IMG/VR virus record: IMGVR_UViG_3300005573_000058
Coordinates: 74,662 to 138,661 of that record
Length of the DNA: 64,000 nucleotides
Reading direction: 5' to 3' (one strand)
Origin: a virus
Shown: piece after piece, positions 1 to 64,000 of the stretch
Layout: every line of letters starts with the position of its first letter
Position numbering within the stretch: position 1 is the stretch's first letter
Position numbers and translations under genes: made by a program
The notes under the pieces: model-generated
Database searches by the model: none
Seen by the model: the letters and a program-made list of their open reading frames with translations, nothing else
What the model was told of the DNA's origin: nothing

Positions 1-103
1 TTTCCTTCCCAGTATTCAAGAATACTGGGAAGCTCTGAAAAGGAACTCCAGATACATTCTAACTGATTTACAAAGAGATGGATTAGATAGAAGAAAGGAG
101 GTA

Positions 104-322
104 GTGGAGAAAATTTACAGGAGAGCTGTAAAGAAATGGATAAATCTCTTTACAGATCCGAATCTTGATATGACTTCAGACGAGGATTTTATAATCTTCT
201 TAAAGATGCTAGTTGACTGTCTGAAACCATACAGCAAATATGTTGGCGAGCGAAAAGATCGCCAATACATTAAAAAGATCTTGACGAAGATAATAGAAGA
301 ATACTACGAAGAAAATAAATAA
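104..322 (+). CDS. hypothetical protein
   Basis: AAGGAGG RBS before GTG 104; the frame is also open back to the window start; followed by a hairpin at 321-344. Confidence 0.7.
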   Translation: MEKIYRRAVKKWINLFTDPNLDMTSDEDFIIFLKMLVDCLKPYSKYVGERKDRQYIKKILTKIIEEYYEENK

Positions 323-344
323 GAAGCCCCTTTCGGGGCTTCTT
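321..344 (+). terminator. intrinsic terminator-like hairpin
   Basis: aagaagcccc-tttc-ggggcttctt immediately after the stop codon. Confidence 0.65.
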
Positions 345-349
345 ATTCC

Positions 350-477
350 GCCCCCCGCCACAGCCTACTCACAGTAGCCGGCGGGGGGCTGTTCATATTA
401 CAGATGTAACAGAAGTATGAACAGAAGTACCATCATTGTTCATACTCCTGTTGCATCAATAAAAGGTCTTCAAAAAA
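350..477 (+). repeat. structured intergenic cassette, unit 1
   Basis: GC stem gccccccgcc/ggcggggggc with a 20-nt loop containing TCACAGTAGC; long hairpin 403-457; ggtcttcaaaaaa tail. Confidence 0.85.
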
Positions 478-535
478 GATAAGAACAAGAAAGGTTCCAC
501 TCCTTCTGTTCTTATCTGTAAAATAGGAGGCATAT

Positions 536-691
536 ATGAAAAATAAAGACTAAAAAAGAAAAGAAAAACTTGAAAGAATAAAAGAACTAAGAAGATACAA
601 TGGCAAAATACCTGCTGAGAAGATTTTCATAAAAAGAAGTACCAAGCATGACAATGACTGGAAATATGAAACATATGAAACTGATGAATAA
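536..691 (+). pseudogene. small basic protein with a premature TAA at codon 6; paralog of 8955..9170
   Basis: GGAGG RBS and ATG; reads MKNKD*KRKEKLERIKEL...KIPAEKIFIKRSTKHDNDWKY, compared with RIPSVKIMHRSKRHENDWKY in 8955..9170; terminator follows. Confidence 0.7.
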
Positions 692-717
692 AAAGAAACC
701 TTTATGGTTTCTTTTTT
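691..717 (+). terminator. intrinsic terminator
   Basis: aaaagaaacc-tttat-ggtttctttttt. Confidence 0.7.
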
Positions 718-725
718 ACTGCAGC

Positions 726-924
726 AGCCCCCCGCCTCAGCCTACTCACAGTAGCCGGCGGGGGGCTTGTTCTTATTACAGATGTAACAGGTGTATAGAC
801 AGAAGATCTTATATCATCTGTTTATACACCTGTTATATCTGTTGATGGGTTTTTAAAAAATAATAAAGAGCAGTTGCATGGTGCAACTGCTCTAAACTGC
901 AGCTATATGCTGCAAGAAAGGAGG
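726..924 (+). repeat. structured intergenic cassette, unit 2
   Basis: GC stem-loop 726-767 with TCACAGTAGC loop; long hairpin 778-842; ggtttttaaaaaa 848-860; hairpins 867-893 and 898-914; RBS. Confidence 0.9.
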
Positions 925-929
925 ATGTT

Positions 930-1394
930 ATGATAGTATTCATAGGAAAAAGCTACAAATTAGATAACGGAGACTTACTGATATCATCGTATGGCAAGTA
1001 TGAGCCAGACATGCTGATACTAGTTCCAAAAAACCATGTGCAAATTTCAAAGATAGTCGACGAAGAAAGATACTACGTTGACATAGAAGTAAAAGAAAAC
1101 GAAAATATAAAATTTAGTGCGAACTGTGTAAAGATCGTCCCAGGAACATTTGGAAAGACGAAAAAAGGAGCTGATATTTTTAAGATTGATATAAATGGTC
1201 CTCATCTACTTATAGAAGTCCAATGGGGCGGAAGCTTCAGGACGACCGATGGCAGGTTAGAATCTCCCATAGACGAAACGAAGATAATAAAGAAGATCAG
1301 GAAAAGTTCGCATGGAGGTGGATTAGGAAATACGTATTATATATTCGACAGGAAGTACTATGAGAGTTATACACCAAATATAGATGATTTTTGA
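930..1394 (+). CDS. hypothetical protein
   Basis: 154-aa ORF with AAGGAGG RBS. Confidence 0.85.
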   Translation: MIVFIGKSYKLDNGDLLISSYGKYEPDMLILVPKNHVQISKIVDEERYYVDIEVKENENIKFSANCVKIVPGTFGKTKKGADIFKIDINGPHLLIEVQWGGSFRTTDGRLESPIDETKIIKKIRKSSHGGGLGNTYYIFDRKYYESYTPNIDDF

Positions 1395-1401
1395 TATATC
1401 C

Positions 1402-1532
1402 ACCCCGCCGCATCAGCCATTCATAGTAGCAGGCGGCGGGGTTTGCTCTTTAAAAGTGCAACAGATGTATATATAGAAGATCTTATATCTGTTTATACAT
1501 CTGTTGCATTTGTTGATCGGTTTTTTAAAAAA
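1402..1532 (+). repeat. structured intergenic cassette, unit 3
   Basis: stem accccgccgc/gcggcggggt with TCATAGTAGC loop; long hairpin 1454-1511; ggttttttaaaaaa. Confidence 0.9.
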
Positions 1533-1549
1533 TAAAAAAGGAGGTATAT

Positions 1550-1723
1550 ATGAAACATGTTACAAAAGTTGTATTGTTTGTAGCTTTTGGTGCAATTGTT
1601 GTAGCCTTGTTCTGCAGCAAATGGTTATTGAAAGGCCTTGTATGGACTAACAGAAAGTTAAATCAATTGATAAATAAAAACAAGGCCTACACCAAAAGTT
1701 ATAAAAATAATAATCAGCCTTAG
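1550..1723 (+). CDS. small membrane protein (57 aa, absent from the ORF track)
   Basis: AAGGAGG RBS; MKHVTKVVLFVAFGAIVVALFCSKWLLKGLVW... has a hydrophobic N-terminus. Confidence 0.75.
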   Translation: MKHVTKVVLFVAFGAIVVALFCSKWLLKGLVWTNRKLNQLINKNKAYTKSYKNNNQP

Positions 1724-1730
1724 CAACAAC

Positions 1731-1899
1731 GCCCGCCGCCATAGAGTTTCACAGTAGCAGGCGGCGGGCTGTTACTGAGCATTAAAAAGGCTGATTGCTA
1801 CAGTTATGTAGCTGTTTGTGTATCGGTTTTTAAAAAATAAAGAGCAGTAACATGGTGTTACTGCTCTAAACCTGCAGCTATATGCTGCAAAAAAGGAGG
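1731..1899 (+). repeat. structured intergenic cassette, unit 4
   Basis: stem gcccgccgcc/ggcggcgggc with TCACAGTAGC loop; ggtttttaaaaaa; hairpins 1841-1867 and 1873-1889 shared with unit 2. Confidence 0.85.
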
Positions 1900-1903
1900 T
1901 TGT

Positions 1904-2335
1904 ATGAATTTTAATTTTAATTTTAACAAGTTATTTAAGAAATTTACTGGATCGAAAGCTACAAGAATAAAATTCGATCCAGAGAAAGTTGTTGTTTCTG
2001 TAAATGAAGTTAATGCAGATAAGAAGACTGTTGCTACAATAATAGAGGTAGCAACTGAAACGTACAAGCAATTTCCAGCAAAGGATGTTGTAACAAAGAA
2101 AACCGGTGATCTATATATATCCAGCCAGAATCCAAAAGGAAAAAGCTCATATGCTGATCTTGTTAGCAGAAATGTAATAGGTGCATATAGATTAGGATGG
2201 ATATATGCGAAAGATGGTAAAAATATAATCTGGAAGGCAAAGTACTTCCTTCGCGCAAATCGGAAGGAAGGTAATTTCCAACTCGAGATCTATCAACCGA
2301 ATTCTATGATAAAAGGTATCGACGACAGGAAGTGA
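1904..2335 (+). CDS. hypothetical protein
   Basis: 143-aa ORF with AAGGAGG RBS. Confidence 0.85.
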   Translation: MNFNFNFNKLFKKFTGSKATRIKFDPEKVVVSVNEVNADKKTVATIIEVATETYKQFPAKDVVTKKTGDLYISSQNPKGKSSYADLVSRNVIGAYRLGWIYAKDGKNIIWKAKYFLRANRKEGNFQLEIYQPNSMIKGIDDRK

Positions 2336-2339
2336 GCAT

Positions 2340-2372
2340 AAGAGCCCCACAGTAGTGGGGCTCTCTTTTTTT
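2340..2372 (+). terminator. intrinsic terminator
   Basis: agagccccac-agta-gtggggctct followed by a U-tract. Confidence 0.8.
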
Positions 2373-2417
2373 AGAACAGAAGAATAAAAGAACAGAAAAA
2401 CAGAAATAGAACAGAAG

Positions 2418-2527
2418 TGAAACCCCACAAAAGCAGTTAAAATTGAACATTTTTCAACTTCTTTCACCACTCATCCCCACTTAACTGCTCTATTTTTAAC
2501 TTTTTCTACTGCTTTTGTGGGGTTTCA
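2418..2527. repeat. 20-bp perfect inverted repeat enclosing a 70-nt pyrimidine-rich spacer
   Basis: tgaaaccccacaaaagcagt (2418-2437) and actgcttttgtggggtttca (2508-2527). Confidence 0.9.
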
Positions 2528-2552
2528 AAAAATCAAAAAATTAAAAAATTAT

Positions 2553-2627
2553 GGCCTCGTCGTCTAAATGGTTTAGGACTCCAGCTTTTCAAGCTGGAAA
2601 TGGTGGGTTCAAGTCCCCCCGAGGCTA
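2553..2627 (+). tRNA. trnE: tRNA-Glu(TTC), CCA not encoded
   Basis: acceptor ggcctcg/cgaggct; D-arm gtcgtctaaatggtttaggac; anticodon stem ccagc-ttTTCaa-gctgg; T-loop ggttcaagtcc. Confidence 0.93.
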
Positions 2628-2649
2628 TAATAAAAGAAAAGGAGGTAAT

Positions 2650-2841
2650 ATGTTAATAGAAAAAAAGAAGTTTTTTATATATTTGACAAAAAATCAAATA
2701 GGAGCCGGCACAAACAACGGCTCCATAAGCATGCACTGGTATAGAAAATGGATAGGAATAAGAACATATAAAGGCATAGATACAGAGGAAATAAATTTAG
2801 GTTATATATGGATAGTTATAGCAAAAATAAAGGAGGAATAG
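2650..2841 (+). CDS. hypothetical protein (true start 2650; the track start overlaps the tRNA)
   Basis: GGAGGT RBS before ATG 2650. Confidence 0.75.
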   Translation: MLIEKKKFFIYLTKNQIGAGTNNGSISMHWYRKWIGIRTYKGIDTEEINLGYIWIVIAKIKEE

Positions 2842-3042
2842 ATGAAGAAAATGAAAAAAGTAATGAAAGGTATAATTTATACAACGATAGACATAGCCAT
2901 GATAGTAAGCTTCAATGTTATGTGCATAGCAATATTGAATAGCTTACATGTAAATAAGTCATGGCTAGTTATACCTTTCATAGGTTCAATAGCTGCCATA
3001 GAAGGCAGCTTAGAACAGAACATAAAAGATAGCCTCTCATAA
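2842..3042 (+). CDS. small membrane protein
   Basis: AGGAGG RBS; two hydrophobic segments; followed by terminator hairpin agatagcctctc/gagaggttatct and a U-tract. Confidence 0.75.
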   Translation: MKKMKKVMKGIIYTTIDIAMIVSFNVMCIAILNSLHVNKSWLVIPFIGSIAAIEGSLEQNIKDSLS

Positions 3043-3194
3043 GAGAGGTTATCTTTTTTCTTTAGCGTTTTTCGGTTGTTTATAGCTATTTCGCTATAGC
3101 AAGTAGCGAAGTAGCTATAGCAAGAAGAACATGCGAAAGAGGATACAGAAAAAAATTTTAGCTAGAGATACGAACTGAAGATCTAATAGATGAA

Positions 3195-3489
3195 GGCGGA
3201 GGTGGAATATTTACACGTCAATGTCTAGAATATATACAAGAAAATGAGAATGAGACACCTGATAGAATCATCGTATTCTCAGATAGCCAAGACTGCGGAC
3301 TGGCCAGACAAAAGAATCCCAAAGCCATTCGGAATTAGAAATTATATCATCGATGTTGCAGCACATACTCACGGAATTAATTACAAAGGGGTATGGACAG
3401 CAGAAATCAGCGGATGGAGCGAAAGATTCCTAGACTATATATTTGCTTTCGAAGGTATAGAAGTAGGTCAAGAAGAAGAAACAGAATAG
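3195..3489 (+). pseudogene. 5'-truncated, frameshifted C-terminal (vWA) fragment of a TROVE/Ro60-like protein
   Basis: GGGGIFTRQCLEYIQENENETPDRIIVFSDSQDC, then an extra G at 3297, then DWPDKRIPKPFG..NYIIDVA..GINYKGVWTAEISGWSERFLDYI; resembles the DRIIVxxD...GWSE C-terminus of bacterial/phage TROVE proteins (recognised from memory). Confidence 0.65.
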
Positions 3490-3495
3490 TAAAAA

Positions 3496-3526
3496 AGAGG
3501 CTGTCCAGTGTATTGGACAGCCTCTT
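3496..3526. terminator. hairpin, possibly a bidirectional terminator
   Basis: aagaggctgtcca-gtgtat-tggacagcctctt with an A-tract before it. Confidence 0.65.
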
Positions 3527-3589
3527 ACTGCTCATACAACTGATATAAAAGAGATATATGAACTATGATGTTACTCTATTAATTGTTTT

Positions 3590-3800
3590 CTTATATATAT
3601 ACTACTACTATATATATATTATTATTAATATATATATATAGTAGTAGTAATAGGTATAAAATTTTTATAAGCTGTTGAAAATCAATCATCGTTATGTGGA
3701 AAAAATGTGGAAAAGATGTGGATAAAATGTGGATAAAAATTTTTATCAACAGGTTTTCCACAGGTTTTCCACATAGTTATCCACAGGTTTTCCACATAAG
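3590..3800. promoter_or_regulatory. oriC-like element: AT-rich palindrome plus a cluster of DnaA-box-like 9-mers
   Basis: TGTGGAAAA 3695 and 3706; TGTGGATAA 3717 and 3728; TTATCAACA 3743; TTTTCCACA 3754, 3765 and 3788; TTATCCACA 3777; TGTTGAAAA 3673; palindromic tactactactatatatatat/atatatatatagtagtagta at ~3600-3649. Confidence 0.8.
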
Positions 3801-3891
3801 TTGTATGAACAGACAGAAGTATAATTTTACTGATTACTATCTGATATAAAAGGCGGGGCGTCGTAAGACGACGTCACCGCCGCCATAAAAA

Positions 3892-3965
3892 AACAGTTAA
3901 TAGAACAATGTCGCTGTAGTAACAGTTGTTAGAACGACACTGCTATAGTAACAGTTGTTAGAGCA
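3892..3965. repeat. ~29-bp tandem repeat x2.5; reverse orientation of the core of the 28-bp repeats
   Basis: AACAGTTRWTAGARC recurs three times. Confidence 0.7.
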
Positions 3966-4314
3966 AACATAGAATAAAATAAAGTAACAGTTACTGCTAC
4001 AGCTATAGCAGTATTAAGCAACTGCCACTGTTACAGTTATAATTTTATTAGCGTCTTGTGACATTTTATTAGAAATGTCAAAAAAATAAGAACAGTTGTT
4101 ATAGCAACAAATGATATGGTAATATCAAGATCTAATCTATCAGCAATTGCTGATAGATTAACATAGAACCAATCAAAAAGTACTCAGAAAGGGGAAGACG
4201 TGTAAAACTGCTTACTTCTGTAAGAATAAAAGTTAAGTTTAGACATAATAAACATGTTAGATATCAGTTACTTGCAACAAGTTATTAAACTGATACTTCA
4301 ACGTCAATTGATTT

Positions 4315-4413
4315 CAATTGCAACTGCCACTGTTCATATAACTGCTACAATTGCAACTGCCATTGTTCATATATCTGCTACAATTGCAACTGCCATTGTT
4401 CACCTATCTGCTA
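4315..4413. repeat. 33-bp tandem repeat x3
   Basis: caattgcaactgccaYtgttcaNNtaWctgcta at 4315, 4348 and 4381. Confidence 0.95.
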
Positions 4414-4814
4414 CAAGTGAATATAAGATATAGAATATCTAGATATCTGTCTATCCGCTCGATAGCGGATAGACAGCTGAAGAACGACTATAGGCGTTTT
4501 GCTCACTTCAAGTGAGATAATAATGTAAGTTTAGATATAAGAATATATAGCTATAGAATAGCAAATAGAGCAAATTGCTACTGCCAAGAGTAAAGTAGCA
4601 ATTTGCGCAGTTATGAAAAAAACTGCGAAAATAAAGTTAAGTTAAGTTATATATATATTAAGATGTCATCAGCAACAAGAACATTGCAATGCTAAATAAT
4701 ATAAATAAATAAAATAAAAGTCATAATGATGTAATTAATGTAATAATGTAACTGTTATTGCTACAGTAACTGTCATAAAGAATAGTAAAACAAAAGAAAA
4801 AAAATAATAATAAA

Positions 4815-4965
4815 TGCTACTGCCGTAGTATCTGTTATAAAGAGCAACTGTTATGCTGTAATATCTATTATAAAAGGCGACTGCCACTGTAGTAATATCT
4901 GCTATAAAAGGCGACTGCCACTGCTGTAATATCTGCTATAAAAGGCAGGCGTCATACTGCTGTAA
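4815..4965. repeat. 33-34-bp tandem repeat, about 4 copies
   Basis: tataaaaggcgactgccactg..gtaatatctgc at 4869 and 4903; partial copies at 4836 and 4937. Confidence 0.85.
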
Positions 4966-4999
4966 AACATAATAAATATTGTCAGTAGGAGGTAAAAAT

Positions 5000-5215
5000 A
5001 TGATATTATATCAGCTGTTTGTTAATTTGAACTTGTATTCTATCTGTAGTAAATGTGTATTTACTGGGTGTGCATTATATGAAAACAACTGTTTTAGGAA
5101 TAAATCAAAGTTAAATAACGTTAGTATACGTTTATATCAGGAATATTATAACATTGTACGTGTAAAAACGATGGATGAATATATAGCAGTAGATGGTACA
5201 TCGCAACTTATTTGA
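5000..5215 (+). CDS. small Cys-rich protein (family member 1)
   Basis: AGGAGG RBS; MILYQLFVNLNLYSICSKC..C..C. Confidence 0.65.
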   Translation: MILYQLFVNLNLYSICSKCVFTGCALYENNCFRNKSKLNNVSIRLYQEYYNIVRVKTMDEYIAVDGTSQLI

Positions 5216-5368
5216 TATTTTAGCTGTAACTATGATAAAAGATAGCAAATGTCCGTTGTAACAGTAGTAAGAGCGGCTTGTGGCAGTTGTAAGAGCAGCT
5301 TATAGCTACTGTATGTAGCTGTAACTATTATAAAAGCAGTTTACAACAGCAGCACGAGCAGCCAGTTG

Positions 5369-5564
5369 TTGCTCATATAACTGCTACAAGGAGAAATTGT
5401 TCTAATAACTGTTACAAAGAGATATTGTTCATATAACTGTTACAAAGAGATACTGTTCTTATAACTGCTGTATAGATACATTGCTCTTATAATTGCTACA
5501 AAGAGATATTGCTCTAATAACTGCTACAAAGAAATACTGTTCATATAACTGCTGTATAGATATC
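5369..5564. repeat. 28-bp tandem repeat x7 (iteron-like)
   Basis: near-identical to ttgttcatataactgttacaaagagata, with units at 5369, 5397, 5425, 5453, 5481, 5509 and 5537. Confidence 0.95.
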
Positions 5565-5621
5565 GTTTTATGATTTTTGTTCAAACTGTCAAAAAAAATT
5601 GATATAAAAGGCAGGTGTAAT

Positions 5622-5804
5622 ATGAAAATAAATGTAGAATTGTTAAATATTCAAATGAAACTATTTTGTCAGCATTGTTACTATGATATTACATCTAGAT
5701 GTTATCAATATGAAAGAATAGATGGTAAGATAAATTTAATATGTACATTATTAAATATTGTAGAACATAGTATTAGTAAATTGTCTAAAATACAGGAGGT
5801 ATAA
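5622..5804 (+). CDS. small Cys-rich protein (family member 2)
   Basis: MKINVELLNIQMKLFCQHC...C...ICTLL. Confidence 0.65.
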   Translation: MKINVELLNIQMKLFCQHCYYDITSRCYQYERIDGKINLICTLLNIVEHSISKLSKIQEV

Positions 5805-5805
5805 T

Positions 5806-5994
5806 ATGAGAGTACAAGTTCAGATTTGTTTTTATGATATAAACATAGATGGTACAAACTGCTACTTTAGAGAATGTAAGTATATGTATGATGATTCTTG
5901 TAAACTGAAATTGAATAGAAAAATGAAAAGTTTTCAATATCTATGTGATATATTATATCAGTTTAAGAGGATTATGTTAGAAATAGTGAGGTAA
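5806..5994 (+). CDS. small Cys-rich protein (family member 3)
   Basis: AGGAGG RBS; MRVQVQICFYDINIDGTNCYFREC...C...YLCDIL. Confidence 0.75.
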   Translation: MRVQVQICFYDINIDGTNCYFRECKYMYDDSCKLKLNRKMKSFQYLCDILYQFKRIMLEIVR

Positions 5995-5996
5995 AT

Positions 5997-6284
5997 GTGA
6001 AGATATCTGTTCAATATTGTTATTATGATTTAAATATAAGTTCATCTCATTGGTGTAGAAACTGTAGATATTCATATACGTTGTCTTCGAAAGTAAATCA
6101 TGATATATCAGAAATTTGTCGTTGTAGTATAAATGTAAAGCGTGAGCGATTAGATGATATAAGTATATATAACAGGTATAACACTTTGAAATATTATATT
6201 TACTTTTTATATAGCTATTTATGTTCTACATTGTTGTTAAGTAGAAAAGAGCTGATAAAGATAGTTGAAGAGATAACTGTATAA
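5997..6284 (+). CDS. small Cys-rich protein (family member 4)
   Basis: GAGG RBS and GTG; MKISVQYCYYDLNISSSHWCRNC...C...YLCSTL. Confidence 0.75.
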   Translation: MKISVQYCYYDLNISSSHWCRNCRYSYTLSSKVNHDISEICRCSINVKRERLDDISIYNRYNTLKYYIYFLYSYLCSTLLLSRKELIKIVEEITV

Positions 6285-6311
6285 AACTGTTGTATAAAGA
6301 GGAGGAAAGAT

Positions 6312-6548
6312 ATGTTGATTAGATTACAACTTCTGTTTATTGATGTAAATGTAGACATAAGAGAAGTAACAGCTTATTGTAATCGTTGTGTAACTGATAA
6401 ATCTGTATGTGCATTACTGTTAAAAAGTCATTATAAGACTGTATTTCACTACGATAAAACGACTATTGAATATAATAGTTGTACTGTATGTAGTATATTA
6501 TTTGATACTAGTAAGAGTTTGTTATTTAGTTTAACAGCTGATAAATAA
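6312..6548 (+). CDS. small Cys-rich protein (family member 5)
   Basis: GGAGG RBS; MLIRLQLLFIDVNVD...CNRC...C...CTVCSIL. Confidence 0.75.
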   Translation: MLIRLQLLFIDVNVDIREVTAYCNRCVTDKSVCALLLKSHYKTVFHYDKTTIEYNSCTVCSILFDTSKSLLFSLTADK

Positions 6549-6583
6549 GTGAGGTTTACGCATATCAACCTCCTTCTGTTGTA

Positions 6584-6664
6584 GATAGGTAGCATATGTA
6601 TCAGTTTTATCTGCTTTCCTCCTATAGGTAAATAAAGTTGATTCAAGTACATATGCTACCTATC
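6584..6664. repeat. long intergenic hairpin (17-bp perfect outer stem)
   Basis: gataggtagcatatgta / tacatatgctacctatc with an inner G-U stem. Confidence 0.85.
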
Positions 6665-6697
6665 GTTATTTATAAATAGTTAAAGAAAGGAGGAACA

Positions 6698-7189
6698 ATG
6701 AAAGATCAATTTGTTAAAGTTGTAAAGATTGGCTCGAAAAGGACGCCAGGTGGTAGATGGTATTATGTATATTGTAAAATAATTCTTTACAAAAAAGAAG
6801 ACAAGATCATGTTAAGTATATCAGGAGTAGAAGGACCGCTGAGTTCAGGTAATGCTCTAGGTAGTACAGGTCAGATAAATCCTGTTCAAGTAGAAAGATA
6901 TGCTGAAGAATGGAACGAAGATATGTTGCGAAGATTCAATGAGATATGGTCAGAATATCATCTTAATGATATGCATTTAGGAACAATTGTTCAAGAAAGA
7001 ATATTAGAACAGTTTAATTGTACAAGTCTTGGCGATCCAAGAGTTAAACAAATTCTGAAAGAGTTCAATGTATTAGAACATTGTGGATCAGTATATGGCA
7101 CTGAATTTAAGACAAGAAAGATATCTGAAGAAATAATCAGATTCTTGTATAATCTACCGACAGCAAATAAGATGCCAGCGTGGGTATAA
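6698..7189 (+). CDS. phage hypothetical protein
   Basis: RBS; WSEYHLNDMHLG...YG motif reminiscent of other phage hypotheticals. Confidence 0.85.
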   Translation: MKDQFVKVVKIGSKRTPGGRWYYVYCKIILYKKEDKIMLSISGVEGPLSSGNALGSTGQINPVQVERYAEEWNEDMLRRFNEIWSEYHLNDMHLGTIVQERILEQFNCTSLGDPRVKQILKEFNVLEHCGSVYGTEFKTRKISEEIIRFLYNLPTANKMPAWV

Positions 7190-7366
7190 AAATGTTCTGC
7201 TTGCCTCATCTAACTTCTTGTGCTTCTGTAGTTTTAGCTGTTCTGTTTGATGGTTTTTAAAAAATGTTTTTAAAAATTTTAAAATGGGAGGTTAATCAGA
7301 ATAGCTAAAGAGATTGGGTATATTAATTAAAAAATAAGAAAAAAAATAAAAAAAAAGGAGGTAAAT

Positions 7367-7630
7367 ATGGTCAGTTTAGCACAAAGGAAGGTATTGGCCA
7401 AGAAAGGGTTAGTGTTAGATGTTGATAACCTCAAATGGCCAATACAAGATATTACAAGAGCAAAGGCCGCAAAAGTATACTCAGCCAAGTTATATAAGCA
7501 GCATATGATAAGTAAGGCTGAGTATGCCAAGATTCAGCATGCCGCCAATGCTGCAATAAAAATTTATAAAAGCGGCGGCAGCCAAGCAGATGTTGCTAGA
7601 TATATCGACCGTTATAATTTATATGTTTAA
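7367..7630 (+). CDS. small basic protein (DUF6582-like, tentative)
   Basis: RBS; R..L...KWPIQD..RAKAA pattern. Confidence 0.7.
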   Translation: MVSLAQRKVLAKKGLVLDVDNLKWPIQDITRAKAAKVYSAKLYKQHMISKAEYAKIQHAANAAIKIYKSGGSQADVARYIDRYNLYV

Positions 7631-7712
7631 TAAATAATGAATAAGGCAGGTAGCTAATGTTGAAATAGAGCGGAAAGCCACCTGCCTTGTTCTGTTAAAA
7701 AGGGAGGTTGTA

Positions 7713-7853
7713 ATGATAGTTTTAGAGTATTTAGCAAGTATTACATTCTTTATTGTTACTTTTAGATTCGTCGATGGTATGATAAACAAAGTAAATAGAA
7801 AGTTTGGTAATATGAAGAATGTCAAAAAGATAGATATAAGAAAATTAATATAA
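7713..7853 (+). CDS. small membrane protein (absent from the track)
   Basis: GGGAGG RBS; MIVLEYLASITFFIVTFRFV... Confidence 0.6.
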   Translation: MIVLEYLASITFFIVTFRFVDGMINKVNRKFGNMKNVKKIDIRKLI

Positions 7854-7868
7854 AAAAAGGAGGATAAA

Positions 7869-8042
7869 ATGTATAAAAGTCATAGTAAAAAGACTAAAAT
7901 AGGTAAATGTTGTATATGTGGTAAAACAGTGTATCATGAGGACTTAGCAAAAGACTGTGTAAAGTTTGCTGAGTTTTATATGACTGGCTTGTGCAGCGAA
8001 TGTCAAGATTTTGTATTTAAAGAACAGGCAGAAGAAGAATGA
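7869..8042 (+). CDS. small zinc-finger protein (absent from the track)
   Basis: RBS; CCICGK...EFYMTGLCSECQDFVF. Confidence 0.75.
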   Translation: MYKSHSKKTKIGKCCICGKTVYHEDLAKDCVKFAEFYMTGLCSECQDFVFKEQAEEE

Positions 8043-8053
8043 AAGGAGGATAT

Positions 8054-8254
8054 ATGTTTGCTAAAATCGAGAAGGAATGTATTATTGAAAGATTTTTTAT
8101 TGTATGTCCTCATTGTGGTGAAGTTATTGAAGGGTCTTCAAGAGAACAAGTATGGAGAGAAGCACTAGAGAAGGGTTGGAGATATGATGAGGGAGAGGGT
8201 ACAATATGTTGTAAAAATTGTTGTTCTTATTATCAAAAAATAAAGGAGGTATAA
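8054..8254 (+). CDS. zinc-ribbon protein
   Basis: CPHC...GW...CKNC; AGGAGG RBS before ATG 8054. Confidence 0.75.
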   Translation: MFAKIEKECIIERFFIVCPHCGEVIEGSSREQVWREALEKGWRYDEGEGTICCKNCCSYYQKIKEV

Positions 8255-8255
8255 T

Positions 8256-8564
8256 ATGTCGTTATTTTTTATAATTTTTGCTATAGTAAATGTTGCAGCT
8301 TGTATAGTTGCATGGTTTCTTGAATCGAAGAAAGGTATATATTACATTAAATATGTTAAAGATAATATGAACAAATGGAAGACAGTAATGGTGCCATTCT
8401 ATGTAGCAAAAGCTATTTTCTTAATGTTTCCATTATTTGTTGATATAGCAGTAACTATGGGACTGATAGCTATCTTCAACTTTGGTGGTTGGTATGGAGG
8501 AGTATTAGGATTGTTTGCTTCTAATTTGATATCGTTGTTGATAATTAGAACGTTAGTAATGTAA
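8256..8564 (+). CDS. membrane protein
   Basis: RBS; three to four hydrophobic helices. Confidence 0.8.
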   Translation: MSLFFIIFAIVNVAACIVAWFLESKKGIYYIKYVKDNMNKWKTVMVPFYVAKAIFLMFPLFVDIAVTMGLIAIFNFGGWYGGVLGLFASNLISLLIIRTLVM

Positions 8565-8619
8565 TTATAAAAAAACAAGGCACCACTGTTATCAGTGGTG
8601 CCTTAAAAAAGGAGGTTAT

Positions 8620-8937
8620 ATGTTAAATTTTTTAGCAGTTATAAAAAGAAGTGTAAGTGAAAGAAAGGCTGTCTTAGAGTTAAGACAGCTCAAGCATGAG
8701 TTATATGATAATCTGATAAATATTGGCAGAGGAGAACATAATGTTGAAGTTGTTAAGAAGATCATTAGAATAATTGATCATATATCTGATAAATATAAAG
8801 ATGAATTTGAAGATCTTGATAGTGTAACATTATATTTATGTTGCTATTCAAGATTTAAACTATTCATGTTAAAAATAAGAGCATTATTTAGCAGAGAAAG
8901 TCTTGACAAATTGATAAAAAATGTTATATTTAAATAG
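8620..8937 (+). CDS. hypothetical protein
   Basis: RBS; 105 aa. Confidence 0.75.
   Translation: MLNFLAVIKRSVSERKAVLELRQLKHELYDNLINIGRGEHNVEVVKKIIRIIDHISDKYKDEFEDLDSVTLYLCCYSRFKLFMLKIRALFSRESLDKLIKNVIFK
8903..8930 (+). promoter_or_regulatory. sigmaA/70-type promoter
   Basis: TTGACA-N16-TATATT with extended TG. Confidence 0.55.
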
Positions 8938-8954
8938 GAGAGAAGGAGGTATAT

Positions 8955-9170
8955 ATGAAACTGAGTGAAGATCTATGTAAAGATATTGACTTATATAGAG
9001 TATATTATGCTCAAAAGAAAAAAAGAAGAAAGAAGAAAATGTTAGATAAGATTGATAAGATTAAGAGAATAAAAAGTATGAGTAGGTCTAGAATACCTTC
9101 AGTAAAGATAATGCATCGTTCAAAAAGACATGAAAATGATTGGAAGTATAGAGTAAACGATGAGGAGTAA
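8955..9170 (+). CDS. small basic protein; paralog of pseudogene 536..691
   Basis: RBS; C-terminal HENDWKY. Confidence 0.75.
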   Translation: MKLSEDLCKDIDLYRVYYAQKKKRRKKKMLDKIDKIKRIKSMSRSRIPSVKIMHRSKRHENDWKYRVNDEE

Positions 9171-9213
9171 TTTACTCCTCATCGTTTTTTGATTTTAAAA
9201 AGAAGGAGGTAAA

Positions 9214-10272
9214 ATGTTAGTAGTTCATTCGTTAAATAAAGTAAATATGCTTGATATAAAGAGAATTGTAGAAAGATATCTGCAGCAATTTGGTGTTGCA
9301 ACTTTGAATGTAACGAATGATACATTTGATCTAGGAGATGATATAAAGATTATTGAGTCTAGAGTGACATTTCTGCCAAGAAATCAAACTGCTGCTAATA
9401 AATATGCATTTGTTGAGAAGGAGACATATGGAGAGGTCTTCCTTCAAGGTAGGAATATTTTTAATATTTCTACTGATGATAAAGTTCAGAAGCAGATGTA
9501 TAGAATGTTATTTGAAACAGAAGAAGGTGATCTATCATTATTGTTCATATTAAGAGCATTATATAAACAGAATAAAATGAAGATCATAATGTTAGAAAAT
9601 GTTGGTAAAGAATATTTTAAGACTGGTCAGATTGGAATTGAGATTACTGATAATTGTAACGATCTGACTTTTAGAAAGTTATTAGATATGACAATAGAAG
9701 ATGTAAAGAAAGAGAAGATGGTACAAAAAGAATATAATTTGAAAGATAAAAAGTATGTTGAAAGAACATTAGAATATCTTCCAGCATATTTAATATATCC
9801 TCTAGCATTGAATGTTAGAACACATTCAGTAGGTATAGCAAGAGAAAATAATGTTATCTTTCAGAACGATAGAATAGTATCATTGCCATATATGCTACCA
9901 TTGCCAGTTTATTATATTGATAAAAGTAGGATACAAGTAACTGAAAATCAGAAAGAGTATGTTAAAATGGAAATTGATGTGGATGAGAGTATTATAACAA
10001 AAGGTTCAGTTGATATCGACTTAGATATGAAGAGTGAAACTTCAGCTATTGTTTCTAAGAGCAATTATCTGTTTACTAGTAAGAACAAGTTTACAAAGTT
10101 TTATAAGGAGAAGGATATTTTAAAGAAGTTGAACATTGCAAATGAGATAGAGAAAGATCTTGAATATGTTGATTTACAGGAGATTATACGTAGAAATATT
10201 AGCGATATAGAACAGATGAAAACAATGCAATTTGATCTTCCAGAGACAAAGCTTATAGCATGTTACAAATAG
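9214..10272 (+). CDS. hypothetical protein; paralog of 28481..29725
   Basis: shared RVTF(L/I)PRN...KYA.(V/I)E...G and K..(I/L)ANEI motifs. Confidence 0.85.
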   Translation: MLVVHSLNKVNMLDIKRIVERYLQQFGVATLNVTNDTFDLGDDIKIIESRVTFLPRNQTAANKYAFVEKETYGEVFLQGRNIFNISTDDKVQKQMYRMLFETEEGDLSLLFILRALYKQNKMKIIMLENVGKEYFKTGQIGIEITDNCNDLTFRKLLDMTIEDVKKEKMVQKEYNLKDKKYVERTLEYLPAYLIYPLALNVRTHSVGIARENNVIFQNDRIVSLPYMLPLPVYYIDKSRIQVTENQKEYVKMEIDVDESIITKGSVDIDLDMKSETSAIVSKSNYLFTSKNKFTKFYKEKDILKKLNIANEIEKDLEYVDLQEIIRRNISDIEQMKTMQFDLPETKLIACYK

Positions 10273-10280
10273 GAAGAGAT

Positions 10281-10430
10281 ATGAAAGTAAACATATATCA
10301 ACTTAACTTAAATCTTAAATCTGATTGCGACGCCTGTAAGTTTGAATATTGTTTCTCATCATGTAAAAAGGTTAATATAGGTGATGCTACAATCAGGTTA
10401 AATTCGTATATAGCAAAGGAAACACTTTAG
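10281..10430 (+). CDS. small Cys-rich protein (family member 6, absent from the track)
   Basis: MKVNIYQLNLNLKSDCDACKFEYCFSSC. Confidence 0.6.
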   Translation: MKVNIYQLNLNLKSDCDACKFEYCFSSCKKVNIGDATIRLNSYIAKETL

Positions 10431-10539
10431 CAAAGTGACGATGACATGTACATTAGTCACCTCTACAACTATAATTAGTATAGCCTTCGGCTGATTATCA
10501 GCGGAGGCTATACTAATATTTAATTAGGAGGAAGTTAAT

Positions 10540-10734
10540 ATGCTTTATATTCAATTAGACAAAAATGTAAAGGGTGTATTTAATATTTATTGCAAATCGT
10601 GTTCTTTTAGTAGCATCCCAAATTGTAGACTTCTTGTTTTTAGGAGAGGTGAGACTGAACAAGCATGTAAAGTATTTGAGTCTACTTGTGTCAGGACATG
10701 GTCACTTGTATATATAAAAGAAGATAATATTTAG
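10540..10734 (+). CDS. small Cys-rich protein (family member 7)
   Basis: AGGAGG RBS; YIQLD...FNIYCKSC...C...C. Confidence 0.65.
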   Translation: MLYIQLDKNVKGVFNIYCKSCSFSSIPNCRLLVFRRGETEQACKVFESTCVRTWSLVYIKEDNI

Positions 10735-10774
10735 CGTTTTATGTTTAATTTTTTTTAAAAAAAGGAGGAAAATT

Positions 10775-12862
10775 ATGAAAAATAAAAAGCAAGTTTTAAA
10801 AGCTGCCCCGATAAAATTGGTAAAGGGGCAGAGATTTGTAATGCTTAGACATATAGTAGTTAAGAAAGATGGTACATTTGAAATAACAGATGGTAAGTAT
10901 GTTAACATCGATGTAGGACAGAATAAATTAGCATTGAATATGTGGAGATATATGGCTAAATTTGTTGATGAAAAAGGTAAGAATATTGTACCATCAAAAG
11001 ATGTATTAAAAAAGTTAGAAGATCAATATGAAATTACATATATTCATACTGGTCATAGAGGAACTGAGGCTAGAGTATTGTTAAAGAAGTTCAACAAAGT
11101 TGAAAGATATCTGAAAGGATTACCTGTTGAAAAGAAAATAGCAAGAAGAAAGCTGTTTTTAAGAAGAAAGATAGACGACTTCAGATCATATGGTATAGAT
11201 AAAATAAGAATAATAAATGTTCCAAAAGAGTATGAAAAATATGTAGATGGTGTAATATTCTATAAAGGCAAAGAGATTATGAAAGGTGATAAGAACAGAA
11301 GAAACTTAGAAGGAGCAGAAGTGAAAGGATTTGCAAAAGGATCATTGATGAATGTTAATAAGTCAAAGTTCTTTAAGAAGTTAATAGGAGATGTACAAGA
11401 AGATGAATTAGTTATACCATCTTGTAACGTTAAAATGAGGAAAGATTTAAAATATACAATAGATGATATATGGATAGCTGAATATGCAAAGACAAGAGCT
11501 GTTGTTAAAGATGAATTAGAATATGGTATAGCAGCGATGATAAAAAATGTAAAACCTATTGATGTACCTGAATGGACATTAGAAAGGATATATGAACTTG
11601 TAAAGTTGACTGATAATGATAACATGGCAAGTGCATTGTTAAAGGCAGGTGTACCATTGAATGATCAGTATTTTGTTCAATCAGCAGAACCTATTATATC
11701 TGCTGAGATAAGTAGAATATTTAGAATCGGATATGGATTAACAGGATTTGCTGTTGCTCTGCCAAAGGCAGGTAAGGTTGATGAAATTGTCGTTGGTAAA
11801 AGAATTGCAAAGTGGTTGAATATAAAGAAAGGAGGAACTGTTGTTCTTACAAGAAATCCAATTCCAGGTATATTAGGACTACTGAGAGTAAAAGTTAAAA
11901 AGATTGTAGATAAAGATGTTATTTATGTTCATCCAGATATATGGACAGGTGTATTGAAAGGAGACTATGATGGTGATCTGTGTCAGTTGATTGTTGATTA
12001 TCCAGAGCTTAAAGAACATGCATTTGAGCCAGCTCATGCTCTAAAGCTAGTTGAAAAAGCAAATAAGATGATAGAGAAAGAAGATAGTACAGAAGAAAAT
12101 CTGCAGCAAACAGAACTTGATGTATATCATGCTATTGTATCAAATGCAGCTGCTGTAGGTATATTGACGATGGAATGGTTAGAAAGGATGAATGAATATC
12201 ATAAGATGTCAAAAGATAAAAGAGCTGTTCAAATGTATGTTGATTTTGAAGACATTCAAAAGAGTATAGATGGAATGAAACATGATGCATATAAGAATGC
12301 TGTTAAGCTTGCTGATAGAATTAAGAATATTATGAGAACGAGACAAGTAAATAGCTATTTAAGAGCTATAAGGAATGTTAATATATCTTATGAGAATAGA
12401 ATAGAAGTTATAAGAAGTGCAAATTATACATCAGATGATATTTATGAAAAGATTGTATGTAGAAGAAGAAATGCTATAAAGGGATTAGATAGTATTGGTA
12501 GTCAAACAGTTGAATATGATTATAGAAGTGCAGCAAAGAAGATGTTAAAAGAGGTTAATATCGACTCTGAAAGATTACAGAAAGCAAGACAGATGGTGAT
12601 TAAGTTTCATAGTAAAAATGGATATTCGGAAATGGCTACTATTGAGTTAGCTAAGAAGTTGTACAAAACGCTGAAGCTTAAAAAGAATATAGTAGCATTG
12701 CTAGAAGCAAGTACATATCCAAGAGGAGTTGGAAGAGCAGCAATGTTGAGTCTGCCAACTGCAAAAAAGATAGTGAAACTAGCAATTCAAGATATGAACG
12801 ATGTTAAAGAAATAATAGAACAAGATATAAAAGAAGTTAAGAAGATAATAAATCAGCCATGA
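10775..12862 (+). CDS. single-subunit double-psi-beta-barrel RNA polymerase (YonO / QDE-1 RdRP-like)
   Basis: YVDG, KGFAKG, LTRNP, catalytic GDYDGD, VGILT and SIDGMK occur in the order expected for YonO/RdRP-type enzymes. Confidence 0.8.
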   Translation: MKNKKQVLKAAPIKLVKGQRFVMLRHIVVKKDGTFEITDGKYVNIDVGQNKLALNMWRYMAKFVDEKGKNIVPSKDVLKKLEDQYEITYIHTGHRGTEARVLLKKFNKVERYLKGLPVEKKIARRKLFLRRKIDDFRSYGIDKIRIINVPKEYEKYVDGVIFYKGKEIMKGDKNRRNLEGAEVKGFAKGSLMNVNKSKFFKKLIGDVQEDELVIPSCNVKMRKDLKYTIDDIWIAEYAKTRAVVKDELEYGIAAMIKNVKPIDVPEWTLERIYELVKLTDNDNMASALLKAGVPLNDQYFVQSAEPIISAEISRIFRIGYGLTGFAVALPKAGKVDEIVVGKRIAKWLNIKKGGTVVLTRNPIPGILGLLRVKVKKIVDKDVIYVHPDIWTGVLKGDYDGDLCQLIVDYPELKEHAFEPAHALKLVEKANKMIEKEDSTEENLQQTELDVYHAIVSNAAAVGILTMEWLERMNEYHKMSKDKRAVQMYVDFEDIQKSIDGMKHDAYKNAVKLADRIKNIMRTRQVNSYLRAIRNVNISYENRIEVIRSANYTSDDIYEKIVCRRRNAIKGLDSIGSQTVEYDYRSAAKKMLKEVNIDSERLQKARQMVIKFHSKNGYSEMATIELAKKLYKTLKLKKNIVALLEASTYPRGVGRAAMLSLPTAKKIVKLAIQDMNDVKEIIEQDIKEVKKIINQP

Positions 12863-12874
12863 GCAAAAGTTACA

Positions 12875-12910
12875 AGAAGACCATAGACTCGTTCTATGGT
12901 CTTCTTTTTT
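12875..12910 (+). terminator. intrinsic terminator
   Basis: agaagaccataga-ctcgt-tctatggtcttct followed by a U-tract. Confidence 0.85.
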
Positions 12911-12932
12911 GATAAGTATAAATAATTGTATA

Positions 12933-13169
12933 TCAATGGAAATTGATAAGCTATATGATGCCAAATTAAGCATTAACTACATTTACATTCCGTTAATGCT
13001 TTCACTGGCATCATATATGCAGAAGTGAATAACTTCTGAAAAAAAATTTTTAAATTGAGATACAAGATTCAATGGAAATTGAAAGTTATCGAAACAGTTT
13101 ATTTTATTCCGCACATTTCATGTGCTTGTAAAATAAACTGTTTCAGAAGTGAACAGCTTCTGAAAAAAA
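12933..13169 (+). ncRNA. two tandem structured RNA-like units (136-nt period)
   Basis: conserved tcaatggaaattga(t)aag, then an unrelated long hairpin, then conserved cagaagtgaaYaRcttctgaaaaaaa. Confidence 0.5.
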
Positions 13170-13195
13170 TGTATATTTATTAAAAGGAGGTATAT

Positions 13196-13438
13196 ATGAA
13201 AGGAGACATGAAGAAGTCTGTATATGTAGATTATGATGAAGAAGCTAAAATGTATTATATCAGGGTCGTACATAGTTATAAAATAGAGCGTCCTCAGGAA
13301 AGACTAGGTAAGAAGATCAATAAGCCTGATTGGAGACAGATAAATAAGATTGTAAAAGTTATGCAAGAATTTTGGAACGTACAGCAGTATTTAGCTGATA
13401 TTTATAAAAGTAAAGAAAAATGTACAGGGGAGGAATAA
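13196..13438 (+). CDS. hypothetical protein
   Basis: RBS; 80 aa. Confidence 0.75.
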   Translation: MKGDMKKSVYVDYDEEAKMYYIRVVHSYKIERPQERLGKKINKPDWRQINKIVKVMQEFWNVQQYLADIYKSKEKCTGEE

Positions 13439-13502
13439 TGGATAATAAAGAGAAGTTAAATAGTTTATTTTTTTTAAAAAAAAATAACAAAAAGGAGGTT
13501 AA

Positions 13503-14660
13503 ATGAGTAATAAAACAATTCAAAGTAATGATTTATTAGTTTTGTCGCCAAAAGGTATAAAAGAGTTGGTAAGTTATTTTGTAAAGGCTGATATTCCTAT
13601 ATTGATCTGGGGTCAAACAGGAGTTGGTAAAACTCAGATAGTAAAACAGATCGCACAAGAGAATGGTTATGATATGTTAGCGTTGTATCTAAATCAAGCT
13701 GATACATTAGGTGATTTATTAGGATTGCCGTATGTGAATGCTGAAAAAGGTATAACTGAATTTTTACCGCCGCCAATAATTAAAGCAGCTGAACATGCTG
13801 AAAAGCCAACTATTTTATTCTTAGATGAGATAAACAGATGTAGGAAAGAATTTAGAAATGCTATATATAGGTTAGTTCAGGAGAGAGTATTAGATCAGAG
13901 GAAGTTAAATGTCAGAATAGTAGCTGCTGCGAATCCATCGACAGATAAATATTTTGATACAGAAGAATTTGATGAAGCATTTCTAAATAGATTTGCACAT
14001 GTTGGTATGAAATCTGATCTAACTGATTGGAAAGAATTTGCACATAGGAGAGGAGTCCATCCAACTGTTATTTCTTTTGCAAGTGAGTCAACAGCTTTTA
14101 GCAACGATCCTATAACATTTTCTAAGATAGTAACGCCAAGAGATCTTATTGAGAGTTTATCTAAGATTGTAAACATTATAGAAAATGATAAAGAACTTAC
14201 TGAAGACGATAAATATAGGTTAATCGAGGAATCAGCAAAAGCGATATTAGGAATAGGTAAAGGTATTGCTTATACAAAAATGTATAAAGATTTGGAAAAG
14301 CCAATTCAGCCAGATGAATGGTTGCTGTCATCTAAAGAGAATCTTTCTAATAAGCTGAATGAACTTATCAGCAAAGGTCAAACTGATATAGTTATTAGTT
14401 CAGTCTATAATATTGCAAGAATTGATGCAAAGAAGATAAATGATACATCAGCTAAGAAGATAATTAATGTATTATTAGAACAAACAGCTGAGATTATTGT
14501 TAATGCTATTATGATTTTGCCAGAAGTTGGACAAGATGTATATCAGAAGATTTTAGAGTTAGCTCCAAATGAAGCAAGAAAGTTAGTAAGTGTTTATACG
14601 GAAAAAATGGATTTATTTAATAAACAAACTAAGAATGCGAATGGGAAAAGTAAAAGTTAA
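13503..14660 (+). CDS. MoxR-family AAA+ ATPase
   Basis: Walker A GQTGVGKT; DLLGLP; Walker B LFLDEINR; AAANP; NRF; TPR. Confidence 0.92.
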   Translation: MSNKTIQSNDLLVLSPKGIKELVSYFVKADIPILIWGQTGVGKTQIVKQIAQENGYDMLALYLNQADTLGDLLGLPYVNAEKGITEFLPPPIIKAAEHAEKPTILFLDEINRCRKEFRNAIYRLVQERVLDQRKLNVRIVAAANPSTDKYFDTEEFDEAFLNRFAHVGMKSDLTDWKEFAHRRGVHPTVISFASESTAFSNDPITFSKIVTPRDLIESLSKIVNIIENDKELTEDDKYRLIEESAKAILGIGKGIAYTKMYKDLEKPIQPDEWLLSSKENLSNKLNELISKGQTDIVISSVYNIARIDAKKINDTSAKKIINVLLEQTAEIIVNAIMILPEVGQDVYQKILELAPNEARKLVSVYTEKMDLFNKQTKNANGKSKS

Positions 14661-14671
14661 AAGGAGGTAAT

Positions 14672-14902
14672 ATGAAAGATGTAAGAAATATTATTAAATT
14701 TTTAAAGGATGAAATAAGATGTATAAGACAGGAATATGATGTAGATTTATGGGATCAGACAGATATTTCATCGCTTGATAGTACAGAAGCATTTAATAGA
14801 GGTGTCTATAGAGCATATGTACAGATATTAGAGATGCTTGACAGTATTATTAAAAAAGAAGGTAAAGAAAATCATAGGAGGTTAAATGAGTCTAAAAGAT
14901 GA
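14672..14902 (+). CDS. hypothetical protein
   Basis: RBS; 76 aa. Confidence 0.7.
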   Translation: MKDVRNIIKFLKDEIRCIRQEYDVDLWDQTDISSLDSTEAFNRGVYRAYVQILEMLDSIIKKEGKENHRRLNESKR

Positions 14903-16826
14903 ACTCCAAAGAGTAAGAATGGCATCATTGTCAGATGAAGATTGGTTAGGAATATTCATATTAGAGTTTGCAAAAAGATATGAGTTTTATGGACATCTTG
15001 TGTATCAGTTTAGAAGAAGATTAGTTGATCAGAAGATATCATATATGGGTACGCCGTTGTTTATGCAGATTGAGATGCCACTTGGAAGTTCAACATTGAT
15101 AGATAGAAAATTTGTTGATGCAACTTTAGTATCATGTATTGAAAATATGAAAACACTGCCTTTTAATCAGGTGATTGGAATTTTGCATCATGAGATATTA
15201 CATTTTACTAATATGCATTCAATAAGAGGGTTAAATATTGCGAAACAAATAGCAAAAGAGGTAGGAGTATTAGATCCAAAAGAGTTATATGATAATCCTG
15301 TATTTACAGCAATTTTGAATATTGCTGCAGATGCATCTATTAATGAATATGTTAGGGAATTTGACGAATACAGAGATGGTATAGTTACGATATCTTCTAT
15401 CAACAAAGAATATAAACTGAAGTTAAGTCCTGGAGCATCTTTTGAAGAGATATTCTTCTCTTTATATAAATTTGAAAAAGATAAGATAAAGAAAGCGCAG
15501 AAAAGTATTCATGAAATAAGGAAAGTTATACAACAGATTAATCAGAAGATACAGCAAGCATCTCAGAATAGAAATAAGCAGATAAAGCAGATAACAGAGA
15601 AGCTAAAGAAAGAAGCAGGTGAGTATAATAGTAAAGCTAATAGCCAACAGAGTCAACAGTTGAAAGATCAGGCAGATAGTATAGATCAGAAATCTGATGA
15701 GATGAAAGATGCTGAGAGTAAAGGAGATAATAGAAAGCAGCAGCAAGTAGAAGATGAAATGAAGAAAATGGCAGGTCAAATGAAAGAGCAGATAGATGAA
15801 ACAGAACAACAACAGCAGGAAGAAGAAGGAAAAGATAACCTCAATAGAATGAAAGATTTAATTAAACAGTTAGAAGACATGTTAAATGGTCAGCAACAAA
15901 ATCAACAGCAAAATCAGCAACAAAATCAACAACATGAACAGGAAGAAGGTAACGATGAAGATCAAAGTGATCAACAGAATAATAGCAGTTTAAAAGATTT
16001 GATAAATCAGCTGGAGAAAAACTTTAGCAATCAGCTGAAAGAGTTAAGAAAGCTATTATCAACACCAATAGCTTTAGCTGATGAGAAAGATAAAGATAAT
16101 ATAGAACAGATGACAAAAGCAAAGATATATAATGCATATAAACAGACATCAGATAAAGGTAGAGGATCTATTCCATCGGACGTGTTAGAGATCATAGAAA
16201 GTATTGAAAAGCCAGTAAGTATACCTCTTCATCAGTTCTTAAGAAGAATAGCAAATAGTTATGCTAAACAGAATAGGACATTGTCGTTCAGGAGATATGA
16301 TAAAAGATATGGTACAGTGCCTGGTGATATAGTTAGTAATAAAGAGACTGTCGCATTTATATTAGATGTATCTGGTTCAATGTCAAATGAATTGTTAGCA
16401 GAGGGTGTTGCATTTTTGAATACTATATCGAAAGATTATGAAACTATTATGTGTCAGATTGATACTGAACTAAAATTAGATCGGATAAAAATACTAAATA
16501 GAAGAGTAGATAAACTAGAAGTCGAAGGCAGAGGCGGAACAGATTTTAACGATTTATTCAGATTAATGAAAGGTGAAGAACTGGAACAACATGAGATAAA
16601 GTATTATAAGTTGTTGAAAAGAGCTGCAACTGTGTTCATATTTACTGATACAAATGCTAGTATAGATACTAGAAGATATAATCAAAAAGAGATAAAACAA
16701 TCTGTTGTATTTATAACTGATAGTAAATATATATACAATGAAGTATTAGATTTTGGTGGTGTAGTTATAAAATATGATAAAAATAATAAGATATATGAAG
16801 TAATAAGAGGAGGCATATATGAATAA
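14886..16826 (+). CDS. VWA-domain metallopeptidase-like protein (DUF2201-type), MoxR partner
   Basis: HEILH; NIAADASIN; Q/E-rich linker; MIDAS DVSGS; GRGGTDF; FTD. Confidence 0.88.
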   Translation: MSLKDELQRVRMASLSDEDWLGIFILEFAKRYEFYGHLVYQFRRRLVDQKISYMGTPLFMQIEMPLGSSTLIDRKFVDATLVSCIENMKTLPFNQVIGILHHEILHFTNMHSIRGLNIAKQIAKEVGVLDPKELYDNPVFTAILNIAADASINEYVREFDEYRDGIVTISSINKEYKLKLSPGASFEEIFFSLYKFEKDKIKKAQKSIHEIRKVIQQINQKIQQASQNRNKQIKQITEKLKKEAGEYNSKANSQQSQQLKDQADSIDQKSDEMKDAESKGDNRKQQQVEDEMKKMAGQMKEQIDETEQQQQEEEGKDNLNRMKDLIKQLEDMLNGQQQNQQQNQQQNQQHEQEEGNDEDQSDQQNNSSLKDLINQLEKNFSNQLKELRKLLSTPIALADEKDKDNIEQMTKAKIYNAYKQTSDKGRGSIPSDVLEIIESIEKPVSIPLHQFLRRIANSYAKQNRTLSFRRYDKRYGTVPGDIVSNKETVAFILDVSGSMSNELLAEGVAFLNTISKDYETIMCQIDTELKLDRIKILNRRVDKLEVEGRGGTDFNDLFRLMKGEELEQHEIKYYKLLKRAATVFIFTDTNASIDTRRYNQKEIKQSVVFITDSKYIYNEVLDFGGVVIKYDKNNKIYEVIRGGIYE

Positions 16827-17283
16827 AAATGTAATAATTGCCTATGTAGATGGATCTTGGTCATCTAAAAATCCTGATATATCAGGATATGGTGTTGTCA
16901 TTACTGATGTCAATAACAATGTAATTTATGTAGATAAAGGTTATATTACAGGAGATGCTACAGTAATGAGACAAGTAGCTGGGGAAGTAGAATCAGTTGT
17001 AAGAGCTGTTGATTATGCAATAAAGAATAAATATAGTAAGATTGTTATTAAGTATGATTATGAAGGAGTAAGAAGTTGGGTTACAGGTGACTGGGAAACA
17101 AGGAATGAGTGGACAAGAAGATATTCAGAATGGATGGATGATGCGAAGAAAAAAGTGCTGATCAAATTTGAAAAAATAGAATCAAAAGATAATGTAGCAG
17201 ATATAATGGCAAGAGCATATACGAAAGCAGGAGATGTTCATAATAGTGAGAGTAAGTTAAAGAAGGAATTTGATTTAAGATAA
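16819..17283 (+). CDS. rnhA: ribonuclease HI
   Basis: YVDGS; GYGVV; RQVAGE; YDYEGV..W; NVAD..A. Confidence 0.9.
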   Translation: MNKNVIIAYVDGSWSSKNPDISGYGVVITDVNNNVIYVDKGYITGDATVMRQVAGEVESVVRAVDYAIKNKYSKIVIKYDYEGVRSWVTGDWETRNEWTRRYSEWMDDAKKKVLIKFEKIESKDNVADIMARAYTKAGDVHNSESKLKKEFDLR

Positions 17284-17321
17284 AGACAGTTATTATAGAA
17301 AGAGTAAAAAAGGAGGTAAAT

Positions 17322-17810
17322 ATGAATAGATTTCCAGTTTGTGCTGCTTTTTATTATGTTATAGCTAAAAGATTAGGATATAAAGAAGATGAAGCGAAGA
17401 GTTTAGGATTAGCAAGAGCAATATTTTTTGCAGCAGCAAAGACAGGATTTAAAAAAGGAACAGGGAAAGTTACAGGTTATGTTAGTTCAGATAAAAAGAC
17501 AACGAAATCTAATATTGTACCAAAACAGATCATGTTTGCAGGTCTTTATACGACAGTAGTAGAAAAGAACGGCGAGTTAAGAGCTGTTGTAGGAAAAGTT
17601 ATTGATCCTAAGCAGTTTGATAGATCAGTTATAAAGTCAAAGTTTAATCTTATATCACCTAAATCATTTGACTATTTTTGTGCAAAGGTAAATGATCTTA
17701 TATCAGACTATACAAATGAAGAGTTGAATAATAGTAAGTTAGCTTATAGTTTATATCAGAGGATAAGAGATGAATACAGAAGTGATGAGTTTTACAAAGA
17801 GGTAAAATGA
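17322..17810 (+). CDS. hypothetical protein
   Basis: RBS; N-terminal NRFPV...AKRLGY..DEA.SLG. Confidence 0.85.
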   Translation: MNRFPVCAAFYYVIAKRLGYKEDEAKSLGLARAIFFAAAKTGFKKGTGKVTGYVSSDKKTTKSNIVPKQIMFAGLYTTVVEKNGELRAVVGKVIDPKQFDRSVIKSKFNLISPKSFDYFCAKVNDLISDYTNEELNNSKLAYSLYQRIRDEYRSDEFYKEVK

Positions 17811-18367
17811 TATATCCAATGAGTCCTGTTCCATTACTAAATCCTAAACTATTAGGCGATGTAAGAAGATATTGGCTGAACTATAAATATGATGGCTGGA
17901 GATTAATAGTAGATAAAGGTAAATTTTTTTCTAGAAGGGGGAACGAGCTGAAAGGATGGATAGGACTTGATAGATTTAAAGATCTAGGTTATGAATATCC
18001 TCTTGATTGTGAGCTCATGACGTTGGATATGAAAAGAACATCTATACCATCTGTTAAAAATCAAGATGTAGCTGTTCTTATTATATTGGATGTAATAGTA
18101 GAAGATGTTCCTATAGAAGATAGAATATCATTATTTCCATCTATCTATAATAACTGTAGATATAAACATTGTGAATTTTATAGTATTGAAAATGTGGACG
18201 ATATAAATAGGTATTTAGAACAGGCTATAAGAACAGGATACTGTGATGGCATTGTATTAAAAAAGAAAAACAGCTTATATTATCCTGGAAGGGAAGAGCA
18301 GATTATGAGCGTTGATTGGATAAAGGTAAAAGAGAGAATAAAAGAAAATAAAAAGGAGGTCATATGA
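17807..18367 (+). CDS. minimal ATP-dependent ligase (adenylation domain only)
   Basis: motif I KYDGWR; III LDCEL; IIIa LDV; IV DGIVLK; V WIKVK; ends right after motif V. Confidence 0.85.
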   Translation: MIYPMSPVPLLNPKLLGDVRRYWLNYKYDGWRLIVDKGKFFSRRGNELKGWIGLDRFKDLGYEYPLDCELMTLDMKRTSIPSVKNQDVAVLIILDVIVEDVPIEDRISLFPSIYNNCRYKHCEFYSIENVDDINRYLEQAIRTGYCDGIVLKKKNSLYYPGREEQIMSVDWIKVKERIKENKKEVI

Positions 18368-18732
18368 ATGGTGATATATTATTGTCAACTTTAACAAACG
18401 TAGCTGTTAAAAGGATATCTGATGAAATGTATGAAGTTATAGTTGATGAGTTAGATAGACATAATGATAAAATAGCTGTATATGTGAAGTTTGTATATGG
18501 TAAGATAATATTAACAGACGACGAATATTATTATTATGATATAATATCATGTCACGATTCATTTGATGTTCGACAGGAGGTTTTATCTATAATAAGTAAA
18601 TATAATGTAAAATTAATTAGGAATGAACTGGTTATGGAGACAAATGAGAAGAACTTAAAAGAAGATTTTATAAACTATGTAAAAGCAATAAAAGCGTTGA
18701 ATACTTATTTTGATACATATAAGAAAGTATAA
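18364..18732 (+). CDS. DUF1828-like protein
   Basis: LDRHND.I..YV...IILTDD. Confidence 0.7.
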   Translation: MNGDILLSTLTNVAVKRISDEMYEVIVDELDRHNDKIAVYVKFVYGKIILTDDEYYYYDIISCHDSFDVRQEVLSIISKYNVKLIRNELVMETNEKNLKEDFINYVKAIKALNTYFDTYKKV

Positions 18733-18752
18733 ATTTAGAAAAGGAGGTAATT

Positions 18753-19064
18753 ATGAATAAGCAACAATTAAAAGAAGAACTTAAAGATGTTAAAATATTA
18801 TATTTTGTTTCCAAAAATTCAACTTATACGAATTGGAATGTGTATTATGTAAAGGATAATAGATTACATCAGATATGGATCGACACAGATGAAAAAGATA
18901 TTCCAACGTTTTGGATACCTGAACATATAACGAAAAAAGGAAATCGAATAGGTGGATATTTTCAGAATACTGTACTAGGTAGTAGTAGAGTATTTGAGAT
19001 AGCATTAAGTCTTAGTAGATGGCTATATAATGGTGAGCATGAATTTGATTATGTGATTTTATAG
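18753..19064 (+). CDS. hypothetical protein
   Basis: RBS; 103 aa, directly upstream of the RT. Confidence 0.8.
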   Translation: MNKQQLKEELKDVKILYFVSKNSTYTNWNVYYVKDNRLHQIWIDTDEKDIPTFWIPEHITKKGNRIGGYFQNTVLGSSRVFEIALSLSRWLYNGEHEFDYVIL

Positions 19065-19078
19065 AAAGGAGGTTGAAA

Positions 19079-21238
19079 ATGGATAAAAGTATTTTAGCAA
19101 CATATGTATATACGTTATATACATCGTTGAAAAACTCTATAGAAAAATTATATAGTAGTAGTCCGCAAATTAAAAAAGATATTCTTACAAATAGATATTT
19201 TATGCCAGATTACAAAAATGAGTATGTTAAAGAATTTATAAAAAAGAAAAGGACAGGTGGTATAAGAAGAATATATGAGCCATCAGGAGAGTTGAAAGAA
19301 GTTTTAGTTAATTTTGATTTATTTATGAAGTCTATATGGCTGTTTGATAATAATTATAATTATGTTATAATGAGGAAGGACGATGAAGAAGATGATGTAA
19401 CAAGTTATATAGAGAAGTACAAGTATATTAAATATAAAAATAATACAGCATTTATATTATCAACAAGAGGATCTAGTGTAGCAGGATTTGAAAAGATGAT
19501 AGAAGATTACTTTTTATCTAAAAATCCAGATGATTATTTGATCATTAAAACAGATGTGAAAGATTTTTTTACATCTGTAAGATATGATGTGATGGCAAAT
19601 ATATTCAAAACAGTATATAGTGATTTATATAATAATTTTAGTGAGTTGACAGCTCAAATAGGTATTACGCCTTTAGAAGATTTCTTAAGTGTAATATCAG
19701 ATGCTTTGGCATTATCGTTTTATAAAGGATCGTTACCGCAAGGTTTTCCGACATCTCCGTTGTTATCATATTATTATATAATAGGTAATAAGCTTTTATG
19801 TAGTGAAACTTTTTCTTTAAAACTGGCAAAGCTTTCTGCTAGAGATAAAGATAAATATAACAGAGATGACAGTTTTTATATCTGCAATAAAATACCTATT
19901 AGTTTGACAACAAGACAAAAGTTAGACTATATAATAGATACTATCTGTACTAAAAAGGCTGATCTGAACAAAGAGATAATAAAGGTAAGAATAGAAGATA
20001 TAGTTACAAGATATGCATCTGATATATTTTTAAATGTAATATTACAATATCCAATAAATAAGTTAGTTCATTTAAAAAAGGATCCTAAAGCAGATACTAA
20101 TAGACTTAGTTGTACATTTTCTATAGTAAACTATGTCGATGATGTTCTATTTATTATGAATAATGTGTTGATTAGAGAAGTCAGAAAATGGCAATCAAGA
20201 AAGGAATATATGAAAGCGCTTTCAGGAGATATAAAGAATAGTATTGGTATAGGATTAGATAGAGATTTAGTTAATATGGTATATAGTGCAATTATGTATA
20301 AATTAACTGATGTATTAATGTATTTCTATTTTAATCCTGTAGATGTCCTGAATAAGAAATCTCTATCTAGACCTATGGTAATAAATAGTTATAAAATAAA
20401 TGCAACAGTAAATGTCTTGTCATATCCTGAGATAGCAGATTTGTTTTTAAAATGTTTTGTTAAGGTAAAAGAGAAATATGATAATACAACTGATACGAAT
20501 GAGAAGAATGTATATCTAAGTCTTTTGTATAGATTCTTGTTGATAGATGAACTTTATGTCAGCTTATATGATGCAGAAAGTATACTGCAAGAATATAATT
20601 TCTTAAAATATAGCGATTTATATAAGCAATATAAAGAGAAGTATTTAGCACTATCTGATTTTTATCCTGAGTTGGACAAGTCGATATATTTAGATAAGTC
20701 TACTGGAACAGTAGAAAAATTAGCAAAAGAGCTGGAGGATATGCTTTATAAAGATGATATAGATGCATATATGATTAGAATAATTGGACTGGATAAGATT
20801 GGACAGGTTATTAAGTTATATGGTAATTCATATGTAAAAGAAGAAAATGGAATATTGTATTATGATGGTGTACCAGCATTCAGTCATAGAAAAACTAGAG
20901 TTATGTTCTTTAAAACGTTGAAGAAAGTATTAGGTATGATATGGATGAAGAATGGTAAATTATCTCCAGCAAAGTATAAATCGTACAGAGAGCAGATATT
21001 TCAGATTTTGAAAAAAATTAAAGAAAAGCCCTTGACAAAACAGGAAATTAATATTATAATTAAGATGGACGTAAAAGATTATATAAAACAGATAGATGGT
21101 TATTTTTCTTATGCAGAAGAGTTGAAATCAGTAAGTGATAGGAGAGCGTTTAAGGAATTTAAAGATATGTATAACAAATTCAAAGAATATGTTGCTAGTT
21201 TAGAAGAAGTAGAACAAAAACAAGGAGGTAGTATATGA
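19079..21238 (+). CDS. reverse transcriptase, retron-like, with two large insertions
   Basis: KKRTGGIRRIYEP; KTDVKDFFTSV; LPQGFPTSPLLS; NYVDDVLF; KTRVM...VLG; IDGYFSY; AAGGAGG RBS favours ATG 19079. Confidence 0.9.
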   Translation: MDKSILATYVYTLYTSLKNSIEKLYSSSPQIKKDILTNRYFMPDYKNEYVKEFIKKKRTGGIRRIYEPSGELKEVLVNFDLFMKSIWLFDNNYNYVIMRKDDEEDDVTSYIEKYKYIKYKNNTAFILSTRGSSVAGFEKMIEDYFLSKNPDDYLIIKTDVKDFFTSVRYDVMANIFKTVYSDLYNNFSELTAQIGITPLEDFLSVISDALALSFYKGSLPQGFPTSPLLSYYYIIGNKLLCSETFSLKLAKLSARDKDKYNRDDSFYICNKIPISLTTRQKLDYIIDTICTKKADLNKEIIKVRIEDIVTRYASDIFLNVILQYPINKLVHLKKDPKADTNRLSCTFSIVNYVDDVLFIMNNVLIREVRKWQSRKEYMKALSGDIKNSIGIGLDRDLVNMVYSAIMYKLTDVLMYFYFNPVDVLNKKSLSRPMVINSYKINATVNVLSYPEIADLFLKCFVKVKEKYDNTTDTNEKNVYLSLLYRFLLIDELYVSLYDAESILQEYNFLKYSDLYKQYKEKYLALSDFYPELDKSIYLDKSTGTVEKLAKELEDMLYKDDIDAYMIRIIGLDKIGQVIKLYGNSYVKEENGILYYDGVPAFSHRKTRVMFFKTLKKVLGMIWMKNGKLSPAKYKSYREQIFQILKKIKEKPLTKQEINIIIKMDVKDYIKQIDGYFSYAEELKSVSDRRAFKEFKDMYNKFKEYVASLEEVEQKQGGSI
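21032..21060 (+). promoter_or_regulatory. perfect sigmaA/70 consensus promoter inside the RT gene
   Basis: TTGACA-aaacaggaaattaatat-TATAAT (17-bp spacer) with an A-rich upstream tract. Confidence 0.75.
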
Positions 21239-21459
21239 AAAAGCTGCCAAATGAGTTATGGTCGCCTAATAAAGTTAAAATATTTGGTAAAGGTCAGTTA
21301 TCAGATAACGAGTTTACAAGGCTAGTTATAGCTATTGATAATCTTATGTCAAGTATCGCTGAATATGATAGTGAATATTATTCAAATGGTGAGATGAATT
21401 TACATTATAAGTGCGGCAATTGGAATATAATGATAACTATTAATGATGAGGAAGTTTAA
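21235..21459 (+). CDS. hypothetical protein, translationally coupled to the RT
   Basis: ATGA overlap; AGGAGG RBS. Confidence 0.75.
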   Translation: MKKLPNELWSPNKVKIFGKGQLSDNEFTRLVIAIDNLMSSIAEYDSEYYSNGEMNLHYKCGNWNIMITINDEEV

Positions 21460-21482
21460 TACTATTCAAAAAGGAGGTAGTA

Positions 21483-21596
21483 ATGGTTAATGTAATAGTA
21501 TATTTTGTAACAATTATTGTTGTTATTGCTGCTGATTATATGTTGCAGAGATATATGGAATATAGAAGAAATAGATTTGTTATTAATGAGCCATAG
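21483..21596 (+). CDS. small membrane peptide (absent from the track)
   Basis: AAGGAGG RBS; MVNVIVYFVTIIVVIAADY... Confidence 0.6.
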   Translation: MVNVIVYFVTIIVVIAADYMLQRYMEYRRNRFVINEP

Positions 21597-21608
21597 TTAG
21601 GAGTTGTT

Positions 21609-22478
21609 ATGCCTAATTGGTGCGAAGATTATTTGACAATAATAACAGAGAGAAAAAATAAAGAAAGAGTAGATGATATTTTTAGAAGTATATATAATCT
21701 GGAAGAAGTATTTGAAGGAACAAAAGATATATCAGATGTGTTAAAATTGCAGAAGTTTAAATTGCTGAATAAAAAGCGGCTGAGAAGTATCAGATCATCT
21801 ATATTGAACGAAAGAGTTGTTATAGATAAAAATATATTAACTGAAGATAAATGGATACGGATCAATTATGATAATATCAGAGATGAGATCTTTAGTTTTG
21901 TTGGTAGTATAAGAAGTAAAGAATATAAGAATTATCTTAATGTAAATGCTACAGAAAGTAATGTGAAAGAAGTGTACGAGGTAAAAGGAGTTTCGTATAT
22001 AGGTATGAAAATTACGATAGCAGTTGATAGAAAATTAGAAAACTTTTATAAAGAAATTGACGATCCGATATCAGCAACTGTAACCTTTCAATCGGCATGG
22101 TCAGCACCAACTAGTTTTTTCAGTCATATTTGTGATATATTTAAACGTCATAAGAAAAATGCTCATATTATACTTCGAACGTTTGAGCCTGGAATGGGAT
22201 TTTCTGAAAGGTTAGATGTACGCTTATCTACTAATATGTCAGTTATATATGTTTCGACATTGTTGGAAGCAACAGAATGTCCTTCCTGTCATGAAATGTT
22301 TTCTAAACTTACTACAATGGTAACAGGATATTTGGAAGTTTTAGATAGGTGTCCAAGATGTGGCTGTCCACTTGATAATTTCTCATTTGATTATAATGAT
22401 ACTGTTTTGTCGAAACTGTTAAATAGAATAGATAATTATATAAGTATGAAATATGAAATAAAAAGAGGTGGAAAATGA
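21609..22478 (+). CDS. YubB/DUF1281 ferredoxin-like protein with a C-terminal zinc ribbon
   Basis: MPNWC; FQSAWSAP; FEPGMGF; CPSC...CPRC. Confidence 0.75.
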   Translation: MPNWCEDYLTIITERKNKERVDDIFRSIYNLEEVFEGTKDISDVLKLQKFKLLNKKRLRSIRSSILNERVVIDKNILTEDKWIRINYDNIRDEIFSFVGSIRSKEYKNYLNVNATESNVKEVYEVKGVSYIGMKITIAVDRKLENFYKEIDDPISATVTFQSAWSAPTSFFSHICDIFKRHKKNAHIILRTFEPGMGFSERLDVRLSTNMSVIYVSTLLEATECPSCHEMFSKLTTMVTGYLEVLDRCPRCGCPLDNFSFDYNDTVLSKLLNRIDNYISMKYEIKRGGK

Positions 22479-23470
22479 AAATAGCATTGTATTCAGATGT
22501 ACATTTGAAACTTGATGTTGGTAAGCAATATGTTGAAAGGTTAGAAGAGTTAGAGCAGTTTTATAAATATTTAGAGAAGAACGATGTTAAAAAGATATTC
22601 TTTTTAGGCGATTTGTTTCAAAGAAAGTATATATTAGAAGATGTTTTGATCCATTATGTATCTAAGTTTTTTGCATCTAAGAATATAGAGACTTACTTCT
22701 TGGTAGGTAATCATGATAAAGGTATAAATGATATAAATTTAATGTCGTTTTTGATATTAAAAGATATATATCATATAATTGATGAATATCAGTATGTTGA
22801 TATTGATAATGTTAGATTACATCTACTACCATGGAAGAGAGAATTTCCTGATCTAGGTATGGTAGAAATGTCGAATTCTAAAAAGAATTTTCTGTTAATG
22901 CATTTTTATCCAAGATGTGTAGTAGAATATGATAATATAAAGTATGTTATCAGTTCGTCTAAAAAAGATAGTTTTGATATGAATGCTGTTAAAGATTTTG
23001 ATAAAGTTGTAACAGGTCATCTACATTATCCGTTTATAAAAGATAATTTGATTGTAGTAGGTTGTTTATTTCCAACATCTTTCGCTGAGACATTTGATAC
23101 AAAATTTATTGTAATGGATACTGAGACTGTAACTGTTGAGAATGTATCAACATCATCAGTTGTTGATTATCCAAAGTACGTAACGCTAGATGTAAAAGAT
23201 GTTGATATAAATAATATAAAAGAAAGTAAAAACTATTATAGAATAATATACAATGATGTAAAAGATATTGAAAGAATAAGGTCGAAAGTGAATATTGACA
23301 GAATACAGTTCGTCTATGAAAAAGTGAGAAGATATGATGATAATAATGAACTTGTGTCTTTCGATCTTGATCTATTATCATTGTTTAAAACGTTCATTGA
23401 CGATAAAGTGGAAGATAGTGAGAAAGAGAAGATGATAGAAAGATTTAAAGATTTTGAAAAAAGGAGGTAA
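22475..23470 (+). CDS. sbcD: SbcD/Mre11 (gp47-like) metallophosphoesterase nuclease
   Basis: SDVH; GDLF; GNHD; GHLH. Confidence 0.9.
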   Translation: MKIALYSDVHLKLDVGKQYVERLEELEQFYKYLEKNDVKKIFFLGDLFQRKYILEDVLIHYVSKFFASKNIETYFLVGNHDKGINDINLMSFLILKDIYHIIDEYQYVDIDNVRLHLLPWKREFPDLGMVEMSNSKKNFLLMHFYPRCVVEYDNIKYVISSSKKDSFDMNAVKDFDKVVTGHLHYPFIKDNLIVVGCLFPTSFAETFDTKFIVMDTETVTVENVSTSSVVDYPKYVTLDVKDVDINNIKESKNYYRIIYNDVKDIERIRSKVNIDRIQFVYEKVRRYDDNNELVSFDLDLLSLFKTFIDDKVEDSEKEKMIERFKDFEKRR

Positions 23471-23472
23471 AG

Positions 23473-23628
23473 ATGAAAAAAGTAAAAATAGTAGAAGTTG
23501 GTGAAAAAGATATTGAAATTGATGGTAAAAAAGTAGAAGAAACAAGAATAGATTTAATATTGAAAAATCTAATAGAAGAAGGTTATAAGTTAATGTTTGT
23601 AAAAAAGGAGGTGTATCATGAAAGATAA
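23473..23628 (+). CDS. hypothetical protein (absent from the track)
   Basis: AAGGAGG RBS; 51 aa. Confidence 0.6.
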   Translation: MKKVKIVEVGEKDIEIDGKKVEETRIDLILKNLIEEGYKLMFVKKEVYHER

Positions 23629-23839
23629 GAAAGGAGAAAAAGTAAAAGTTGGAATTTCTGTTAATGAAAATGGTTTGTATGAAATTGAAGAGTTTGTGGA
23701 AGATGATGATAGAGATTATGATGTTATAATAGAACTCGATAAAGAAAAATCTGATAGATGGTTCAAGATATTTGTAGATTTTTGGAAATTACAGTTTGAA
23801 TTAGAAGATATTTGTAAAGTGTATAAAAGGAGGAGGTAG
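23618..23839 (+). CDS. hypothetical protein
   Basis: RBS; 73 aa. Confidence 0.7.
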   Translation: MKDKKGEKVKVGISVNENGLYEIEEFVEDDDRDYDVIIELDKEKSDRWFKIFVDFWKLQFELEDICKVYKRRR

Positions 23840-23841
23840 TT

Positions 23842-25107
23842 ATGGAATTGAATGATTTGCTATCAGGTCTAATAGATAAGATCTCATTATATTTAGGTAG
23901 TAAGTTTACGATCGAATACGAAGGTGCAGAAGAAGGTGTAATTAATGTTGATAAAACATATCTTCAATTCAGCATGCCATATAACGAGTTACCAAGATTT
24001 GTAAAGAGGAAGATAGAAGGTGATTACGATAAGAAGAAAGTATACATTTATACAACTAATAATGTTGGTTCTATAACGAGTGGTATAGATGATATTCGGA
24101 AACAAATGATAATATTACAGTTGAATATTATGCTGTCTAATTTAGAGATAGGTAAAAAATATGGAGTATGGTATATATCTAGGTCAGCGCTTGATAATTT
24201 ATTTTCACGTATAAAAGAATCAAGACACTATATTACTCGGCTTCTTAATATAGGTCGTTATAAAAAGACACATGTTGAAGATATAATGAAATTTGCATTT
24301 AACAATGTTACATTGAATCCAGATAGAAAATATACAGATTTTAGAATAAAAGAAGATCACATTTTTAAAGACTATTTGTCAGCTGAAGTATCTCGTATGT
24401 TAATTGATACATATCTACAAACGTATAATGGTAATCTAAAGAATATAGTATTTTCGTTAGATTTATTTAAAGATATAGAATATGGCAGGTATACGAGTAA
24501 GCTTCGTGAAGGCAAACAATCTGTGTTTAGGGGCAAAAAAGGAAAACCTATTAATCTGGTAAGAGTTGAAAACGGTGAGCTACTAATGAGTTTATCAGGA
24601 AAAAAAGAAAAGAAGGATAACGATGAAGTAAAACGGCTTGGTCTAAAAACGTTGTTAAATGTTATTATGTATGTTAAGAAGGTAATTACTGAACATAATC
24701 TTTCAAGCTATATGCATTTTGAAATTAGTCAGTATAATAATGATAGCCGTTACGTGGCAGCGTATAAACTTATAGAGCAAGGATTGTTATTGTTTAAAGT
24801 TCAGAGAGATGAGGAAGATGCATTTAGAACTGTGCCGTTAGAAAATATATTAGTAATGGTTGATGAAGATGGTAAAATGATAGATACAATGCAGGAGTTA
24901 TCCATTTATATGCCGATATTAAAACCAGCAGTGAACAAGTATAAAAACGCAATTAAATATGATGAATTATTTGGAACTGATACTTGCGATTTTAGTTTAT
25001 TTGCTAATATGTTAGAAGATGCAAGGAATAATTCTGAGATAACTGAAGGTAGTTACACAAGAAATGATTTATACTATGTTCCGTTGTTTGAAATTAAACA
25101 TAAATAA
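23842..25107 (+). CDS. hypothetical protein
   Basis: 421-aa ORF with RBS; no recognised motif. Confidence 0.85.
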   Translation: MELNDLLSGLIDKISLYLGSKFTIEYEGAEEGVINVDKTYLQFSMPYNELPRFVKRKIEGDYDKKKVYIYTTNNVGSITSGIDDIRKQMIILQLNIMLSNLEIGKKYGVWYISRSALDNLFSRIKESRHYITRLLNIGRYKKTHVEDIMKFAFNNVTLNPDRKYTDFRIKEDHIFKDYLSAEVSRMLIDTYLQTYNGNLKNIVFSLDLFKDIEYGRYTSKLREGKQSVFRGKKGKPINLVRVENGELLMSLSGKKEKKDNDEVKRLGLKTLLNVIMYVKKVITEHNLSSYMHFEISQYNNDSRYVAAYKLIEQGLLLFKVQRDEEDAFRTVPLENILVMVDEDGKMIDTMQELSIYMPILKPAVNKYKNAIKYDELFGTDTCDFSLFANMLEDARNNSEITEGSYTRNDLYYVPLFEIKHK

Positions 25108-25119
25108 AAGGAGGTGAAT

Positions 25120-25323
25120 ATGAACGCATTTGAAAAGTATATAAATGATCAAATAGAAGCAACAGGAAATTGCAATCCAGATGATTATTCTAAATTAGAA
25201 CGTACAATGATGAGTATAATTAACAAGTTTTTTGTCATGATTAAAGAGGAATATGATAAATTAGACGATGCAGAGAAAACAAGACCAGATGCAAAAGATG
25301 TAAAAATGAAACCATTATTTTAA
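25120..25323 (+). CDS. hypothetical protein
   Basis: RBS before ATG 25120. Confidence 0.7.
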   Translation: MNAFEKYINDQIEATGNCNPDDYSKLERTMMSIINKFFVMIKEEYDKLDDAEKTRPDAKDVKMKPLF

Positions 25324-25337
25324 AAAGGAGGTGTGTT

Positions 25338-25979
25338 ATGAGTATAAAAGAGTTAGAAAAAGAGTTGAAAATAGAAACAAAAGAGGAAAAGATAGCTACA
25401 GGATATATAACTTTAGAGTATGACGAAATAACATATAAAGACTATAAATTGACTGTGAAACCAGTATATGATAGTGAAGTATATGATATCTTGTATGATG
25501 GCTTAAAGGAAAACTACGATTGCATTTTGGTTAATTATCATAGGGATTTTCATGTCACAAGTGATATAATTGATGAAGAGACAGTAAGAGGGTTATATAC
25601 AGGTGAAATAGATTGGGATAAAAAAGAGAAAGAATTAAGATATTGGATATTTTATTTGAGTTGCCTAATTCATGGCGAAGTTTGGTTAAAATTAGGTTAT
25701 ACTGGTTTTAGTAGTGATCCTGGTGGATGGGATACATCACATGTTGGTTTAGTTCTGGTTAGGAAAGATATATATAAAACTAGAAAGGAAGCAGAACAGG
25801 CTGCAGTAAATTATGTTGGAATCTGGAATAAGGTATTGAGTGGTGACGTCTATGATGTGAAGGTATATAAGAATGAAGAAGAAATAGATAATTTTGTTGC
25901 TGTTGGTAAAGACGAAGTATATGAGTATATAAATAATATTGAGAACAATAATAACAAAGGAGGTAACTATGAAAATTAA
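25338..25979 (+). CDS. phage hypothetical protein
   Basis: RBS; WDTSHVG and W...LSGDVY motifs. Confidence 0.8.
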   Translation: MSIKELEKELKIETKEEKIATGYITLEYDEITYKDYKLTVKPVYDSEVYDILYDGLKENYDCILVNYHRDFHVTSDIIDEETVRGLYTGEIDWDKKEKELRYWIFYLSCLIHGEVWLKLGYTGFSSDPGGWDTSHVGLVLVRKDIYKTRKEAEQAAVNYVGIWNKVLSGDVYDVKVYKNEEEIDNFVAVGKDEVYEYINNIENNNNKGGNYEN

Positions 25980-26457
25980 GTTACTTAATGTAAGGAAAGG
26001 TATAGGTAAAGTAGTAAGTTTCGTAGATGTTGGATTTTTTGGTAAAGATGAAAGTACACCATTAATTACGTATAGGAGTATTCCTATATTAAAAGGTGGC
26101 AATTCGTTATATGCAATTGTTGATGTTCCAGCAAGAAATGGTGAAGGAAAAGTTCAGAGAAGATCTAAAGATCAAAAACCGTTTATTCAAGTATATTTTT
26201 CTCAACAGGTTAAAGATAAGATAATAGAACTGTATAGTAGTTATGCGAATAGTGATCCATCTGTTATAAATAATGTTAATACTTCAGGTAAGTCGAGTGG
26301 TATGAAATCACCGAAGAAAGTGTATAGTGGCGGAAATAAATATAGTCCAAAAGCTAAATATACTCCAACAGAAGATGATATAGATCCAAATGTTAATACG
26401 AACGATGATGAATTTGAACTTGATGAGCCAGGTAATAATGATGAAGAAGAAATATAA
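25969..26457 (+). CDS. SpoVG-like protein with an acidic tail (putative SSB)
   Basis: beta-rich N-terminus resembling SpoVG; C-terminal DDEFELDEPGNNDEEEI. Confidence 0.55.
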   Translation: MKIKLLNVRKGIGKVVSFVDVGFFGKDESTPLITYRSIPILKGGNSLYAIVDVPARNGEGKVQRRSKDQKPFIQVYFSQQVKDKIIELYSSYANSDPSVINNVNTSGKSSGMKSPKKVYSGGNKYSPKAKYTPTEDDIDPNVNTNDDEFELDEPGNNDEEEI

Positions 26458-26482
26458 CAAATGAATGAAAAAGGAGGTATAT

Positions 26483-26893
26483 ATGGAGTTACAATTATTA
26501 AGAGTAAGACAGCCTAATGAGGCATTAAAGAAGACAGGAACTGTAGCATTATTAGATGTTATGTTATTGGAGAAAAAAGATAGTATAACAATTCCTATAA
26601 TGCGATTAAATTCGGTTATAGTAAAGCAATCGTTGAAACGGCCAGGAACATATTATGTTTCGGATGGAGTATTAATGAGAGGTAAAGGTGGAGTATTGAA
26701 AAGTAAACAGGGTAGTAATTTATATTCAGTTAAATTTTTCAGATACTTTACAAACAGTATACTTAAGCTATATGGAGAATATTTAAAAGTATATAATTTA
26801 TCACCAGAAGAACCTAAAATATTAGATTCTAATAAAGGTATTATAACAGTATCAACAGAAGAAGATGAAGTAAAAGAGAGCAGAGCAAAATGA
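26483..26893 (+). CDS. second SpoVG-like protein
   Basis: pattern parallels the preceding gene (LLxVR, V..DV, I..LY..Y). Confidence 0.5.
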   Translation: MELQLLRVRQPNEALKKTGTVALLDVMLLEKKDSITIPIMRLNSVIVKQSLKRPGTYYVSDGVLMRGKGGVLKSKQGSNLYSVKFFRYFTNSILKLYGEYLKVYNLSPEEPKILDSNKGIITVSTEEDEVKESRAK

Positions 26894-28467
26894 AAATAAA
26901 ATCAATATCTGCTAGTAATTTCTCTTGTTTAAGTAAAGTAATGATACAACTAGAACATTTACCAGAAGTATTACTGATTGTTGGTAAAAACGGAACAGGA
27001 AAATCAAGTCTATTCGATATAATCTATTTTACATTAACTGGAAGATCTCTGAAGACAGTTAATATAGATAAGCTTGTTAAAAGAGGTACAAATGAAATGG
27101 AGACCGAAATTGAATTTGAGTATAACAAGAGAGTCTATAAGATAAAACGTATAAGAAAGAACAAGAAAACTGAATTGGATCTTTCAATTGATGGTAAGAA
27201 TGTTGAAGCAGACATTAACAAGATGCAACAAATAATAGCTGATATTATAGATGCATTCATGATAGAGACATTTATGATATATTCAGGCAGGTCGAAAATG
27301 TTCTTCGACCTGCCTGAAAGGAGTCAAAAATTAGCATTAACAAAATTATTTGCAAAAGATTTAGATATAGATGATGTATATGCTAAAGTGTCGTCTATAT
27401 CTAACGATGTTCAAACTAAGATAAGTGAGATCCAAGCATCTATATCTGAGATAAATAGAAGTCTTGTTGATACTAAAAATTTAAAGAATACTAGAGTAAA
27501 GTATAATTTAGAAGAGTTAAATGAATATGAAGAAGAATATAACAGTAGAAAGAAAGAATTACAACAGAAAGTAGATAAAATAGAAGGAGATATAGATAAT
27601 ATCAGAGTAACTATAGCAAGTAATAATAACGAGATTAAAATGCTGAAAGATAGAATAAAAATTTATAGTGAATTGATAAAACAAGGTAGATGCTATGTAT
27701 GCAAATCGAAGATAGGTGATGTTACAAAAGATAAATTACAGAAAGATATCTTAGAGTTAACATCTAAAGTTACAATCATGCAAAAAGATGTTGAAAAGCT
27801 GAATAAGAGATTGCAAAAATTGCAACAGGTGCTAAATGATACAGAAGCTAAAATAGGTGGTATTGAAAAGAAGTTAAGTAAAATATCGGAATATAAAACT
27901 ATTATAAAATCTGATATATCCGATAAATTAATTGCTAATCTTATCAATAAAAAAAGAAATCTTGAACAACAATTAGAACGTTATAATGAAGATATGAAAT
28001 TTTTCCTATTGTTAAAACAGTTCTATTCAAGTAAAGGTCTATTATCTATGTTAAGTAACATGTTCTATGATGCATTGAATGTGTATGCTAAAAAGTATAT
28101 AAATTATATTAATATTGATCTTGAAATAAAAGATAACATACAAGTTTTATATAATGGATTAGAATATAATATGTTATCGTCAGGTGAAAAAAGAATAGTT
28201 GATTTTATAATAATGTTAGCATGTGCTGATATAGCACATGCTAGATTAGGGATGAATGTACTTGTATTAGATGAAATATTTGATGCATTAGACTTTATGA
28301 ATGTTGAAAAAGTGTATAATATGTTACTATTATGTAATGTTCCAAAAAAGATACTTGTTACTCATCATAGTGTAAATATAAATGCTCCTAATATATTTGA
28401 TATGAATAGTTTAAGTCTGAACAGCATAGATAGTTCGTTTTCTGATTATATAAAAGTTGAAAAATAA
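26890..28467 (+). CDS. sbcC: SbcC/Rad50 (gp46-like) ATPase
   Basis: GKNGTGKSS; coiled coils; Zn hook CYVC; LSSGE; LVLDE.FDALD; VTH. Confidence 0.92.
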   Translation: MKIKSISASNFSCLSKVMIQLEHLPEVLLIVGKNGTGKSSLFDIIYFTLTGRSLKTVNIDKLVKRGTNEMETEIEFEYNKRVYKIKRIRKNKKTELDLSIDGKNVEADINKMQQIIADIIDAFMIETFMIYSGRSKMFFDLPERSQKLALTKLFAKDLDIDDVYAKVSSISNDVQTKISEIQASISEINRSLVDTKNLKNTRVKYNLEELNEYEEEYNSRKKELQQKVDKIEGDIDNIRVTIASNNNEIKMLKDRIKIYSELIKQGRCYVCKSKIGDVTKDKLQKDILELTSKVTIMQKDVEKLNKRLQKLQQVLNDTEAKIGGIEKKLSKISEYKTIIKSDISDKLIANLINKKRNLEQQLERYNEDMKFFLLLKQFYSSKGLLSMLSNMFYDALNVYAKKYINYINIDLEIKDNIQVLYNGLEYNMLSSGEKRIVDFIIMLACADIAHARLGMNVLVLDEIFDALDFMNVEKVYNMLLLCNVPKKILVTHHSVNINAPNIFDMNSLSLNSIDSSFSDYIKVEK

Positions 28468-28480
28468 AAAAGGAGGTTAT

Positions 28481-29725
28481 ATGATAATTGTTAGTATAAA
28501 TGATAAAAAAGTTAAAGAAGATCCGTTATTATTTGTAGGAAAAGTATTTAAAGAGTATTGTTATTATACTGGTTCGAAATTGATGAATATATCTGATTTG
28601 ACATCTAGAGATGTGTATTATTTAGGAAGGGATGCAAGTAAAATCGTTATAGATAGTGTTAGAGTCACCTTTATACCAAGAAATTCAAGTATATTAAAGA
28701 AATATGCATCTATAGAAGAGAATTCATTTGGTTCATACTTAAATACTGGTCTTAATTTGATTAAATTACATGGTATAAGTGACGCTGATAGAAATTTATT
28801 TAAAATGTTATTGTCTACTGAGAAACATGATCTATATCAAGTATTGAAGATAACAGGTTATTTTAGAGTAAAAGATTCAATTGAAGATGCTTCGAAATTT
28901 ATAGTTATGTTTATAGCAGGTATGACAGATACAAGTTGGAAATATTTTAATGTTGATGAATATAGTTATGCATTTAAATTTGGGTATACAAATGCAGGTG
29001 AAATTCCAGATAGATATGAGATTGTTGTAGACACAAGTTCACTTATATCTTATATGTGTAGTTTAAAAAGCAGTATTTGTAAGAGGCAGTTGACTTTTAA
29101 ATTGTACAATTCGAAGACAGGAGCATTTAAAACTGTACAAAACAAGCATATATTGTACAATCCTAATAATGAGTATGATATGATGAATGTTATTTCACCT
29201 ATGGCAATAAATTTAGATGAAAACGTATTAGAGTGTAATATAGATCCAAGTTATAATAGAATTAATAAGATTGAGATGCTTCCTTACGAATTATTGAAGA
29301 TATGTGAAGACGATAATGTGGAAATTGATAGTTCATCTCGTTCTGTGCAGTTAAAGTTAAAAAATAAAATTGAGAAAGGTGAAGATTATTTAGAAGATCC
29401 TATCAAATTTTTAACATATGATACATATAATAATATTGTAGTATCTGATATAAATGCTGTTATGTCATATGTAAAACATTATTTTGTTCCTGTTAGCAAG
29501 TATAGAAGTTTTGTAAAAGAAAATAATATAAAGAATAAAATAAAGTTGGCAAACGAGATAAGAAGTAAATATGATAAAACAGTAGACGGAATAGGACTTA
29601 TAAATGATGAAATAGATAAGATAAAGAACAACAACAAACCGCCACTTGTAATAAATGTTAACGCTGTAGATGGAGAGCCATCAGTAGAAGTTGACAGGAA
29701 TAAGTATATTGTTTACTATGTATAA
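28481..29725 (+). CDS. hypothetical protein; paralog of 9214..10272
   Basis: AGGAGG RBS before the MIIVS start (approximate); shared motifs. Confidence 0.8.
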   Translation: MIIVSINDKKVKEDPLLFVGKVFKEYCYYTGSKLMNISDLTSRDVYYLGRDASKIVIDSVRVTFIPRNSSILKKYASIEENSFGSYLNTGLNLIKLHGISDADRNLFKMLLSTEKHDLYQVLKITGYFRVKDSIEDASKFIVMFIAGMTDTSWKYFNVDEYSYAFKFGYTNAGEIPDRYEIVVDTSSLISYMCSLKSSICKRQLTFKLYNSKTGAFKTVQNKHILYNPNNEYDMMNVISPMAINLDENVLECNIDPSYNRINKIEMLPYELLKICEDDNVEIDSSSRSVQLKLKNKIEKGEDYLEDPIKFLTYDTYNNIVVSDINAVMSYVKHYFVPVSKYRSFVKENNIKNKIKLANEIRSKYDKTVDGIGLINDEIDKIKNNNKPPLVINVNAVDGEPSVEVDRNKYIVYYV

Positions 29726-29750
29726 ACAAAAAATAAGAAAGGAGAATTGT

Positions 29751-30086
29751 ATGAGAAATAAAACATTAGAAGAAAATTCAATTGATTTGAAAATTTCTGT
29801 TTATATATATGAACCTGAAGAAATGCGAGTTTATTGTAAACATTGTAAAGAGTTATTGACTTCAGTTGCATATAGTGTATTAGTAACTGAATATGGAGTT
29901 ATATATAGAGGTAATAATGGAGATACAAATTGGGATTCGTCAGATTATGAAACGCAAAGTGATACATATGTATATAGTTGTGAAAATTGTGACGAAGAAT
30001 TAGGAATAAGTCTTATAGAAGTAGAAAATCTGTTAAAATTATCTTCAATAGAGAGGCGTAATTTGAGAATATTTGATCTAAGTTAG
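29751..30086 (+). CDS. zinc-ribbon protein
   Basis: CKHC...CENC; AGGAG RBS before ATG 29751. Confidence 0.7.
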   Translation: MRNKTLEENSIDLKISVYIYEPEEMRVYCKHCKELLTSVAYSVLVTEYGVIYRGNNGDTNWDSSDYETQSDTYVYSCENCDEELGISLIEVENLLKLSSIERRNLRIFDLS

Positions 30087-30094
30087 GAGGTCAA

Positions 30095-30514
30095 ATGAGT
30101 GTCAGAGCATATTTGGTAAGGAGACGTTACATTGATGGAGGATATGTAGATACAGTTAAGTATAAAGATGAATTGTTTAGTTTATGGAACGACGGACTTT
30201 TAGTTGGTTACTTAGAAGAATATCTGCCACCAGTAATGGATATTTCATGTTCATTTGTATGTGAAATACATATCGATAATTTAAAGAATATATATGATAC
30301 AATAAAGAAAGATTATGACGAGTATAAAATTGAAAAAGTAGATAAACAAAAGGAGTTAGCTTTGTCTATATCTTCAGGTAGAAAAGAAGATGAAGCAGTA
30401 AAAATTCTAGAAAAAAGAGAATCAGAATTTCAAGAAGCAATAAAAATAGTGAAGAGAATGATAGATTTAGCATTAAAGACGGAAGATAAATATTTGAGAA
30501 TGACGTTTTTCTAA
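30095..30514 (+). CDS. hypothetical protein
   Basis: RBS; 139 aa. Confidence 0.8.
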   Translation: MSVRAYLVRRRYIDGGYVDTVKYKDELFSLWNDGLLVGYLEEYLPPVMDISCSFVCEIHIDNLKNIYDTIKKDYDEYKIEKVDKQKELALSISSGRKEDEAVKILEKRESEFQEAIKIVKRMIDLALKTEDKYLRMTFF

Positions 30515-30522
30515 AGGAGGAA

Positions 30523-30759
30523 TTGATGGAAACAAAGATAGTAGAAACAATATTATATCATCTTGAACTTGCAAGGAAGAAGAAAGATAATGATGTAGAA
30601 GTAGCATATGAGTTAGTAGCTCTGCTCCATGATATTACAAAGATAGTGGAACATGAAATACCTAAATATTTAATATCTAAACTATATAATATAATAGATG
30701 AATATAAAAAAGTGAAACAGTTAAAAGAATGTATAAAGGAATTGTTAGATGAAAAGTAA
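30523..30759 (+). CDS. hypothetical protein
   Basis: RBS; ALLHDI motif. Confidence 0.7.
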   Translation: MMETKIVETILYHLELARKKKDNDVEVAYELVALLHDITKIVEHEIPKYLISKLYNIIDEYKKVKQLKECIKELLDEK

Positions 30760-30774
30760 GAACGGAGGTGTTAA

Positions 30775-31362
30775 TTGAGAAATAAGGATAATAGAATACC
30801 ATTATTTAATAGTCTCATAGAGCCAGAAAACTTAGAGGAATTAATAGAAATATCGAAAAACTGTAAAAACTGTGACTTATACAAAGAAAGAAAACAGGTT
30901 GTGATAGGAAAAGGAAATATTCATAGTAGGATATTATTTGTAGGACAGAATCCTGGAGCAGAAGAAGATAAAATAGGTCAGCCATTTGTAGGTTTATGTG
31001 GAAGAATATTACATGAATGCATCGATGAAATAGGATTGGCAATAGATGAATATTATATATCAAATGCAGTTTGGTGCAAAACTCCATTTAACAGACCGCC
31101 ATCAACAAGTGAGATGAACAGTTGTAAGTGGATATTTAAATTAATTAAGATTATGAAGCCAGAGCTGATTATAACTGTTGGTAAAACAGCAACTGTTCAA
31201 ATATTAAAAACAGAGATAGCAATGAAAGAAGCAGTTAAAAATGTATATGAACTGCCTGAATATACAGTTATACCTGTATATCATCCATCAGTTGTTTTAC
31301 GAAATGTAATATCTGAAGCTGAATATAGAAGAGTATTTAGAAGAATAAAAGAATATAAGTAA
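30775..31362 (+). CDS. family-4 ([4Fe-4S]) uracil-DNA glycosylase
   Basis: CKNC.L; VGQNPG..ED..G.PFVG; NAV.C..P.NR.P; YHPS. Confidence 0.92.
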   Translation: MRNKDNRIPLFNSLIEPENLEELIEISKNCKNCDLYKERKQVVIGKGNIHSRILFVGQNPGAEEDKIGQPFVGLCGRILHECIDEIGLAIDEYYISNAVWCKTPFNRPPSTSEMNSCKWIFKLIKIMKPELIITVGKTATVQILKTEIAMKEAVKNVYELPEYTVIPVYHPSVVLRNVISEAEYRRVFRRIKEYK

Positions 31363-31593
31363 TAAGAACAGATAATTAACAAAGAAGTTAACTATCTGTT
31401 CTTATAAAAAATTTACAGAGTAAAAAAATTTATAGTTGGATACGAACTAGTTTCTAAGATGTGAACTTTTTGTTTCATTAATATGAACTAATTTAAAAAA
31501 TACAGAGGTAGAAAATTTAAATCAGGTATGAACTTTTTGTTTTTTATAATATGCATATACTAGTTAAAAATTTTATTTTTTTTTAAAAAATAC

Positions 31594-31622
31594 TTGACAA
31601 AATGAAAAAATATTATTATATG
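31594..31622 (+). promoter_or_regulatory. sigmaA/70-type promoter opening the replication module
   Basis: TTGACA-N17-TATATG; near-duplicate of the promoter at 40641, including the downstream taaacaagggaggta. Confidence 0.65.
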
Positions 31623-31730
31623 TATATTACTAAACAAGGGAGGTAATTATGGTTGAAAAATTAGTAGTAAAAAAAGATGTTGGTTATAATTGGTTACGGT
31701 ATTGCAATCTTACTTATAAGGAGTTACTTA

Positions 31731-34700
31731 ATGGATAGAATGGTAAAAAAACGTAATGGTCATATAGTTCAATTTGAAAGATCTAAAATTTTTACAACTA
31801 TTAAAAACGCATTTGCAAGTATAAATCATCCTATATCAGATGATAAAATAGATGAAATTGTAAATAATATTGAAATTGAATTACATAAAAGATTTTTTAA
31901 AAAAGGTAGTATACCATCAGTTGAAGAAATACAAGATATAGTAGAACATATATTAATGAAAAAGAACTATACTGATGTTGCAAAGTCTTATATTTTATAT
32001 AGACAACAACGAAAGGAGAATAGAGAATTAAAGAACTTATTTAAAGGAGTTGAAAATATTGTAGATGATTATATATCAGAAAGTGATTGGAAAGTTAAAG
32101 AAAATGCAAATATAATATTCTCAGTTCAAGGACTTAATAATTATATATCGTCTGCTATAGCATCTAAGTATTGGTTGAACAAAATATATCCTGAAGAAAT
32201 AAAAGAAGCTCATGAAAATGGTGATATATATATTCATGATCTTGGAACTATCGGATCATATACGTTCTTTGGAAAAGAAGTAGTAATAGCCAAGTTAAAT
32301 GGAGATATTAAACTCCTTTCTCTTGAGGATCTTTATGAAGAAATTCCAGAGCCTGAAATTCTTCTAAATGAAAAAGATGAAGCTTTTGCAAAATATCCGA
32401 AAGAGTTTTTTGTTTTGGATAGAAACGAATGGACGAAAGTTTTGAGAATGGTAAGAAAGAGAAAAGATAGAGAAATGAGATTTATTAAATCAGAGCAGGG
32501 TCAAGGTGTAATTGTTACTGATAATCATCCTTTTATTGTTAAAGAAAAACCTGATGCATTAGAAAGAGAAATTGAGGCAAAAGGAGTTCAAGTAAAAAAT
32601 CATTTAATTTTGAGTTGTCATATTCCTTCTCTTTTAGTTAGTGAAAAATTATTTTTCAAAAAACATATTTACTTAGCAGAAGAGCTTTTAAAAAGAAATT
32701 ATGAAAACTTTTTTCTCGAAGGGTTCTATTGGAAAGATTTTATGGAAAATTGGGGAGGATCTTTAAGAGTTGAAGGAACTTTCAGCACTTCAAATAGCGC
32801 TAATAGCTTAGACAATAAATTAGAACTTACTGAAGATCTTGGATATTTAGTTGGATTTTTTATAGCTGAAGGTAATTACGATAGCTGGAAATTAAATATT
32901 ACTAATAGTGAAGAAGAGATAATTGAAAAAATTCAAAGAATCTGTGCCCGCTTAGGAATAAGAACTTATGTGAGAGAAAAGGAAGGTAAAACAAAGACTA
33001 TTTCAATTAATTCGAGTACTTTAAAGATTGTTTTTGAAAAAATTTTTCAAATAAAACCATTAAGTAAAAATAAAAATTTACCTTACGATATTTTAACTTA
33101 TAATTCCGATTTTATAAAAGGGTTGATTGCAGGAATTATTGATGGGGATGGAAGTATTAGTGGAGAAACTCAAATTATAATTCGAGTAGCTTCTAGAACG
33201 ATGCTTGAGCAGATTGCAATTTTACTCCAATTTTTGGGAATTGTTCCTCGAACTGGAGTTTCCATCAAAGATATAGGAAAGAAAAGAAATTTTAGGGGAA
33301 AAGAAATTGTTCAAAATTATCCTCTTTATAGGCTTACTTTTTCTAAAAAAGAAAACGTGGATTTTCCATCTTTGAAATATCAAAAAGCAAAACCTGCTAA
33401 AACACATTGGAGATCAGAAAATTACGGATGGAATAGAGTATTAAATAACGAAGCTACAACTATTCCTGACAAGTTTATTTACGACATTACTACTGAATCT
33501 AATACATTTTTATGTAATTCCATTTTAGTTCACAATTGTACAGGATGGGATCTTGAAGATTTACTAAGAAAAGGATTTGGAGGAGTTCAAGGTAAAATAT
33601 CATCTGCTCCTCCTAAGCATTTTAGAACTGCTCTAGGTCAGTTAGTAAATTTTTTATTTTCTGTTCAGATGGAAGTAGCAGGAGCTGTTGCTGTATCTAA
33701 TTTTAATACATTGTTAGCTCCTTTTATAAAATATGATAAGTTAGATAGAGTTCAAGTGAAACAAGCATTACAAGAATTTGTATATAATATGAATGTATCT
33801 ACTAGATCAGGTGGACAATCTCCTTTTTCTAATGTCACATTAGATCTTGAAATACCTGAACATTTTAAAGGTAAAAAAGTTATTATAGCTGGTAAGGAAC
33901 AAGATGCTACATATGATGAATTTGAAAATGAAATGAACTTATTTATTGATGTTTTTACAGAGGTTTTAACTGAAGGTGATTACAATAAAAGAATATTTAC
34001 TTTTCCTATACCTACTATAGCAATAACAAAAACTCTTAACTGGAATAATCCAGCATATGAAAATATATGGAAAGCAACAGCTAAATATGGTTATTTTTAT
34101 TTTGCTAATTATGTAAATTCAGATATGAAACCAGAAGATATACGTTCGATGTGTTTTACAGCTGATACTCGATTAATTTATAAGGAGGGAAAGCACAGTC
34201 GATATCAAAGGACAACAATTAGAAATTTGGTAAATAATTGGAATCCAAAAAAGGAATTTTATCTTCTAATAAATGGGAAGTGGGTAAAAATTATCGATGC
34301 ATTCAAATTAAAAAATAATTCAGGGAAGATTATCAAAGTTGAGTTAAGGAATGGAGAAATAATTAAAATGACACCTGACCATCCAGCAATGATAATTGAA
34401 AATGGAAAATTGAAACAAGTTTTAGCAAAAAATTTAAAAGTGGGAGATTTTATTCCAATAGCCAAAAATACTTATGAGGGTAGATTGGGAGATTTTGAAC
34501 TGGGAAGGTGGTTAGGTTTATATGTTTCCGAAGGAGGGATTAATAAAAATGAGATCTATTTTTCCTTTAATAAAAATGAAAAGGAATTACAAGAATTTGT
34601 AAAAAAAGTAGCCGAAGAGAGATTTGCTTTTCCAGTAAGAGTTACGAAAGATCCAAGGTGGGATACAATTCAGGTTTGGGTAAAAAGTAAATCGGCAGTT

Positions 34701-36176
34701 GAATGGGTAAGAAAATTCTGTTCTGGAGAAAAAGCTCCACGAAAAAGATTGTTAGCCTCTTTATATGGAATGTCAAAAGATTTTAGATTAGGAGTTTTAG
34801 TAGGAATATACCAAGGTGACGGCTATGAAAGGGATGTAGAATTTCATACCACAAATAGGAAATTGAGAGATGATGTCGCAGATTTGGCTAGAAGCATAGG
34901 AATTAACTACACGAAAAGAATTAACCCGAATAACACTAAAGGTGAAAAAAATTACACTTCTTATGTATTAAGACTTTGCCGAGATAGCCTAAAAGAGTTA
35001 GCGCCTTATTTTAAAAATATAAAAATATCAAATTCTTCAATTTTCAGAGATTTTGGTGATTTTTATGGAATAAAAATTAAATCAATTAAAGTTCAAAATT
35101 ACTATGCTTCTGTTTATGATTTCGAAGTAGACTCAAAAGAGCATCTTTTTCAACTATCTAATGGGGTTATTACCCATAATTGTTGTAGATTATCATTGAA
35201 TATGAAAGAGTTACGTAAGAGGACTGGAGGAGTTTTTGGAGCAGGAAATTTAAGTGGAAGTTGCGGGATTGTTACAATTAATTTACCAAGATTAGGCTAT
35301 GTTTCAAAAGATGAGAATGAATTTTTCTCCAGATTGGATCATTTACTTGAACTAGCTAAAACATCATTAGAAATAAAAAGAAAAACTGTTGAACAGCTAA
35401 CTGAAAAGAATTTTTATCCTTATTGTAAAGTTTATCTTGAACCTGTTAAACAAACAACTAATCGATATTGGTCTAATCATTTTTCAACTATAGGAATCAT
35501 AGGGTTAAATGAATGTTCTCTTAACTTTTTGGGCGTAGGTATTGAACAGAAAGAAGGTCATGATTTCGCCCAAAAAGTATTATTGCATATAAGAGAAAAA
35601 ATAGCACAATTTCAAGAAGAAACTGGAAATTTATACAATCTTGAGGCTGTTCCTGGTGAAGGTTCTTCTTATTCATTAGCTTTAAAGGATAAAAAACGCT
35701 TTCCAAGAATAAAAACACAAGGTACAGATACTGCTCCATATTATACGAATGGAACAGGACCTGCTCTTTCAACCAATCTAGACATATTTGATTATGTTAG
35801 AATTCAAGATGACTTGATATCATTATTGACAGGTGGAGGTGTTGTTCATCTATTTTTAGGTGAAAATATAAATGATTGGCAAATGGCAAAGGAATTAGTT
35901 AAAAAAGTTACATCAATGTTCAAAGTTCCATATTTAAGTATTACTCCTAGTTTCTCAATATGCCCAGTTCATGGTTATATACCAGGTGTTCACAAGTATT
36001 GTCCTTATCCACATACGGAGGAAGATATTAGTAAATATGGTATTGAAATAGAAGTTACAAAGAATGATTTATCTGGTATGCCTGGAGGTAGTTATGCTAT
36101 AATAAATAAAGATGAACAAAGTAATAAAGAACAGGAGAAAAAGATAGATTTGAAATTGTTTAAAAAGGAGGTATGA
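31731..36176 (+). CDS. nrdD: class III anaerobic ribonucleotide reductase with ATP cone and two inteins; lacks the C-terminal glycyl-radical loop
   Basis: VKKRNG ATP cone; HDL..Y|CxGW; SM|CCRL; PGEGSSY; YYTN; ends after CPVHG...CPYPH; AAGGAG RBS before ATG 31731. Confidence 0.93.
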   Translation: MDRMVKKRNGHIVQFERSKIFTTIKNAFASINHPISDDKIDEIVNNIEIELHKRFFKKGSIPSVEEIQDIVEHILMKKNYTDVAKSYILYRQQRKENRELKNLFKGVENIVDDYISESDWKVKENANIIFSVQGLNNYISSAIASKYWLNKIYPEEIKEAHENGDIYIHDLGTIGSYTFFGKEVVIAKLNGDIKLLSLEDLYEEIPEPEILLNEKDEAFAKYPKEFFVLDRNEWTKVLRMVRKRKDREMRFIKSEQGQGVIVTDNHPFIVKEKPDALEREIEAKGVQVKNHLILSCHIPSLLVSEKLFFKKHIYLAEELLKRNYENFFLEGFYWKDFMENWGGSLRVEGTFSTSNSANSLDNKLELTEDLGYLVGFFIAEGNYDSWKLNITNSEEEIIEKIQRICARLGIRTYVREKEGKTKTISINSSTLKIVFEKIFQIKPLSKNKNLPYDILTYNSDFIKGLIAGIIDGDGSISGETQIIIRVASRTMLEQIAILLQFLGIVPRTGVSIKDIGKKRNFRGKEIVQNYPLYRLTFSKKENVDFPSLKYQKAKPAKTHWRSENYGWNRVLNNEATTIPDKFIYDITTESNTFLCNSILVHNCTGWDLEDLLRKGFGGVQGKISSAPPKHFRTALGQLVNFLFSVQMEVAGAVAVSNFNTLLAPFIKYDKLDRVQVKQALQEFVYNMNVSTRSGGQSPFSNVTLDLEIPEHFKGKKVIIAGKEQDATYDEFENEMNLFIDVFTEVLTEGDYNKRIFTFPIPTIAITKTLNWNNPAYENIWKATAKYGYFYFANYVNSDMKPEDIRSMCFTADTRLIYKEGKHSRYQRTTIRNLVNNWNPKKEFYLLINGKWVKIIDAFKLKNNSGKIIKVELRNGEIIKMTPDHPAMIIENGKLKQVLAKNLKVGDFIPIAKNTYEGRLGDFELGRWLGLYVSEGGINKNEIYFSFNKNEKELQEFVKKVAEERFAFPVRVTKDPRWDTIQVWVKSKSAVEWVRKFCSGEKAPRKRLLASLYGMSKDFRLGVLVGIYQGDGYERDVEFHTTNRKLRDDVADLARSIGINYTKRINPNNTKGEKNYTSYVLRLCRDSLKELAPYFKNIKISNSSIFRDFGDFYGIKIKSIKVQNYYASVYDFEVDSKEHLFQLSNGVITHNCCRLSLNMKELRKRTGGVFGAGNLSGSCGIVTINLPRLGYVSKDENEFFSRLDHLLELAKTSLEIKRKTVEQLTEKNFYPYCKVYLEPVKQTTNRYWSNHFSTIGIIGLNECSLNFLGVGIEQKEGHDFAQKVLLHIREKIAQFQEETGNLYNLEAVPGEGSSYSLALKDKKRFPRIKTQGTDTAPYYTNGTGPALSTNLDIFDYVRIQDDLISLLTGGGVVHLFLGENINDWQMAKELVKKVTSMFKVPYLSITPSFSICPVHGYIPGVHKYCPYPHTEEDISKYGIEIEVTKNDLSGMPGGSYAIINKDEQSNKEQEKKIDLKLFKKEV
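32262..33536 (+). mobile_element. intein 1 in NrdD (425 aa) with LAGLIDADG endonuclease; starts with Thr
   Basis: TFFGKE...; block B VTDNHP; LGYLVGFFIAEG; IAGIIDGDG; YDITT...LVHN/C. Confidence 0.9.
34152..35180 (+). mobile_element. intein 2 in NrdD (343 aa) with LAGLIDADG endonuclease
   Basis: CFTADT; TPDHP; LGLYVSEG; VGIYQGDG; VYDFEV...ITHN/C. Confidence 0.93.
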
Positions 36177-36692
36177 ATGAAAACTAAAACTTTAAAAAAA
36201 GATTCTAAAGAACAGAATAATAATAAGTTAGATGCTGTATGTGTTTTTATAACATCGTTATCATCAAAAGTTGTTTTAACTAATGAACATATGAAAAATA
36301 TAAAAGAATCTTATTTAGATATTTATAAGAATAGCAAGTTTAAAAAAGATAAAATGAATACTGGAACAGATTTATCATTGTTTTTAAAATTATTTAGTGC
36401 TGTACCTGAAGAATGTAGTAGCGGTGAGATGTATATATGTTCTAATAAGGAAGGTGAAGCTATATTAAATAAACGATATTTATTAAAAGATAACAATAAT
36501 ATTGTACATTTAGAGAAAGACATAAATGCACCTTTAATCAGGATTTATAGTGGTAAAATAACATTATTTACAACAATTATAAAAATAGATAGCAAAGATA
36601 TAAATACAAAGCAGAAGATATTACAGTTGTATGGAGAAGAAGATAGAAGAAAAAATGATACATATGAGACGATAAAATGTATCTTAATATAA
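36177..36692 (+). CDS. hypothetical protein
   Basis: RBS; 171 aa. Confidence 0.75.
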   Translation: MKTKTLKKDSKEQNNNKLDAVCVFITSLSSKVVLTNEHMKNIKESYLDIYKNSKFKKDKMNTGTDLSLFLKLFSAVPEECSSGEMYICSNKEGEAILNKRYLLKDNNNIVHLEKDINAPLIRIYSGKITLFTTIIKIDSKDINTKQKILQLYGEEDRRKNDTYETIKCILI

Positions 36693-36708
36693 TAAAAAGG
36701 AGGTCATT

Positions 36709-36996
36709 ATGTGTTTATGTAATTGTACAATGGAAGTAATAAAAGAGATACCTATAAAATGTCCAGTATGTAATGGTACAGGTGAATATAAAGGAAAAGA
36801 GTGTAAGGCATGTAATGGTAAAGGAATAGTAGTAATGATTGAAAAAGATTATTATAAAGATAATAGTATATTAGAACCTTACATAACATATACTGCAACT
36901 ATAGATCCAGATTTTATACTTACTTGGTATTCTACTGATATAATATATGATAATCAGGAGTTGAATGATGAAAAAAATGAGAAAAAAGCAGATTAA
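36709..36996 (+). CDS. DnaJ-type zinc-finger protein
   Basis: CPVCNGTG...CKACNGKG. Confidence 0.7.
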   Translation: MCLCNCTMEVIKEIPIKCPVCNGTGEYKGKECKACNGKGIVVMIEKDYYKDNSILEPYITYTATIDPDFILTWYSTDIIYDNQELNDEKNEKKAD

Positions 36997-37432
36997 AACA
37001 GTTAAAAATACACCACCTTGTAAACAAAAATCAGTTCTTCCTGAATGGATGGAACAGGAAAATGTAGCTCTTCATCTTAGGTATAATTATCCAACAACTG
37101 AGATACTATGGTCGGCATCAGCATCTGGAATGAGAACTACAATAGGAGTTGCAAGAAAAATGAAAAGAATGGGTCTTAATAGGGGTGTTCCAGATATTAT
37201 GATATTTAAGCCTAAATATGATGAAAAGAACAATGTTATATATTTTGGTTTATTTATTGAAATGAAAACTGAAATAGGTATCTTATCAGAAGAACAAAAA
37301 CATTGGATCGATAAATTAAATAAGGAAGGTTATTTAGCTGTTGTGTGTAGATCTTCTAATGAAGCTATTAATGTTATTGACAATTATATGAAACTATCTG
37401 ATGTAAATATTCAAAAAGGAAAGGTAAAATAG
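36965..37432 (+). CDS. VRR-NUC domain nuclease
   Basis: G..RGVPDI; LFIEMK; LSEEQ..W...L...GY. Confidence 0.9.
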   Translation: MMKKMRKKQIKTVKNTPPCKQKSVLPEWMEQENVALHLRYNYPTTEILWSASASGMRTTIGVARKMKRMGLNRGVPDIMIFKPKYDEKNNVIYFGLFIEMKTEIGILSEEQKHWIDKLNKEGYLAVVCRSSNEAINVIDNYMKLSDVNIQKGKVK

Positions 37433-37476
37433 TTATAAATACTGTTATTGGAAAGATAATTCTTCTCACTTATTAT

Positions 37477-39321
37477 ATGTTTAATAAGCCTTCTTATGAA
37501 TGTTTTTTATATACTTTATGTAAGTTATATGAAGATACCAAAAAATTCCTAAATATAGATAAATTAGAACAACTCATTGCTAGTAAAAAAAGACATGATT
37601 TTGATGATATTAAGATATCAGAAATACAATATATTTATAATAAATCTGTTGAAGATACAGATATATATAAAGAATACAAAAATAGTAGGTATGTATATAG
37701 TACAACAGAAGGTATGTCGTTTTTTATCTATCTTATAGATTGTATTATTAAACAAAACGAAGATGTTTTTAAAGATGTTAATTCATTGTTATCTTATATG
37801 AAACTTATTACAAATGATTTAATAACAGATAAATCTAATATTTATATAAATGAAGCTAAACGTAAGAGTATAAGAGAATATGCAACAGATATTACATCAA
37901 TGAAAGGTTTTCCTGTTCTTAATAGAGATAAAGAAATAGATGCTATTTTGTCTATATTACTTAGAAAGAGAAAAAATAATGTTTTATTAGTTGCTGATCC
38001 TGGTATAGGTAAGACAAGCATAGTATATGAAATAGCAAGAAGACTAAAAGAAATGCCGTTCTTTCAAGATAAAATAATATGGAGTGTTGATTTATCATCA
38101 ACTGATGTAGAAGATGTTACTAATAAAGCAAAAGTATTATATGATATATCTGATATAGGAGATATTATTTTTATAGACGAATTACACTCTGCTGTTATAC
38201 CATCAATGTATAAACAACCTATTATACAAGCAATAAAAGTAATATCTAATAAAAGTTCAAGAATTATTGCTACAACAACACCATCTGATTATAATGAATT
38301 ACATAAAGATAAAGCATTATGTAGAAGATTTCATATATTTAATATATCAGAGTTAACACCATCTGCTGTACTAGATATATTAAAGAATTTATCAAGTTAT
38401 TATAGATATAATGATAACATCCATTTTACTCAGGATGCTCTAGAAACTATAATTTATATTGCTGATAAATATATTACATCAGGTAGATTTCCAGATAAAG
38501 CAATAGATCTTTTAGAAAGTATTGTAGCAAAAATAAAATATGATATATCACCGTTGAAAATACATGAAACATTTAATATGTATAAATATAAAGGATATCC
38601 AGGTGAAATAGATGTTGATAAAAGAACAGTTATAGATATGTTTGAAAAAATATATAATACTAAAGTTGAAATTAGTATTGATGTATCTGTATTTTCTCAA
38701 TTTAAATCAAAGTTAACATCAGAAATTGTTAATTATATACAACAAGATGATAAAAAATGTGTTGTTATTGTAACAGATAAACAACATTATAGTGTAGATG
38801 TTATAAATAATATGTTAGATGACATGAGAAATATACTAGTTAACAAGGTAAAATTATATCAAGATATATTGAAGATCGATGGCGCTTTATATGATAGTTC
38901 TTTTACTATAACAAATTTAATAGGTAGTCCAGCAGGATATGTAGGATATGATGATCCTTCTGTTCTTGATGTATTATTTACTAAAAATAAAATTGTAATA
39001 TATATTGATGTTGAAAATATGCATCAGTCTATATTACAGTTCTTTATAAATTGTTATACGAATGGTCAATATACAACAAGGAAAGGTGTACTTAATTTTA
39101 GAAATTGTTTATTTATCTTCGCTATCCCTAAGAGTATGATCAATGAAGAAAAAATGGTTGGATTTATGACGGATAAGGATTTTGTATCTGGACAAGGTAA
39201 ATATAATGCAGAAATAAAAAGAATTGTTGATATGGTTTCTAGAATATTTTATGTAGAAAATGGAAATGTAAAATTTTTAGAGAAAGGAGGAAAATATGAA
39301 CGAAACAAAAGTAAAAATTGA
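37477..39321 (+). CDS. Clp/Hsp100 ATPase with a degenerate second AAA module
   Basis: RKRKNNVLL; PGIGKT; FIDELH; RRF; RFPDKAIDL; LIGSPAGYVGY; no second Walker A. Confidence 0.85.
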   Translation: MFNKPSYECFLYTLCKLYEDTKKFLNIDKLEQLIASKKRHDFDDIKISEIQYIYNKSVEDTDIYKEYKNSRYVYSTTEGMSFFIYLIDCIIKQNEDVFKDVNSLLSYMKLITNDLITDKSNIYINEAKRKSIREYATDITSMKGFPVLNRDKEIDAILSILLRKRKNNVLLVADPGIGKTSIVYEIARRLKEMPFFQDKIIWSVDLSSTDVEDVTNKAKVLYDISDIGDIIFIDELHSAVIPSMYKQPIIQAIKVISNKSSRIIATTTPSDYNELHKDKALCRRFHIFNISELTPSAVLDILKNLSSYYRYNDNIHFTQDALETIIYIADKYITSGRFPDKAIDLLESIVAKIKYDISPLKIHETFNMYKYKGYPGEIDVDKRTVIDMFEKIYNTKVEISIDVSVFSQFKSKLTSEIVNYIQQDDKKCVVIVTDKQHYSVDVINNMLDDMRNILVNKVKLYQDILKIDGALYDSSFTITNLIGSPAGYVGYDDPSVLDVLFTKNKIVIYIDVENMHQSILQFFINCYTNGQYTTRKGVLNFRNCLFIFAIPKSMINEEKMVGFMTDKDFVSGQGKYNAEIKRIVDMVSRIFYVENGNVKFLEKGGKYERNKSKN

Positions 39322-39874
39322 TAGTTCTAATATTATTGATGTTACATTCAATTTGTTTTTTACTAATAATAATTTATTACGTAAGATTATTTCAGATATA
39401 GTAGAGAATAAAGTACATATAGATACATTGAATACTGAAATAAGTCATAGTGATTATGGTAAAATAAAAATAGAAATTCCACAATCTTTTTTTGATAGTA
39501 TTGTTGGTATGTCACGATTGTACATGGAAGGATCGGTAATTGAGAATATAATTGAAGATATTAAATCTGATTTTTCAGATTTTACTCCTGAAAAGATTAA
39601 TATTCTTATAAACATAATATCTCAAAATTTTATGTATGTTATAATTGATTGTGTACTTCTTGGTTATATGTTATGTTCATCTTCTATTTTTTATCATTTT
39701 AAGACTGAAGCTAAAAAATCATTCTTCGATCTGTGGTTAGAAGGATATTTACCGAATGAATATTATGATTACGATATTAATAAAATTAGAGATAATGTAA
39801 AAGTTGTTTTTATTACAGCAAAACAGAACTTCGAAAAGAAAAACAAAAAGAGTAAAAAGAAGGAGGTAAAATGA
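39296..39874 (+). CDS. hypothetical protein
   Basis: RBS; 192 aa. Confidence 0.8.
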   Translation: MNETKVKIDSSNIIDVTFNLFFTNNNLLRKIISDIVENKVHIDTLNTEISHSDYGKIKIEIPQSFFDSIVGMSRLYMEGSVIENIIEDIKSDFSDFTPEKINILINIISQNFMYVIIDCVLLGYMLCSSSIFYHFKTEAKKSFFDLWLEGYLPNEYYDYDINKIRDNVKVVFITAKQNFEKKNKKSKKKEVK

Positions 39875-40323
39875 AACAAATAACAGCAAAGGGCGATTTG
39901 CCATCTTCTTTAAGATGTCTTGTAGATATCGTTTTAAATATGAAAAGGAAAATTTATGTATTTGAACTTAGAAGTGGTAATAAGAGAGATAGAATTAAAC
40001 AATTATCAATAGAAATGGATCTTGTTAGAGAAGTAAGCATTGATAATAAAACAGGAAGATATTATTATATTGCTTTTGGTTCTCCTTTAATTGTTGATCA
40101 TGAGAAGATGGAAATAAGAGAATCAAGAGACTATATTTTGTATTTTTATGAAATGAAAGTTGATGAATATCTATCTATAAAACGTATTCAAGATAGAATA
40201 GAAACGGAAGAAAGAGATAGATTAGAGTATATACAGAGTTTAGTTGAAAAAGGATATAAAGTTAAATATTCTGATATCGTGAATATCAAAAAAGAATTTA
40301 CAGATGCAAAGCCTATTGATTAA
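39871..40323 (+). CDS. hypothetical protein
   Basis: RBS; 150 aa. Confidence 0.8.
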   Translation: MKQITAKGDLPSSLRCLVDIVLNMKRKIYVFELRSGNKRDRIKQLSIEMDLVREVSIDNKTGRYYYIAFGSPLIVDHEKMEIRESRDYILYFYEMKVDEYLSIKRIQDRIETEERDRLEYIQSLVEKGYKVKYSDIVNIKKEFTDAKPID

Positions 40324-40338
40324 AAGGAGGTTTCAATA

Positions 40339-40623
40339 ATGGATTTAGTTGATTTTGTTCTTTTATATATTGCTGATATCATTTATCCTAATACAAGAGT
40401 TGTAGAGATATTATCTAAAAGTGATATAACAGATGAGGATAGAGAATATATTGAAAAATGTAGAAATGAGACCAAGATTGATTATGCTCATTATAAGAAA
40501 ATAATAAGGACTATTAAAAATATTTCTAAAGAATATGGTATAAAAGAATCAATGTTATGGGAATATGTGAATATTATTATGCCTAAAAATGTTGAAAAAC
40601 AATTAACTACAGAAGAGTTATGA
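40339..40623 (+). CDS. hypothetical protein
   Basis: RBS; 94 aa. Confidence 0.75.
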   Translation: MDLVDFVLLYIADIIYPNTRVVEILSKSDITDEDREYIEKCRNETKIDYAHYKKIIRTIKNISKEYGIKESMLWEYVNIIMPKNVEKQLTTEEL

Positions 40624-40640
40624 AATTTAAAAAAAAATGC

Positions 40641-40669
40641 TTGACAAATTTGAAAAATATTGTTATATA
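40641..40669 (+). promoter_or_regulatory. sigmaA/70-type promoter
   Basis: TTGACA-N17-TATATA with extended TG. Confidence 0.7.
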
Positions 40670-40692
40670 TATTAATAAACAAGGGAGGTACT

Positions 40693-41211
40693 ATGACAGA
40701 ACAGAAAGTGTCAGATGTTGTAAGTGAATTGTTAAAAATTGACTATAGTAATGCTAAACAAGTAAAGTACATACAAGATACATATCTGCATAGTATTATG
40801 GATGTAGACACTGGAAGTATAACAGAGTTAAAAGATAAAAATATAAAACTTCTGTATTTTTATCAAATTGCTTTTGATTGTTACAGAATATCTCAAGCAA
40901 GATATAAATACTGGTCAGCTAAATTTGAAATGAGATATAGGGCATTATCTAAATCTATGCTTGATATAGAATCGTCATCACATAAAGTAGAAACAAAAGC
41001 AAAGGCTGATGCGTCTAATGAATATGGTGAAAAGGTGTTAGAGTGGGAACTCAAATATAGATTTTGGCAATCTGTTATAGATGAAATGGATAGAATTGCA
41101 AAGAGGATAGATTCAAGTACTATATTGCTTGGTATAGAAAGAAAAATATATCAGGCTGGTTTTGATAATATAGAACAAGATGAAGGGGAAACAGTAAAAA
41201 ATGATAGATGA
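40693..41211 (+). CDS. helical protein (UvsY-like recombination mediator, tentative)
   Basis: GGGAGG RBS before ATG 40693; coiled-coil pattern. Confidence 0.6.
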   Translation: MTEQKVSDVVSELLKIDYSNAKQVKYIQDTYLHSIMDVDTGSITELKDKNIKLLYFYQIAFDCYRISQARYKYWSAKFEMRYRALSKSMLDIESSSHKVETKAKADASNEYGEKVLEWELKYRFWQSVIDEMDRIAKRIDSSTILLGIERKIYQAGFDNIEQDEGETVKNDR

Positions 41212-42292
41212 ACATGAAAATATATACATTGAGTATATAGTAGAGTTATATAGGTCAGGTGGATCTATTGTTTTTTCTCCAGAAGAAGAGAAACAAAAAT
41301 TTATAGAATTGGATGATTGTAGGAAGCAATTTATTGAAGCTGTGATAAACAAATCTGAATATCTAGAATATTATTTATCTATACTTAATAACATTATAGT
41401 CGAAAAAGATTTATTTCAGAAATATTTTGTTAGTGTTCATCATAATAGAATAAAGAATATTGGGTATGTTAATCTGATTCATAGTTTTCTTTCTCAACAT
41501 TTAGAAGAGATTAAGCAAGCAGTTAAAAATAATGATATTAAAAAAATTAAAAAATTATTGTATATATTAAAACCATCAACTAAGTTAATATATGATTTTG
41601 CCAAAAAGTTTAGTGAATTACAATTTATATATGATAAATATAAAAATATCTTTGATTCAATTGTTATACATAATTTAAAACTTGTATTAACTCAGATAAA
41701 ATCATATGATAGCGGTTCTTTACAAATGAATGATTTAATACAAGAAGGTAATATTGGTCTTATTAAAGCTGTTGAAAAATTTGATATTAAGAAGGAAACT
41801 AAATTTTCTACATATGCTAGTTGGTGGATAAAATTTTATATACTACGTTCTCTTGCAAATAAAAAAGATATTATTAGAATACCTGTTTATCTTTATACTG
41901 TTTTAAATGTATTGTATAACAATGTAGGAATAATAGATGACATAAAAGACATTGATAAAGAGACATTAAAAGAAATATCTAAGAAATATAACATAGTATT
42001 AGAGCATTTAATGCAAGCTATTTCATGTTTAGATGTTAAAGTAATTTCAGATAATTTGTTTATAAGTGAACAATATAGTAATGAAAATATAGAATATTTA
42101 TATTTCTATCAGCTTTTTGATAAAAAGATAATAAATATTTTAACAAATAAAGAACTTGCTTTGTTATTTGATGTTTTGATTTTCAATAAAACAGCAAACA
42201 TAAATGAAAATAGTTTTATTAACATAATTAAAAAATTAAAACAAAAAACAAAAGGAGGTACGTATGGAAGAAAAACTAGAAGTAATAACTAA
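41201..42292 (+). CDS. sigma70-family factor (RpoD-like region 2) with degenerate region 4
   Basis: HNLKLV; DLIQEGNIGLIKAVEKFD; KFSTYASWWIK; IRIPV. Confidence 0.9.
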   Translation: MIDEHENIYIEYIVELYRSGGSIVFSPEEEKQKFIELDDCRKQFIEAVINKSEYLEYYLSILNNIIVEKDLFQKYFVSVHHNRIKNIGYVNLIHSFLSQHLEEIKQAVKNNDIKKIKKLLYILKPSTKLIYDFAKKFSELQFIYDKYKNIFDSIVIHNLKLVLTQIKSYDSGSLQMNDLIQEGNIGLIKAVEKFDIKKETKFSTYASWWIKFYILRSLANKKDIIRIPVYLYTVLNVLYNNVGIIDDIKDIDKETLKEISKKYNIVLEHLMQAISCLDVKVISDNLFISEQYSNENIEYLYFYQLFDKKIINILTNKELALLFDVLIFNKTANINENSFINIIKKLKQKTKGGTYGRKTRSNN

Positions 42293-42560
42293 AGATGTTG
42301 AAGATTTAAAATCTTCGGTAAAGTTTTTACAAGATGTAATTGCATCTTTTCAGAAAAATGTAGCTAATGATCAAGAAAAAATGACACAACTTATTACTCA
42401 ATCATTAATGACTCTTGAAATACTGTTAAGGATACTTCTTAAAAAAGAAGTTTTGAACATGACTGATGTAGAAGAAGAGCAACAAAAGTATATGGAAGAA
42501 TTGAATAATGTGATGAATCAACAAAAGAATATTCAAGGTACATCAAATAAAAAGAAATGA
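42264..42560 (+). CDS. coiled-coil hypothetical protein
   Basis: RBS; 98 aa. Confidence 0.75.
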   Translation: MEEKLEVITKDVEDLKSSVKFLQDVIASFQKNVANDQEKMTQLITQSLMTLEILLRILLKKEVLNMTDVEEEQQKYMEELNNVMNQQKNIQGTSNKKK

Positions 42561-42820
42561 AATTTCCGATATCCGAAAAGACTGCTATGTCATATGGAAT
42601 ATGTCCTGTGTGCTCTAATGAACTGAAAGTACCAGTAAGACTAAAATTAATGTCGATTGTTGATAAGATAGGCGAAGATAAAGTAACACTATTTTTTGGA
42701 TGTTTTAATTGTAAATCTATGTTTTACAGCATAGAAATATCTAGAGAAACTTATAATAAACTAGCAGAGCAGGCATTAGTTGTTTTTAAGAAAATGGAAG
42801 GGGTAGAACAGAAAAAATGA
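42557..42820 (+). CDS. zinc-ribbon protein
   Basis: CPVC...CFNC. Confidence 0.75.
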   Translation: MKFPISEKTAMSYGICPVCSNELKVPVRLKLMSIVDKIGEDKVTLFFGCFNCKSMFYSIEISRETYNKLAEQALVVFKKMEGVEQKK

Positions 42821-45171
42821 AATGTAATGTTCCATTAATTGTTAATTTCGGAAAGACGAAGTTGAAAATATGGAGTAATGGTAAGGTCAATATTTTACCC
42901 CTTCCATTTAACCCTTTTATTATTAAGAAAGATGAGAAAGGTGATTTGATAGTAAATTCTTATACTGAGAAAAATGTAAGAGTACGAAAAATTCAGTATA
43001 ATAATATTCTAGATTTTAAAGAAGTTTATAAATATTTACCTGAGTCTGAAAGTAAAGATTTATTTTATACATCGCTCAAGATAATGTATTACACTTTTGC
43101 CAAAGATTTGATAATGAAATATAAACAAACTGATGATTTAAAGATATTAATTCTTGACATTGAAGCAATTACTGATTCTAAACTAACAACTTCTGGTGAA
43201 AATCCTATTACATCTATTGCTGCTAAATTTAATGATAATGATATTATTTGTTTTTCTGACTTTAGAAAAACATTAAAATATCCTGATTTGTATATTATTA
43301 AAGAATTTACAAGTTATTTTCAACAGGTAGATCCTGATATTATTGTCTCATATACACCATTTGATATTATTGTATTACAAAACAGGATAAATAAGATGAA
43401 AGGAACTGTAGATGTTTTAGCATATCATAGAGAATTTGGTCATTCATCTAGAGCTACAGTTGATGAATATAAGTTTGCATCTAAAAAGCCAGATGGTACT
43501 TATTATATTAGTTTTAACGGTAGGATATATATAGATTTATATCAGTTAGTTAAAAAAGATACAAGTTTAACAGGTATTACAGATAGAAAATTAAAAACAT
43601 TAGCTAAGTTTTATAATTTAGATTATATTGAACTAACAAAAGATCAAATGAATGATATGATCAATATAGTCAATACACCTATACTAACAGAATATAATAA
43701 ATCAGATGTTAATATTACATCTTATATTTTTTACAGAAATTACATAAATAGTTTAATTTCTTTAGCTGAACAATTAGAAATAGCATTAGAAGATTCTTAT
43801 GATTTTTTACTGAGGAAATCTAATATAGCTGAGTTATTACTTTTTAGAGAAATGTCGTCTAAAAATATTTATCCTTTTGGTACTAATGCTCAAAGATATC
43901 CGGATATTGTAAAAGATGTGAATATAAATGGTAAAATAGAAAAAAGGTTCAAATATGAGGGAGCATATGTTGATATATGTAAAACAGGTGTTATATCGCC
44001 TGTGTGGAAGTATGATTTTAGTAGTTTTTATCCATCTGCTGCACTAACTTTTAATATATCGCCTGAAACAACGACTATTTATGCAAAAAATCAGTATACT
44101 GGACAATTTAAATTCTGGAGACAGGAAGGATACTTATATATATCTTGTCCTGATTCTAATTTAAATTTGGATGTTGTTATAAGAATTGCTCTACCTAAAG
44201 AAGGACAAGAAGGTATAGTTAGAAAAATGATACAAGAAATGTGGAAAAAGAAAGATGAAATTAAGAAGCAACTTAAAAAAGATCCTAATAACTTATCATT
44301 ACAAAGTCAATACAATAATATCAAGGTTATTATTAATGCATTTTCTTATGGAGCATCAGGTCTTGCTTATAGCAGATGCGGCGATTTGGCATCAGCTTTT
44401 GCTATATCATCTATATGTAGGTATATATCAAAAAGAATTGTAACAGATGTATTTAAAGAACATACAGTAGAAGTAGATACTGATGGTATATATGTAGATA
44501 AGAAATTCGATCTTAATGTATTACAACAATGGATCAATGATCTAATTAAGAATGAATTTCATCTGAAAAGTTATTTTAAGATAGATGAGGAAGAATATCA
44601 ATCATCATTTTTCTATAAAATGAAAAATTATATTTTAAAAACTTATGACAATAAAACAATTATACATGGAGCAGCATTTAAATCTAGTAGTAAATGTAAG
44701 TTATTTGCTCATGTATTACATAATATGATTGATTATATATTAAATAACCCTAAGACAACATTAAAAGATATGATAAATTATAAACTCAAATTAAGTGATT
44801 TGTCTCAGTATAAGTGGCCAGATGATTTTGTTTTGTCTTTTAGAGTATCAAGAGATAAAGATGAATATATTTCAAAGACATCTCTATCATATAAAATGAT
44901 TGAGCAATATGAACAAAAAACAGAAACAAGAGTTAGAACAGATGATACAATATTTTATGTTGTTACGAAAGGAATGAATTATAAGATCCTTGATAACTTA
45001 TCCCCGAATGATATATATAGTGAGCAATATTATCGGGAATTAATTGACAATTTTTGTGAAGAAGTATTTGGTATCCCAATCAATAATTCTGTCAGTTTAT
45101 TTCATGGTATGTTAAAAGAAGAAAAGAAAGAAATTACAGAAGAAGAGAATGTAGAAGAAGATGAAATTTAA
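42817..45171 (+). CDS. polB: family B DNA polymerase with 3'-5' exonuclease
   Basis: ExoI LDIE; ExoII FDI; ExoIII YN.SD; YEGA; DFSSFYPS; KVIINA.SYG; DTDG. Confidence 0.93.
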   Translation: MKCNVPLIVNFGKTKLKIWSNGKVNILPLPFNPFIIKKDEKGDLIVNSYTEKNVRVRKIQYNNILDFKEVYKYLPESESKDLFYTSLKIMYYTFAKDLIMKYKQTDDLKILILDIEAITDSKLTTSGENPITSIAAKFNDNDIICFSDFRKTLKYPDLYIIKEFTSYFQQVDPDIIVSYTPFDIIVLQNRINKMKGTVDVLAYHREFGHSSRATVDEYKFASKKPDGTYYISFNGRIYIDLYQLVKKDTSLTGITDRKLKTLAKFYNLDYIELTKDQMNDMINIVNTPILTEYNKSDVNITSYIFYRNYINSLISLAEQLEIALEDSYDFLLRKSNIAELLLFREMSSKNIYPFGTNAQRYPDIVKDVNINGKIEKRFKYEGAYVDICKTGVISPVWKYDFSSFYPSAALTFNISPETTTIYAKNQYTGQFKFWRQEGYLYISCPDSNLNLDVVIRIALPKEGQEGIVRKMIQEMWKKKDEIKKQLKKDPNNLSLQSQYNNIKVIINAFSYGASGLAYSRCGDLASAFAISSICRYISKRIVTDVFKEHTVEVDTDGIYVDKKFDLNVLQQWINDLIKNEFHLKSYFKIDEEEYQSSFFYKMKNYILKTYDNKTIIHGAAFKSSSKCKLFAHVLHNMIDYILNNPKTTLKDMINYKLKLSDLSQYKWPDDFVLSFRVSRDKDEYISKTSLSYKMIEQYEQKTETRVRTDDTIFYVVTKGMNYKILDNLSPNDIYSEQYYRELIDNFCEEVFGIPINNSVSLFHGMLKEEKKEITEEENVEEDEI

Positions 45172-45185
45172 GCAAAGGAGGTATT

Positions 45186-46226
45186 ATGTTTGGTAAATCA
45201 AAAGTAAAGGTTGGTAGTTTGCTTGAAAAAACGAAAATTCTTACAGATGATGGTATTCAAAATCTGACTGCTGGTTCTTTTAAAATTAAAAATCAGGTTG
45301 TTACAGCAGAAATATCGGAAAATACGGGTAATCAGGATATATACAAAGTAAAAATTGAAAATGGTAAAGTATACTATCTTGTTGCAGATCATCCTGTAGT
45401 TGTATTTGGAACAGAAAGGACTTGTGAAACAAAGCTGGTTGCTGATATTATAAAGGATGATAAGCTTTGTTTTACTAAAGTTGATAAACTAGGTTATGGT
45501 AAAGAGGGTTCATTCGAAGCTGGTTATTTTGTAGGAACAATTATTACTAGATCTTCTTATAGTTTTGTTGATAACAAGATTTTATTTAATGTAGTATTTA
45601 AGAAAGATGAAACAAAATATATGTGTTGTGATATGTTTTACTATTTTTTGTTAAAGAATAAAATTGATAAAATAGGTAATAATTATGTAGTAGATTCTGA
45701 TTTATATGTTGACAATATGACAGCAAGTTTATATGATGTTCTTAAACAATTTTTAAAACAGAAAAGTGTTGTTTTTATGAATCCTTTTTTATATGTAAAT
45801 GCATCAGAAGAATTTCGTAGAGGCCTTGTTAGTGCTTTATTTTCAACAGATAGTTATATACTTGAAGATAATGGTATTGTATTTTATTCAAAATTTAAGA
45901 GTTTTATTTATGATCTATCTGATTTTATCGGATTTTATGGTATAAAACATTTTATATCTTATAAAACAAATCTGTATAAAATAATTATACCTAAATCACA
46001 ATTATCACATTTTGATAAGATATTTGTTATTCAACATAGAAAGAAAAAAGATATATTAGAATCTTTATCTAATAGTGTTGTTAGTATTTATGATGATAAT
46101 TTCTATAATATTCATACTATACGGAATATTCAACAAATAAATGAAAACTTGAAGACTATAGATTTATATGTAAATAATACGCCATTTACTTATAAATTAT
46201 CACATATATCAGGAGGTGTATTATGA
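45186..46226 (+). CDS. free-standing degenerate intein-like protein (Hint + LAGLIDADG) without exteins
   Basis: SLLEKTKILTDDG; YKVKIENG..LVADHPV; AGYFVG; FRRGLVSALFSTDS; TIDLYV; no terminal HN-C/S/T. Confidence 0.75.
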   Translation: MFGKSKVKVGSLLEKTKILTDDGIQNLTAGSFKIKNQVVTAEISENTGNQDIYKVKIENGKVYYLVADHPVVVFGTERTCETKLVADIIKDDKLCFTKVDKLGYGKEGSFEAGYFVGTIITRSSYSFVDNKILFNVVFKKDETKYMCCDMFYYFLLKNKIDKIGNNYVVDSDLYVDNMTASLYDVLKQFLKQKSVVFMNPFLYVNASEEFRRGLVSALFSTDSYILEDNGIVFYSKFKSFIYDLSDFIGFYGIKHFISYKTNLYKIIIPKSQLSHFDKIFVIQHRKKKDILESLSNSVVSIYDDNFYNIHTIRNIQQINENLKTIDLYVNNTPFTYKLSHISGGVL

Positions 46227-46486
46227 GAGAAAAATTGATGATTTTTTATAGTGAGAATTGTCCTGTTTGTATGGAAGTTTTATCATTTACATGGTTAGAT
46301 GATGTTGAATTTTATTGTTTAGAGAATCAAGAACATAAACATTTGTTTAAAAAGTTCGATATAAAGAAAGTACCCTTCTTTATTATTAAAACAAAATATG
46401 ATTATGGTGAAGAATATATTGTTGTTGGAAGTGGTTTAAAAACATTAGGAGATGATAGAGTTTCAAAATATCTTAAAAAGGAGTAG
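46223..46486 (+). CDS. glutaredoxin/thioredoxin-like protein
   Basis: FYSENCPVC; I..VP. Confidence 0.8.
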   Translation: MREKLMIFYSENCPVCMEVLSFTWLDDVEFYCLENQEHKHLFKKFDIKKVPFFIIKTKYDYGEEYIVVGSGLKTLGDDRVSKYLKKE

Positions 46487-46491
46487 TAGAT

Positions 46492-48921
46492 ATGCCCAAG
46501 ATGCAAGAAGTTATTGAAATATTAAAAACTAAACTACCAGAATATCTTATGTTTCATGGTAGGGATTATAAAAAAGGAAATTTTCAATGTTTGCAGCCAG
46601 AGAAACATGCTAATAATGATAGAAGAGCATCAATGGGTCTTGTTCCTCAAACAGGAAATACGGTAGCACATTGTTTTACTTGTTCGTTAAATGTTAATAT
46701 ATTTGGTGCGGCACATATTTTAGAAGGCTTACCCATAAATGGTCAAGAATTCTTTACTGTAACAGTTCCTACTTTGGCAAAAAGATTTGGAATAGACATA
46801 GAAGAAAATACATTAACAGAGGAAGAACAGTTTATTTTAACATTATACGAAGCATATAAAGATATGGAACGCTATTGTATTGATAATTTAACTAATAATC
46901 AGTATGCAATAGAAGAAATAACAAGAAGAGGTTGGAAAGTTGAAATATGTAAACAACTTGGTTGTGTTGGTGCTGTTAAAAGTTATGATGATTATATAAA
47001 TTATATGGAAAATCTTGGATGGTCAAAAGATTTTTTAAAAAGAACAGATGTTGACTTGTTTAGACAATCATTATTTAATGATAATAAATTAATATTTCTT
47101 GTAAAAGATGAGTTTAATAGAACTGTTGGTGTTGCATCAAGAATAATAGGAGATAAAAGAGATGATAGTAATGTAGAAAAATATGTTAATACAAGAACAA
47201 CTCCTATTTATAAAAAACATGAAATCTTATTTAATCTTTATAATATTGTAAAAGGTTCTTCTATTTATGTATTCGAAGGATATGCAGATGTTTTAACAGC
47301 AATGCACTATGGAATATATAACTGTGTTGCAACAGGGGGTGTTGCTTTTACAGAAGAACATATAAAAGCGTTAGAAAGAAAAAATGTATCAGAAATAATA
47401 CTAGCATTTGATAATGATAGTGGCGGAAGGAAAGGTTCTAGATCTGTAATTAATTTGTTTAATAGTGTAAAAACTAATATTAATTTACTATTAATAGATT
47501 ATAAAACAGTTCCAGAAAAATATACAGATGTAACAACAGATGATATTCAATCACTTGATGATCCTGATAAGATAATAAGTAAGTATGGTGGTGAGTTTTT
47601 TACTTCTTTTCGTTCTATACAACCATTTGAATGGCTATTGATGAATATACCATATAACTATGAAAAACCCAAGATTATAAAAGAGATGATAGATTTAATA
47701 ATGCAAAATAGGAGTCCATTAGAACGAGCCAATATGGCTAGAATTTTATCTCAACATACTGGTGAACCTCTTAATATTATAATGGAAGAAATAAGATATA
47801 GAGAAAACTTGTTAAATGCACAATATCAAGAAGAAGTTAGGAGTATAGCAATGGAAACTATAAACAATCTAAGAAAAGGTGCAAACGCTGTTATAACCAT
47901 ATTAACAGCTGCTGATAAAATTAAACGTCTTAACTTAGATGAAACGAAAAATTTCAATGAAAAGTATACAAAGGATATTAAAGAAGTATATGATAAAATT
48001 GTTTCTAAAAAAGATTTAACAGGCTTTAAACTGGGATCTTTAGATATATTAGAATCTAAAATGGATGGATTTACAAAAGATGGTGCATTAATTCTTTTAG
48101 GTGCTGAACCTCATTTTGGAAAAACAAGTTTTTTAAGATATTTATCATATCAGCTTGTAATATCTAATCCTAATGTTTGTGTAGTTTATTTTTCTCTTGA
48201 GGATAATAAGTTTAAAATGATACCAGCATTTATATCAATAATTAATAAGTTTCGCCTTAGAGATGTAATGAACCCAAATAAATATCTAGACAATGAACAA
48301 TTAGCAAGATTTAAAGCAGGTTTTGATTTAATAACAAAATTAAAAGAAGAGAAGAGGTTATATATATTAGATGCACAATATGGAACAACATTTCGAGCAA
48401 TGGAGTCTATAATTGATGATATAAAGCGTCTTTCAAATAGGGATATTGTAGTTATAATTGATCATTTTTATAAAATAACAGACAATTCTAATCTTGGAAT
48501 GAGAGAAAAAATAATTCATAATATTGAGAGATTACAATTAATGGCCTCTATATATAATGTACCGATATTTTCTGTTGTTGAATTAAATAAATTACCACCA
48601 GGAGCTAGACCTGATATTACAAATATAACAGAAACAGGAAGAATTGCATATGAAGCAGATGTTGTTATGTTGATGTATAATGAACTACTATCGTTAAGAA
48701 ACAATATAAGTAGTGTACAATTAAAATGGTTCGATGAAAATACTCTTGCATATAAACCTATTATAGAATTATCTATTGTAAAGAATAAATTAACTGGATG
48801 GTCAGGTCCATTATACTATAAATATGACAATGAATATAATATATTTGAGCAACTTGATAATATAGAGATAGAAAAATTACAAGAAACAGAGGATAGCGAA
48901 TATGAAACGGCAGAATTCTAG
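46492..48921 (+). CDS. DnaG primase - DnaB-like helicase fusion
   Basis: Zn finger C....H...HCFTC; KYVN; EGYAD; FDND.GG; GAEPHFGKT; SLED; IIDH; EADVV. Confidence 0.92.
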   Translation: MPKMQEVIEILKTKLPEYLMFHGRDYKKGNFQCLQPEKHANNDRRASMGLVPQTGNTVAHCFTCSLNVNIFGAAHILEGLPINGQEFFTVTVPTLAKRFGIDIEENTLTEEEQFILTLYEAYKDMERYCIDNLTNNQYAIEEITRRGWKVEICKQLGCVGAVKSYDDYINYMENLGWSKDFLKRTDVDLFRQSLFNDNKLIFLVKDEFNRTVGVASRIIGDKRDDSNVEKYVNTRTTPIYKKHEILFNLYNIVKGSSIYVFEGYADVLTAMHYGIYNCVATGGVAFTEEHIKALERKNVSEIILAFDNDSGGRKGSRSVINLFNSVKTNINLLLIDYKTVPEKYTDVTTDDIQSLDDPDKIISKYGGEFFTSFRSIQPFEWLLMNIPYNYEKPKIIKEMIDLIMQNRSPLERANMARILSQHTGEPLNIIMEEIRYRENLLNAQYQEEVRSIAMETINNLRKGANAVITILTAADKIKRLNLDETKNFNEKYTKDIKEVYDKIVSKKDLTGFKLGSLDILESKMDGFTKDGALILLGAEPHFGKTSFLRYLSYQLVISNPNVCVVYFSLEDNKFKMIPAFISIINKFRLRDVMNPNKYLDNEQLARFKAGFDLITKLKEEKRLYILDAQYGTTFRAMESIIDDIKRLSNRDIVVIIDHFYKITDNSNLGMREKIIHNIERLQLMASIYNVPIFSVVELNKLPPGARPDITNITETGRIAYEADVVMLMYNELLSLRNNISSVQLKWFDENTLAYKPIIELSIVKNKLTGWSGPLYYKYDNEYNIFEQLDNIEIEKLQETEDSEYETAEF

Positions 48922-49201
48922 TTTATATAGTATTATTCAGATAGAGTTAGATTTTAATAAATTGCCACAATATGTTATTGATGGTATGTATGACGTACTA
49001 GATAATGTTAATAGTTTTGAATTTATAATTATATGGTTGTGTGTATTTAAACATATGAGCTATATAGAGATAACTAAAAGATTATGTGCAGCAGGATTTC
49101 AAATATCTAGTGAAAGTATAAGACTTATATTAAAACGATTTTATAAAAATGTTGAAAATTATGTTTTAAAATCTAGAAATGAAAAGAAGGAGGTAAAATG
49201 A
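48902..49201 (+). CDS. sigma region-4-like HTH protein
   Basis: MSYIEITKRL...ISSESIRLIL.R. Confidence 0.6.
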   Translation: MKRQNSSLYSIIQIELDFNKLPQYVIDGMYDVLDNVNSFEFIIIWLCVFKHMSYIEITKRLCAAGFQISSESIRLILKRFYKNVENYVLKSRNEKKEVK

Positions 49202-49416
49202 GTTTATTAAAAAAATTCTTGTCTAAGATTTTTAGTATTTTTACAGGAAAAAAGAAGAAAAACGTTGTTTGTGTATATGTTAATCATGTATATTATAATA
49301 ATGAAGATGTGATGAATGCATTAGATAAAGATTTAAAAAATGTATTTAGAGAAACGGATTATGATATTATATATGTCCCAGATAACGTTGTTATTAAAAT
49401 AAATTCAATTAATTAA
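49198..49416 (+). CDS. hypothetical protein
   Basis: RBS; amphipathic N-terminus. Confidence 0.7.
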   Translation: MSLLKKFLSKIFSIFTGKKKKNVVCVYVNHVYYNNEDVMNALDKDLKNVFRETDYDIIYVPDNVVIKINSIN

Positions 49417-49430
49417 ACAAGGAGGTAGAC

Positions 49431-49853
49431 ATGTTTCATAGAAGAGCAAAAGTTATAATAAAACCTGCCAATGTTATCGGCGGTAGAAGACCCCCATCAA
49501 ATGTCAGGCAAACATCATCAACAGAAGCAACAAAAGCAGAGGAAGAACTTACTAAAAAACCGGAAGAAGATGTTAAAAAACTAGAAGAAAAAACTGTTGA
49601 AGAGGAAAAGGATATTAAAGTTATCATTGACAAAAATGATATTAAACAAGAAGAACAACCAGATGCTGAACAACCAACTATGGAACAATCTGATGTTACT
49701 ACGGTTTCTTCTGAAGAATCATTAGATCAGGTTGAATCACAGAAGAACGAACAAAACGAACAAGAAGAAAATAAACAATTTGAAACAACGCAGAAAAAGA
49801 AGAAAAAGAAAAAAGATAAAAAATATGATATAAATAACAGTAATATAGTTTAA
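49431..49853 (+). CDS. low-complexity acidic/basic protein
   Basis: RBS; E/Q/K-rich. Confidence 0.75.
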   Translation: MFHRRAKVIIKPANVIGGRRPPSNVRQTSSTEATKAEEELTKKPEEDVKKLEEKTVEEEKDIKVIIDKNDIKQEEQPDAEQPTMEQSDVTTVSSEESLDQVESQKNEQNEQEENKQFETTQKKKKKKKDKKYDINNSNIV

Positions 49854-49867
49854 TATGTGGAGGTGAT

Positions 49868-50986
49868 ATGGAAAAAAAGAAAATATTAATAGTAGCGGAT
49901 GATCCGTTTACGAAGTCAGGTTTTGGCAATGTGATGTATAATTTACTAAAAAATGAAAGATTTACTACATCTTTTGATATAACGTATATTACTAAGAATA
50001 GTCCTCTTGAGCGACAGCTTGAAAATGTTACATTTATACCGAATAAATTAGGAGGATGGATTGGCGAACGAATATTGGAAAAAACTCTTAGTGAAAACGA
50101 CAATTATGATTTGATCTTTATATATGATGATATAGATGTAATACTATTACATTATTTTGGATCATCGATATATCATTTTCAGGGTAATGAAAAATTGTTT
50201 GATAAAAAAGTATTAGCATATGTGCCTGTAGATACTTATAGATTACATCCAACATGGATAACACAGCTAAAGAAAATACCTAATTTATCTTTACTCGCAA
50301 TGAATAAATATGGTTATAACTTATTGAATGATGCTGATATAAGTTGTATTGATTATTTATATCATACTATAGATTTTGATTTATTTCAACCACCTGAAGA
50401 TGATACAAAAAGAGATGGTTTTTTATATATTGGTAGATTGGATGTAAGAAAAAATGCTGAAATGTTATTAGAACTTGCCAACTTTCTAACATTTAATAAT
50501 CAAAAGGTAACACTGAGAATTATGCTAGATCAATATTCGTCTTATTTATTACAGTCTAAACTCAAACAAAATGATAATTTAAATGTTATTACAACGCCAA
50601 TTAAAACAGAAGATATAGTAAATCTTTATAGAACACATAAATATTTTATAACCATGACACATTTTGAGGGATTTGGATTACCATTTTTAGAATCTGCTAG
50701 ATGTAAATTACCTGTTATAGCATTTGAAAATCCAGTAACAGATGAAATAATGGGAGGTAATTATTTCAGGATACCTGTTATGAACCATACTTATGAAAGA
50801 AGTTACAATATGCGTATATTTAAAGAATGGCATATTGAGGATGTTAAACATTATATTGAAACAATAAACGAACGCGAAACGGAATACAAGATTATACAGC
50901 AAGGAGCATATGATTATTCCAATATATTTAGACCTGAAAATGTATATGACAAATTTATGTCTATATTAAACAAAGTTTTTGAATGA
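49868..50986 (+). CDS. GT4-like glycosyltransferase
   Basis: DDP...SGFG; IGR...RKN; EGFGLPFLES. Confidence 0.9.
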   Translation: MEKKKILIVADDPFTKSGFGNVMYNLLKNERFTTSFDITYITKNSPLERQLENVTFIPNKLGGWIGERILEKTLSENDNYDLIFIYDDIDVILLHYFGSSIYHFQGNEKLFDKKVLAYVPVDTYRLHPTWITQLKKIPNLSLLAMNKYGYNLLNDADISCIDYLYHTIDFDLFQPPEDDTKRDGFLYIGRLDVRKNAEMLLELANFLTFNNQKVTLRIMLDQYSSYLLQSKLKQNDNLNVITTPIKTEDIVNLYRTHKYFITMTHFEGFGLPFLESARCKLPVIAFENPVTDEIMGGNYFRIPVMNHTYERSYNMRIFKEWHIEDVKHYIETINERETEYKIIQQGAYDYSNIFRPENVYDKFMSILNKVFE

Positions 50987-51000
50987 AAGAGAGGTGAAGT

Positions 51001-52320
51001 ATGTATAGACAGAAAAAAATTCTCTTTATTGGAGATAGCAGTTTGCTAGTAACAGGTTATGCAACTGTAATTAGAAATTTATTGAAGTATTTAGAATTTT
51101 TACATCCTGAAAATTCTTATTCACATTTAGGTTGGTATCATCCTATGAATGTATTTAATAGTAATTTACTTCTTGATGGCGATATGTATTTTAATTATAT
51201 ACCTGTAATTCCAACAGAACAAGATAAAATAGGTGTAATAACGCTTCCAAAAGTAATAAATGAATATAAGCCTGATATTGTTGTTGTTGTGAATGATCCA
51301 TGGTTTATTGATGTTGTACCATCAGTTATTTCATCTTCTACTAAAAATTTCTTTCTTATTAATTATATGGCTATTGATTCTAAACCTATGATAACTAAAT
51401 ATTATAAATCTGTTAATAACAAAGGAATTATTCAGGATATAGAAAGTTCGTTAAAAACAGCAGATATGATCATATTGTTTACAGAATTTGCTAAAGAAGT
51501 ATTTCTAGAATGTTTACCTGATTATGATAAAGAAAAAATAAAAGTAATTCCACATGGTGTAGATCCATTTATTTATTATCCTCTTAACAAAGAACATGCT
51601 ATCCAGGTTATATATCGTCATCTTGGTATTGATTTATCTGATAAATATGTATTTGGTTTTGTATCAGCAAATCAACCAAGAAAAAATATACCACAGTTAA
51701 TACATGCCTTTTCTAAAGTTGTAAATAAATGGAAGCATCAACTTAAAGAAAACTATAATAAGACTATACAATGCCGTAAACCATTCTTATTTTTGTATAC
51801 ATCAGATACCACATTTGGATGGAACATTTATGAACTATTAAAAGAGTATAATGTTCAAAATTTCTCTTACGTTTTTACAAGTGGACCATTAGGTACTGGC
51901 AAAGAATCGTCATTTATGAATGTTGTATATAATGCTTTCGATGTATTAGTTATGCCTAGTAATAGAGAAGGATGGGGTTTACCAGCATTAGAAGCATTAG
52001 CTACAGGAACTCCTATTATAGTGACGAAATGGGGACCTCTATATGATTGGTCAAAGGATGTTGCTATACCTATTGATACTAAATATTTTACAAGAGCATT
52101 TGGTACTAATTATTTAGAAGCACATGTTGATATTGATGATTTATATGCTAAAATGTTTATGATGTATAATAAATATAAAAGTAATAAAGGTTATAGAGAT
52201 GATAAATGTATAGAATTTGCTCATAAATTCTCTTGGGATAAGGTTGCTGATATGTGGGCAGAGGTTTTTTCTCAAATTCCTGTTAAAAATAAAACAAATG
52301 ATACAGGATTAACAATTTAA
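51001..52320 (+). CDS. GT4-like glycosyltransferase
   Basis: TGYA; IPHGVD; NQPRKN; EGWGLPALEALATGTP; FSWD. Confidence 0.92.
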   Translation: MYRQKKILFIGDSSLLVTGYATVIRNLLKYLEFLHPENSYSHLGWYHPMNVFNSNLLLDGDMYFNYIPVIPTEQDKIGVITLPKVINEYKPDIVVVVNDPWFIDVVPSVISSSTKNFFLINYMAIDSKPMITKYYKSVNNKGIIQDIESSLKTADMIILFTEFAKEVFLECLPDYDKEKIKVIPHGVDPFIYYPLNKEHAIQVIYRHLGIDLSDKYVFGFVSANQPRKNIPQLIHAFSKVVNKWKHQLKENYNKTIQCRKPFLFLYTSDTTFGWNIYELLKEYNVQNFSYVFTSGPLGTGKESSFMNVVYNAFDVLVMPSNREGWGLPALEALATGTPIIVTKWGPLYDWSKDVAIPIDTKYFTRAFGTNYLEAHVDIDDLYAKMFMMYNKYKSNKGYRDDKCIEFAHKFSWDKVADMWAEVFSQIPVKNKTNDTGLTI

Positions 52321-52332
52321 TAAGGAGGTAAT

Positions 52333-52533
52333 ATGGCTGCAAAAGACTTATTTGAAAGATTATTTGGATTTGTTAAAGCTAAAAAGACAGTTAAAACAGA
52401 AGGATTAACCAAATCGAAAACACAAACAAAAATTACATCTGCTGATATTTCTGAATCACAAAATACTGATAATGAATCTATAAAATCTAAACATAAATCT
52501 AAGAAAAATAAAACAAATACGGAACTAAAGTAA
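52333..52533 (+). CDS. small basic protein
   Basis: RBS; N-terminal KDLFERLF. Confidence 0.7.
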   Translation: MAAKDLFERLFGFVKAKKTVKTEGLTKSKTQTKITSADISESQNTDNESIKSKHKSKKNKTNTELK

Positions 52534-52545
52534 AAGGAGGATAGA

Positions 52546-52737
52546 ATGGGTACAAAAGATATATTTGGAAAAATATTTAAGTTAATCAGACCCCAGGGTT
52601 ATATTGCAGGAAATATTCTTTTTAAAAAAATGTTTAAATTGATCAGTAAAGAAAATGATAATTCTCAATCCGGATCCGGAGGAGGAGGTGGCGGCGGAGG
52701 TGGAGGAATAATTGAACCTAGACCAAAGGGTAGATAA
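52546..52737 (+). CDS. small protein with a poly-Gly tract
   Basis: RBS; N-terminal KDIFGKIF; G10 run. Confidence 0.65.
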   Translation: MGTKDIFGKIFKLIRPQGYIAGNILFKKMFKLISKENDNSQSGSGGGGGGGGGGIIEPRPKGR

Positions 52738-52771
52738 TAATATAATATTAACTTTAAAATGGAGGCAATAT

Positions 52772-52933
52772 ATGGATGAAAGTAAAAAAATAAAAATAAA
52801 AGTTATAAAACCAGAAATTTATTCAAGAGTTGTTGGTTATTTTAGACCTGTTCAAAATTGGAACACAGGAAAACAACAAGAATTTAAGGAAAGACATGTA
52901 CATTATGTTAATGAACATAAGACTACTGAATAA
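52772..52933 (+). CDS. stand-alone NrdD glycyl-radical-loop peptide
   Basis: EIYSRVVGYFRPVQNWNTGKQQEFKER; GGAGG RBS before ATG 52772. Confidence 0.88.
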   Translation: MDESKKIKIKVIKPEIYSRVVGYFRPVQNWNTGKQQEFKERHVHYVNEHKTTE

Positions 52934-52962
52934 AAAGAATAACATTTAACAAAGGAGGTTCT

Positions 52963-54084
52963 ATGAAAAAGGTTTACATAATAGCACCAGTTACATCTAA
53001 AGTAGGTCTCAAAACATATGGTATTAATTATTATAAGATGCTAAAAAATAACAAGTCATTATCTGTTTATCTGGTTGATGAAAAAAGAACAACTGACAAC
53101 ACAACAGATGTTATTAGTCAACTTCCAGATTTAACGTTATTTCCATCATTTGAATATATTATGACTATATTAGATGATAAATCTATTGTTATTGATGCTA
53201 GTTATAAAATTGACAACAGAATTAAAAATATCATATCTAGTACTAAGTGTTCTTATTATAAGTTTATTGATCTAGATATTGATAGACAAGCAACAAATAT
53301 TGCTTCTTTCTTATATGATCTTGATATACCTGCTATATTTCCTAGTAGACATGTTGTAGAATCTATATCTAATGTTTTTGATAAAATAGGTCATATCAAG
53401 TATTATATCATACCGTACCAAGTTGATAATACTATTTTTAATCCTGATGTAAAACCTGCTACATATAATTTAGTTGCTGATATAAAATATTTGATAAAGA
53501 TACAGAGTTTAAATGATATATCTTACTTTCTTTCTTCTTTTGTTCAAGCTTACAATAATAAAATATTTAATGAACAAAAAATTCATTTAATATTCTTATG
53601 TTCAACTTATATACCTATTAATAATGAAATATACACACTTAATGTTAATATACCACAACAAATAGTATCTTATATTGCTTTAAATAAACATAACAACATG
53701 AAAGTAACGATTATAAATGATTTTTTAAGTCAACAAGAACTTGCTTCTTTATTTAAATATGTCGATTATGTTATGTTAATATCTAATTCAGCTTTTAATA
53801 GAATGGCTTTTGAAGCTGCTAGTGTTGGTAAAGTTATTATATGTGATAAAAATTCTAATTATGCTAAAGCTGTTGGTATTGATAATATTATTCCTATAAC
53901 AGATAAAGATTTAACCTTATCTTTAAAAACATCAGTTGATATATATAATACGGAAACTTACAACAAAATGGTCGATAATACATCTAGAATAATTAAAGAA
54001 CAATATACTATAAATGACCTTTCTGATACACTATTTAGAGATATTATTGGTTCAAATATACAAACTTTTAAAATAGAACAATGA
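52963..54084 (+). CDS. degenerate GT-B glycosyltransferase-like protein
   Basis: FPS; VD..IFNP; LSQQELASLF; FEAASVGK.II. Confidence 0.65.
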   Translation: MKKVYIIAPVTSKVGLKTYGINYYKMLKNNKSLSVYLVDEKRTTDNTTDVISQLPDLTLFPSFEYIMTILDDKSIVIDASYKIDNRIKNIISSTKCSYYKFIDLDIDRQATNIASFLYDLDIPAIFPSRHVVESISNVFDKIGHIKYYIIPYQVDNTIFNPDVKPATYNLVADIKYLIKIQSLNDISYFLSSFVQAYNNKIFNEQKIHLIFLCSTYIPINNEIYTLNVNIPQQIVSYIALNKHNNMKVTIINDFLSQQELASLFKYVDYVMLISNSAFNRMAFEAASVGKVIICDKNSNYAKAVGIDNIIPITDKDLTLSLKTSVDIYNTETYNKMVDNTSRIIKEQYTINDLSDTLFRDIIGSNIQTFKIEQ

Positions 54085-54506
54085 TTAGAATTGGTGATAA
54101 AGATATACCTTTAAAAGGTGAAAGACTTCCAAAAGTAAGACTCGTTAAAAGTGATATTGAACAAATACCAGCCCCTGGAGATAACATCTTTTTATCTTTA
54201 GGAGTTTTAGCAGATGATATGAGTTTTTTCATTGTTATTTTAGATGTTAAAAGAGCTAGAATACATATAGAAGAAGTAGTTAATAGATATGATAAAACTA
54301 ATATGTATGGCGTTCTTAAAAGAGTAGATGATGATGAACAATGGGAAACATTAGTAAATAGTGCTTTTCAATATAATCTTATAACAGTAGAAAGAATATT
54401 AAAAATAGCTGAATATTTCAAAGATGTTGTCAATGCTGAAGCATTAAGGAGTTTAAGAGAATATGCAGAATTCATCAAGTTATACAAGAAACTCGCCGGA
54501 AAATGA
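54081..54506 (+). CDS. hypothetical protein
   Basis: ATGA overlap; 141 aa. Confidence 0.75.
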   Translation: MIRIGDKDIPLKGERLPKVRLVKSDIEQIPAPGDNIFLSLGVLADDMSFFIVILDVKRARIHIEEVVNRYDKTNMYGVLKRVDDDEQWETLVNSAFQYNLITVERILKIAEYFKDVVNAEALRSLREYAEFIKLYKKLAGK

Positions 54507-54867
54507 ATTAGATGAGCTTCTATTTTATTATGTAAACACAGAGAGCAACATAATATATGTAAAGAGTATTATATATATATTATATCCATATATACAATTA
54601 TTAGACTCTATAGCAAATAAACATTATGTTGATTCTCTTCAATTAACTGATATATTACATAAATATCCATTATTATGTAAGATAAATAAAAGCATTAAGT
54701 CCGAATTATTAATATGTGTTAATGAAGCATTATCAGAACTACGTATAGTTTCAAGAACAAATATTGATAAATCACTAAGTATAATATTTATGAATATACT
54801 TGATAAGAAAATACAAGAAACATTAGAGAAAATTTACAGGGAGCAAAATGAATATAGAATTACCTGA
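54463..54867 (+). CDS. hypothetical protein
   Basis: 134-aa ORF filling the operon gap. Confidence 0.65.
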   Translation: MQNSSSYTRNSPENELDELLFYYVNTESNIIYVKSIIYILYPYIQLLDSIANKHYVDSLQLTDILHKYPLLCKINKSIKSELLICVNEALSELRIVSRTNIDKSLSIIFMNILDKKIQETLEKIYREQNEYRIT

Positions 54868-55852
54868 TGTATACCAAGATGATTATTTTAATTTAACAAA
54901 AGATTTACAATACGCTGTGCCTCCTATAAGAACTAAATATATATTTTGGCCATCTGAAGCATCTATAACTATAAATTATAATAGAAGAACATTAAATATG
55001 GGACATTGTAGCAGAGCAACATATTATGCATTTCAAAGATATAATTATTCTAACTTACCTCCAGAAAACTTTTATACCATTATAAAAGAAGGTAAGCTAT
55101 TAGAACTTATTGAAGTAGAAAAACTTAAAGCAAGAGCAAGAAGAGATCCATCAATAACTTTGTATGAAAAATTATCTTTTAAAAATATCAATATAAATAA
55201 TTATACATTCACTATGAGTTTTACTTTTGATAATGTGTTAGTCAAAAATGGCACGCCATATATAGTTGAATATAAAACAGTAAGCGATTATTATTCGGTA
55301 AATAAGTATATAAAAAACACATTTATACCTAGAGCAGAATATTTATTACAAGTAGGTTTATATTTATATTTATCAAGATATTGTTTAGATGATCAGTTAT
55401 TAAATAAAATAAGAGAAGCATGGTTAATAGTATTAGATAGAGGTGTTGAAATGTATAGCAAAAGAGGCAAAAAATATGTTGTATCATTAGATATAAACAA
55501 TGATAAACATTATATAGTTGTAAATGGTTACAGAACATATTTAAACATAGAAGGTATATTTGAAAAATATGAATATATAAAAAATTGTATTGAAAAAAAC
55601 ATATGTCCAGAGAGAGACTATAAACTTGTATATTCAGAAGAAGATATTATAACATTGAGAAGATTTCATATAATAGATGATAATACAGATCAAAAAAAGA
55701 TAGATCAAATAAAATTAGCAGGCGATTTTCAATGTAGGTATTGTTTTTATAAAGACATTTGTTATAATAAAGTACAACCTCTTGTTGTTACAAATATGGA
55801 ACCTAATGATATTATAGAAGATAGCGTAAATGATATCGTTATTACTTTATAA
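54848..55852 (+). CDS. Cas4-like PD-(D/E)XK exonuclease
   Basis: PSEA...C.RA.YY; D...VEYK; QVGLY; C-terminal CRYC.YK..C. Confidence 0.8.
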   Translation: MNIELPDVYQDDYFNLTKDLQYAVPPIRTKYIFWPSEASITINYNRRTLNMGHCSRATYYAFQRYNYSNLPPENFYTIIKEGKLLELIEVEKLKARARRDPSITLYEKLSFKNININNYTFTMSFTFDNVLVKNGTPYIVEYKTVSDYYSVNKYIKNTFIPRAEYLLQVGLYLYLSRYCLDDQLLNKIREAWLIVLDRGVEMYSKRGKKYVVSLDINNDKHYIVVNGYRTYLNIEGIFEKYEYIKNCIEKNICPERDYKLVYSEEDIITLRRFHIIDDNTDQKKIDQIKLAGDFQCRYCFYKDICYNKVQPLVVTNMEPNDIIEDSVNDIVITL

Positions 55853-56303
55853 GAAGCTTTTCAATTATTTTTATAAATGCATCTAATTTATACCAGATCA
55901 TAAATAAACTGCCAATTACACTAGATATAAGTATATAAACTATAGTTGTTAGTAAATTTTCTTTTAATGTTCTTTTTTCAAGACTTTTTTGTAAGTTGCC
56001 TAGCATATTATTAAGATTAATATTTATTGAATTTATGCAAGACTTTATATCATCATCGCTTTTTATTATATCAGATGATAAATCTTTTATACTATCATCT
56101 GACATTTTATTTTGTTTTTCTATCTCTTTTAATAAGAAACTAATATCTTTTGATAAGGATGTTAATGTTTCTAAAATTTTCTGCATTTGTTCCAAATACT
56201 GAGTAATAAGTTTATCAACAACAGTAAAAACTCTACTAAATTCGTTCAATAACTTAGATATATTACCATTTCCATTTTCTGTCATATAAATATAATATAT
56301 CAA
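55842..56303 (-). CDS. coiled-coil membrane protein (holin-like, tentative)
   Basis: coiled coil followed by a C-terminal transmembrane helix. Confidence 0.6.
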   Translation of the reverse strand: MIYYIYMTENGNGNISKLLNEFSRVFTVVDKLITQYLEQMQKILETLTSLSKDISFLLKEIEKQNKMSDDSIKDLSSDIIKSDDDIKSCINSININLNNMLGNLQKSLEKRTLKENLLTTIVYILISSVIGSLFMIWYKLDAFIKIIEKLLIK

Positions 56304-56938
56304 AAAATGAACGAAAAACCAAAACCTGTTGTAATATTCTTATTATAATCTACTTTTAAATATAACTTAACTAAAAAATATTGCCAATTTAGTCTTGTAA
56401 ATACTTCAGCATAATCAAATTGAGTTACAGGATATAAAGAAATTGATAAATCTAGTCCTAATTTTTGCCAGTATGGAAATGCTCTTTGAGATCTTACTAA
56501 TACATCATTAGTTCTACTTGCTATCAAAAATGGAGATCTTACATTGCTATACTTTATCATATTAGTATGACCATCCTTTGTAGTATAAATATATAAATCT
56601 TTTGCATCTATAGATTTACCTTTATATTCTATCTTATATATGTATAATAAACTTTCAGTATTTACTTCTTCTATTGTTGGTTGAACATAAATAGGACGAA
56701 CAACGGTTGTAATTGGAGAATAATATGTAACAGTATCTCTTTTTGAACTTATTCTGATTGTATCTGTTTTTACAACTACAGATGGATATGGTTGGTATAT
56801 AGTTCTTTTAAATACAGTTTTTCCTATCCATATACCAAATAATAATAACAGTATATACATTATATATTTTGGTGCATATTTTATGTATTTTGATGTATAT
56901 TTTACATATTTTAATAAATATTGTATAATTTTTTTCAT
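56300..56938 (-). CDS. N-terminally anchored envelope protein (spanin/lysis-associated, tentative)
   Basis: AGGAGG RBS before MKKIIQY; TM helix; DT-rich stalk; beta-rich C-terminus ending in F. Confidence 0.65.
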   Translation of the reverse strand: MKKIIQYLLKYVKYTSKYIKYAPKYIMYILLLLFGIWIGKTVFKRTIYQPYPSVVVKTDTIRISSKRDTVTYYSPITTVVRPIYVQPTIEEVNTESLLYIYKIEYKGKSIDAKDLYIYTTKDGHTNMIKYSNVRSPFLIASRTNDVLVRSQRAFPYWQKLGLDLSISLYPVTQFDYAEVFTRLNWQYFLVKLYLKVDYNKNITTGFGFSFIF

Positions 56939-56949
56939 TTTACCTCCTT

Positions 56950-59133
56950 TTATATTGATACAGTTGTTTCTAATGCCATCCAATATACATATTGTGTAGC
57001 AGTAATGTCTGTGCTTGTAAGTGGTATTGTATTTGGAAGTACAAGACCGCCGCCACTTGAAATATAACCACTATACCTTATAGCATTAGAAACACCATAT
57101 GATATACCAGCTACAACTCCTGTTGTTGAATTCCATGTTATAGCAATATAATATTGTCCAGCATATAATGTTTTATTAGATTGAACTGGTAAAATACTTT
57201 TTAATCCTGTTCCTGTACTTAAACTTCCAGATCCTCCATTTAGTACAAGATTACCTGCACTATTATATATCCCTATATCACCACTGCTTCCAAGGGCTGT
57301 TGTTACATTTATTTTCATAGTTGCAACTGTTATAGTAGCAGGTATATAGAGGGGTGATATCAAAATTGCTGTAACAGTTGGTTTTGTACTTGTTGCACTA
57401 ATTGTACCCCAACAAGTCGACACAACATCCATAGTAGGCATTACTTCAGTAACACTTTTCCATTCAGCTTTACCAGTAGTTGCATTAGTACAGGTAAGAA
57501 TATTGTTAACAACTGCACTTGTTGGTATATACAGACCTGATGTTTGCGTATTTCCTGAATTATACATGTTACTAGATATATATACATTTTTCCATTTATA
57601 ATCTGTTGATCCTAAATCGTATGCATTGTTTGTATTTGGACCAATACTACCATCTATTTGTAGCTTAAAATTGGTAGGATTTGTTGTCCCAATACCAACA
57701 TTGCCCTTTAATATAGTTTTAGTAATACTGTCATTGCCTAATGTGATAGAATTAGAACCATTGCCAACAGCAGATGCACCAATTACTATTTCATTGGTAT
57801 TTCCATTAGCTGAGGCTCTTGTATCATAACCGATGTATATAGAGTTATTAGAAGTAGTATTATCTCCTCCTCCTGAAATATATCTACCAGCGTTTATTCC
57901 TAAAGCTAAATTAGAATAACCTGTTGTATTAGCATAAAGAGCGTTCGTTCCAATAGCCAGATTAGAATAACCGGTAGTATTAGAATAAAGAGTATCTCTT
58001 CCTATAGCTACATTAGAATTAGCTGTTGTATTAGAAACAAGAGCATTTAGACCTATAGCAAAATTAGATTCACCTGTTGTATTAGAATAGAGAGCATTTG
58101 GACCTATAGCAAAATTACCTGCACCTGTAGTATTAGAATGAAGAGCATCTACTCCTATTGCAAAATTATAATAACCAGTAGTATTAGAAACCAGAGCATT
58201 TGGTCCTATAGCTATATTAGAACCACCAGTAGTATTAGAATAAAGGGCCCAACCTCCTACGGCTACATTAGAATTACCAGTAGTATTAGAAAGAAGAGCA
58301 TAATTTCCTAGAGCTGTATTATAGTCACCTGTTGTGTTAGAACGAAGAGCTTGATAACCAATAGCCATATTATAATTACTAAGATCATCATTTAATCCTG
58401 CTTCATAGCCAAAGAAAGTACTGTTACCTAATCCTGTTTGATATATTTTACCTACAACTTCCAATTTTGCTCTAGGACTTGTTGTTCCAATACCAAGAAA
58501 TTTATTAGTATTATCCCAAAAAAGATTGCTATTATCTTGCGAAATAGAATGGTTTGCACCAACAAATAATATAGATCCTTCTATTAGAGAAGAAAGTCTT
58601 AACCCACTAAAAACTGGAGCAGAGGTTGCAGCAATGTCTTGAGGAGTTGATAAAGTTATAGTATTTTCTCTAGTATCTACATTTATTTGATTTAATGTTC
58701 CTTGTAATGTTATATCACCTGTAATAGAATTTAAAGATAATAATCCTTTATTCTCAATTGTAATATATTGATCTCCTGTTATAGATATGCCATTTCCAGC
58801 TTCTATAGATAGTATACCTATATTACTTATTGTTAATTTTGTTGTACCATCAATATGTATACCATCGCCTGCTATTACTAAAGATGATAAATCTTTATAT
58901 TCTAATGAGCTTCCATCTGTACTTACACCTAATAATTGATTACTTGAACCTATATAAGACAAGCCTGTACCACCATATGCTGTTCCTATAACTGATCCAT
59001 TCCAAATACCATCAGTTACAGTTCCTAATTTAACTTTACCTGTAGCTACTAAATTGTTTGTTTCAATATCTTGATATACTTTTAATCTTTGAATAAAAGC
59101 ATTTATTGTTCTTATATCGTTTTCAACAGACAT
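56950..59133 (-). CDS. tail fibre / adhesin
   Basis: GIWNGS..GTAYGGTG; GIGTTSP; 14-aa repeats AIGxNALxSNTTGxxN; DLGS...W. Confidence 0.85.
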   Translation of the reverse strand: MSVENDIRTINAFIQRLKVYQDIETNNLVATGKVKLGTVTDGIWNGSVIGTAYGGTGLSYIGSSNQLLGVSTDGSSLEYKDLSSLVIAGDGIHIDGTTKLTISNIGILSIEAGNGISITGDQYITIENKGLLSLNSITGDITLQGTLNQINVDTRENTITLSTPQDIAATSAPVFSGLRLSSLIEGSILFVGANHSISQDNSNLFWDNTNKFLGIGTTSPRAKLEVVGKIYQTGLGNSTFFGYEAGLNDDLSNYNMAIGYQALRSNTTGDYNTALGNYALLSNTTGNSNVAVGGWALYSNTTGGSNIAIGPNALVSNTTGYYNFAIGVDALHSNTTGAGNFAIGPNALYSNTTGESNFAIGLNALVSNTTANSNVAIGRDTLYSNTTGYSNLAIGTNALYANTTGYSNLALGINAGRYISGGGDNTTSNNSIYIGYDTRASANGNTNEIVIGASAVGNGSNSITLGNDSITKTILKGNVGIGTTNPTNFKLQIDGSIGPNTNNAYDLGSTDYKWKNVYISSNMYNSGNTQTSGLYIPTSAVVNNILTCTNATTGKAEWKSVTEVMPTMDVVSTCWGTISATSTKPTVTAILISPLYIPATITVATMKINVTTALGSSGDIGIYNSAGNLVLNGGSGSLSTGTGLKSILPVQSNKTLYAGQYYIAITWNSTTGVVAGISYGVSNAIRYSGYISSGGGLVLPNTIPLTSTDITATQYVYWMALETTVSI
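57880..58390 (-). repeat. 42-bp coding repeats of the tail-fibre beta-roll
   Basis: about 11-12 copies of (A)LxSNTTGxxNxAIG. Confidence 0.85.
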
Positions 59134-59134
59134 A

Positions 59135-59692
59135 CTACATTATATACTCATTATTATCAGTATCAATTAAAGTTATACATCCTGATGGGAATATACCACT
59201 GTTAGTTATATATGTTGTTATATCAGAAATAGAACTTAAGAGAACAATTTTCATATTATTCGTTTCTGTTGGATTAATATTTATTGTAAAAATATTGTCT
59301 GTAAATGATACAGATGTGATATTTACTTCAGTATATGTATTTACATTATATGTATATATCTTAGGAATACCAATCATATTGTCATTTAAATCTAAATTTG
59401 TTGTATTTATTTTCACAGTTTTATAAGTATGTAAATCAGGAGATATAACTTTGTAATACACAAGAGGTGATTGTTTGTATAAATCTATAAAACTATTTGC
59501 TAAACTATTTATAAAAGATACTATACCGCTGATTTCTATTTCAATATTATTTAAATATGTTGCTGTTATAAGTTCTTTTTCACCAGTAACTGTATTAATG
59601 TCCTTATGTTTACCAAAACCTACCTCTTTATTTCCTTCATAACCACCATAATATGTTGAAATAATATTATATAAACCACTAATTAAGTTCAT
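59135..59692 (-). CDS. putative virion structural protein
   Basis: RBS; located in the tail-fibre operon. Confidence 0.7.
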   Translation of the reverse strand: MNLISGLYNIISTYYGGYEGNKEVGFGKHKDINTVTGEKELITATYLNNIEIEISGIVSFINSLANSFIDLYKQSPLVYYKVISPDLHTYKTVKINTTNLDLNDNMIGIPKIYTYNVNTYTEVNITSVSFTDNIFTININPTETNNMKIVLLSSISDITTYITNSGIFPSGCITLIDTDNNEYIM

Positions 59693-59710
59693 TTTTACCT
59701 CCTATTTTAA

Positions 59711-60859
59711 TTATGTATAAGTTAAAATTAATCTTTTAACAGATGGCGTATAAAATTCATATTTATTTAAAACAATTTTTATATATAAATCACTGCTATT
59801 ACCAACAGATATTCTACTACCATACGGCAGAGGAAATGGATCAATACTATTGTTATATATAACATTAATAAAATTGCTATCAGTTGCGATTTGAATATTT
59901 ATATAATCTGGAACTTTTAAATTTTCCAACAAATAATATTCACAACTTAAACTTGTTAAAGTATTTATAGTATCAGCATCATATATGTGATAGATTATTT
60001 CACCTGTATCATAAAATTCTCTATATAAACATTTCATTTCATTTAAAAAACCAACAGCATATCCATTACCGACTCCTATTAAATGCATATCAAATGAAAT
60101 ATTACCATTAAAGTTCTTGTTATTTAAAAACGTAATAAAAGGATAGTTACTACAACTATAATTTGTTGTTGTCCAAGCCATTCTATTAGAAAGTTTTGAC
60201 ATCCATACACCATCTACCTTTAATCCCACTATATTTGCTCCAGGAACAGGCATTGTTTTAAATTGTACTGTATTTAAATATTGACGATGATTTTTTAGAT
60301 TTACATTAATACTAACTTTATTTGATGGATATTTATTACTATCAAATATGGCAAAAGTATTAACATTATTATCTAAAAACAAACATCTTAAATCTGATGG
60401 ATCTGTTATAAGTTCACCATCAACAATTAACTCAGTTGATGCATGTTTTTGATATACACCGCTGATGTTTGTAGGTGCATATAACATATGATCTATTTCA
60501 GATATATAACCAAGATATAATATATTATTTATTGTATCTTGTGTTATATTCGTAGTAGAATAAGGCGTTGTAAGTGCATCTATAATTTCTATTTTAGATG
60601 CAACACCTGTTTCTGTCATATTATTATATAAACCAGATATAATCGCTATATTGTTTTCTATATTTGTTATTCTATTTGCTAAGAACCAATAACTGTACAA
60701 TGTTGCTCTTGATAAAACATCATAGAATGTTTTTACTATTTCTGCTTTGTTATAAACTTTTTTAAGTATATCTTGCATTTCTTTTATCATATTGTTCATC
60801 TCAACAGCAGATATTGTGCCTTTAAAATTAGGACTTATATTAAATATACTATCATTCAT
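59711..60859 (-). CDS. putative virion/baseplate protein
   Basis: GTISAVEMN N-terminal helix; beta-rich body ending TPSVKRLILTY; RBS favours the MNDS start. Confidence 0.65.
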   Translation of the reverse strand: MNDSIFNISPNFKGTISAVEMNNMIKEMQDILKKVYNKAEIVKTFYDVLSRATLYSYWFLANRITNIENNIAIISGLYNNMTETGVASKIEIIDALTTPYSTTNITQDTINNILYLGYISEIDHMLYAPTNISGVYQKHASTELIVDGELITDPSDLRCLFLDNNVNTFAIFDSNKYPSNKVSINVNLKNHRQYLNTVQFKTMPVPGANIVGLKVDGVWMSKLSNRMAWTTTNYSCSNYPFITFLNNKNFNGNISFDMHLIGVGNGYAVGFLNEMKCLYREFYDTGEIIYHIYDADTINTLTSLSCEYYLLENLKVPDYINIQIATDSNFINVIYNNSIDPFPLPYGSRISVGNSSDLYIKIVLNKYEFYTPSVKRLILTYT

Positions 60860-60873
60860 ATTATCACCACCTT

Positions 60874-61134
60874 TCACTGTAAGTTTTTAATTGTTGGAAA
60901 TACTATCATAAATTTTTTCAATTTTGTTTCTTTCTCTTTTATTGCATCTATTAATGTTTTTGTATTATTATTCATTACAATATCTATATTTATATTATCT
61001 ATCATTCCTGTTTTATTATTTCTAGGATTATATTCTGTTGTAATTAAAGAAACAGTATACAAGAATGAGTCAATAATTTGTCTAAAAAAATATTTTTTAA
61101 GTCTATATCGTTTGGGAAAAGGTATGAACCACAT
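60874..61134 (-). CDS. hypothetical protein
   Basis: 86-aa ORF in the operon. Confidence 0.6.
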   Translation of the reverse strand: MWFIPFPKRYRLKKYFFRQIIDSFLYTVSLITTEYNPRNNKTGMIDNINIDIVMNNNTKTLIDAIKEKETKLKKFMIVFPTIKNLQ

Positions 61135-61136
61135 AT

Positions 61137-63161
61137 TTATATTTCTCCATATATTAAAATTAGCATATCGTAAATTTCGCTATTTTCTTTTAAAGTTGCA
61201 TTTATATCAAAGGAATTTATAGTAGAAACAAAAGATAATATTTTTATGTGATCATTAGAAATGTTTTCTATAGAATTACCTGATACTCTATCTAAAATAG
61301 CATACGTTGGGCAAGCTTTTGATATTAAAATATTTTTATTTTCATCTACGCAATAAGTATTAGTATACAACTGTGATGATGTCATAAAATCTTCCTTACT
61401 TACCTTTGCATATTCTTCAACATACATAAAATCATTTACATCTAAATTAATAATAGAATTTAAATCATCTAAATGTTGCTTAGATATGATTTTTATAGGA
61501 GATTTATGATTTATTGTAACAATAGTGTCTTTATTAATTTCATAAGTTGCATCTTTAAGAATCAAAGTAAATGGCTTACCTGTATACTTTATAGTATATT
61601 CTTTATTGCCTTTGTTATTATGATATATTTTAAATTGATATATATATTTTATATTTGTTGATGCAACACAACTGACATTTACATTAATAGTTCCATTAAT
61701 AACAGTATTAAATGTTATACTCAGATTATATGGCGTTATTGTATATGTATATTGATTCTTACTTAAAATAGTATCATATGCAAATATTTCCAATATATCA
61801 TCAACAAAAGTATATCCTTCCGGTGGCGTAAAAATTATAGATGATACACCTTCTGTACCAGCATCATAAGATAATTGAATTAAAGTATTTGACACATTTC
61901 TTATAACAGATACTTTATAACAATTGTATAAATATATTTCATGTTGTAAAAATGGCTGAGCTGGATTGGATGGAGAAAAAACACATATATTAAAATTTCC
62001 GTTATAATTATCAATATAACTATATGTAACACCCGCTGTTTGTAAATAATCTGTTGTATATATGTATGTATCTTTAGTTAATATGTTACTACCAACAATG
62101 TTGTTATTACTATCATAGAAATTTAACTTATATTCTATATCTGTTCCAGAATCATTCGCTGTAAAATATATATAATCAACAGACTGTAAATTAATTTTTT
62201 TCAATACTAAATTAGACTGTTTGACAACATCTTCATTAAACAGAGAAATATCACTGATAGAAAATACATATACATATTTGTTATTTTCTATTTTATCATA
62301 TATACTTTTTGTCATTTTTATATGTATCTTATTAGTTGTTATTTTATTATCTAAATTTATATAACCTGTGCAAGATGGCGATATATTAACTTTCTTATTA
62401 AAAGTTTCGATAGTTATAGGAGAGGCAGACAGGCTAGTTATTTTTATGTTATTAAAAGACATTTGCTCAGTTGTCAATATATCAAAATCTACAGATATAT
62501 TACTACTATAGTTAGATACTACTATAAATGACCATGTTGAATTTGTTGAACAATCAAAAACATTAGATGGTTCGGCAAAAGGTATAGTTTCAATGTCTCC
62601 TCTATTATCTGTAACTTTTATATTAGTTATGTTTGCTGCAAAACCTGTATCTGTTAAGTTTAATTTTATCGGTTGACTTATATAGGATGATCTGACACTG
62701 CCTGTATTTATATCGATTGTTGCTGTTGTTTTATCTTTATCTATATACTCATTTATTTCCTCATCAGTACTAAATGTAAGATTATATATAATAGATTTTC
62801 TAAATGATAAAAGTTTAGATAATGTTTCTAATCTATGTGCATCTCTTAAATATTTTTGTAATATATAAGAATAAACAGTAAAAATAAGATTATATGTTTT
62901 AATATCTCCTATAAGTTCATTTAAAAATTCTATATCATCTTTTACTTGTAGATTTTGTTTGTTAAATTTATTTACATCGAATTTAGATTTATGTTTTGGC
63001 ATATACTCTTTATAATCAAAAGATGGTTGTAAACTCTGCCATTTATTTCTAAACATGTTTATAATATTTTGCATTTCTGTATAATCAATTATAAATCCCT
63101 GTTGTAACTTTTGCTTAATATATTTGTTTATTTCATATATCAATCGAAAAGAACTAATCAT
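61137..63161 (-). CDS. putative virion structural protein
   Basis: 674 aa; helical N-terminus followed by beta-rich domains; RBS. Confidence 0.7.
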   Translation of the reverse strand: MISSFRLIYEINKYIKQKLQQGFIIDYTEMQNIINMFRNKWQSLQPSFDYKEYMPKHKSKFDVNKFNKQNLQVKDDIEFLNELIGDIKTYNLIFTVYSYILQKYLRDAHRLETLSKLLSFRKSIIYNLTFSTDEEINEYIDKDKTTATIDINTGSVRSSYISQPIKLNLTDTGFAANITNIKVTDNRGDIETIPFAEPSNVFDCSTNSTWSFIVVSNYSSNISVDFDILTTEQMSFNNIKITSLSASPITIETFNKKVNISPSCTGYINLDNKITTNKIHIKMTKSIYDKIENNKYVYVFSISDISLFNEDVVKQSNLVLKKINLQSVDYIYFTANDSGTDIEYKLNFYDSNNNIVGSNILTKDTYIYTTDYLQTAGVTYSYIDNYNGNFNICVFSPSNPAQPFLQHEIYLYNCYKVSVIRNVSNTLIQLSYDAGTEGVSSIIFTPPEGYTFVDDILEIFAYDTILSKNQYTYTITPYNLSITFNTVINGTINVNVSCVASTNIKYIYQFKIYHNNKGNKEYTIKYTGKPFTLILKDATYEINKDTIVTINHKSPIKIISKQHLDDLNSIINLDVNDFMYVEEYAKVSKEDFMTSSQLYTNTYCVDENKNILISKACPTYAILDRVSGNSIENISNDHIKILSFVSTINSFDINATLKENSEIYDMLILIYGEI

Positions 63162-63179
63162 TTATCTCCTTCTTTTTAA

Positions 63180-64000
63180 TCATATAAAGCGATATATATC
63201 TTTGTATATCAATATATTAAGTTTACTTATATCTAATGTTGGAGAGTAAGTATTACTATATTTAGATGTCAGTTCAATAACAAAATCAAAAGAATATACA
63301 GCACTATCAGTTTCTATTACGCTATTTTCACCATAAACATATTTTATATATTCTTTAATGTCATTATCCATATCTTTGTTGCAGAAAAATACAACTTGTG
63401 GTAACTGTTCACTTTGTTTATTAATGTTCATAGGACTTATATACACCTTCTTATCATTATATATTATAGCAAATTTGAGATACGGTAAATCATCGTTTTC
63501 AACATATGTAAAACTAGTTGATTGTATTGGTTCTGAAGAATATACTTTTTTAATAACTTTACCACTATTGGAATAAATCTTCTTTATTACTTTTATATCT
63601 TTTATATCTGTTTTTATAATTTTTCTACTTGTATCAGATGAAGTTGCTAAAATATTGGATTCGAACAGTAATGTTCCTTCTACATTAGAAGTTAACGTTA
63701 TTTCAATTGTTTTACCATGATATAAAGAATCATTTCCTACAACAACAATATCTAACATAAGTTTAACATCCGTACCATTAATTCCATATTCTCTATATAT
63801 GTTTTGTAATATAGTAAGAAAATCATATGGTACTGTTCCTATGGTGTAAGAACCGTAAAAAATATATTTTTTCATTGTTTCTGTACTATTGTTAATATAA
63901 ATAGAAACATATGATGAAACAGTATTTGTAATATTACATGATATTTTATATTCATTTAATTCATGTATATTTAAAATATTTTTTGTTGTAGAAAAATATA
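63180..64000 (-). CDS. putative virion structural protein (5' end beyond the window)
   Basis: frame remains open upstream of ATG 63875 to the window edge; C-terminal YSPTL. Confidence 0.65.
   Translation of the reverse strand, partial: YFSTTKNILNIHELNEYKISCNITNTVSSYVSIYINNSTETMKKYIFYGSYTIGTVPYDFLTILQNIYREYGINGTDVKLMLDIVVVGNDSLYHGKTIEITLTSNVEGTLLFESNILATSSDTSRKIIKTDIKDIKVIKKIYSNSGKVIKKVYSSEPIQSTSFTYVENDDLPYLKFAIIYNDKKVYISPMNINKQSEQLPQVVFFCNKDMDNDIKEYIKYVYGENSVIETDSAVYSFDFVIELTSKYSNTYSPTLDISKLNILIYKDIYRFI

Follow-up and report, generated by a model that had tools for sequence, protein, structure and literature searches.

Repeated two-hairpin cassettes with an AT-rich box ahead of small genes in an uncultured hot-spring phage

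Comparison with described phage cassettes

T4-type phages carry PeSLs, repeated cassettes upstream of ORFans that join a promoter to a stem-loop with G/C tracts. Their stem-loop terminates or attenuates transcription, and shuffling is mediated by the cassettes (Arbiol et al. 2010, PMC2839356; Comeau et al. 2014, PMC4122927). The pre-early region of Thermus phage P23-45 comprises 9 kb of small genes including the nvRNAP gene, with 14 TSSs that share a strongly conserved AT-rich motif, and seven TTSs with a conserved 26-nt motif; of its two promoter classes, the AT-rich one is used by vRNAP and the GC-rich one by nvRNAP (Chaban et al. 2024, PMC10770324). The cassettes analysed here resemble such regulatory cassettes but are differently built, and PeSLs and the P23-45 pre-early units are their closest analogues. 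They were found in a virus record of 138.7 kb (~80% complete, 28.7% GC) from an uncultured hot-spring phage.

Like PeSLs, the units are repeated composite intergenic cassettes that stand ahead of small ORFans, in an early region that is plastic. In both, a promoter (here a candidate one) is joined to a G/C-tract stem-loop (drawn with G-T pairs for PeSLs), and the cassette ends with a Shine-Dalgarno sequence (SD) and a start codon. PeSLs give homology for modular shuffling; as for swapping, mosaic modules were seen here within one genome. In contrast, PeSLs have consensus sigma70 -35 and -10 boxes read by the host polymerase, whereas a T5A6 box of 13 nt is the candidate promoter here. The unit is also far larger (~130 nt before the box): it has two hairpins that covary separately, a 20-nt loop that is conserved, and a choice of two leader hairpins.

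P23-45 is similar in layout only. Both are hot-spring phages that encode single-subunit two-barrel RNA polymerases, and both have a small-gene cluster beside a polymerase gene (nvRNAP in P23-45; here, boxes at genome positions 71348-81913 and the polymerase gene at 66805-69396). A strongly conserved AT-rich motif precedes the genes and a conserved GC-rich hairpin follows the preceding gene; in some P23-45 units (gp74, gp75) an extra hairpin lies just upstream of the AT-rich motif. The gene order is also alike, leading from small early genes to an AAA ATPase with a VWA/metallopeptidase gene and on to replication genes. In the P23-45 genome (NC_009803), 11 of 18 intergenic stretches end with TATT(C/A)(C/T)TT beside the start codon, and 10 of the 18 contain a TAGCC-bearing GC hairpin with a T-run behind it. 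However, a covariance model of the present units had no match in the P23-45 early regions, and the motif sequences also differ. In most P23-45 units the motif lies immediately against the start codon and there is no SD, whereas the leaders here are structured and the SDs strong, and the conserved P23-45 hairpin has a T-run that is lacking after its counterpart (SL1, see below). Similarity between the polymerases is limited to the DYDGD region (E values of 0.014 and 0.14).

Eight covarying units within 4.6 kb

The window (the whole stretch of 64,000 nucleotides that was analysed, record positions G000:C1:74662-138661) contains four full units, U1 to U4. They start at window positions 350, 727, 1403, and 1731, in agreement with a preliminary description of the sequence, which had placed the second and third at 726 and 1402. 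Its count of four is correct for the window, but the whole record has eight full units, all on the + strand and confined to 4.6 kb (SL1 starts at genome positions 71799, 72192, 72949, 73574, 75011, 75388, 76064, and 76392). Each unit runs from SL1 through HP2 to the box, then to a leader hairpin of type A or type B or none, an SD, and a small ORF. SL1 and HP2 form the module of ~130 nt ahead of the box; the spacing from SL1 to the box is 94, 115, 115, 115, 116, 116, 121, and 128 nt. The features in window coordinates are as follows.

321..347, + strand: intrinsic-terminator-like hairpin with T-rich tail, ends ORF 2-322, with U1 SL1 2 nt on; read from the sequence, the terminator scan having only its - strand version
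350..389, + strand: U1 SL1, 10-bp stem (350-359/380-389), 20-nt loop with TCACAGTAGCC; E 1.0e-33
403..457, + strand: U1 HP2, AU-rich, ~21 bp
465..477, + strand: U1 box, GGTCTTCAAAAAA
478..516, + strand: U1 type B leader hairpin, loop GGTTCCACTCC, T-loop-like
525-530 and 536, + strand: U1 SD and ATG
536..689, + strand: U1 cargo, 51-codon frame with an in-frame TAA at codon 6 (551-553)
693..716, + strand: weak terminator-like hairpin with T-run ahead of U2, read from the sequence; unlisted in the terminator scan (fewer than 3 G-C pairs)
727..766, + strand: U2 SL1, 10-bp stem (727-736/757-766), 20-nt loop; E 1.9e-34
781..839, + strand: U2 HP2, pairing extendable to 775-845
848..860, + strand: U2 box, GGTTTTTAAAAAA
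867..914, + strand: U2 type A leader, 12-bp hairpin AGAGC..TGG..GCTCT (867-893), AAAC, hairpin 898-914; SD 919-924
930..1394, + strand: U2 cargo ORF, 154 aa, no Pfam or PHROG match
1403..1441, + strand: U3 SL1, 9-bp stem (1403-1411/1433-1441), directly after a stop codon with no terminator ahead; E 3.3e-34
1456..1509, + strand: U3 HP2
1519..1532, + strand: U3 box, GGTTTTTTAAAAAA, leading into SD 1539-1544 with no leader hairpin
1550..1723, + strand: U3 cargo ORF, 57 aa, hydrophobic
1731..1769, + strand: U4 SL1, 10-bp stem (1731-1740/1760-1769), directly after a stop codon; E 1.6e-17
1786..1824, + strand: U4 second hairpin region, weak (-10.9 kcal/mol at 37 C), not an HP2 homologue
1825..1837, + strand: U4 box, GGTTTTTAAAAAA
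1841..1889, + strand: U4 type A leader, hairpin 1 at 1841-1867 and hairpin 2 at 1873-1889; SD 1894-1899
1904..2335, + strand: U4 cargo ORF, 143 aa, 51% identity to the ORF at genome 70822-71199
2341..2372, + strand: intrinsic terminator closing the array, with the SL1 loop word CACAGTAG in its loop region
2374..2532, + strand: variant unit before the tRNA, with four tandem (G/A)AACAGAA(G/A) words and a long-range 18-bp helix
2520..2532, + strand: variant-unit box, GGGTTTCAAAAAA
2552..2628, + strand: tRNA-Glu(UUC), begins 20 nt past the box

A covariance model built from the eight units, a step already proposed in the preliminary description, recovered exactly these eight from the record (E 6e-37 to 1.6e-17), and a weak variant unit appeared at genome 71247-71363 (E 8.6e-4). 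The sole further + strand match, near 62 kb (E 0.1), is at chance level; the other weak matches come from these palindromic hairpins read on the - strand or are similarly weak ones near 62 kb. A search for TCAYAGTAGCMGGCGG with up to three mismatches gave four matches in the window, each inside U1 to U4, compared with a mean of 0.20 in shuffled sequence, where none of 100 shuffles reached four. In Rfam, only tRNA passes at the gathering score, and at E values up to 1 there are generic sub-threshold hairpin matches only; no Rfam or attC-like match was found for the units. All eight units and the 12 copies of the box in the record fall within 10.6 kb, ahead of small ORFs.

SL1 has a pure G/C stem of 9-10 bp and a loop of 19-22 nt, in which the word YCAnAGYAGC is kept in all eight copies. 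The stem reads GCCCCCCGCC/GGCGGGGGGC in U1 and U2, CCCCGCCGC/GCGGCGGGG in U3, and GCCCGCCGCC/GGCGGCGGGC in U4, and the compensatory change noted earlier is indeed seen among these stems as a flip from C-G to G-C. Two of the nine pairs are flipped, one in four of the eight copies and the other in one. The entire record has 19 GC-dense 16-nt islands, and 15 of them are SL1 arms, which argues that SL1 is a dedicated signal and not the usual terminator style of this phage. Nor is it a canonical terminator, because the loop is large and no U-tract (T-run) follows.

HP2 is AU-rich and forms a nearly perfect duplex of ~21 bp with a loop of 12-16 nt. It is homologous in seven of the eight units; the homology described earlier for U1 to U3 holds, and the hairpin of U4 is no HP2 homologue (33-41% identity). 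In the alignment of all eight units, 94.6% of 239 cells are paired, compared with 33-48% in slid controls, and seven of 31 pairs show changes on both sides. None of 500 shuffles matched the observed paired percentage, the number of double-change pairs or cells, or the covariation score; the one measure with no signal was further pair types, for which 159 of 500 shuffles reached the observed value. Covariation, whose loss in a larger alignment would have spoken against a conserved structure, is thus significant in the eight-copy alignment. The G-U pairs in the folded HP2 regions number 17 on the + strand and four on the - strand, and the + strand folds better in seven of eight units (-221.6 vs -196.0 kcal/mol in total), so that the strand bias reported earlier is evident from both pair counts and folding energies. 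The compensatory changes and the better + strand fold support the view, also taken in the preliminary description, that the conserved structure acts as RNA or + strand ssDNA. Simple recent duplication is refuted: the SL1 copies differ by 9-41% and the seven homologous HP2 copies by 12-40%, and pairing is kept.

The box, its surroundings, and the neighbouring polymerases

The box has the 13-nt consensus GGTTTTTAAAAAA, conserved as an exact 13-mer, and is present in all four window units as originally described. A search of the window for GGTYTTYAAAAAA with at most one mismatch yielded seven matches at six distinct sites (465, 848, 1519/1520, 1825, 2520, and 7252); shuffles gave 1.54 on average, and none of 100 reached seven. 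In the whole record, at most one mismatch being allowed, 12 copies occur on the + strand, all within genome 71348-81913. All 12 fall between genes, and a start codon or, in one case, a tRNA comes 31-115 nt downstream; one copy is located 20 nt before tRNA-Glu. A lone box at genome 74510 follows straight after a stop codon and has the leader hairpin only, with neither SL1 nor HP2; thus, box plus leader is a separable module. The box is a T5A6 palindrome with hairpins on either side. In the terminator scan, a type A or type B hairpin plus the box looks like an intrinsic terminator on the - strand in seven rows, and on the + strand a hairpin plus the T-run of the box is listed in two. Sigma70 hexamers are absent: a scan of 7.1 kb over the array gave 21 sigma70-like sites, no more than the 22.4 in shuffles, and none coincides with the box or takes a constant position in the units. 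No box was found upstream of the polymerase operon (from genome 65627).

The leader hairpins start 6-12 nt past the T/A junction of the box and are predicted to be folded even at 65 C; as modular elements they could become expression parts for thermophiles. The additional hairpins seen earlier in U2 and U4 are real and constitute the type A leader, whose first hairpin has 11 pairs, four of them doubly changed and none broken in five copies. Among 11 array ORFs scanned in Pfam, one scored above the cut-off (STIV_B116-like), and a PHROGs scan of four of them gave no match. The ORFs behind the units had been called unrelated, which does not hold for all: a paralogue of the U4 ORF (51% identity) is encoded upstream of the window. 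The units behave as modular cassettes ahead of small genes, as stated in the preliminary description, but in U1 the stop at codon 6 interrupts the frame. Six of the eight SL1 copies are preceded within 1-19 nt by a hairpin and T-run, and the remaining two come directly after a stop codon. The terminator scan covers two of these six hairpins on the + strand and two on the - strand only, with two unlisted.

The array starts ~1 kb downstream of a gene for an 863-aa RNase H-RdRP-type polymerase (genome 66805-69396). PF05183 (Pfam RdRP, two-barrel) is found in this ORF with 29.4 bits, over the cut-off, and its RNase H domain matches PDB 2kq2 (3.7e-13). A paralogue (E 4e-25) is encoded at window 10775-12862. 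The preliminary description had named this second ORF an RNA polymerase; it is a paralogue of the two-barrel polymerase, an assignment that is weakly supported by PF05183 (12.1 bits). Both ORFs contain the DYDGD motif, which aligns to P23-45 gp64. PF00940 (T7-like RNAP) had no match in the ~80%-complete record, with the control genomes also unmatched. Phage single-subunit two-barrel RNA polymerases (P23-45 gp64 and gp96, crAss-like gp66) belong to the smallest enzymes related to cellular RNA polymerase, and to our knowledge the promoters and terminators that they use have been described in very few phages. The array provides eight naturally diverged versions of a candidate start/stop module, in which compensatory changes already point to the features under selection. 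Because the polymerase genes adjoin it, the signals of an uncultured thermophilic phage are testable in vitro with recombinant enzymes.

Candidate functions of the units

With confidence slightly above even, we read the units as composite terminator/insulator-promoter-leader cassettes of an early ORFan region, in which the AT-rich box is a promoter of a non-sigma70 type. Each small early gene would be its own expression unit, with GGTTTTTAAAAAA as its promoter. As the box is not a sigma70 promoter, its reader is probably one of the two-barrel RNA polymerases that the phage encodes, or the host polymerase helped by a phage factor. Transcription might start at the A-run or just past it, and the mRNA would then begin with the stable type A or type B leader hairpin, followed by the strong SD. 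SL1 and HP2 may fold in + strand read-through RNA as a second terminator, an attenuator, or an insulator, possibly also as a processing site, and could in this way isolate tandem units from one another. A terminator role of SL1 would be partly redundant, since a canonical terminator is already ahead in six of the eight units. The repeated modules may also provide homology for recombination and thereby allow reshuffling of the cassettes. This would extend the idea of mobile regulatory cassettes, as developed for PeSLs, past T4-type phages and sigma70 promoters. If, however, the cassettes are ordinary terminator/promoter repeats, they represent a well-documented and unsurprising feature of phage early regions. 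It is doubtful, though worth considering, that the single-subunit two-barrel RNA polymerases of this phage recognise SL1 as a structure-specific signal, be it a promoter or a terminator. SL1 would then be a hairpin-plus-loop recognition element of a kind undescribed for the two-barrel family, and the eight-unit array would be a natural allelic series for structure reading by minimal polymerases. In a bolder variant, the C-run/G-run of SL1 would seed R-loops that are trimmed by the RNase H fused to the adjoining polymerase.

Rather unlikely is a model in which the phage polymerase ignores intrinsic terminators and makes a long precursor, which is cut in the ~21-bp HP2 duplex by an RNase III-type enzyme, or in the single-stranded AU-rich box by one of the RNase E/Y type, into stable monocistronic mRNAs with the leader hairpin at the 5' end. 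Comparable processing into monocistronic mRNAs occurs in the T7 early region, where RNase III sites are likewise long conserved hairpins between successive early genes and act in RNA. The + strand bias of G-U pairs and of fold stability in HP2 implies action as RNA, HP2 is a long near-perfect duplex, and the box is single-stranded between stable hairpins. Moreover, the box at genome 74510 lies between two cistrons with no terminator, and the tRNA, which needs processing anyway, also has a box ahead. However, the terminator-like hairpin and T-run ahead of six of eight units argue for separate transcripts, the exact conservation of a 13-mer exceeds what an RNase E-type site needs, and SL1 is left unexplained. 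The T7 early genes share one common promoter cluster and one terminator, whereas most genes here have their own terminator-like hairpin and candidate promoter. We regard it as decidedly unlikely that SL1, with or without HP2, is the recognition element of a two-barrel polymerase, read in an extruded + strand DNA hairpin or in nascent RNA. It might then be a GC-rich promoter in tandem with the AT-rich box, or a polymerase-specific terminator like the 26-nt TTS motif of P23-45, a phage that combines two promoter classes with a conserved terminator of the GC hairpin type in a comparable region. Such a role would fit the restriction of SL1 to this region (15 of 19 GC-dense islands), its covarying stem and invariant loop word, and the return of CACAGTAG within the loop of the array's final terminator; HP2 could be the 5' hairpin of an SL1-driven transcript, parallel to the leader hairpin past the box. 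Yet SL1 is confined to 4.6 kb and absent before the replication operons expected for nvRNAP, its distance from the box varies (94-128 nt), a T-run after it is lacking, and extrusion from duplex DNA is unlikely with a 20-nt loop. The promoters of the N4 virion RNAP, a T7-like polymerase, are hairpins on the template strand whose stems measure 5-7 bp and whose loops have 3 nt. The units share with them a hairpin with conserved stem and loop features as a would-be early signal for a phage polymerase. The N4-type hairpin promoter suggested in the preliminary description is nevertheless not supported, as the geometry differs in both SL1 (9-10 bp, 19-22-nt loops) and HP2 (~21 bp, 12-16-nt loops), folding favours the + strand, which is not the template, and the polymerases found in the ~80%-complete record are two-barrel enzymes rather than T7-like ones.

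Two further candidates were named in the preliminary description. An array of ncRNAs serving a reverse transcriptase, similar to retron or DGR templates, is extremely improbable. The units are structured and covary, and a polymerase-like window ORF has a faint RVT_1 signal and a weak PHROG 'polymerase' match. This sole RT-like signal, in the ORF at window position 19079 that had been taken for a reverse transcriptase, is below the cut-off (15.4 vs 29.6 bits), however, and is located at genome 94145-94435, ~17 kb away from the units. In addition, SL1 has no promoter of its own upstream, the units are in exact register with the downstream genes, and no Rfam retron, DGR, or group II model matched them. 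An integron-like or otherwise mobile gene-cassette array, with HP2 or SL1 as the ssDNA recombination substrate, is very improbable, too. As in attC arrays, structured imperfect palindromes separate small, mostly orphan ORFs on the same strand, and modules are reassorted among units; weak evidence also comes from look-alike contig pieces of two hot-spring runs that break at the repeats. No tyrosine recombinase was found, though, with zero matches to PF00589 in the ~80%-complete record as opposed to 14 of 14 control genomes. The attC core consensus is RYYYAAC ... GTTRRRY (R''/L'' and L'/R'). Such R/L cores are absent here: the HP2 3' arms CTGTTGCAT, CTGTTGTAT, and CTGTTATAT do not fit GTTRRRY, as the positions after GTT are not all purine. 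An SD and a box, the putative promoter, belong to each single cassette, and the second, pure G/C hairpin with its conserved loop has no counterpart in attC. The mosaic make-up can be explained by homologous recombination between repeats, which needs no dedicated enzyme. In this mosaic, nearest neighbours change from module to module. The nearest SL1 pairs are g71799/g72192, g72949/g73574, and U1/U2; the spacers of g71799 and g72949 are 100% identical, and the U2 spacer is most like that of U3. Leader types A and B are spread independently of the SL1 and spacer groupings.

The unit array and its anatomy

The preliminary description had reported four copies of a G/C stem-loop cassette, and these were confirmed at window 350, 727, 1403 and 1731 (units U1 to U4); a loop-plus-arm motif occurs four times in the window versus 0.20 times expected from shuffles. 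The sequence upstream of the window shows that the array is larger and that the four units form its last half. In the whole record (IMGVR_UViG_3300005573_000058; linear, 138,661 bp, 28.7% G+C), of which the window covers bases 74662-138661, only eight places have an exact G/C inverted repeat of 8 bp that encloses a loop of 3-39 nt, with the loop orientation alike:

Genome 71799: G/C inverted repeat, unit g71799
Genome 72192: G/C inverted repeat, unit g72192
Genome 72949: G/C inverted repeat, unit g72949
Genome 73574: G/C inverted repeat, unit g73574
Genome 75011: G/C inverted repeat, U1
Genome 75388: G/C inverted repeat, U2
Genome 76064: G/C inverted repeat, U3
Genome 76392: G/C inverted repeat, U4

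The record has 19 GC-dense islands of 16 nt, and 15 of them are arms of this stem-loop (SL1). A covariance model built from the eight units (R1; 133 positions, 31 pairs) and searched on the record recovered all of them, with E-values from 6e-37 to 1.6e-17, and a weak variant at genome 71247-71363 (E 8.6e-4). The only further + strand match, near 62 kb, is at chance level (E 0.1), and the other weak matches either are the same palindromic hairpins read on the - strand or are similar weak matches near 62 kb.

Upstream of SL1, a hairpin and T-run close the previous ORF in six of the eight units as read from the sequence; a terminator scan listed two of these six on the + strand and two on the - strand only, and left two unlisted. 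In U3 and U4, SL1 directly follows the stop codon. Its stem comprises 9-10 bp, purely G and C, and its loop of 19-22 nt retains YCAnAGYAGC in every copy. A linker of 12-16 nt, mostly (C)TTGTTCATAYTACAG, leads to HP2, an AU-rich hairpin of ~21 bp that is homologous in seven units and replaced by a different, weak hairpin in U4. After a spacer of 6-10 nt, which comes in three sequence types, follows an AT-rich 13-mer, the box (GGTTTTTAAAAAA), at a variable distance of 94-128 nt from SL1. The leader between box and Shine-Dalgarno sequence (SD) is of one of two alternative types and is absent from U3. Type A (five copies) consists of a 12-bp hairpin, AGAGC-stem-(A)TGG-stem-GCTCT, the sequence AAAC and a second hairpin, and type B (five copies) is a long hairpin with the cap GGTTCYAYTCC. 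AAGGAGG, 5-8 nt and the start codon complete the unit.

The box is present in 12 + strand copies in the record, every one within genome 71348-81913, and occupies six distinct sites in the window versus 1.54 expected from shuffles. The copy at genome 74510 lacks SL1 and HP2 and lies directly 3' of a stop codon, and another is located 20 nt 5' of a tRNA-Glu gene. Four tandem (G/A)AACAGAA(G/A) words (window 2374-2417, genome 77035-77078) are found 5' of the tRNA's box. In three units GAACAGAAG also makes up the apex of the 5' arm of HP2; read on the - strand, it belongs to three type B hairpins. The word may be a site for a DNA- or RNA-binding protein. The array's first unit (L135:6421-6824, genome 70421-70824; L135 is a stretch of the same genome, and adding 64000 gives the genome position) has a different, very stable multi-hairpin region of -187.7 kcal/mol over 404 nt, which holds GGGGGCAGTAGCCC with the SL1 loop word inside and is followed by a type A leader, without a full box.

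The array marks the start of the genome's long + strand block. About 1 kb upstream ends an operon containing the gene for an 863-aa polymerase (genome 66805-69396). It carries an RNase H domain at the N-terminus (PDB 2kq2, 3.7e-13) and an RdRP-type two-barrel domain, for which PF05183 scores 29.4 bits, over its threshold; both families are also given by the precomputed annotation. The ORF at window 10775-12862 encodes a paralogue (E 4e-25; PF05183, 12.1 bits), and both polymerases align weakly with the DYDGD region of gp64 of Thermus phage P23-45 (E 0.014 and 0.14). Genes 3' of the array code for an AAA ATPase, a VWA/metallopeptidase, an anaerobic RNR with an intein, DNA polymerase B and a primase-helicase. 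The intein lies inside NrdD (1499 aa, window 31677-36176) and carries LAGLIDADG homing-endonuclease domains.

Structural constraint and mosaic make-up

In the eight-copy alignment, 94.6% of 239 cells are paired and double-sided changes affect seven of the 31 pairs. In paired percentage, in double-change counts and in covariation score, none of 500 column shuffles came up to the alignment; further pair types were the sole measure that shuffles reached (159/500). When the partner was slid by 1-3 columns, pairing amounted to only 33-48%. The compensatory stem changes noted earlier hold up, with C-G to G-C in four of the eight SL1 copies and G-C to C-G in one, and the first type A hairpin has double changes in four of 11 pairs and no broken pair. 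The G-U pairs that had been ascribed to the + strand of HP2 are likewise real, as folding yields 17 on this strand versus four on the other. They become A-C mismatches if the other strand folds. The + strand fold is the more stable one in seven of the eight units (in total, -221.6 versus -196.0 kcal/mol). All hairpins except the second of U4 are predicted to be folded at 65 C, which matters because the DNA was found in two hot-spring metagenome runs. Between units, SL1 diverges by 9-41% and HP2 by 12-40% (seven homologous copies); with pairing kept, this divergence points to old copies under structural constraint, and simple recent duplication, the null explanation of the preliminary description, is refuted.

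The nearest neighbour of a unit differs from module to module, which is the signature of recombination between cassettes. For SL1, g71799 pairs with g72192, g72949 with g73574, and U1 with U2 (91%). The HP2 of U1 is closest to that of g72192 (88%), the spacers of g71799 and g72949 are identical, and those of U2 and U3 agree at 89%. The distribution of leader types A and B follows none of the SL1, HP2 and spacer groupings, and the type A hairpins at genome 70757 and 73081 are identical with unlike upstream parts. The cargo ORFs include one paralogous pair (genome 70822 and 76565, 51% identity) and one STIV B116-like protein (PF08960, 2.2e-19; L135:7421-7756, genome 71421-71756), whose family was originally found in archaeal viruses; the remaining ones have no family match in Pfam, and for some also in PHROG. 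The U1 cargo frame (window 536-689, MKNKD*KRKEKLERIKEL...) contains an in-frame TAA at codon 6 (551-553) and may represent a pseudogene, a sequencing error or a read-through site.

Proposed function and competing readings

The element is most likely a composite terminator-promoter-leader cassette of the phage early region. Its layout follows the same logic as the promoter-early stem-loop cassettes (PeSLs) of T4-type phages and the units of P23-45. PeSLs join an early promoter to a stem-loop with G/C tracts, which terminates upstream transcription; they stand 5' of ORFans and promote modular shuffling (PMC2839356). P23-45 has a 9-kb pre-early region read by the virion polymerase with 14 strongly conserved AT-rich promoters, a 26-nt motif common to seven terminators, and GC-rich promoters for nvRNAP (PMC10770324). 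In the P23-45 sequence, TATT(C/A)(C/T)TT at the start codon ends 11 of 18 intergenic stretches and a GC hairpin with TAGCC, then a T-run, occurs in ten of 18, these AT-rich and terminator motifs being assigned here from sequence reading; an extra hairpin lies directly 5' of the AT-rich motif in two units. The likeness is one of layout, not of sequence, and R1 has no matches in the P23-45 loci. PeSLs and P23-45 were the only analogues found in a literature search covering some of the possible names, and no Rfam family matches the units. Unusual features of the element are its size, the two covarying upstream hairpins and a likely link to two-barrel phage polymerases.

Within the unit, the box is the best promoter candidate, because it is the sole element common to all 12 expression units, the tRNA included, keeps a short, fairly constant distance to the leader hairpin, is confined to the early region and is not accompanied by sigma70-like hexamers, none of which appeared at boxes in a sigma70 site scan of the array. 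Stable early mRNAs commonly begin with a hairpin that is followed by a strong SD. SL1 and HP2 are placed between the previous gene's terminator and the box, so that their transcription would require read-through or an unseen start farther upstream. Their + strand bias indicates that they act as RNA or + strand ssDNA. On this ground they would be insulators or terminators, could be specific to a phage polymerase, and might serve as processing sites as well. Against a terminator role, SL1 lacks a U-tract and would duplicate an existing terminator in six of the eight units. The box is a T5A6 palindrome flanked by hairpins, and leader hairpin plus box T-run scores as a - strand intrinsic terminator (seven rows in the terminator scan), so that the units could also block antisense transcription. 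Examples, of types A and B, are:

L135 9107-9081, - strand: leader hairpin as terminator
L135 6783-6757, - strand: leader hairpin as terminator
L135 11554-11528, - strand: leader hairpin as terminator
L135 12528-12502, - strand: leader hairpin as terminator
L135 8347-8320, - strand: leader hairpin as terminator

If the units were primarily RNA processing sites, HP2 and the box would be well accounted for; this reading leaves the terminators and SL1 unexplained and is rather unlikely. The idea that SL1 itself is a polymerase signal gains appeal from P23-45, with its GC-rich nvRNAP promoters and conserved terminator motif, but is quite improbable: SL1 occurs within just 4.6 kb, and the interval separating it from the box is not constant. 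The mechanisms originally entertained are not supported: geometry and strand are both wrong for an N4-type hairpin promoter, the integron-like reading lacks core motifs and, in this record, an integrase, and the sole basis for ncRNAs serving an RT is a 15.4-bit match 17 kb off.

Further candidates were rejected. The AGTAG/CUACU complementarity for kissing between the SL1 and type B loops does not covary between units, and the flanks of SL1 lack the consistent target-site duplications of a mobile GC cluster. A sigma70 promoter composed of TTGCAT in the HP2 3' arm and TAAAAA in the box would have weak hexamers spaced by 13-18 nt. An archaeal TATA-box is compatible with the box-to-tRNA distance; against it stand the SD of U3, just 7 nt past the box, and the intrinsic terminators, which indicate a bacterial host.

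Searches for relatives and neighbouring repeats

No match to window 300-2650 was found by blastn among 50,697 phage records, and tblastn with the DNA polymerase hit only four T4-like cyanophage records, at 23% identity. Related-locus searches with this enzyme and with the 863-aa polymerase yielded nothing, nor did an alignment of five polymerase homologues against viral and genome contigs. The protein homologue search returned the query alone for the 143-aa cargo ORF of U4 and likewise for the 863-aa polymerase; a full HMMER search retrieved the polymerase homologues P0004 (1.3e-104), P0005 and P0008. Among pattern searches, the GC stem produced at least 119 single non-specific matches in GC-rich viral contigs. 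The HP2 pattern had no match in viral contigs and matched 15 apparently coding stretches of metagenome contigs, where R1 scored none of the pattern sites and one weak match elsewhere (E 0.021). Box plus type A gave no match in the contig search, and SL1-to-HP2 gave four single matches in genome contigs of unrelated bacteria, none scored by R1. Type B loop plus SD matched 13 times singly, with 12 matches apparently coding and one in an unrelated viral contig of 51% GC (IMGVR_UViG_3300010938_000086). There, a T-loop-like hairpin, GGCAGG-TTCTACT-CCTGCC, precedes an SD and start codon by a short distance (- strand, near 12171-12213); this single case may be a chance match.

The sequencing runs listed with the stretch are two hot-spring DNA runs and no RNA run, and one of the two may be its source. 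Their assemblies break at repeats, with many pieces 85-95% alike and flanks unlike; on their short side the listed joints span just 20-25 letters, too little for a conclusion. At L135:17753-18386 (genome 81753-82386), summed contig depth is ~10x that of neighbouring bins in both runs (225.7 and 124.9 versus roughly 10-20), and many other contigs may share this stretch, which surrounds the last box and the small ORF after it.

The genome also has two dense, iteron-like direct-repeat arrays:

Genome 61800-62400: direct repeats of (T/A)ACAACTGTT(A/G)T
Genome 80000-80220 (window 5340-5560): direct repeats of ATAACTG(T/C)TAC

The former is adjoined by G-rich runs. An iteron link to the units was rejected, as its ACAACTGTT words recur in the HP2 3' arm of just two of the eight units. 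A second kind of repeated structured leader, in two units, is found at window 12933-13169, with the polymerase paralogue on one side and the next small gene on the other, and consists of a TCAATGGAAATTGA hairpin, a long hairpin, CAGAAGTGAA(T/C)A(A/G)CTTCTG and an A-run.

Follow-up and report, generated by a model that had tools for sequence, protein, structure and literature searches.

In phage λ, boxB is present in two copies, in nutL and nutR, which lie in two operons. In the early mRNAs of other phages, as exemplified by the R sites of T7 and by SP82, hairpins serve as RNase III processing sites or as 5′ stabilisers. Small RNAs of the OmrA/OmrB type are adjacent duplicates with near-identical ends and a divergent middle; they carry intrinsic terminators, and their conserved single-stranded 5′ end pairs with targets. 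GNRA-like pentaloops in which one looped-out base contacts protein are described for P22 N–boxB and for a CRISPR RNA, the latter exhibiting the n4–n5 insertion variant of the GNRA-like loop (PMC12550061). Solitary repeat units carried by phages act as RNA anti-CRISPRs, and SRUFinder defines such a unit by near full-length similarity (coverage of 90% or more) to a known CRISPR repeat (PMC10651486). Retron non-coding RNAs are described as flanked by the inverted repeats IRa1 and IRa2, with a branching G and an opposing G bordering the repeats (PMC13402713). Phages such as Thermus phage P23-45 can have two paralogous two-barrel RNA polymerases with different promoter motifs (PMC10770324).

The locus that we compare with these systems belongs to an unplaced virus with 29% G+C from a hot-spring metagenome, available as a linear IMG/VR virus record of 138,661 nt that is estimated to be 80% complete. 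The window analysed comprises 64,000 nt (bases 74662–138661 of the record) and supplies the coordinates used throughout. Contigs of two DNA runs labelled as hot-springs metagenome contain this stretch almost letter for letter; these runs may be the source of the record, and they provide no independent support for the sequence. No RNA run was listed as containing the stretch. Up to about 55.8 kb, every gene of the window is on the + strand, in the same direction as the units described here. The units occupy a 333-nt gap (12863–13195) that separates a 695-aa ORF (10775–12862, + strand) from an 80-aa ORF (13196–13438, + strand). From 8 to 54.5 kb of the window, just one other gap exceeds 300 nt. 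An intrinsic terminator (12874–12906, + strand) with a 14-bp stem, a 5-nt loop and T6 closes the 695-aa ORF and forms the left border of the gap. Its folding energy is −19.9 kcal/mol at 37 °C and −6.9 kcal/mol at 75 °C. On the other side, the 80-aa ORF is preceded by GGAGG (13186–13190), 23 nt beyond the units, and has no family match. It is the first gene of a run to about 31362 that is tightly packed, with hardly any other gaps. This module encodes an AAA ATPase, a DUF2201/VWA protein, an RNase H, a ligase domain and DUF1828, and further a 721-aa reverse transcriptase (RT), a phosphoesterase, an SbcC-like protein, a DNA polymerase and a primase-helicase. Within these 18 kb (13196–31362) a simple terminator scan returned a single weak + strand terminator-like site, at 25661.

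The preliminary description of this DNA placed the units right after the terminator of an RNA polymerase gene. The terminator is present; the identity of the gene is backed more weakly. The 695-aa ORF has no match in Pfam or PHROGs. A word-index protein search yielded three homologues with 40–43% identity, and a profile of the ORF and three homologues matches the tape-measure-fused RNA polymerase chains of P23-45 (8h2n and 8h2m) with E values of 0.006–0.01, around a GDYDGD segment. This weakly suggests that the 695-aa ORF may be an RNA polymerase.

The gap contains two tandem units, each of which is a three-hairpin module with near-constant outer hairpins (P1 and P3) and a long middle hairpin (P2) that is unrelated between the units. 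All features of the units are given for the + strand. Unit A (12931–13046) ends in A8 and unit B (13068–13169) in A7. Between them lies the spacer TTTTTAAATTGAGATACAAGA (13047–13067), part of which could, as a 3′ arm, pair with 12926–12942 in an alternative helix that would enclose unit A. P1 of unit A (12931–12948) is a 7-bp hairpin with a GGAA tetraloop of the GNRA class, and includes the invariant core TCAATGGAAATTGA at 12933–12946. P1 of unit B (13068–13083) has 6 bp and the same GGAA loop, and ATTGAAAG is found at 13078–13085. The only two occurrences of the core TCAATGGAAATTGA are at 12933 and 13069, with a spacing of 136 nt, and no third copy of the units exists in the whole 138,661-nt record.

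P2 of unit A (12952–13017) consists of 12 bp, a 4×4 internal loop and 10 bp (22 bp in total) below a 14-nt apical loop, and coincides with an inverted repeat of 26 nt at 85% identity (12952–12977/12992–13017). P2 of unit B (13091–13144), which abuts P3, has 15–17 bp, a 3×2 internal loop and 6 bp (21–23 bp in total) with a 3-nt loop, and contains a 16-nt inverted repeat at 100% identity (13091–13106/13129–13144). MAFFT found no alignable similarity between the two cores. P3 of unit A (13020–13046) reads CAGAAGU-GAAUA-ACUUCUG, a 7-bp stem with a GNR(N)A-type pentaloop, followed by A8 at 13039–13046. P3 of unit B (13144–13169) reads CAGAAGU-GAACA-GCUUCUG, has a stem that can be extended to 9–10 bp (13141–13165), and is followed by A7 at 13163–13169. 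The 22-nt pattern CAGAAGTGAA-NNN-CTTCTGAAA has two copies, at 13020 and 13144 (spacing 124 nt), and was matched in 0 of 100 shuffles; the 26-nt block from CAGAAG through A7 is 92% identical between the units.

The letters of 12933–13169, the 136-nt period with a shared 5′ flank, the shared 3′ hairpin CAGAAG-tgaaYaR-CTTCTG with its A-run and the unrelated long hairpins between these constant parts are all as the preliminary description had them. The optional T that it inserted into the 5′ flank is better read as a substitution, which preserves the sixth base pair of P1 (A-U in unit A, U-A in unit B). In P3 the seventh pair is U-A in unit A and U·G in unit B, and the loops GAAUA and GAACA differ solely at loop position 4.

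Such near-identity around divergent palindromes could also be functionless debris: a local stretch would have been duplicated recently and its middle exchanged for new palindromes, through fold-back or template switching, in a hairpin-rich genome. The palindromes are indeed perfect or near-perfect (16/16; 12 + 10), as expected of young ones, the flanks are almost identical, the phage abounds in palindromes and searches gave no homologues. An uncompensated single-nucleotide polymorphism is tolerated as well: a contig from one of the two hot-spring runs (X2) shows one difference from the window in 2.2 kb, T13104A, which breaks a pair of P2 in unit B without compensation. This change fits a fast-changing payload or weak constraint alike, and one event proves nothing. 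We nevertheless regard debris as improbable, in that the conserved blocks stop exactly at the hairpin borders, both cores reach about 22 bp independently, and the 333-nt gap is retained within an otherwise tightly packed module.

The predicted folds of the two units are far from random. Unit A folds with −39.3 kcal/mol (z = −8.35) and unit B with −34.2 kcal/mol (z = −7.38); each forms three hairpins, and none of 200 shuffles was as good in either case. The corresponding z-scores for the − strand are weaker (−6.70 and −5.17), and the GGAA (GNRA) and GAAYA (GNR(N)A) loops are present on the + strand alone. We count the U·G pair of P3 for a + strand RNA, because only such an RNA tolerates it. The pairing-keeping changes between the units carry no statistical weight, since they come from two sequences and 263 of 500 shuffles were equal. 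The general idea of the preliminary description, an array of small RNAs, is compatible with the data: structured tandem + strand units of an RNA-like kind, with constant flanks and a swapped core, would fit the z-scores, the strand-specific loops, one compensatory pair and one G·U-preserving change. Its proposal of a pseudoknot in unit A fares less well. The apical loop of P2 does match the P1 flank at 8 of 9 positions as a string, but 23% of shuffled loops are equal or better (64% for the loop of unit B), which places the pseudoknot at chance level.

Temperature affects the three hairpins differently. P2 and P3 are still folded at 75 °C, comparable to the phage’s own terminator, whereas the folding energy of P1 is about zero at 65 °C and above, so that P1 may not exist as a free RNA hairpin at hot-spring temperature.

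Our favoured reading, which we hold tentatively and with low confidence, is that the units are a tandem-duplicated, orphan three-hairpin non-coding module that functions as a structured + strand leader, with P1 and P3 as protein-recognition hairpins and P2 as a two-turn double-stranded RNA. The units would be transcribed from the + strand as the 5′ leader of the replication and RT gene run that starts at 13196. P1, with its GGAA tetraloop, and P3, with its GAAYA pentaloop and A-tract, are the sequence-conserved parts and could be recognition sites of a sequence-specific RNA-binding factor, by analogy with boxB and with Cas6-type hairpins. P3 and its A-tract also repeat a hairpin–A-run–Shine-Dalgarno punctuation that is common in this phage and precedes other genes, in the early cassettes and at 8565–8619. 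The P2 hairpins, unrelated between the units, retain size alone, about two helical turns (21–23 bp); as double-stranded RNA they could be targets of cleavage or could shield the transcript, in the way of RNase III sites and 5′ stabilisers. Hairpins of 20–22 bp are recurrent in the early cassettes of the phage.

In favour of a leader are the position of the units directly after a strong terminator and at the head of 18 kb with one weak + strand terminator-like site; the non-random + strand folds, with GNRA-type loops on that strand only and changes that keep pairing; and the near-equal cores (22 bp in P2 of unit A, 21 bp in P2 of unit B), which together with P3 are stable to 75 °C. The combination of a strong upstream terminator with an almost terminator-free, gap-poor 18 kb suggests that a promoter should lie in or near the gap. 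A scan of the gap placed none upstream of unit A and gave a single sigma-70-like + strand site, TGAACA-16-TATATT (13150–13177, 9/12), which, if used, would leave both units untranscribed. Further points against a leader are the instability of P1 at 65 °C and above, covariation that comes from two sequences, the uncompensated T13104A, and the lack of any homologue found in which conservation could be assessed. The motif CAGAAGT, which is the 5′ arm of P3, is about six times enriched in the non-coding DNA of the phage (10 of 37 sites in the 6% that is non-coding), and this fits a DNA-binding motif equally well.

The enrichment and the sigma-70-like site lead to a reading that we judge unlikely, although it ranks next after a leader, in which the units act at the level of DNA. 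TCAAT-N4-ATTGA and CAGAAGT-N5-ACTTCTG would then be palindromic operators or sites of a recombination type, the promoter of the 13196 operon would include P3 of unit B with its A-tract, and the long palindromes, close to the replication genes, would be cruciform-forming or origin-like. The main point for this reading is that the site at 13150–13177 has its −35 element in the P3 loop of unit B and its −10 element after the A-tract. CAGAAGT, GAACAG and TGAACAG are 3–6 times enriched in non-coding DNA and recur in palindromes of the early region, the non-coding DNA of the phage is rich in iterons and palindromes, and P1 is too weak for an RNA hairpin at 65 °C and above. However, P3 of unit A lacks a usable −10 element at the matching distance, and a promoter at 13150–13177 would start transcription only about 12 nt upstream of the ATG. 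The motifs are confined to this site, with two copies in the record, which rules out P1 or P3 as a general promoter of a phage RNA polymerase. GC skew shows no turn at the units, and a skew-based replication origin at this position was dropped. In addition, G·U pairs, GNRA-type loops and an A-U to U-A swap would be meaningless for a double-stranded operator.

The geometry of the units also raises the question of coding. Each has an ATG in P1 and a TGA at the apex of P3, and the two could be tandem micro-genes, or decayed copies of one, whose products would begin MEI followed by D or E and end in QK. The frame in unit A (12936–13028, + strand) spans 93 nt and encodes 30 codons (MEIDK...YMQK), and that in unit B (13072–13152, + strand) spans 81 nt, both lengths being divisible by three. 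The distance from the end of P3 to the next ATG is exactly 33 nt in both units; this equal spacing, with the in-frame ATG and TGA, indicates that the units occupy gene-like slots. Five real genes of the phage have their stop codon at a hairpin apex, in the same geometry as P3. Even so, both ATGs lack a Shine-Dalgarno sequence within 20 nt and are buried in P1, whereas a 5-mer Shine-Dalgarno sequence is present in at least 64 of 119 longer genes, even with gene starts left unrefined. Unit B is interrupted by an in-frame TAA at codon 20 (13129–13131), which would leave a 19-aa product, so that neither unit combines an open frame with a ribosome-binding site. About 70% of each frame is near-perfect hairpin, the two peptides have only MEI in common, and by our own estimate the chance expectation of an open 30-codon frame at this base composition is roughly 0.08. 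We consider micro-genes about as improbable as debris.

The preliminary description had also suggested msd-like RT templates, and the gene run does encode an RT. The 721-aa ORF (19073–21238) contains the RT motifs DVKDFF, LPQGFPTSP and YVDD. It gives partial matches to the PADLOC models RT_III-A (3.1e-10), RT_XIII (9.8e-10) and RT_II-A (4.3e-9) and matches the NCBIfam retron St85 RT at 9e-11, well under the cut-off of that model. All 30 of its 30 nearest Atlas clusters are in one family set, PF00078 RVT_1; there was no Pfam RVT match at E values up to 1 and no match among PDB sequences. On the evidence of its sequence, the ORF is a true, retron-like RT.

The units could accordingly be msr–msd-like template or primer RNAs for this enzyme. 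RNase H and a ligase domain are encoded between the units and the RT, and a long hairpin beside a short one is reminiscent of msd and msr. No non-coding space adjoins the RT gene, which makes the gap with the units the only structured non-coding stretch of its gene run. Unit A can furthermore be enclosed by an a1/a2-like 17-nt helix of 82% identity (12926–12942 with 13049–13065, inverted repeat I6), then a G. This helix competes with P1, however, and a 500-nt stretch yielded 27 inverted repeats, this one among them. G12938 is found after the 5′ arm, but the base preceding the 3′ arm (13053) is A, and there is therefore no opposing G. The enclosing helix of unit B is limited to 5 bp (ATACA/TGTAT). 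The RT gene starts 5.9 kb and nine ORFs downstream of the units, P3 and its A-tract have no retron counterpart, and no Rfam family, msr included, is matched. Contigs of the two DNA runs contain no joined or shortened DNA form. We consider RT templates the least probable of the readings.

Searches for relatives of the units returned little. In Rfam 15 the only match in the window at gathering score is a tRNA at 2553–2627, outside the units. Extending the Rfam search to E values up to 10 over 12700–13400 gave eight weak matches, all far under their gathering scores (the best has 20.9 bits against a cut-off of 47.3), and none is a credible assignment of the units to a known family. ARAGORN found no tRNA or tmRNA genes in 12000–14000. 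The exact flank pattern has no match in IMG/VR, and no homologue of the module was found in the IMG/VR, metagenome or GTDB scans. Protein-anchored IMG/VR searches with the 695-aa ORF, its profile, the AAA ATPase, the primase-helicase and the RT gave no useful relative, the AAA ATPase recovering one at 27% identity (L003). A metagenome scan located one locus (L004), the contig of which ends inside the RNA polymerase homologue, so that its downstream gap is missing. The profile of the 695-aa ORF had no match in GTDB genomes, blastn against a phage collection had none, and the word-index protein search gave two RT homologues at about 30% identity. The exact P3 pattern has a single match in IMG/VR, which we take to be chance because it lies within a coding 421-aa ORF. 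The units are real, unique in the record and without relatives in the collections searched.

These searches bear on the possibility that the units act in trans. Small RNAs freed from the leader could be decoys or mimics directed against a host system, either as CRISPR-repeat mimics (P1 with ATTGAAAG, or P3 together with the 8 nt behind it) or as double-stranded RNA decoys. Constant handles around an exchangeable payload would suit such a role, and the sole variant in 2.2 kb, T13104A, lies in the payload hairpin. With an 8-nt tail behind a hairpin that carries a GNR(N)A pentaloop, P3 has broadly the layout of class 1 repeats of the hairpin type, and an n4–n5 insertion variant of such a loop is described in a CRISPR RNA (PMC12550061). 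Phage-borne solitary repeat units offer a precedent as RNA anti-CRISPRs (PMC10651486). The preliminary description had proposed a crRNA mimic on the strength of ATTGAAAG, which is present in unit B as claimed, but is limited to that unit; the corresponding letters of unit A are ATTGATAAG. The best Rfam CRISPR-DR match has an E value of 9.6, and P3 has no relative in IMG/VR.

A GTDB scan for arrays with repeats ending in GAAATTGAAAG returned at least 120 stretches, with many arrays from Bacteroidota, cyanobacteria and Omnitrophota. We compared those loci that had three or more matches among the stretches listed. Among the matches listed, TCAATGG, and with it the P1 hairpin, precedes the handle in none of the arrays compared, and the longest overlap is 12 nt (L080). 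Only 8–12 nt match any repeat among the matches listed, against the near full-length similarity by which PMC10651486 defines a solitary repeat unit, and we rejected an assignment of the units to that class, or to Racr. Nor do the units form a CRISPR array, which has at least two direct repeats of 24–48 nt and spacers of about 30–40 nt; here, constant blocks of 14 and 26 nt recur at distances of 136 and 124 nt. No phage-borne array was found, and no array-like repeat in the record resembles the constant blocks. Neither unit is followed by a terminator. The cores could alternatively be antisense to the phage’s own genes, a candidate that we discarded: the best off-site matches have 28.2 bits, a value equalled by 52% of 150 random segments, so complementarity to the phage genome is at chance. 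Overall we think trans-acting decoys or mimics doubtful. An equally doubtful elaboration is that the units are a phage RNA cassette of a new kind, in which P1 and P3 with the A-tract would be two invariant protein-binding handles around a payload of double-stranded RNA, some 22 bp long and exchangeable. The cassette would be cut from the leader and act in trans as a decoy against a host nucleic-acid-sensing defence, or as a substrate of the retron-like RT together with RNase H and ligase.

In descending order of probability we place the leader first, then DNA-level elements, decoys or mimics, micro-ORFs level with debris, and RT templates. If the units are functional they would represent an undescribed structured RNA motif in a lineage of thermophilic phages of which hardly any relatives have been sequenced, and which has a divergent retron-like RT and may encode two small two-barrel RNA polymerase paralogues. 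Constant handles around a swapped hairpin would be of interest as a natural scaffold for RNA hairpin presentation, and might also connect a phage RT with its template. Should the units be no more than palindromic debris or a leader that was duplicated, the finding is an ordinary one that mainly illustrates the readiness of this genome to make hairpins.

Among known systems, retron msr–msd RNAs resemble the units in having a short hairpin beside a long variable one and in the retron-like RT of the same gene run. They differ in that the units lie away from the RT, have weak or absent flanking repeats and no branching-G/opposing-G pair, and are tandem with an additional P3 and A-tract. With Racr and solitary repeat units our units share a phage intergenic site and the form of small, hairpin-containing non-coding units, and ATTGAAAG of unit B resembles the 5′ handle of many type I and type III crRNAs; near full-length similarity to a repeat is absent, and unit A is missing the handle. 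The arrangement of tandem copies with nearly identical 5′ and 3′ ends and a different centre recalls OmrA and OmrB, but here the 3′ hairpin precedes A residues instead of U residues, and the centre is a closed hairpin.

The hairpins of T7 and SP82 that serve as RNase III sites or stabilisers are likewise intercistronic or in leaders, comprise about two helical turns with an internal loop, are unrelated in sequence while alike in shape, and are followed by a small hairpin and a ribosome-binding site. In our units the internal loops lie at different heights (after 12 bp in unit A and 15–17 bp in unit B), and to our knowledge constant flanking hairpins such as P1 and P3 are no part of RNase III sites. 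Compared with lambdoid nut sites, the units are in tandem and not in two operons, P3 has a 7-bp stem with an A-tract behind it, we identified no N-like protein (the neighbouring small ORFs have no family), and the downstream run has hardly any internal terminators to read through. Like boxB, and specifically the GACAA pentaloop of P22, P3 is a short hairpin with a G-A-A-N-A pentaloop that, judged from its letters, is GNRA-like and may fold with one base looped out, in the manner of the protein-bound pentaloops described in PMC12550061. Loop position 4 and the closing pair are the sole differences between its two copies, which occupy a leader position downstream of a terminator, as boxB does.

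The tandem three-hairpin units A (12931-13046) and B (13068-13169) share both hairpin size and short sequence words with the early region of the phage. The early cassettes contain conserved AT-rich long hairpins of 20-22 bp at window positions -2415, -1034 and 403, and also at 1445 and -1672 (extended), where negative coordinates are positions of the same record before the window start. The long middle hairpins of the two units, P2A and P2B, fall in the same size class. The arrangement CAGAAGT-(AT)-GAACAG is common to P3(B), the 3' hairpin of unit B, and the early-cassette hairpins. Genome-wide, CAGAAGT is enriched about 6-fold in non-coding DNA, with 10 of its 37 sites lying within the 6% of the sequence that is non-coding, and GAACAG/TGAACAG is enriched 3-5-fold. 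Examples of sites carrying these words are found at -2408, -2396, 410, 422, 2412, 3814, 13020 and 13144. A phage factor may bind the CAGAAGT/GAACAG word.

Between 12000 and 14200 the window differs from the contig of run X2, a hot-springs metagenome DNA run, at a single position, a T>A change at 13104 that sits in the long hairpin of unit B and costs it one base pair.

Five genes have their stop codon inside a terminator-hairpin loop, such that the last codons form the 5' arm of the hairpin (stop-codon ends at -2490, -1741, -1115, 3042 and 9170). The early region also carries several clusters of short direct repeats that are rich in AACTGTT/AACAG and recur every 23-37 bp or every 84 bp (-12820 to -12640, 3757-3960, 4315-4370, 4869-4913 and 5405-5560), which look like iterons. 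Tracts joining T5-9 and A6-9, in that order or the opposite one, recur immediately upstream of genes, at 13039-13054, 13467-13486 and 31580-31600 as well as in the early cassettes; the very high depth of contigs from other organisms at 13467-13486 reflects the low complexity of that tract.

Upstream of a gene for a 1499-aa protein, the 14-mer TGAACTTTTTGTTT occurs twice, at 31462 and 31529 (67 nt apart), each copy followed 11-12 nt downstream by a TATAAT-like hexamer. The pair, after which comes a TTGACA promoter-like site, resembles a pair of activator-type promoters.

The 721-aa ORF at 19073-21238 encodes a divergent reverse transcriptase, on the evidence of its motifs DVKDFF, LPQGFPTSP and YVDD, the latter two spaced by approximately 110 residues. 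At 21032-21060, within the 3' end of this gene, the plus strand carries a site that matches the sigma-70 consensus at 12 of 12 positions (TTGACA-17-TATAAT), and two small SD-led ORFs follow it, one of 74 aa at 21235 and a hydrophobic one of 37 aa at 21483. Pfam RVT models give no match to the 721-aa protein at E-values up to 1, and a word-indexed search of 5.8 billion proteins returned only two homologues, both distant, with approximately 30% of residues identical in alignments that span 30% of the query. Retron-type reverse transcriptase models match the protein in part.
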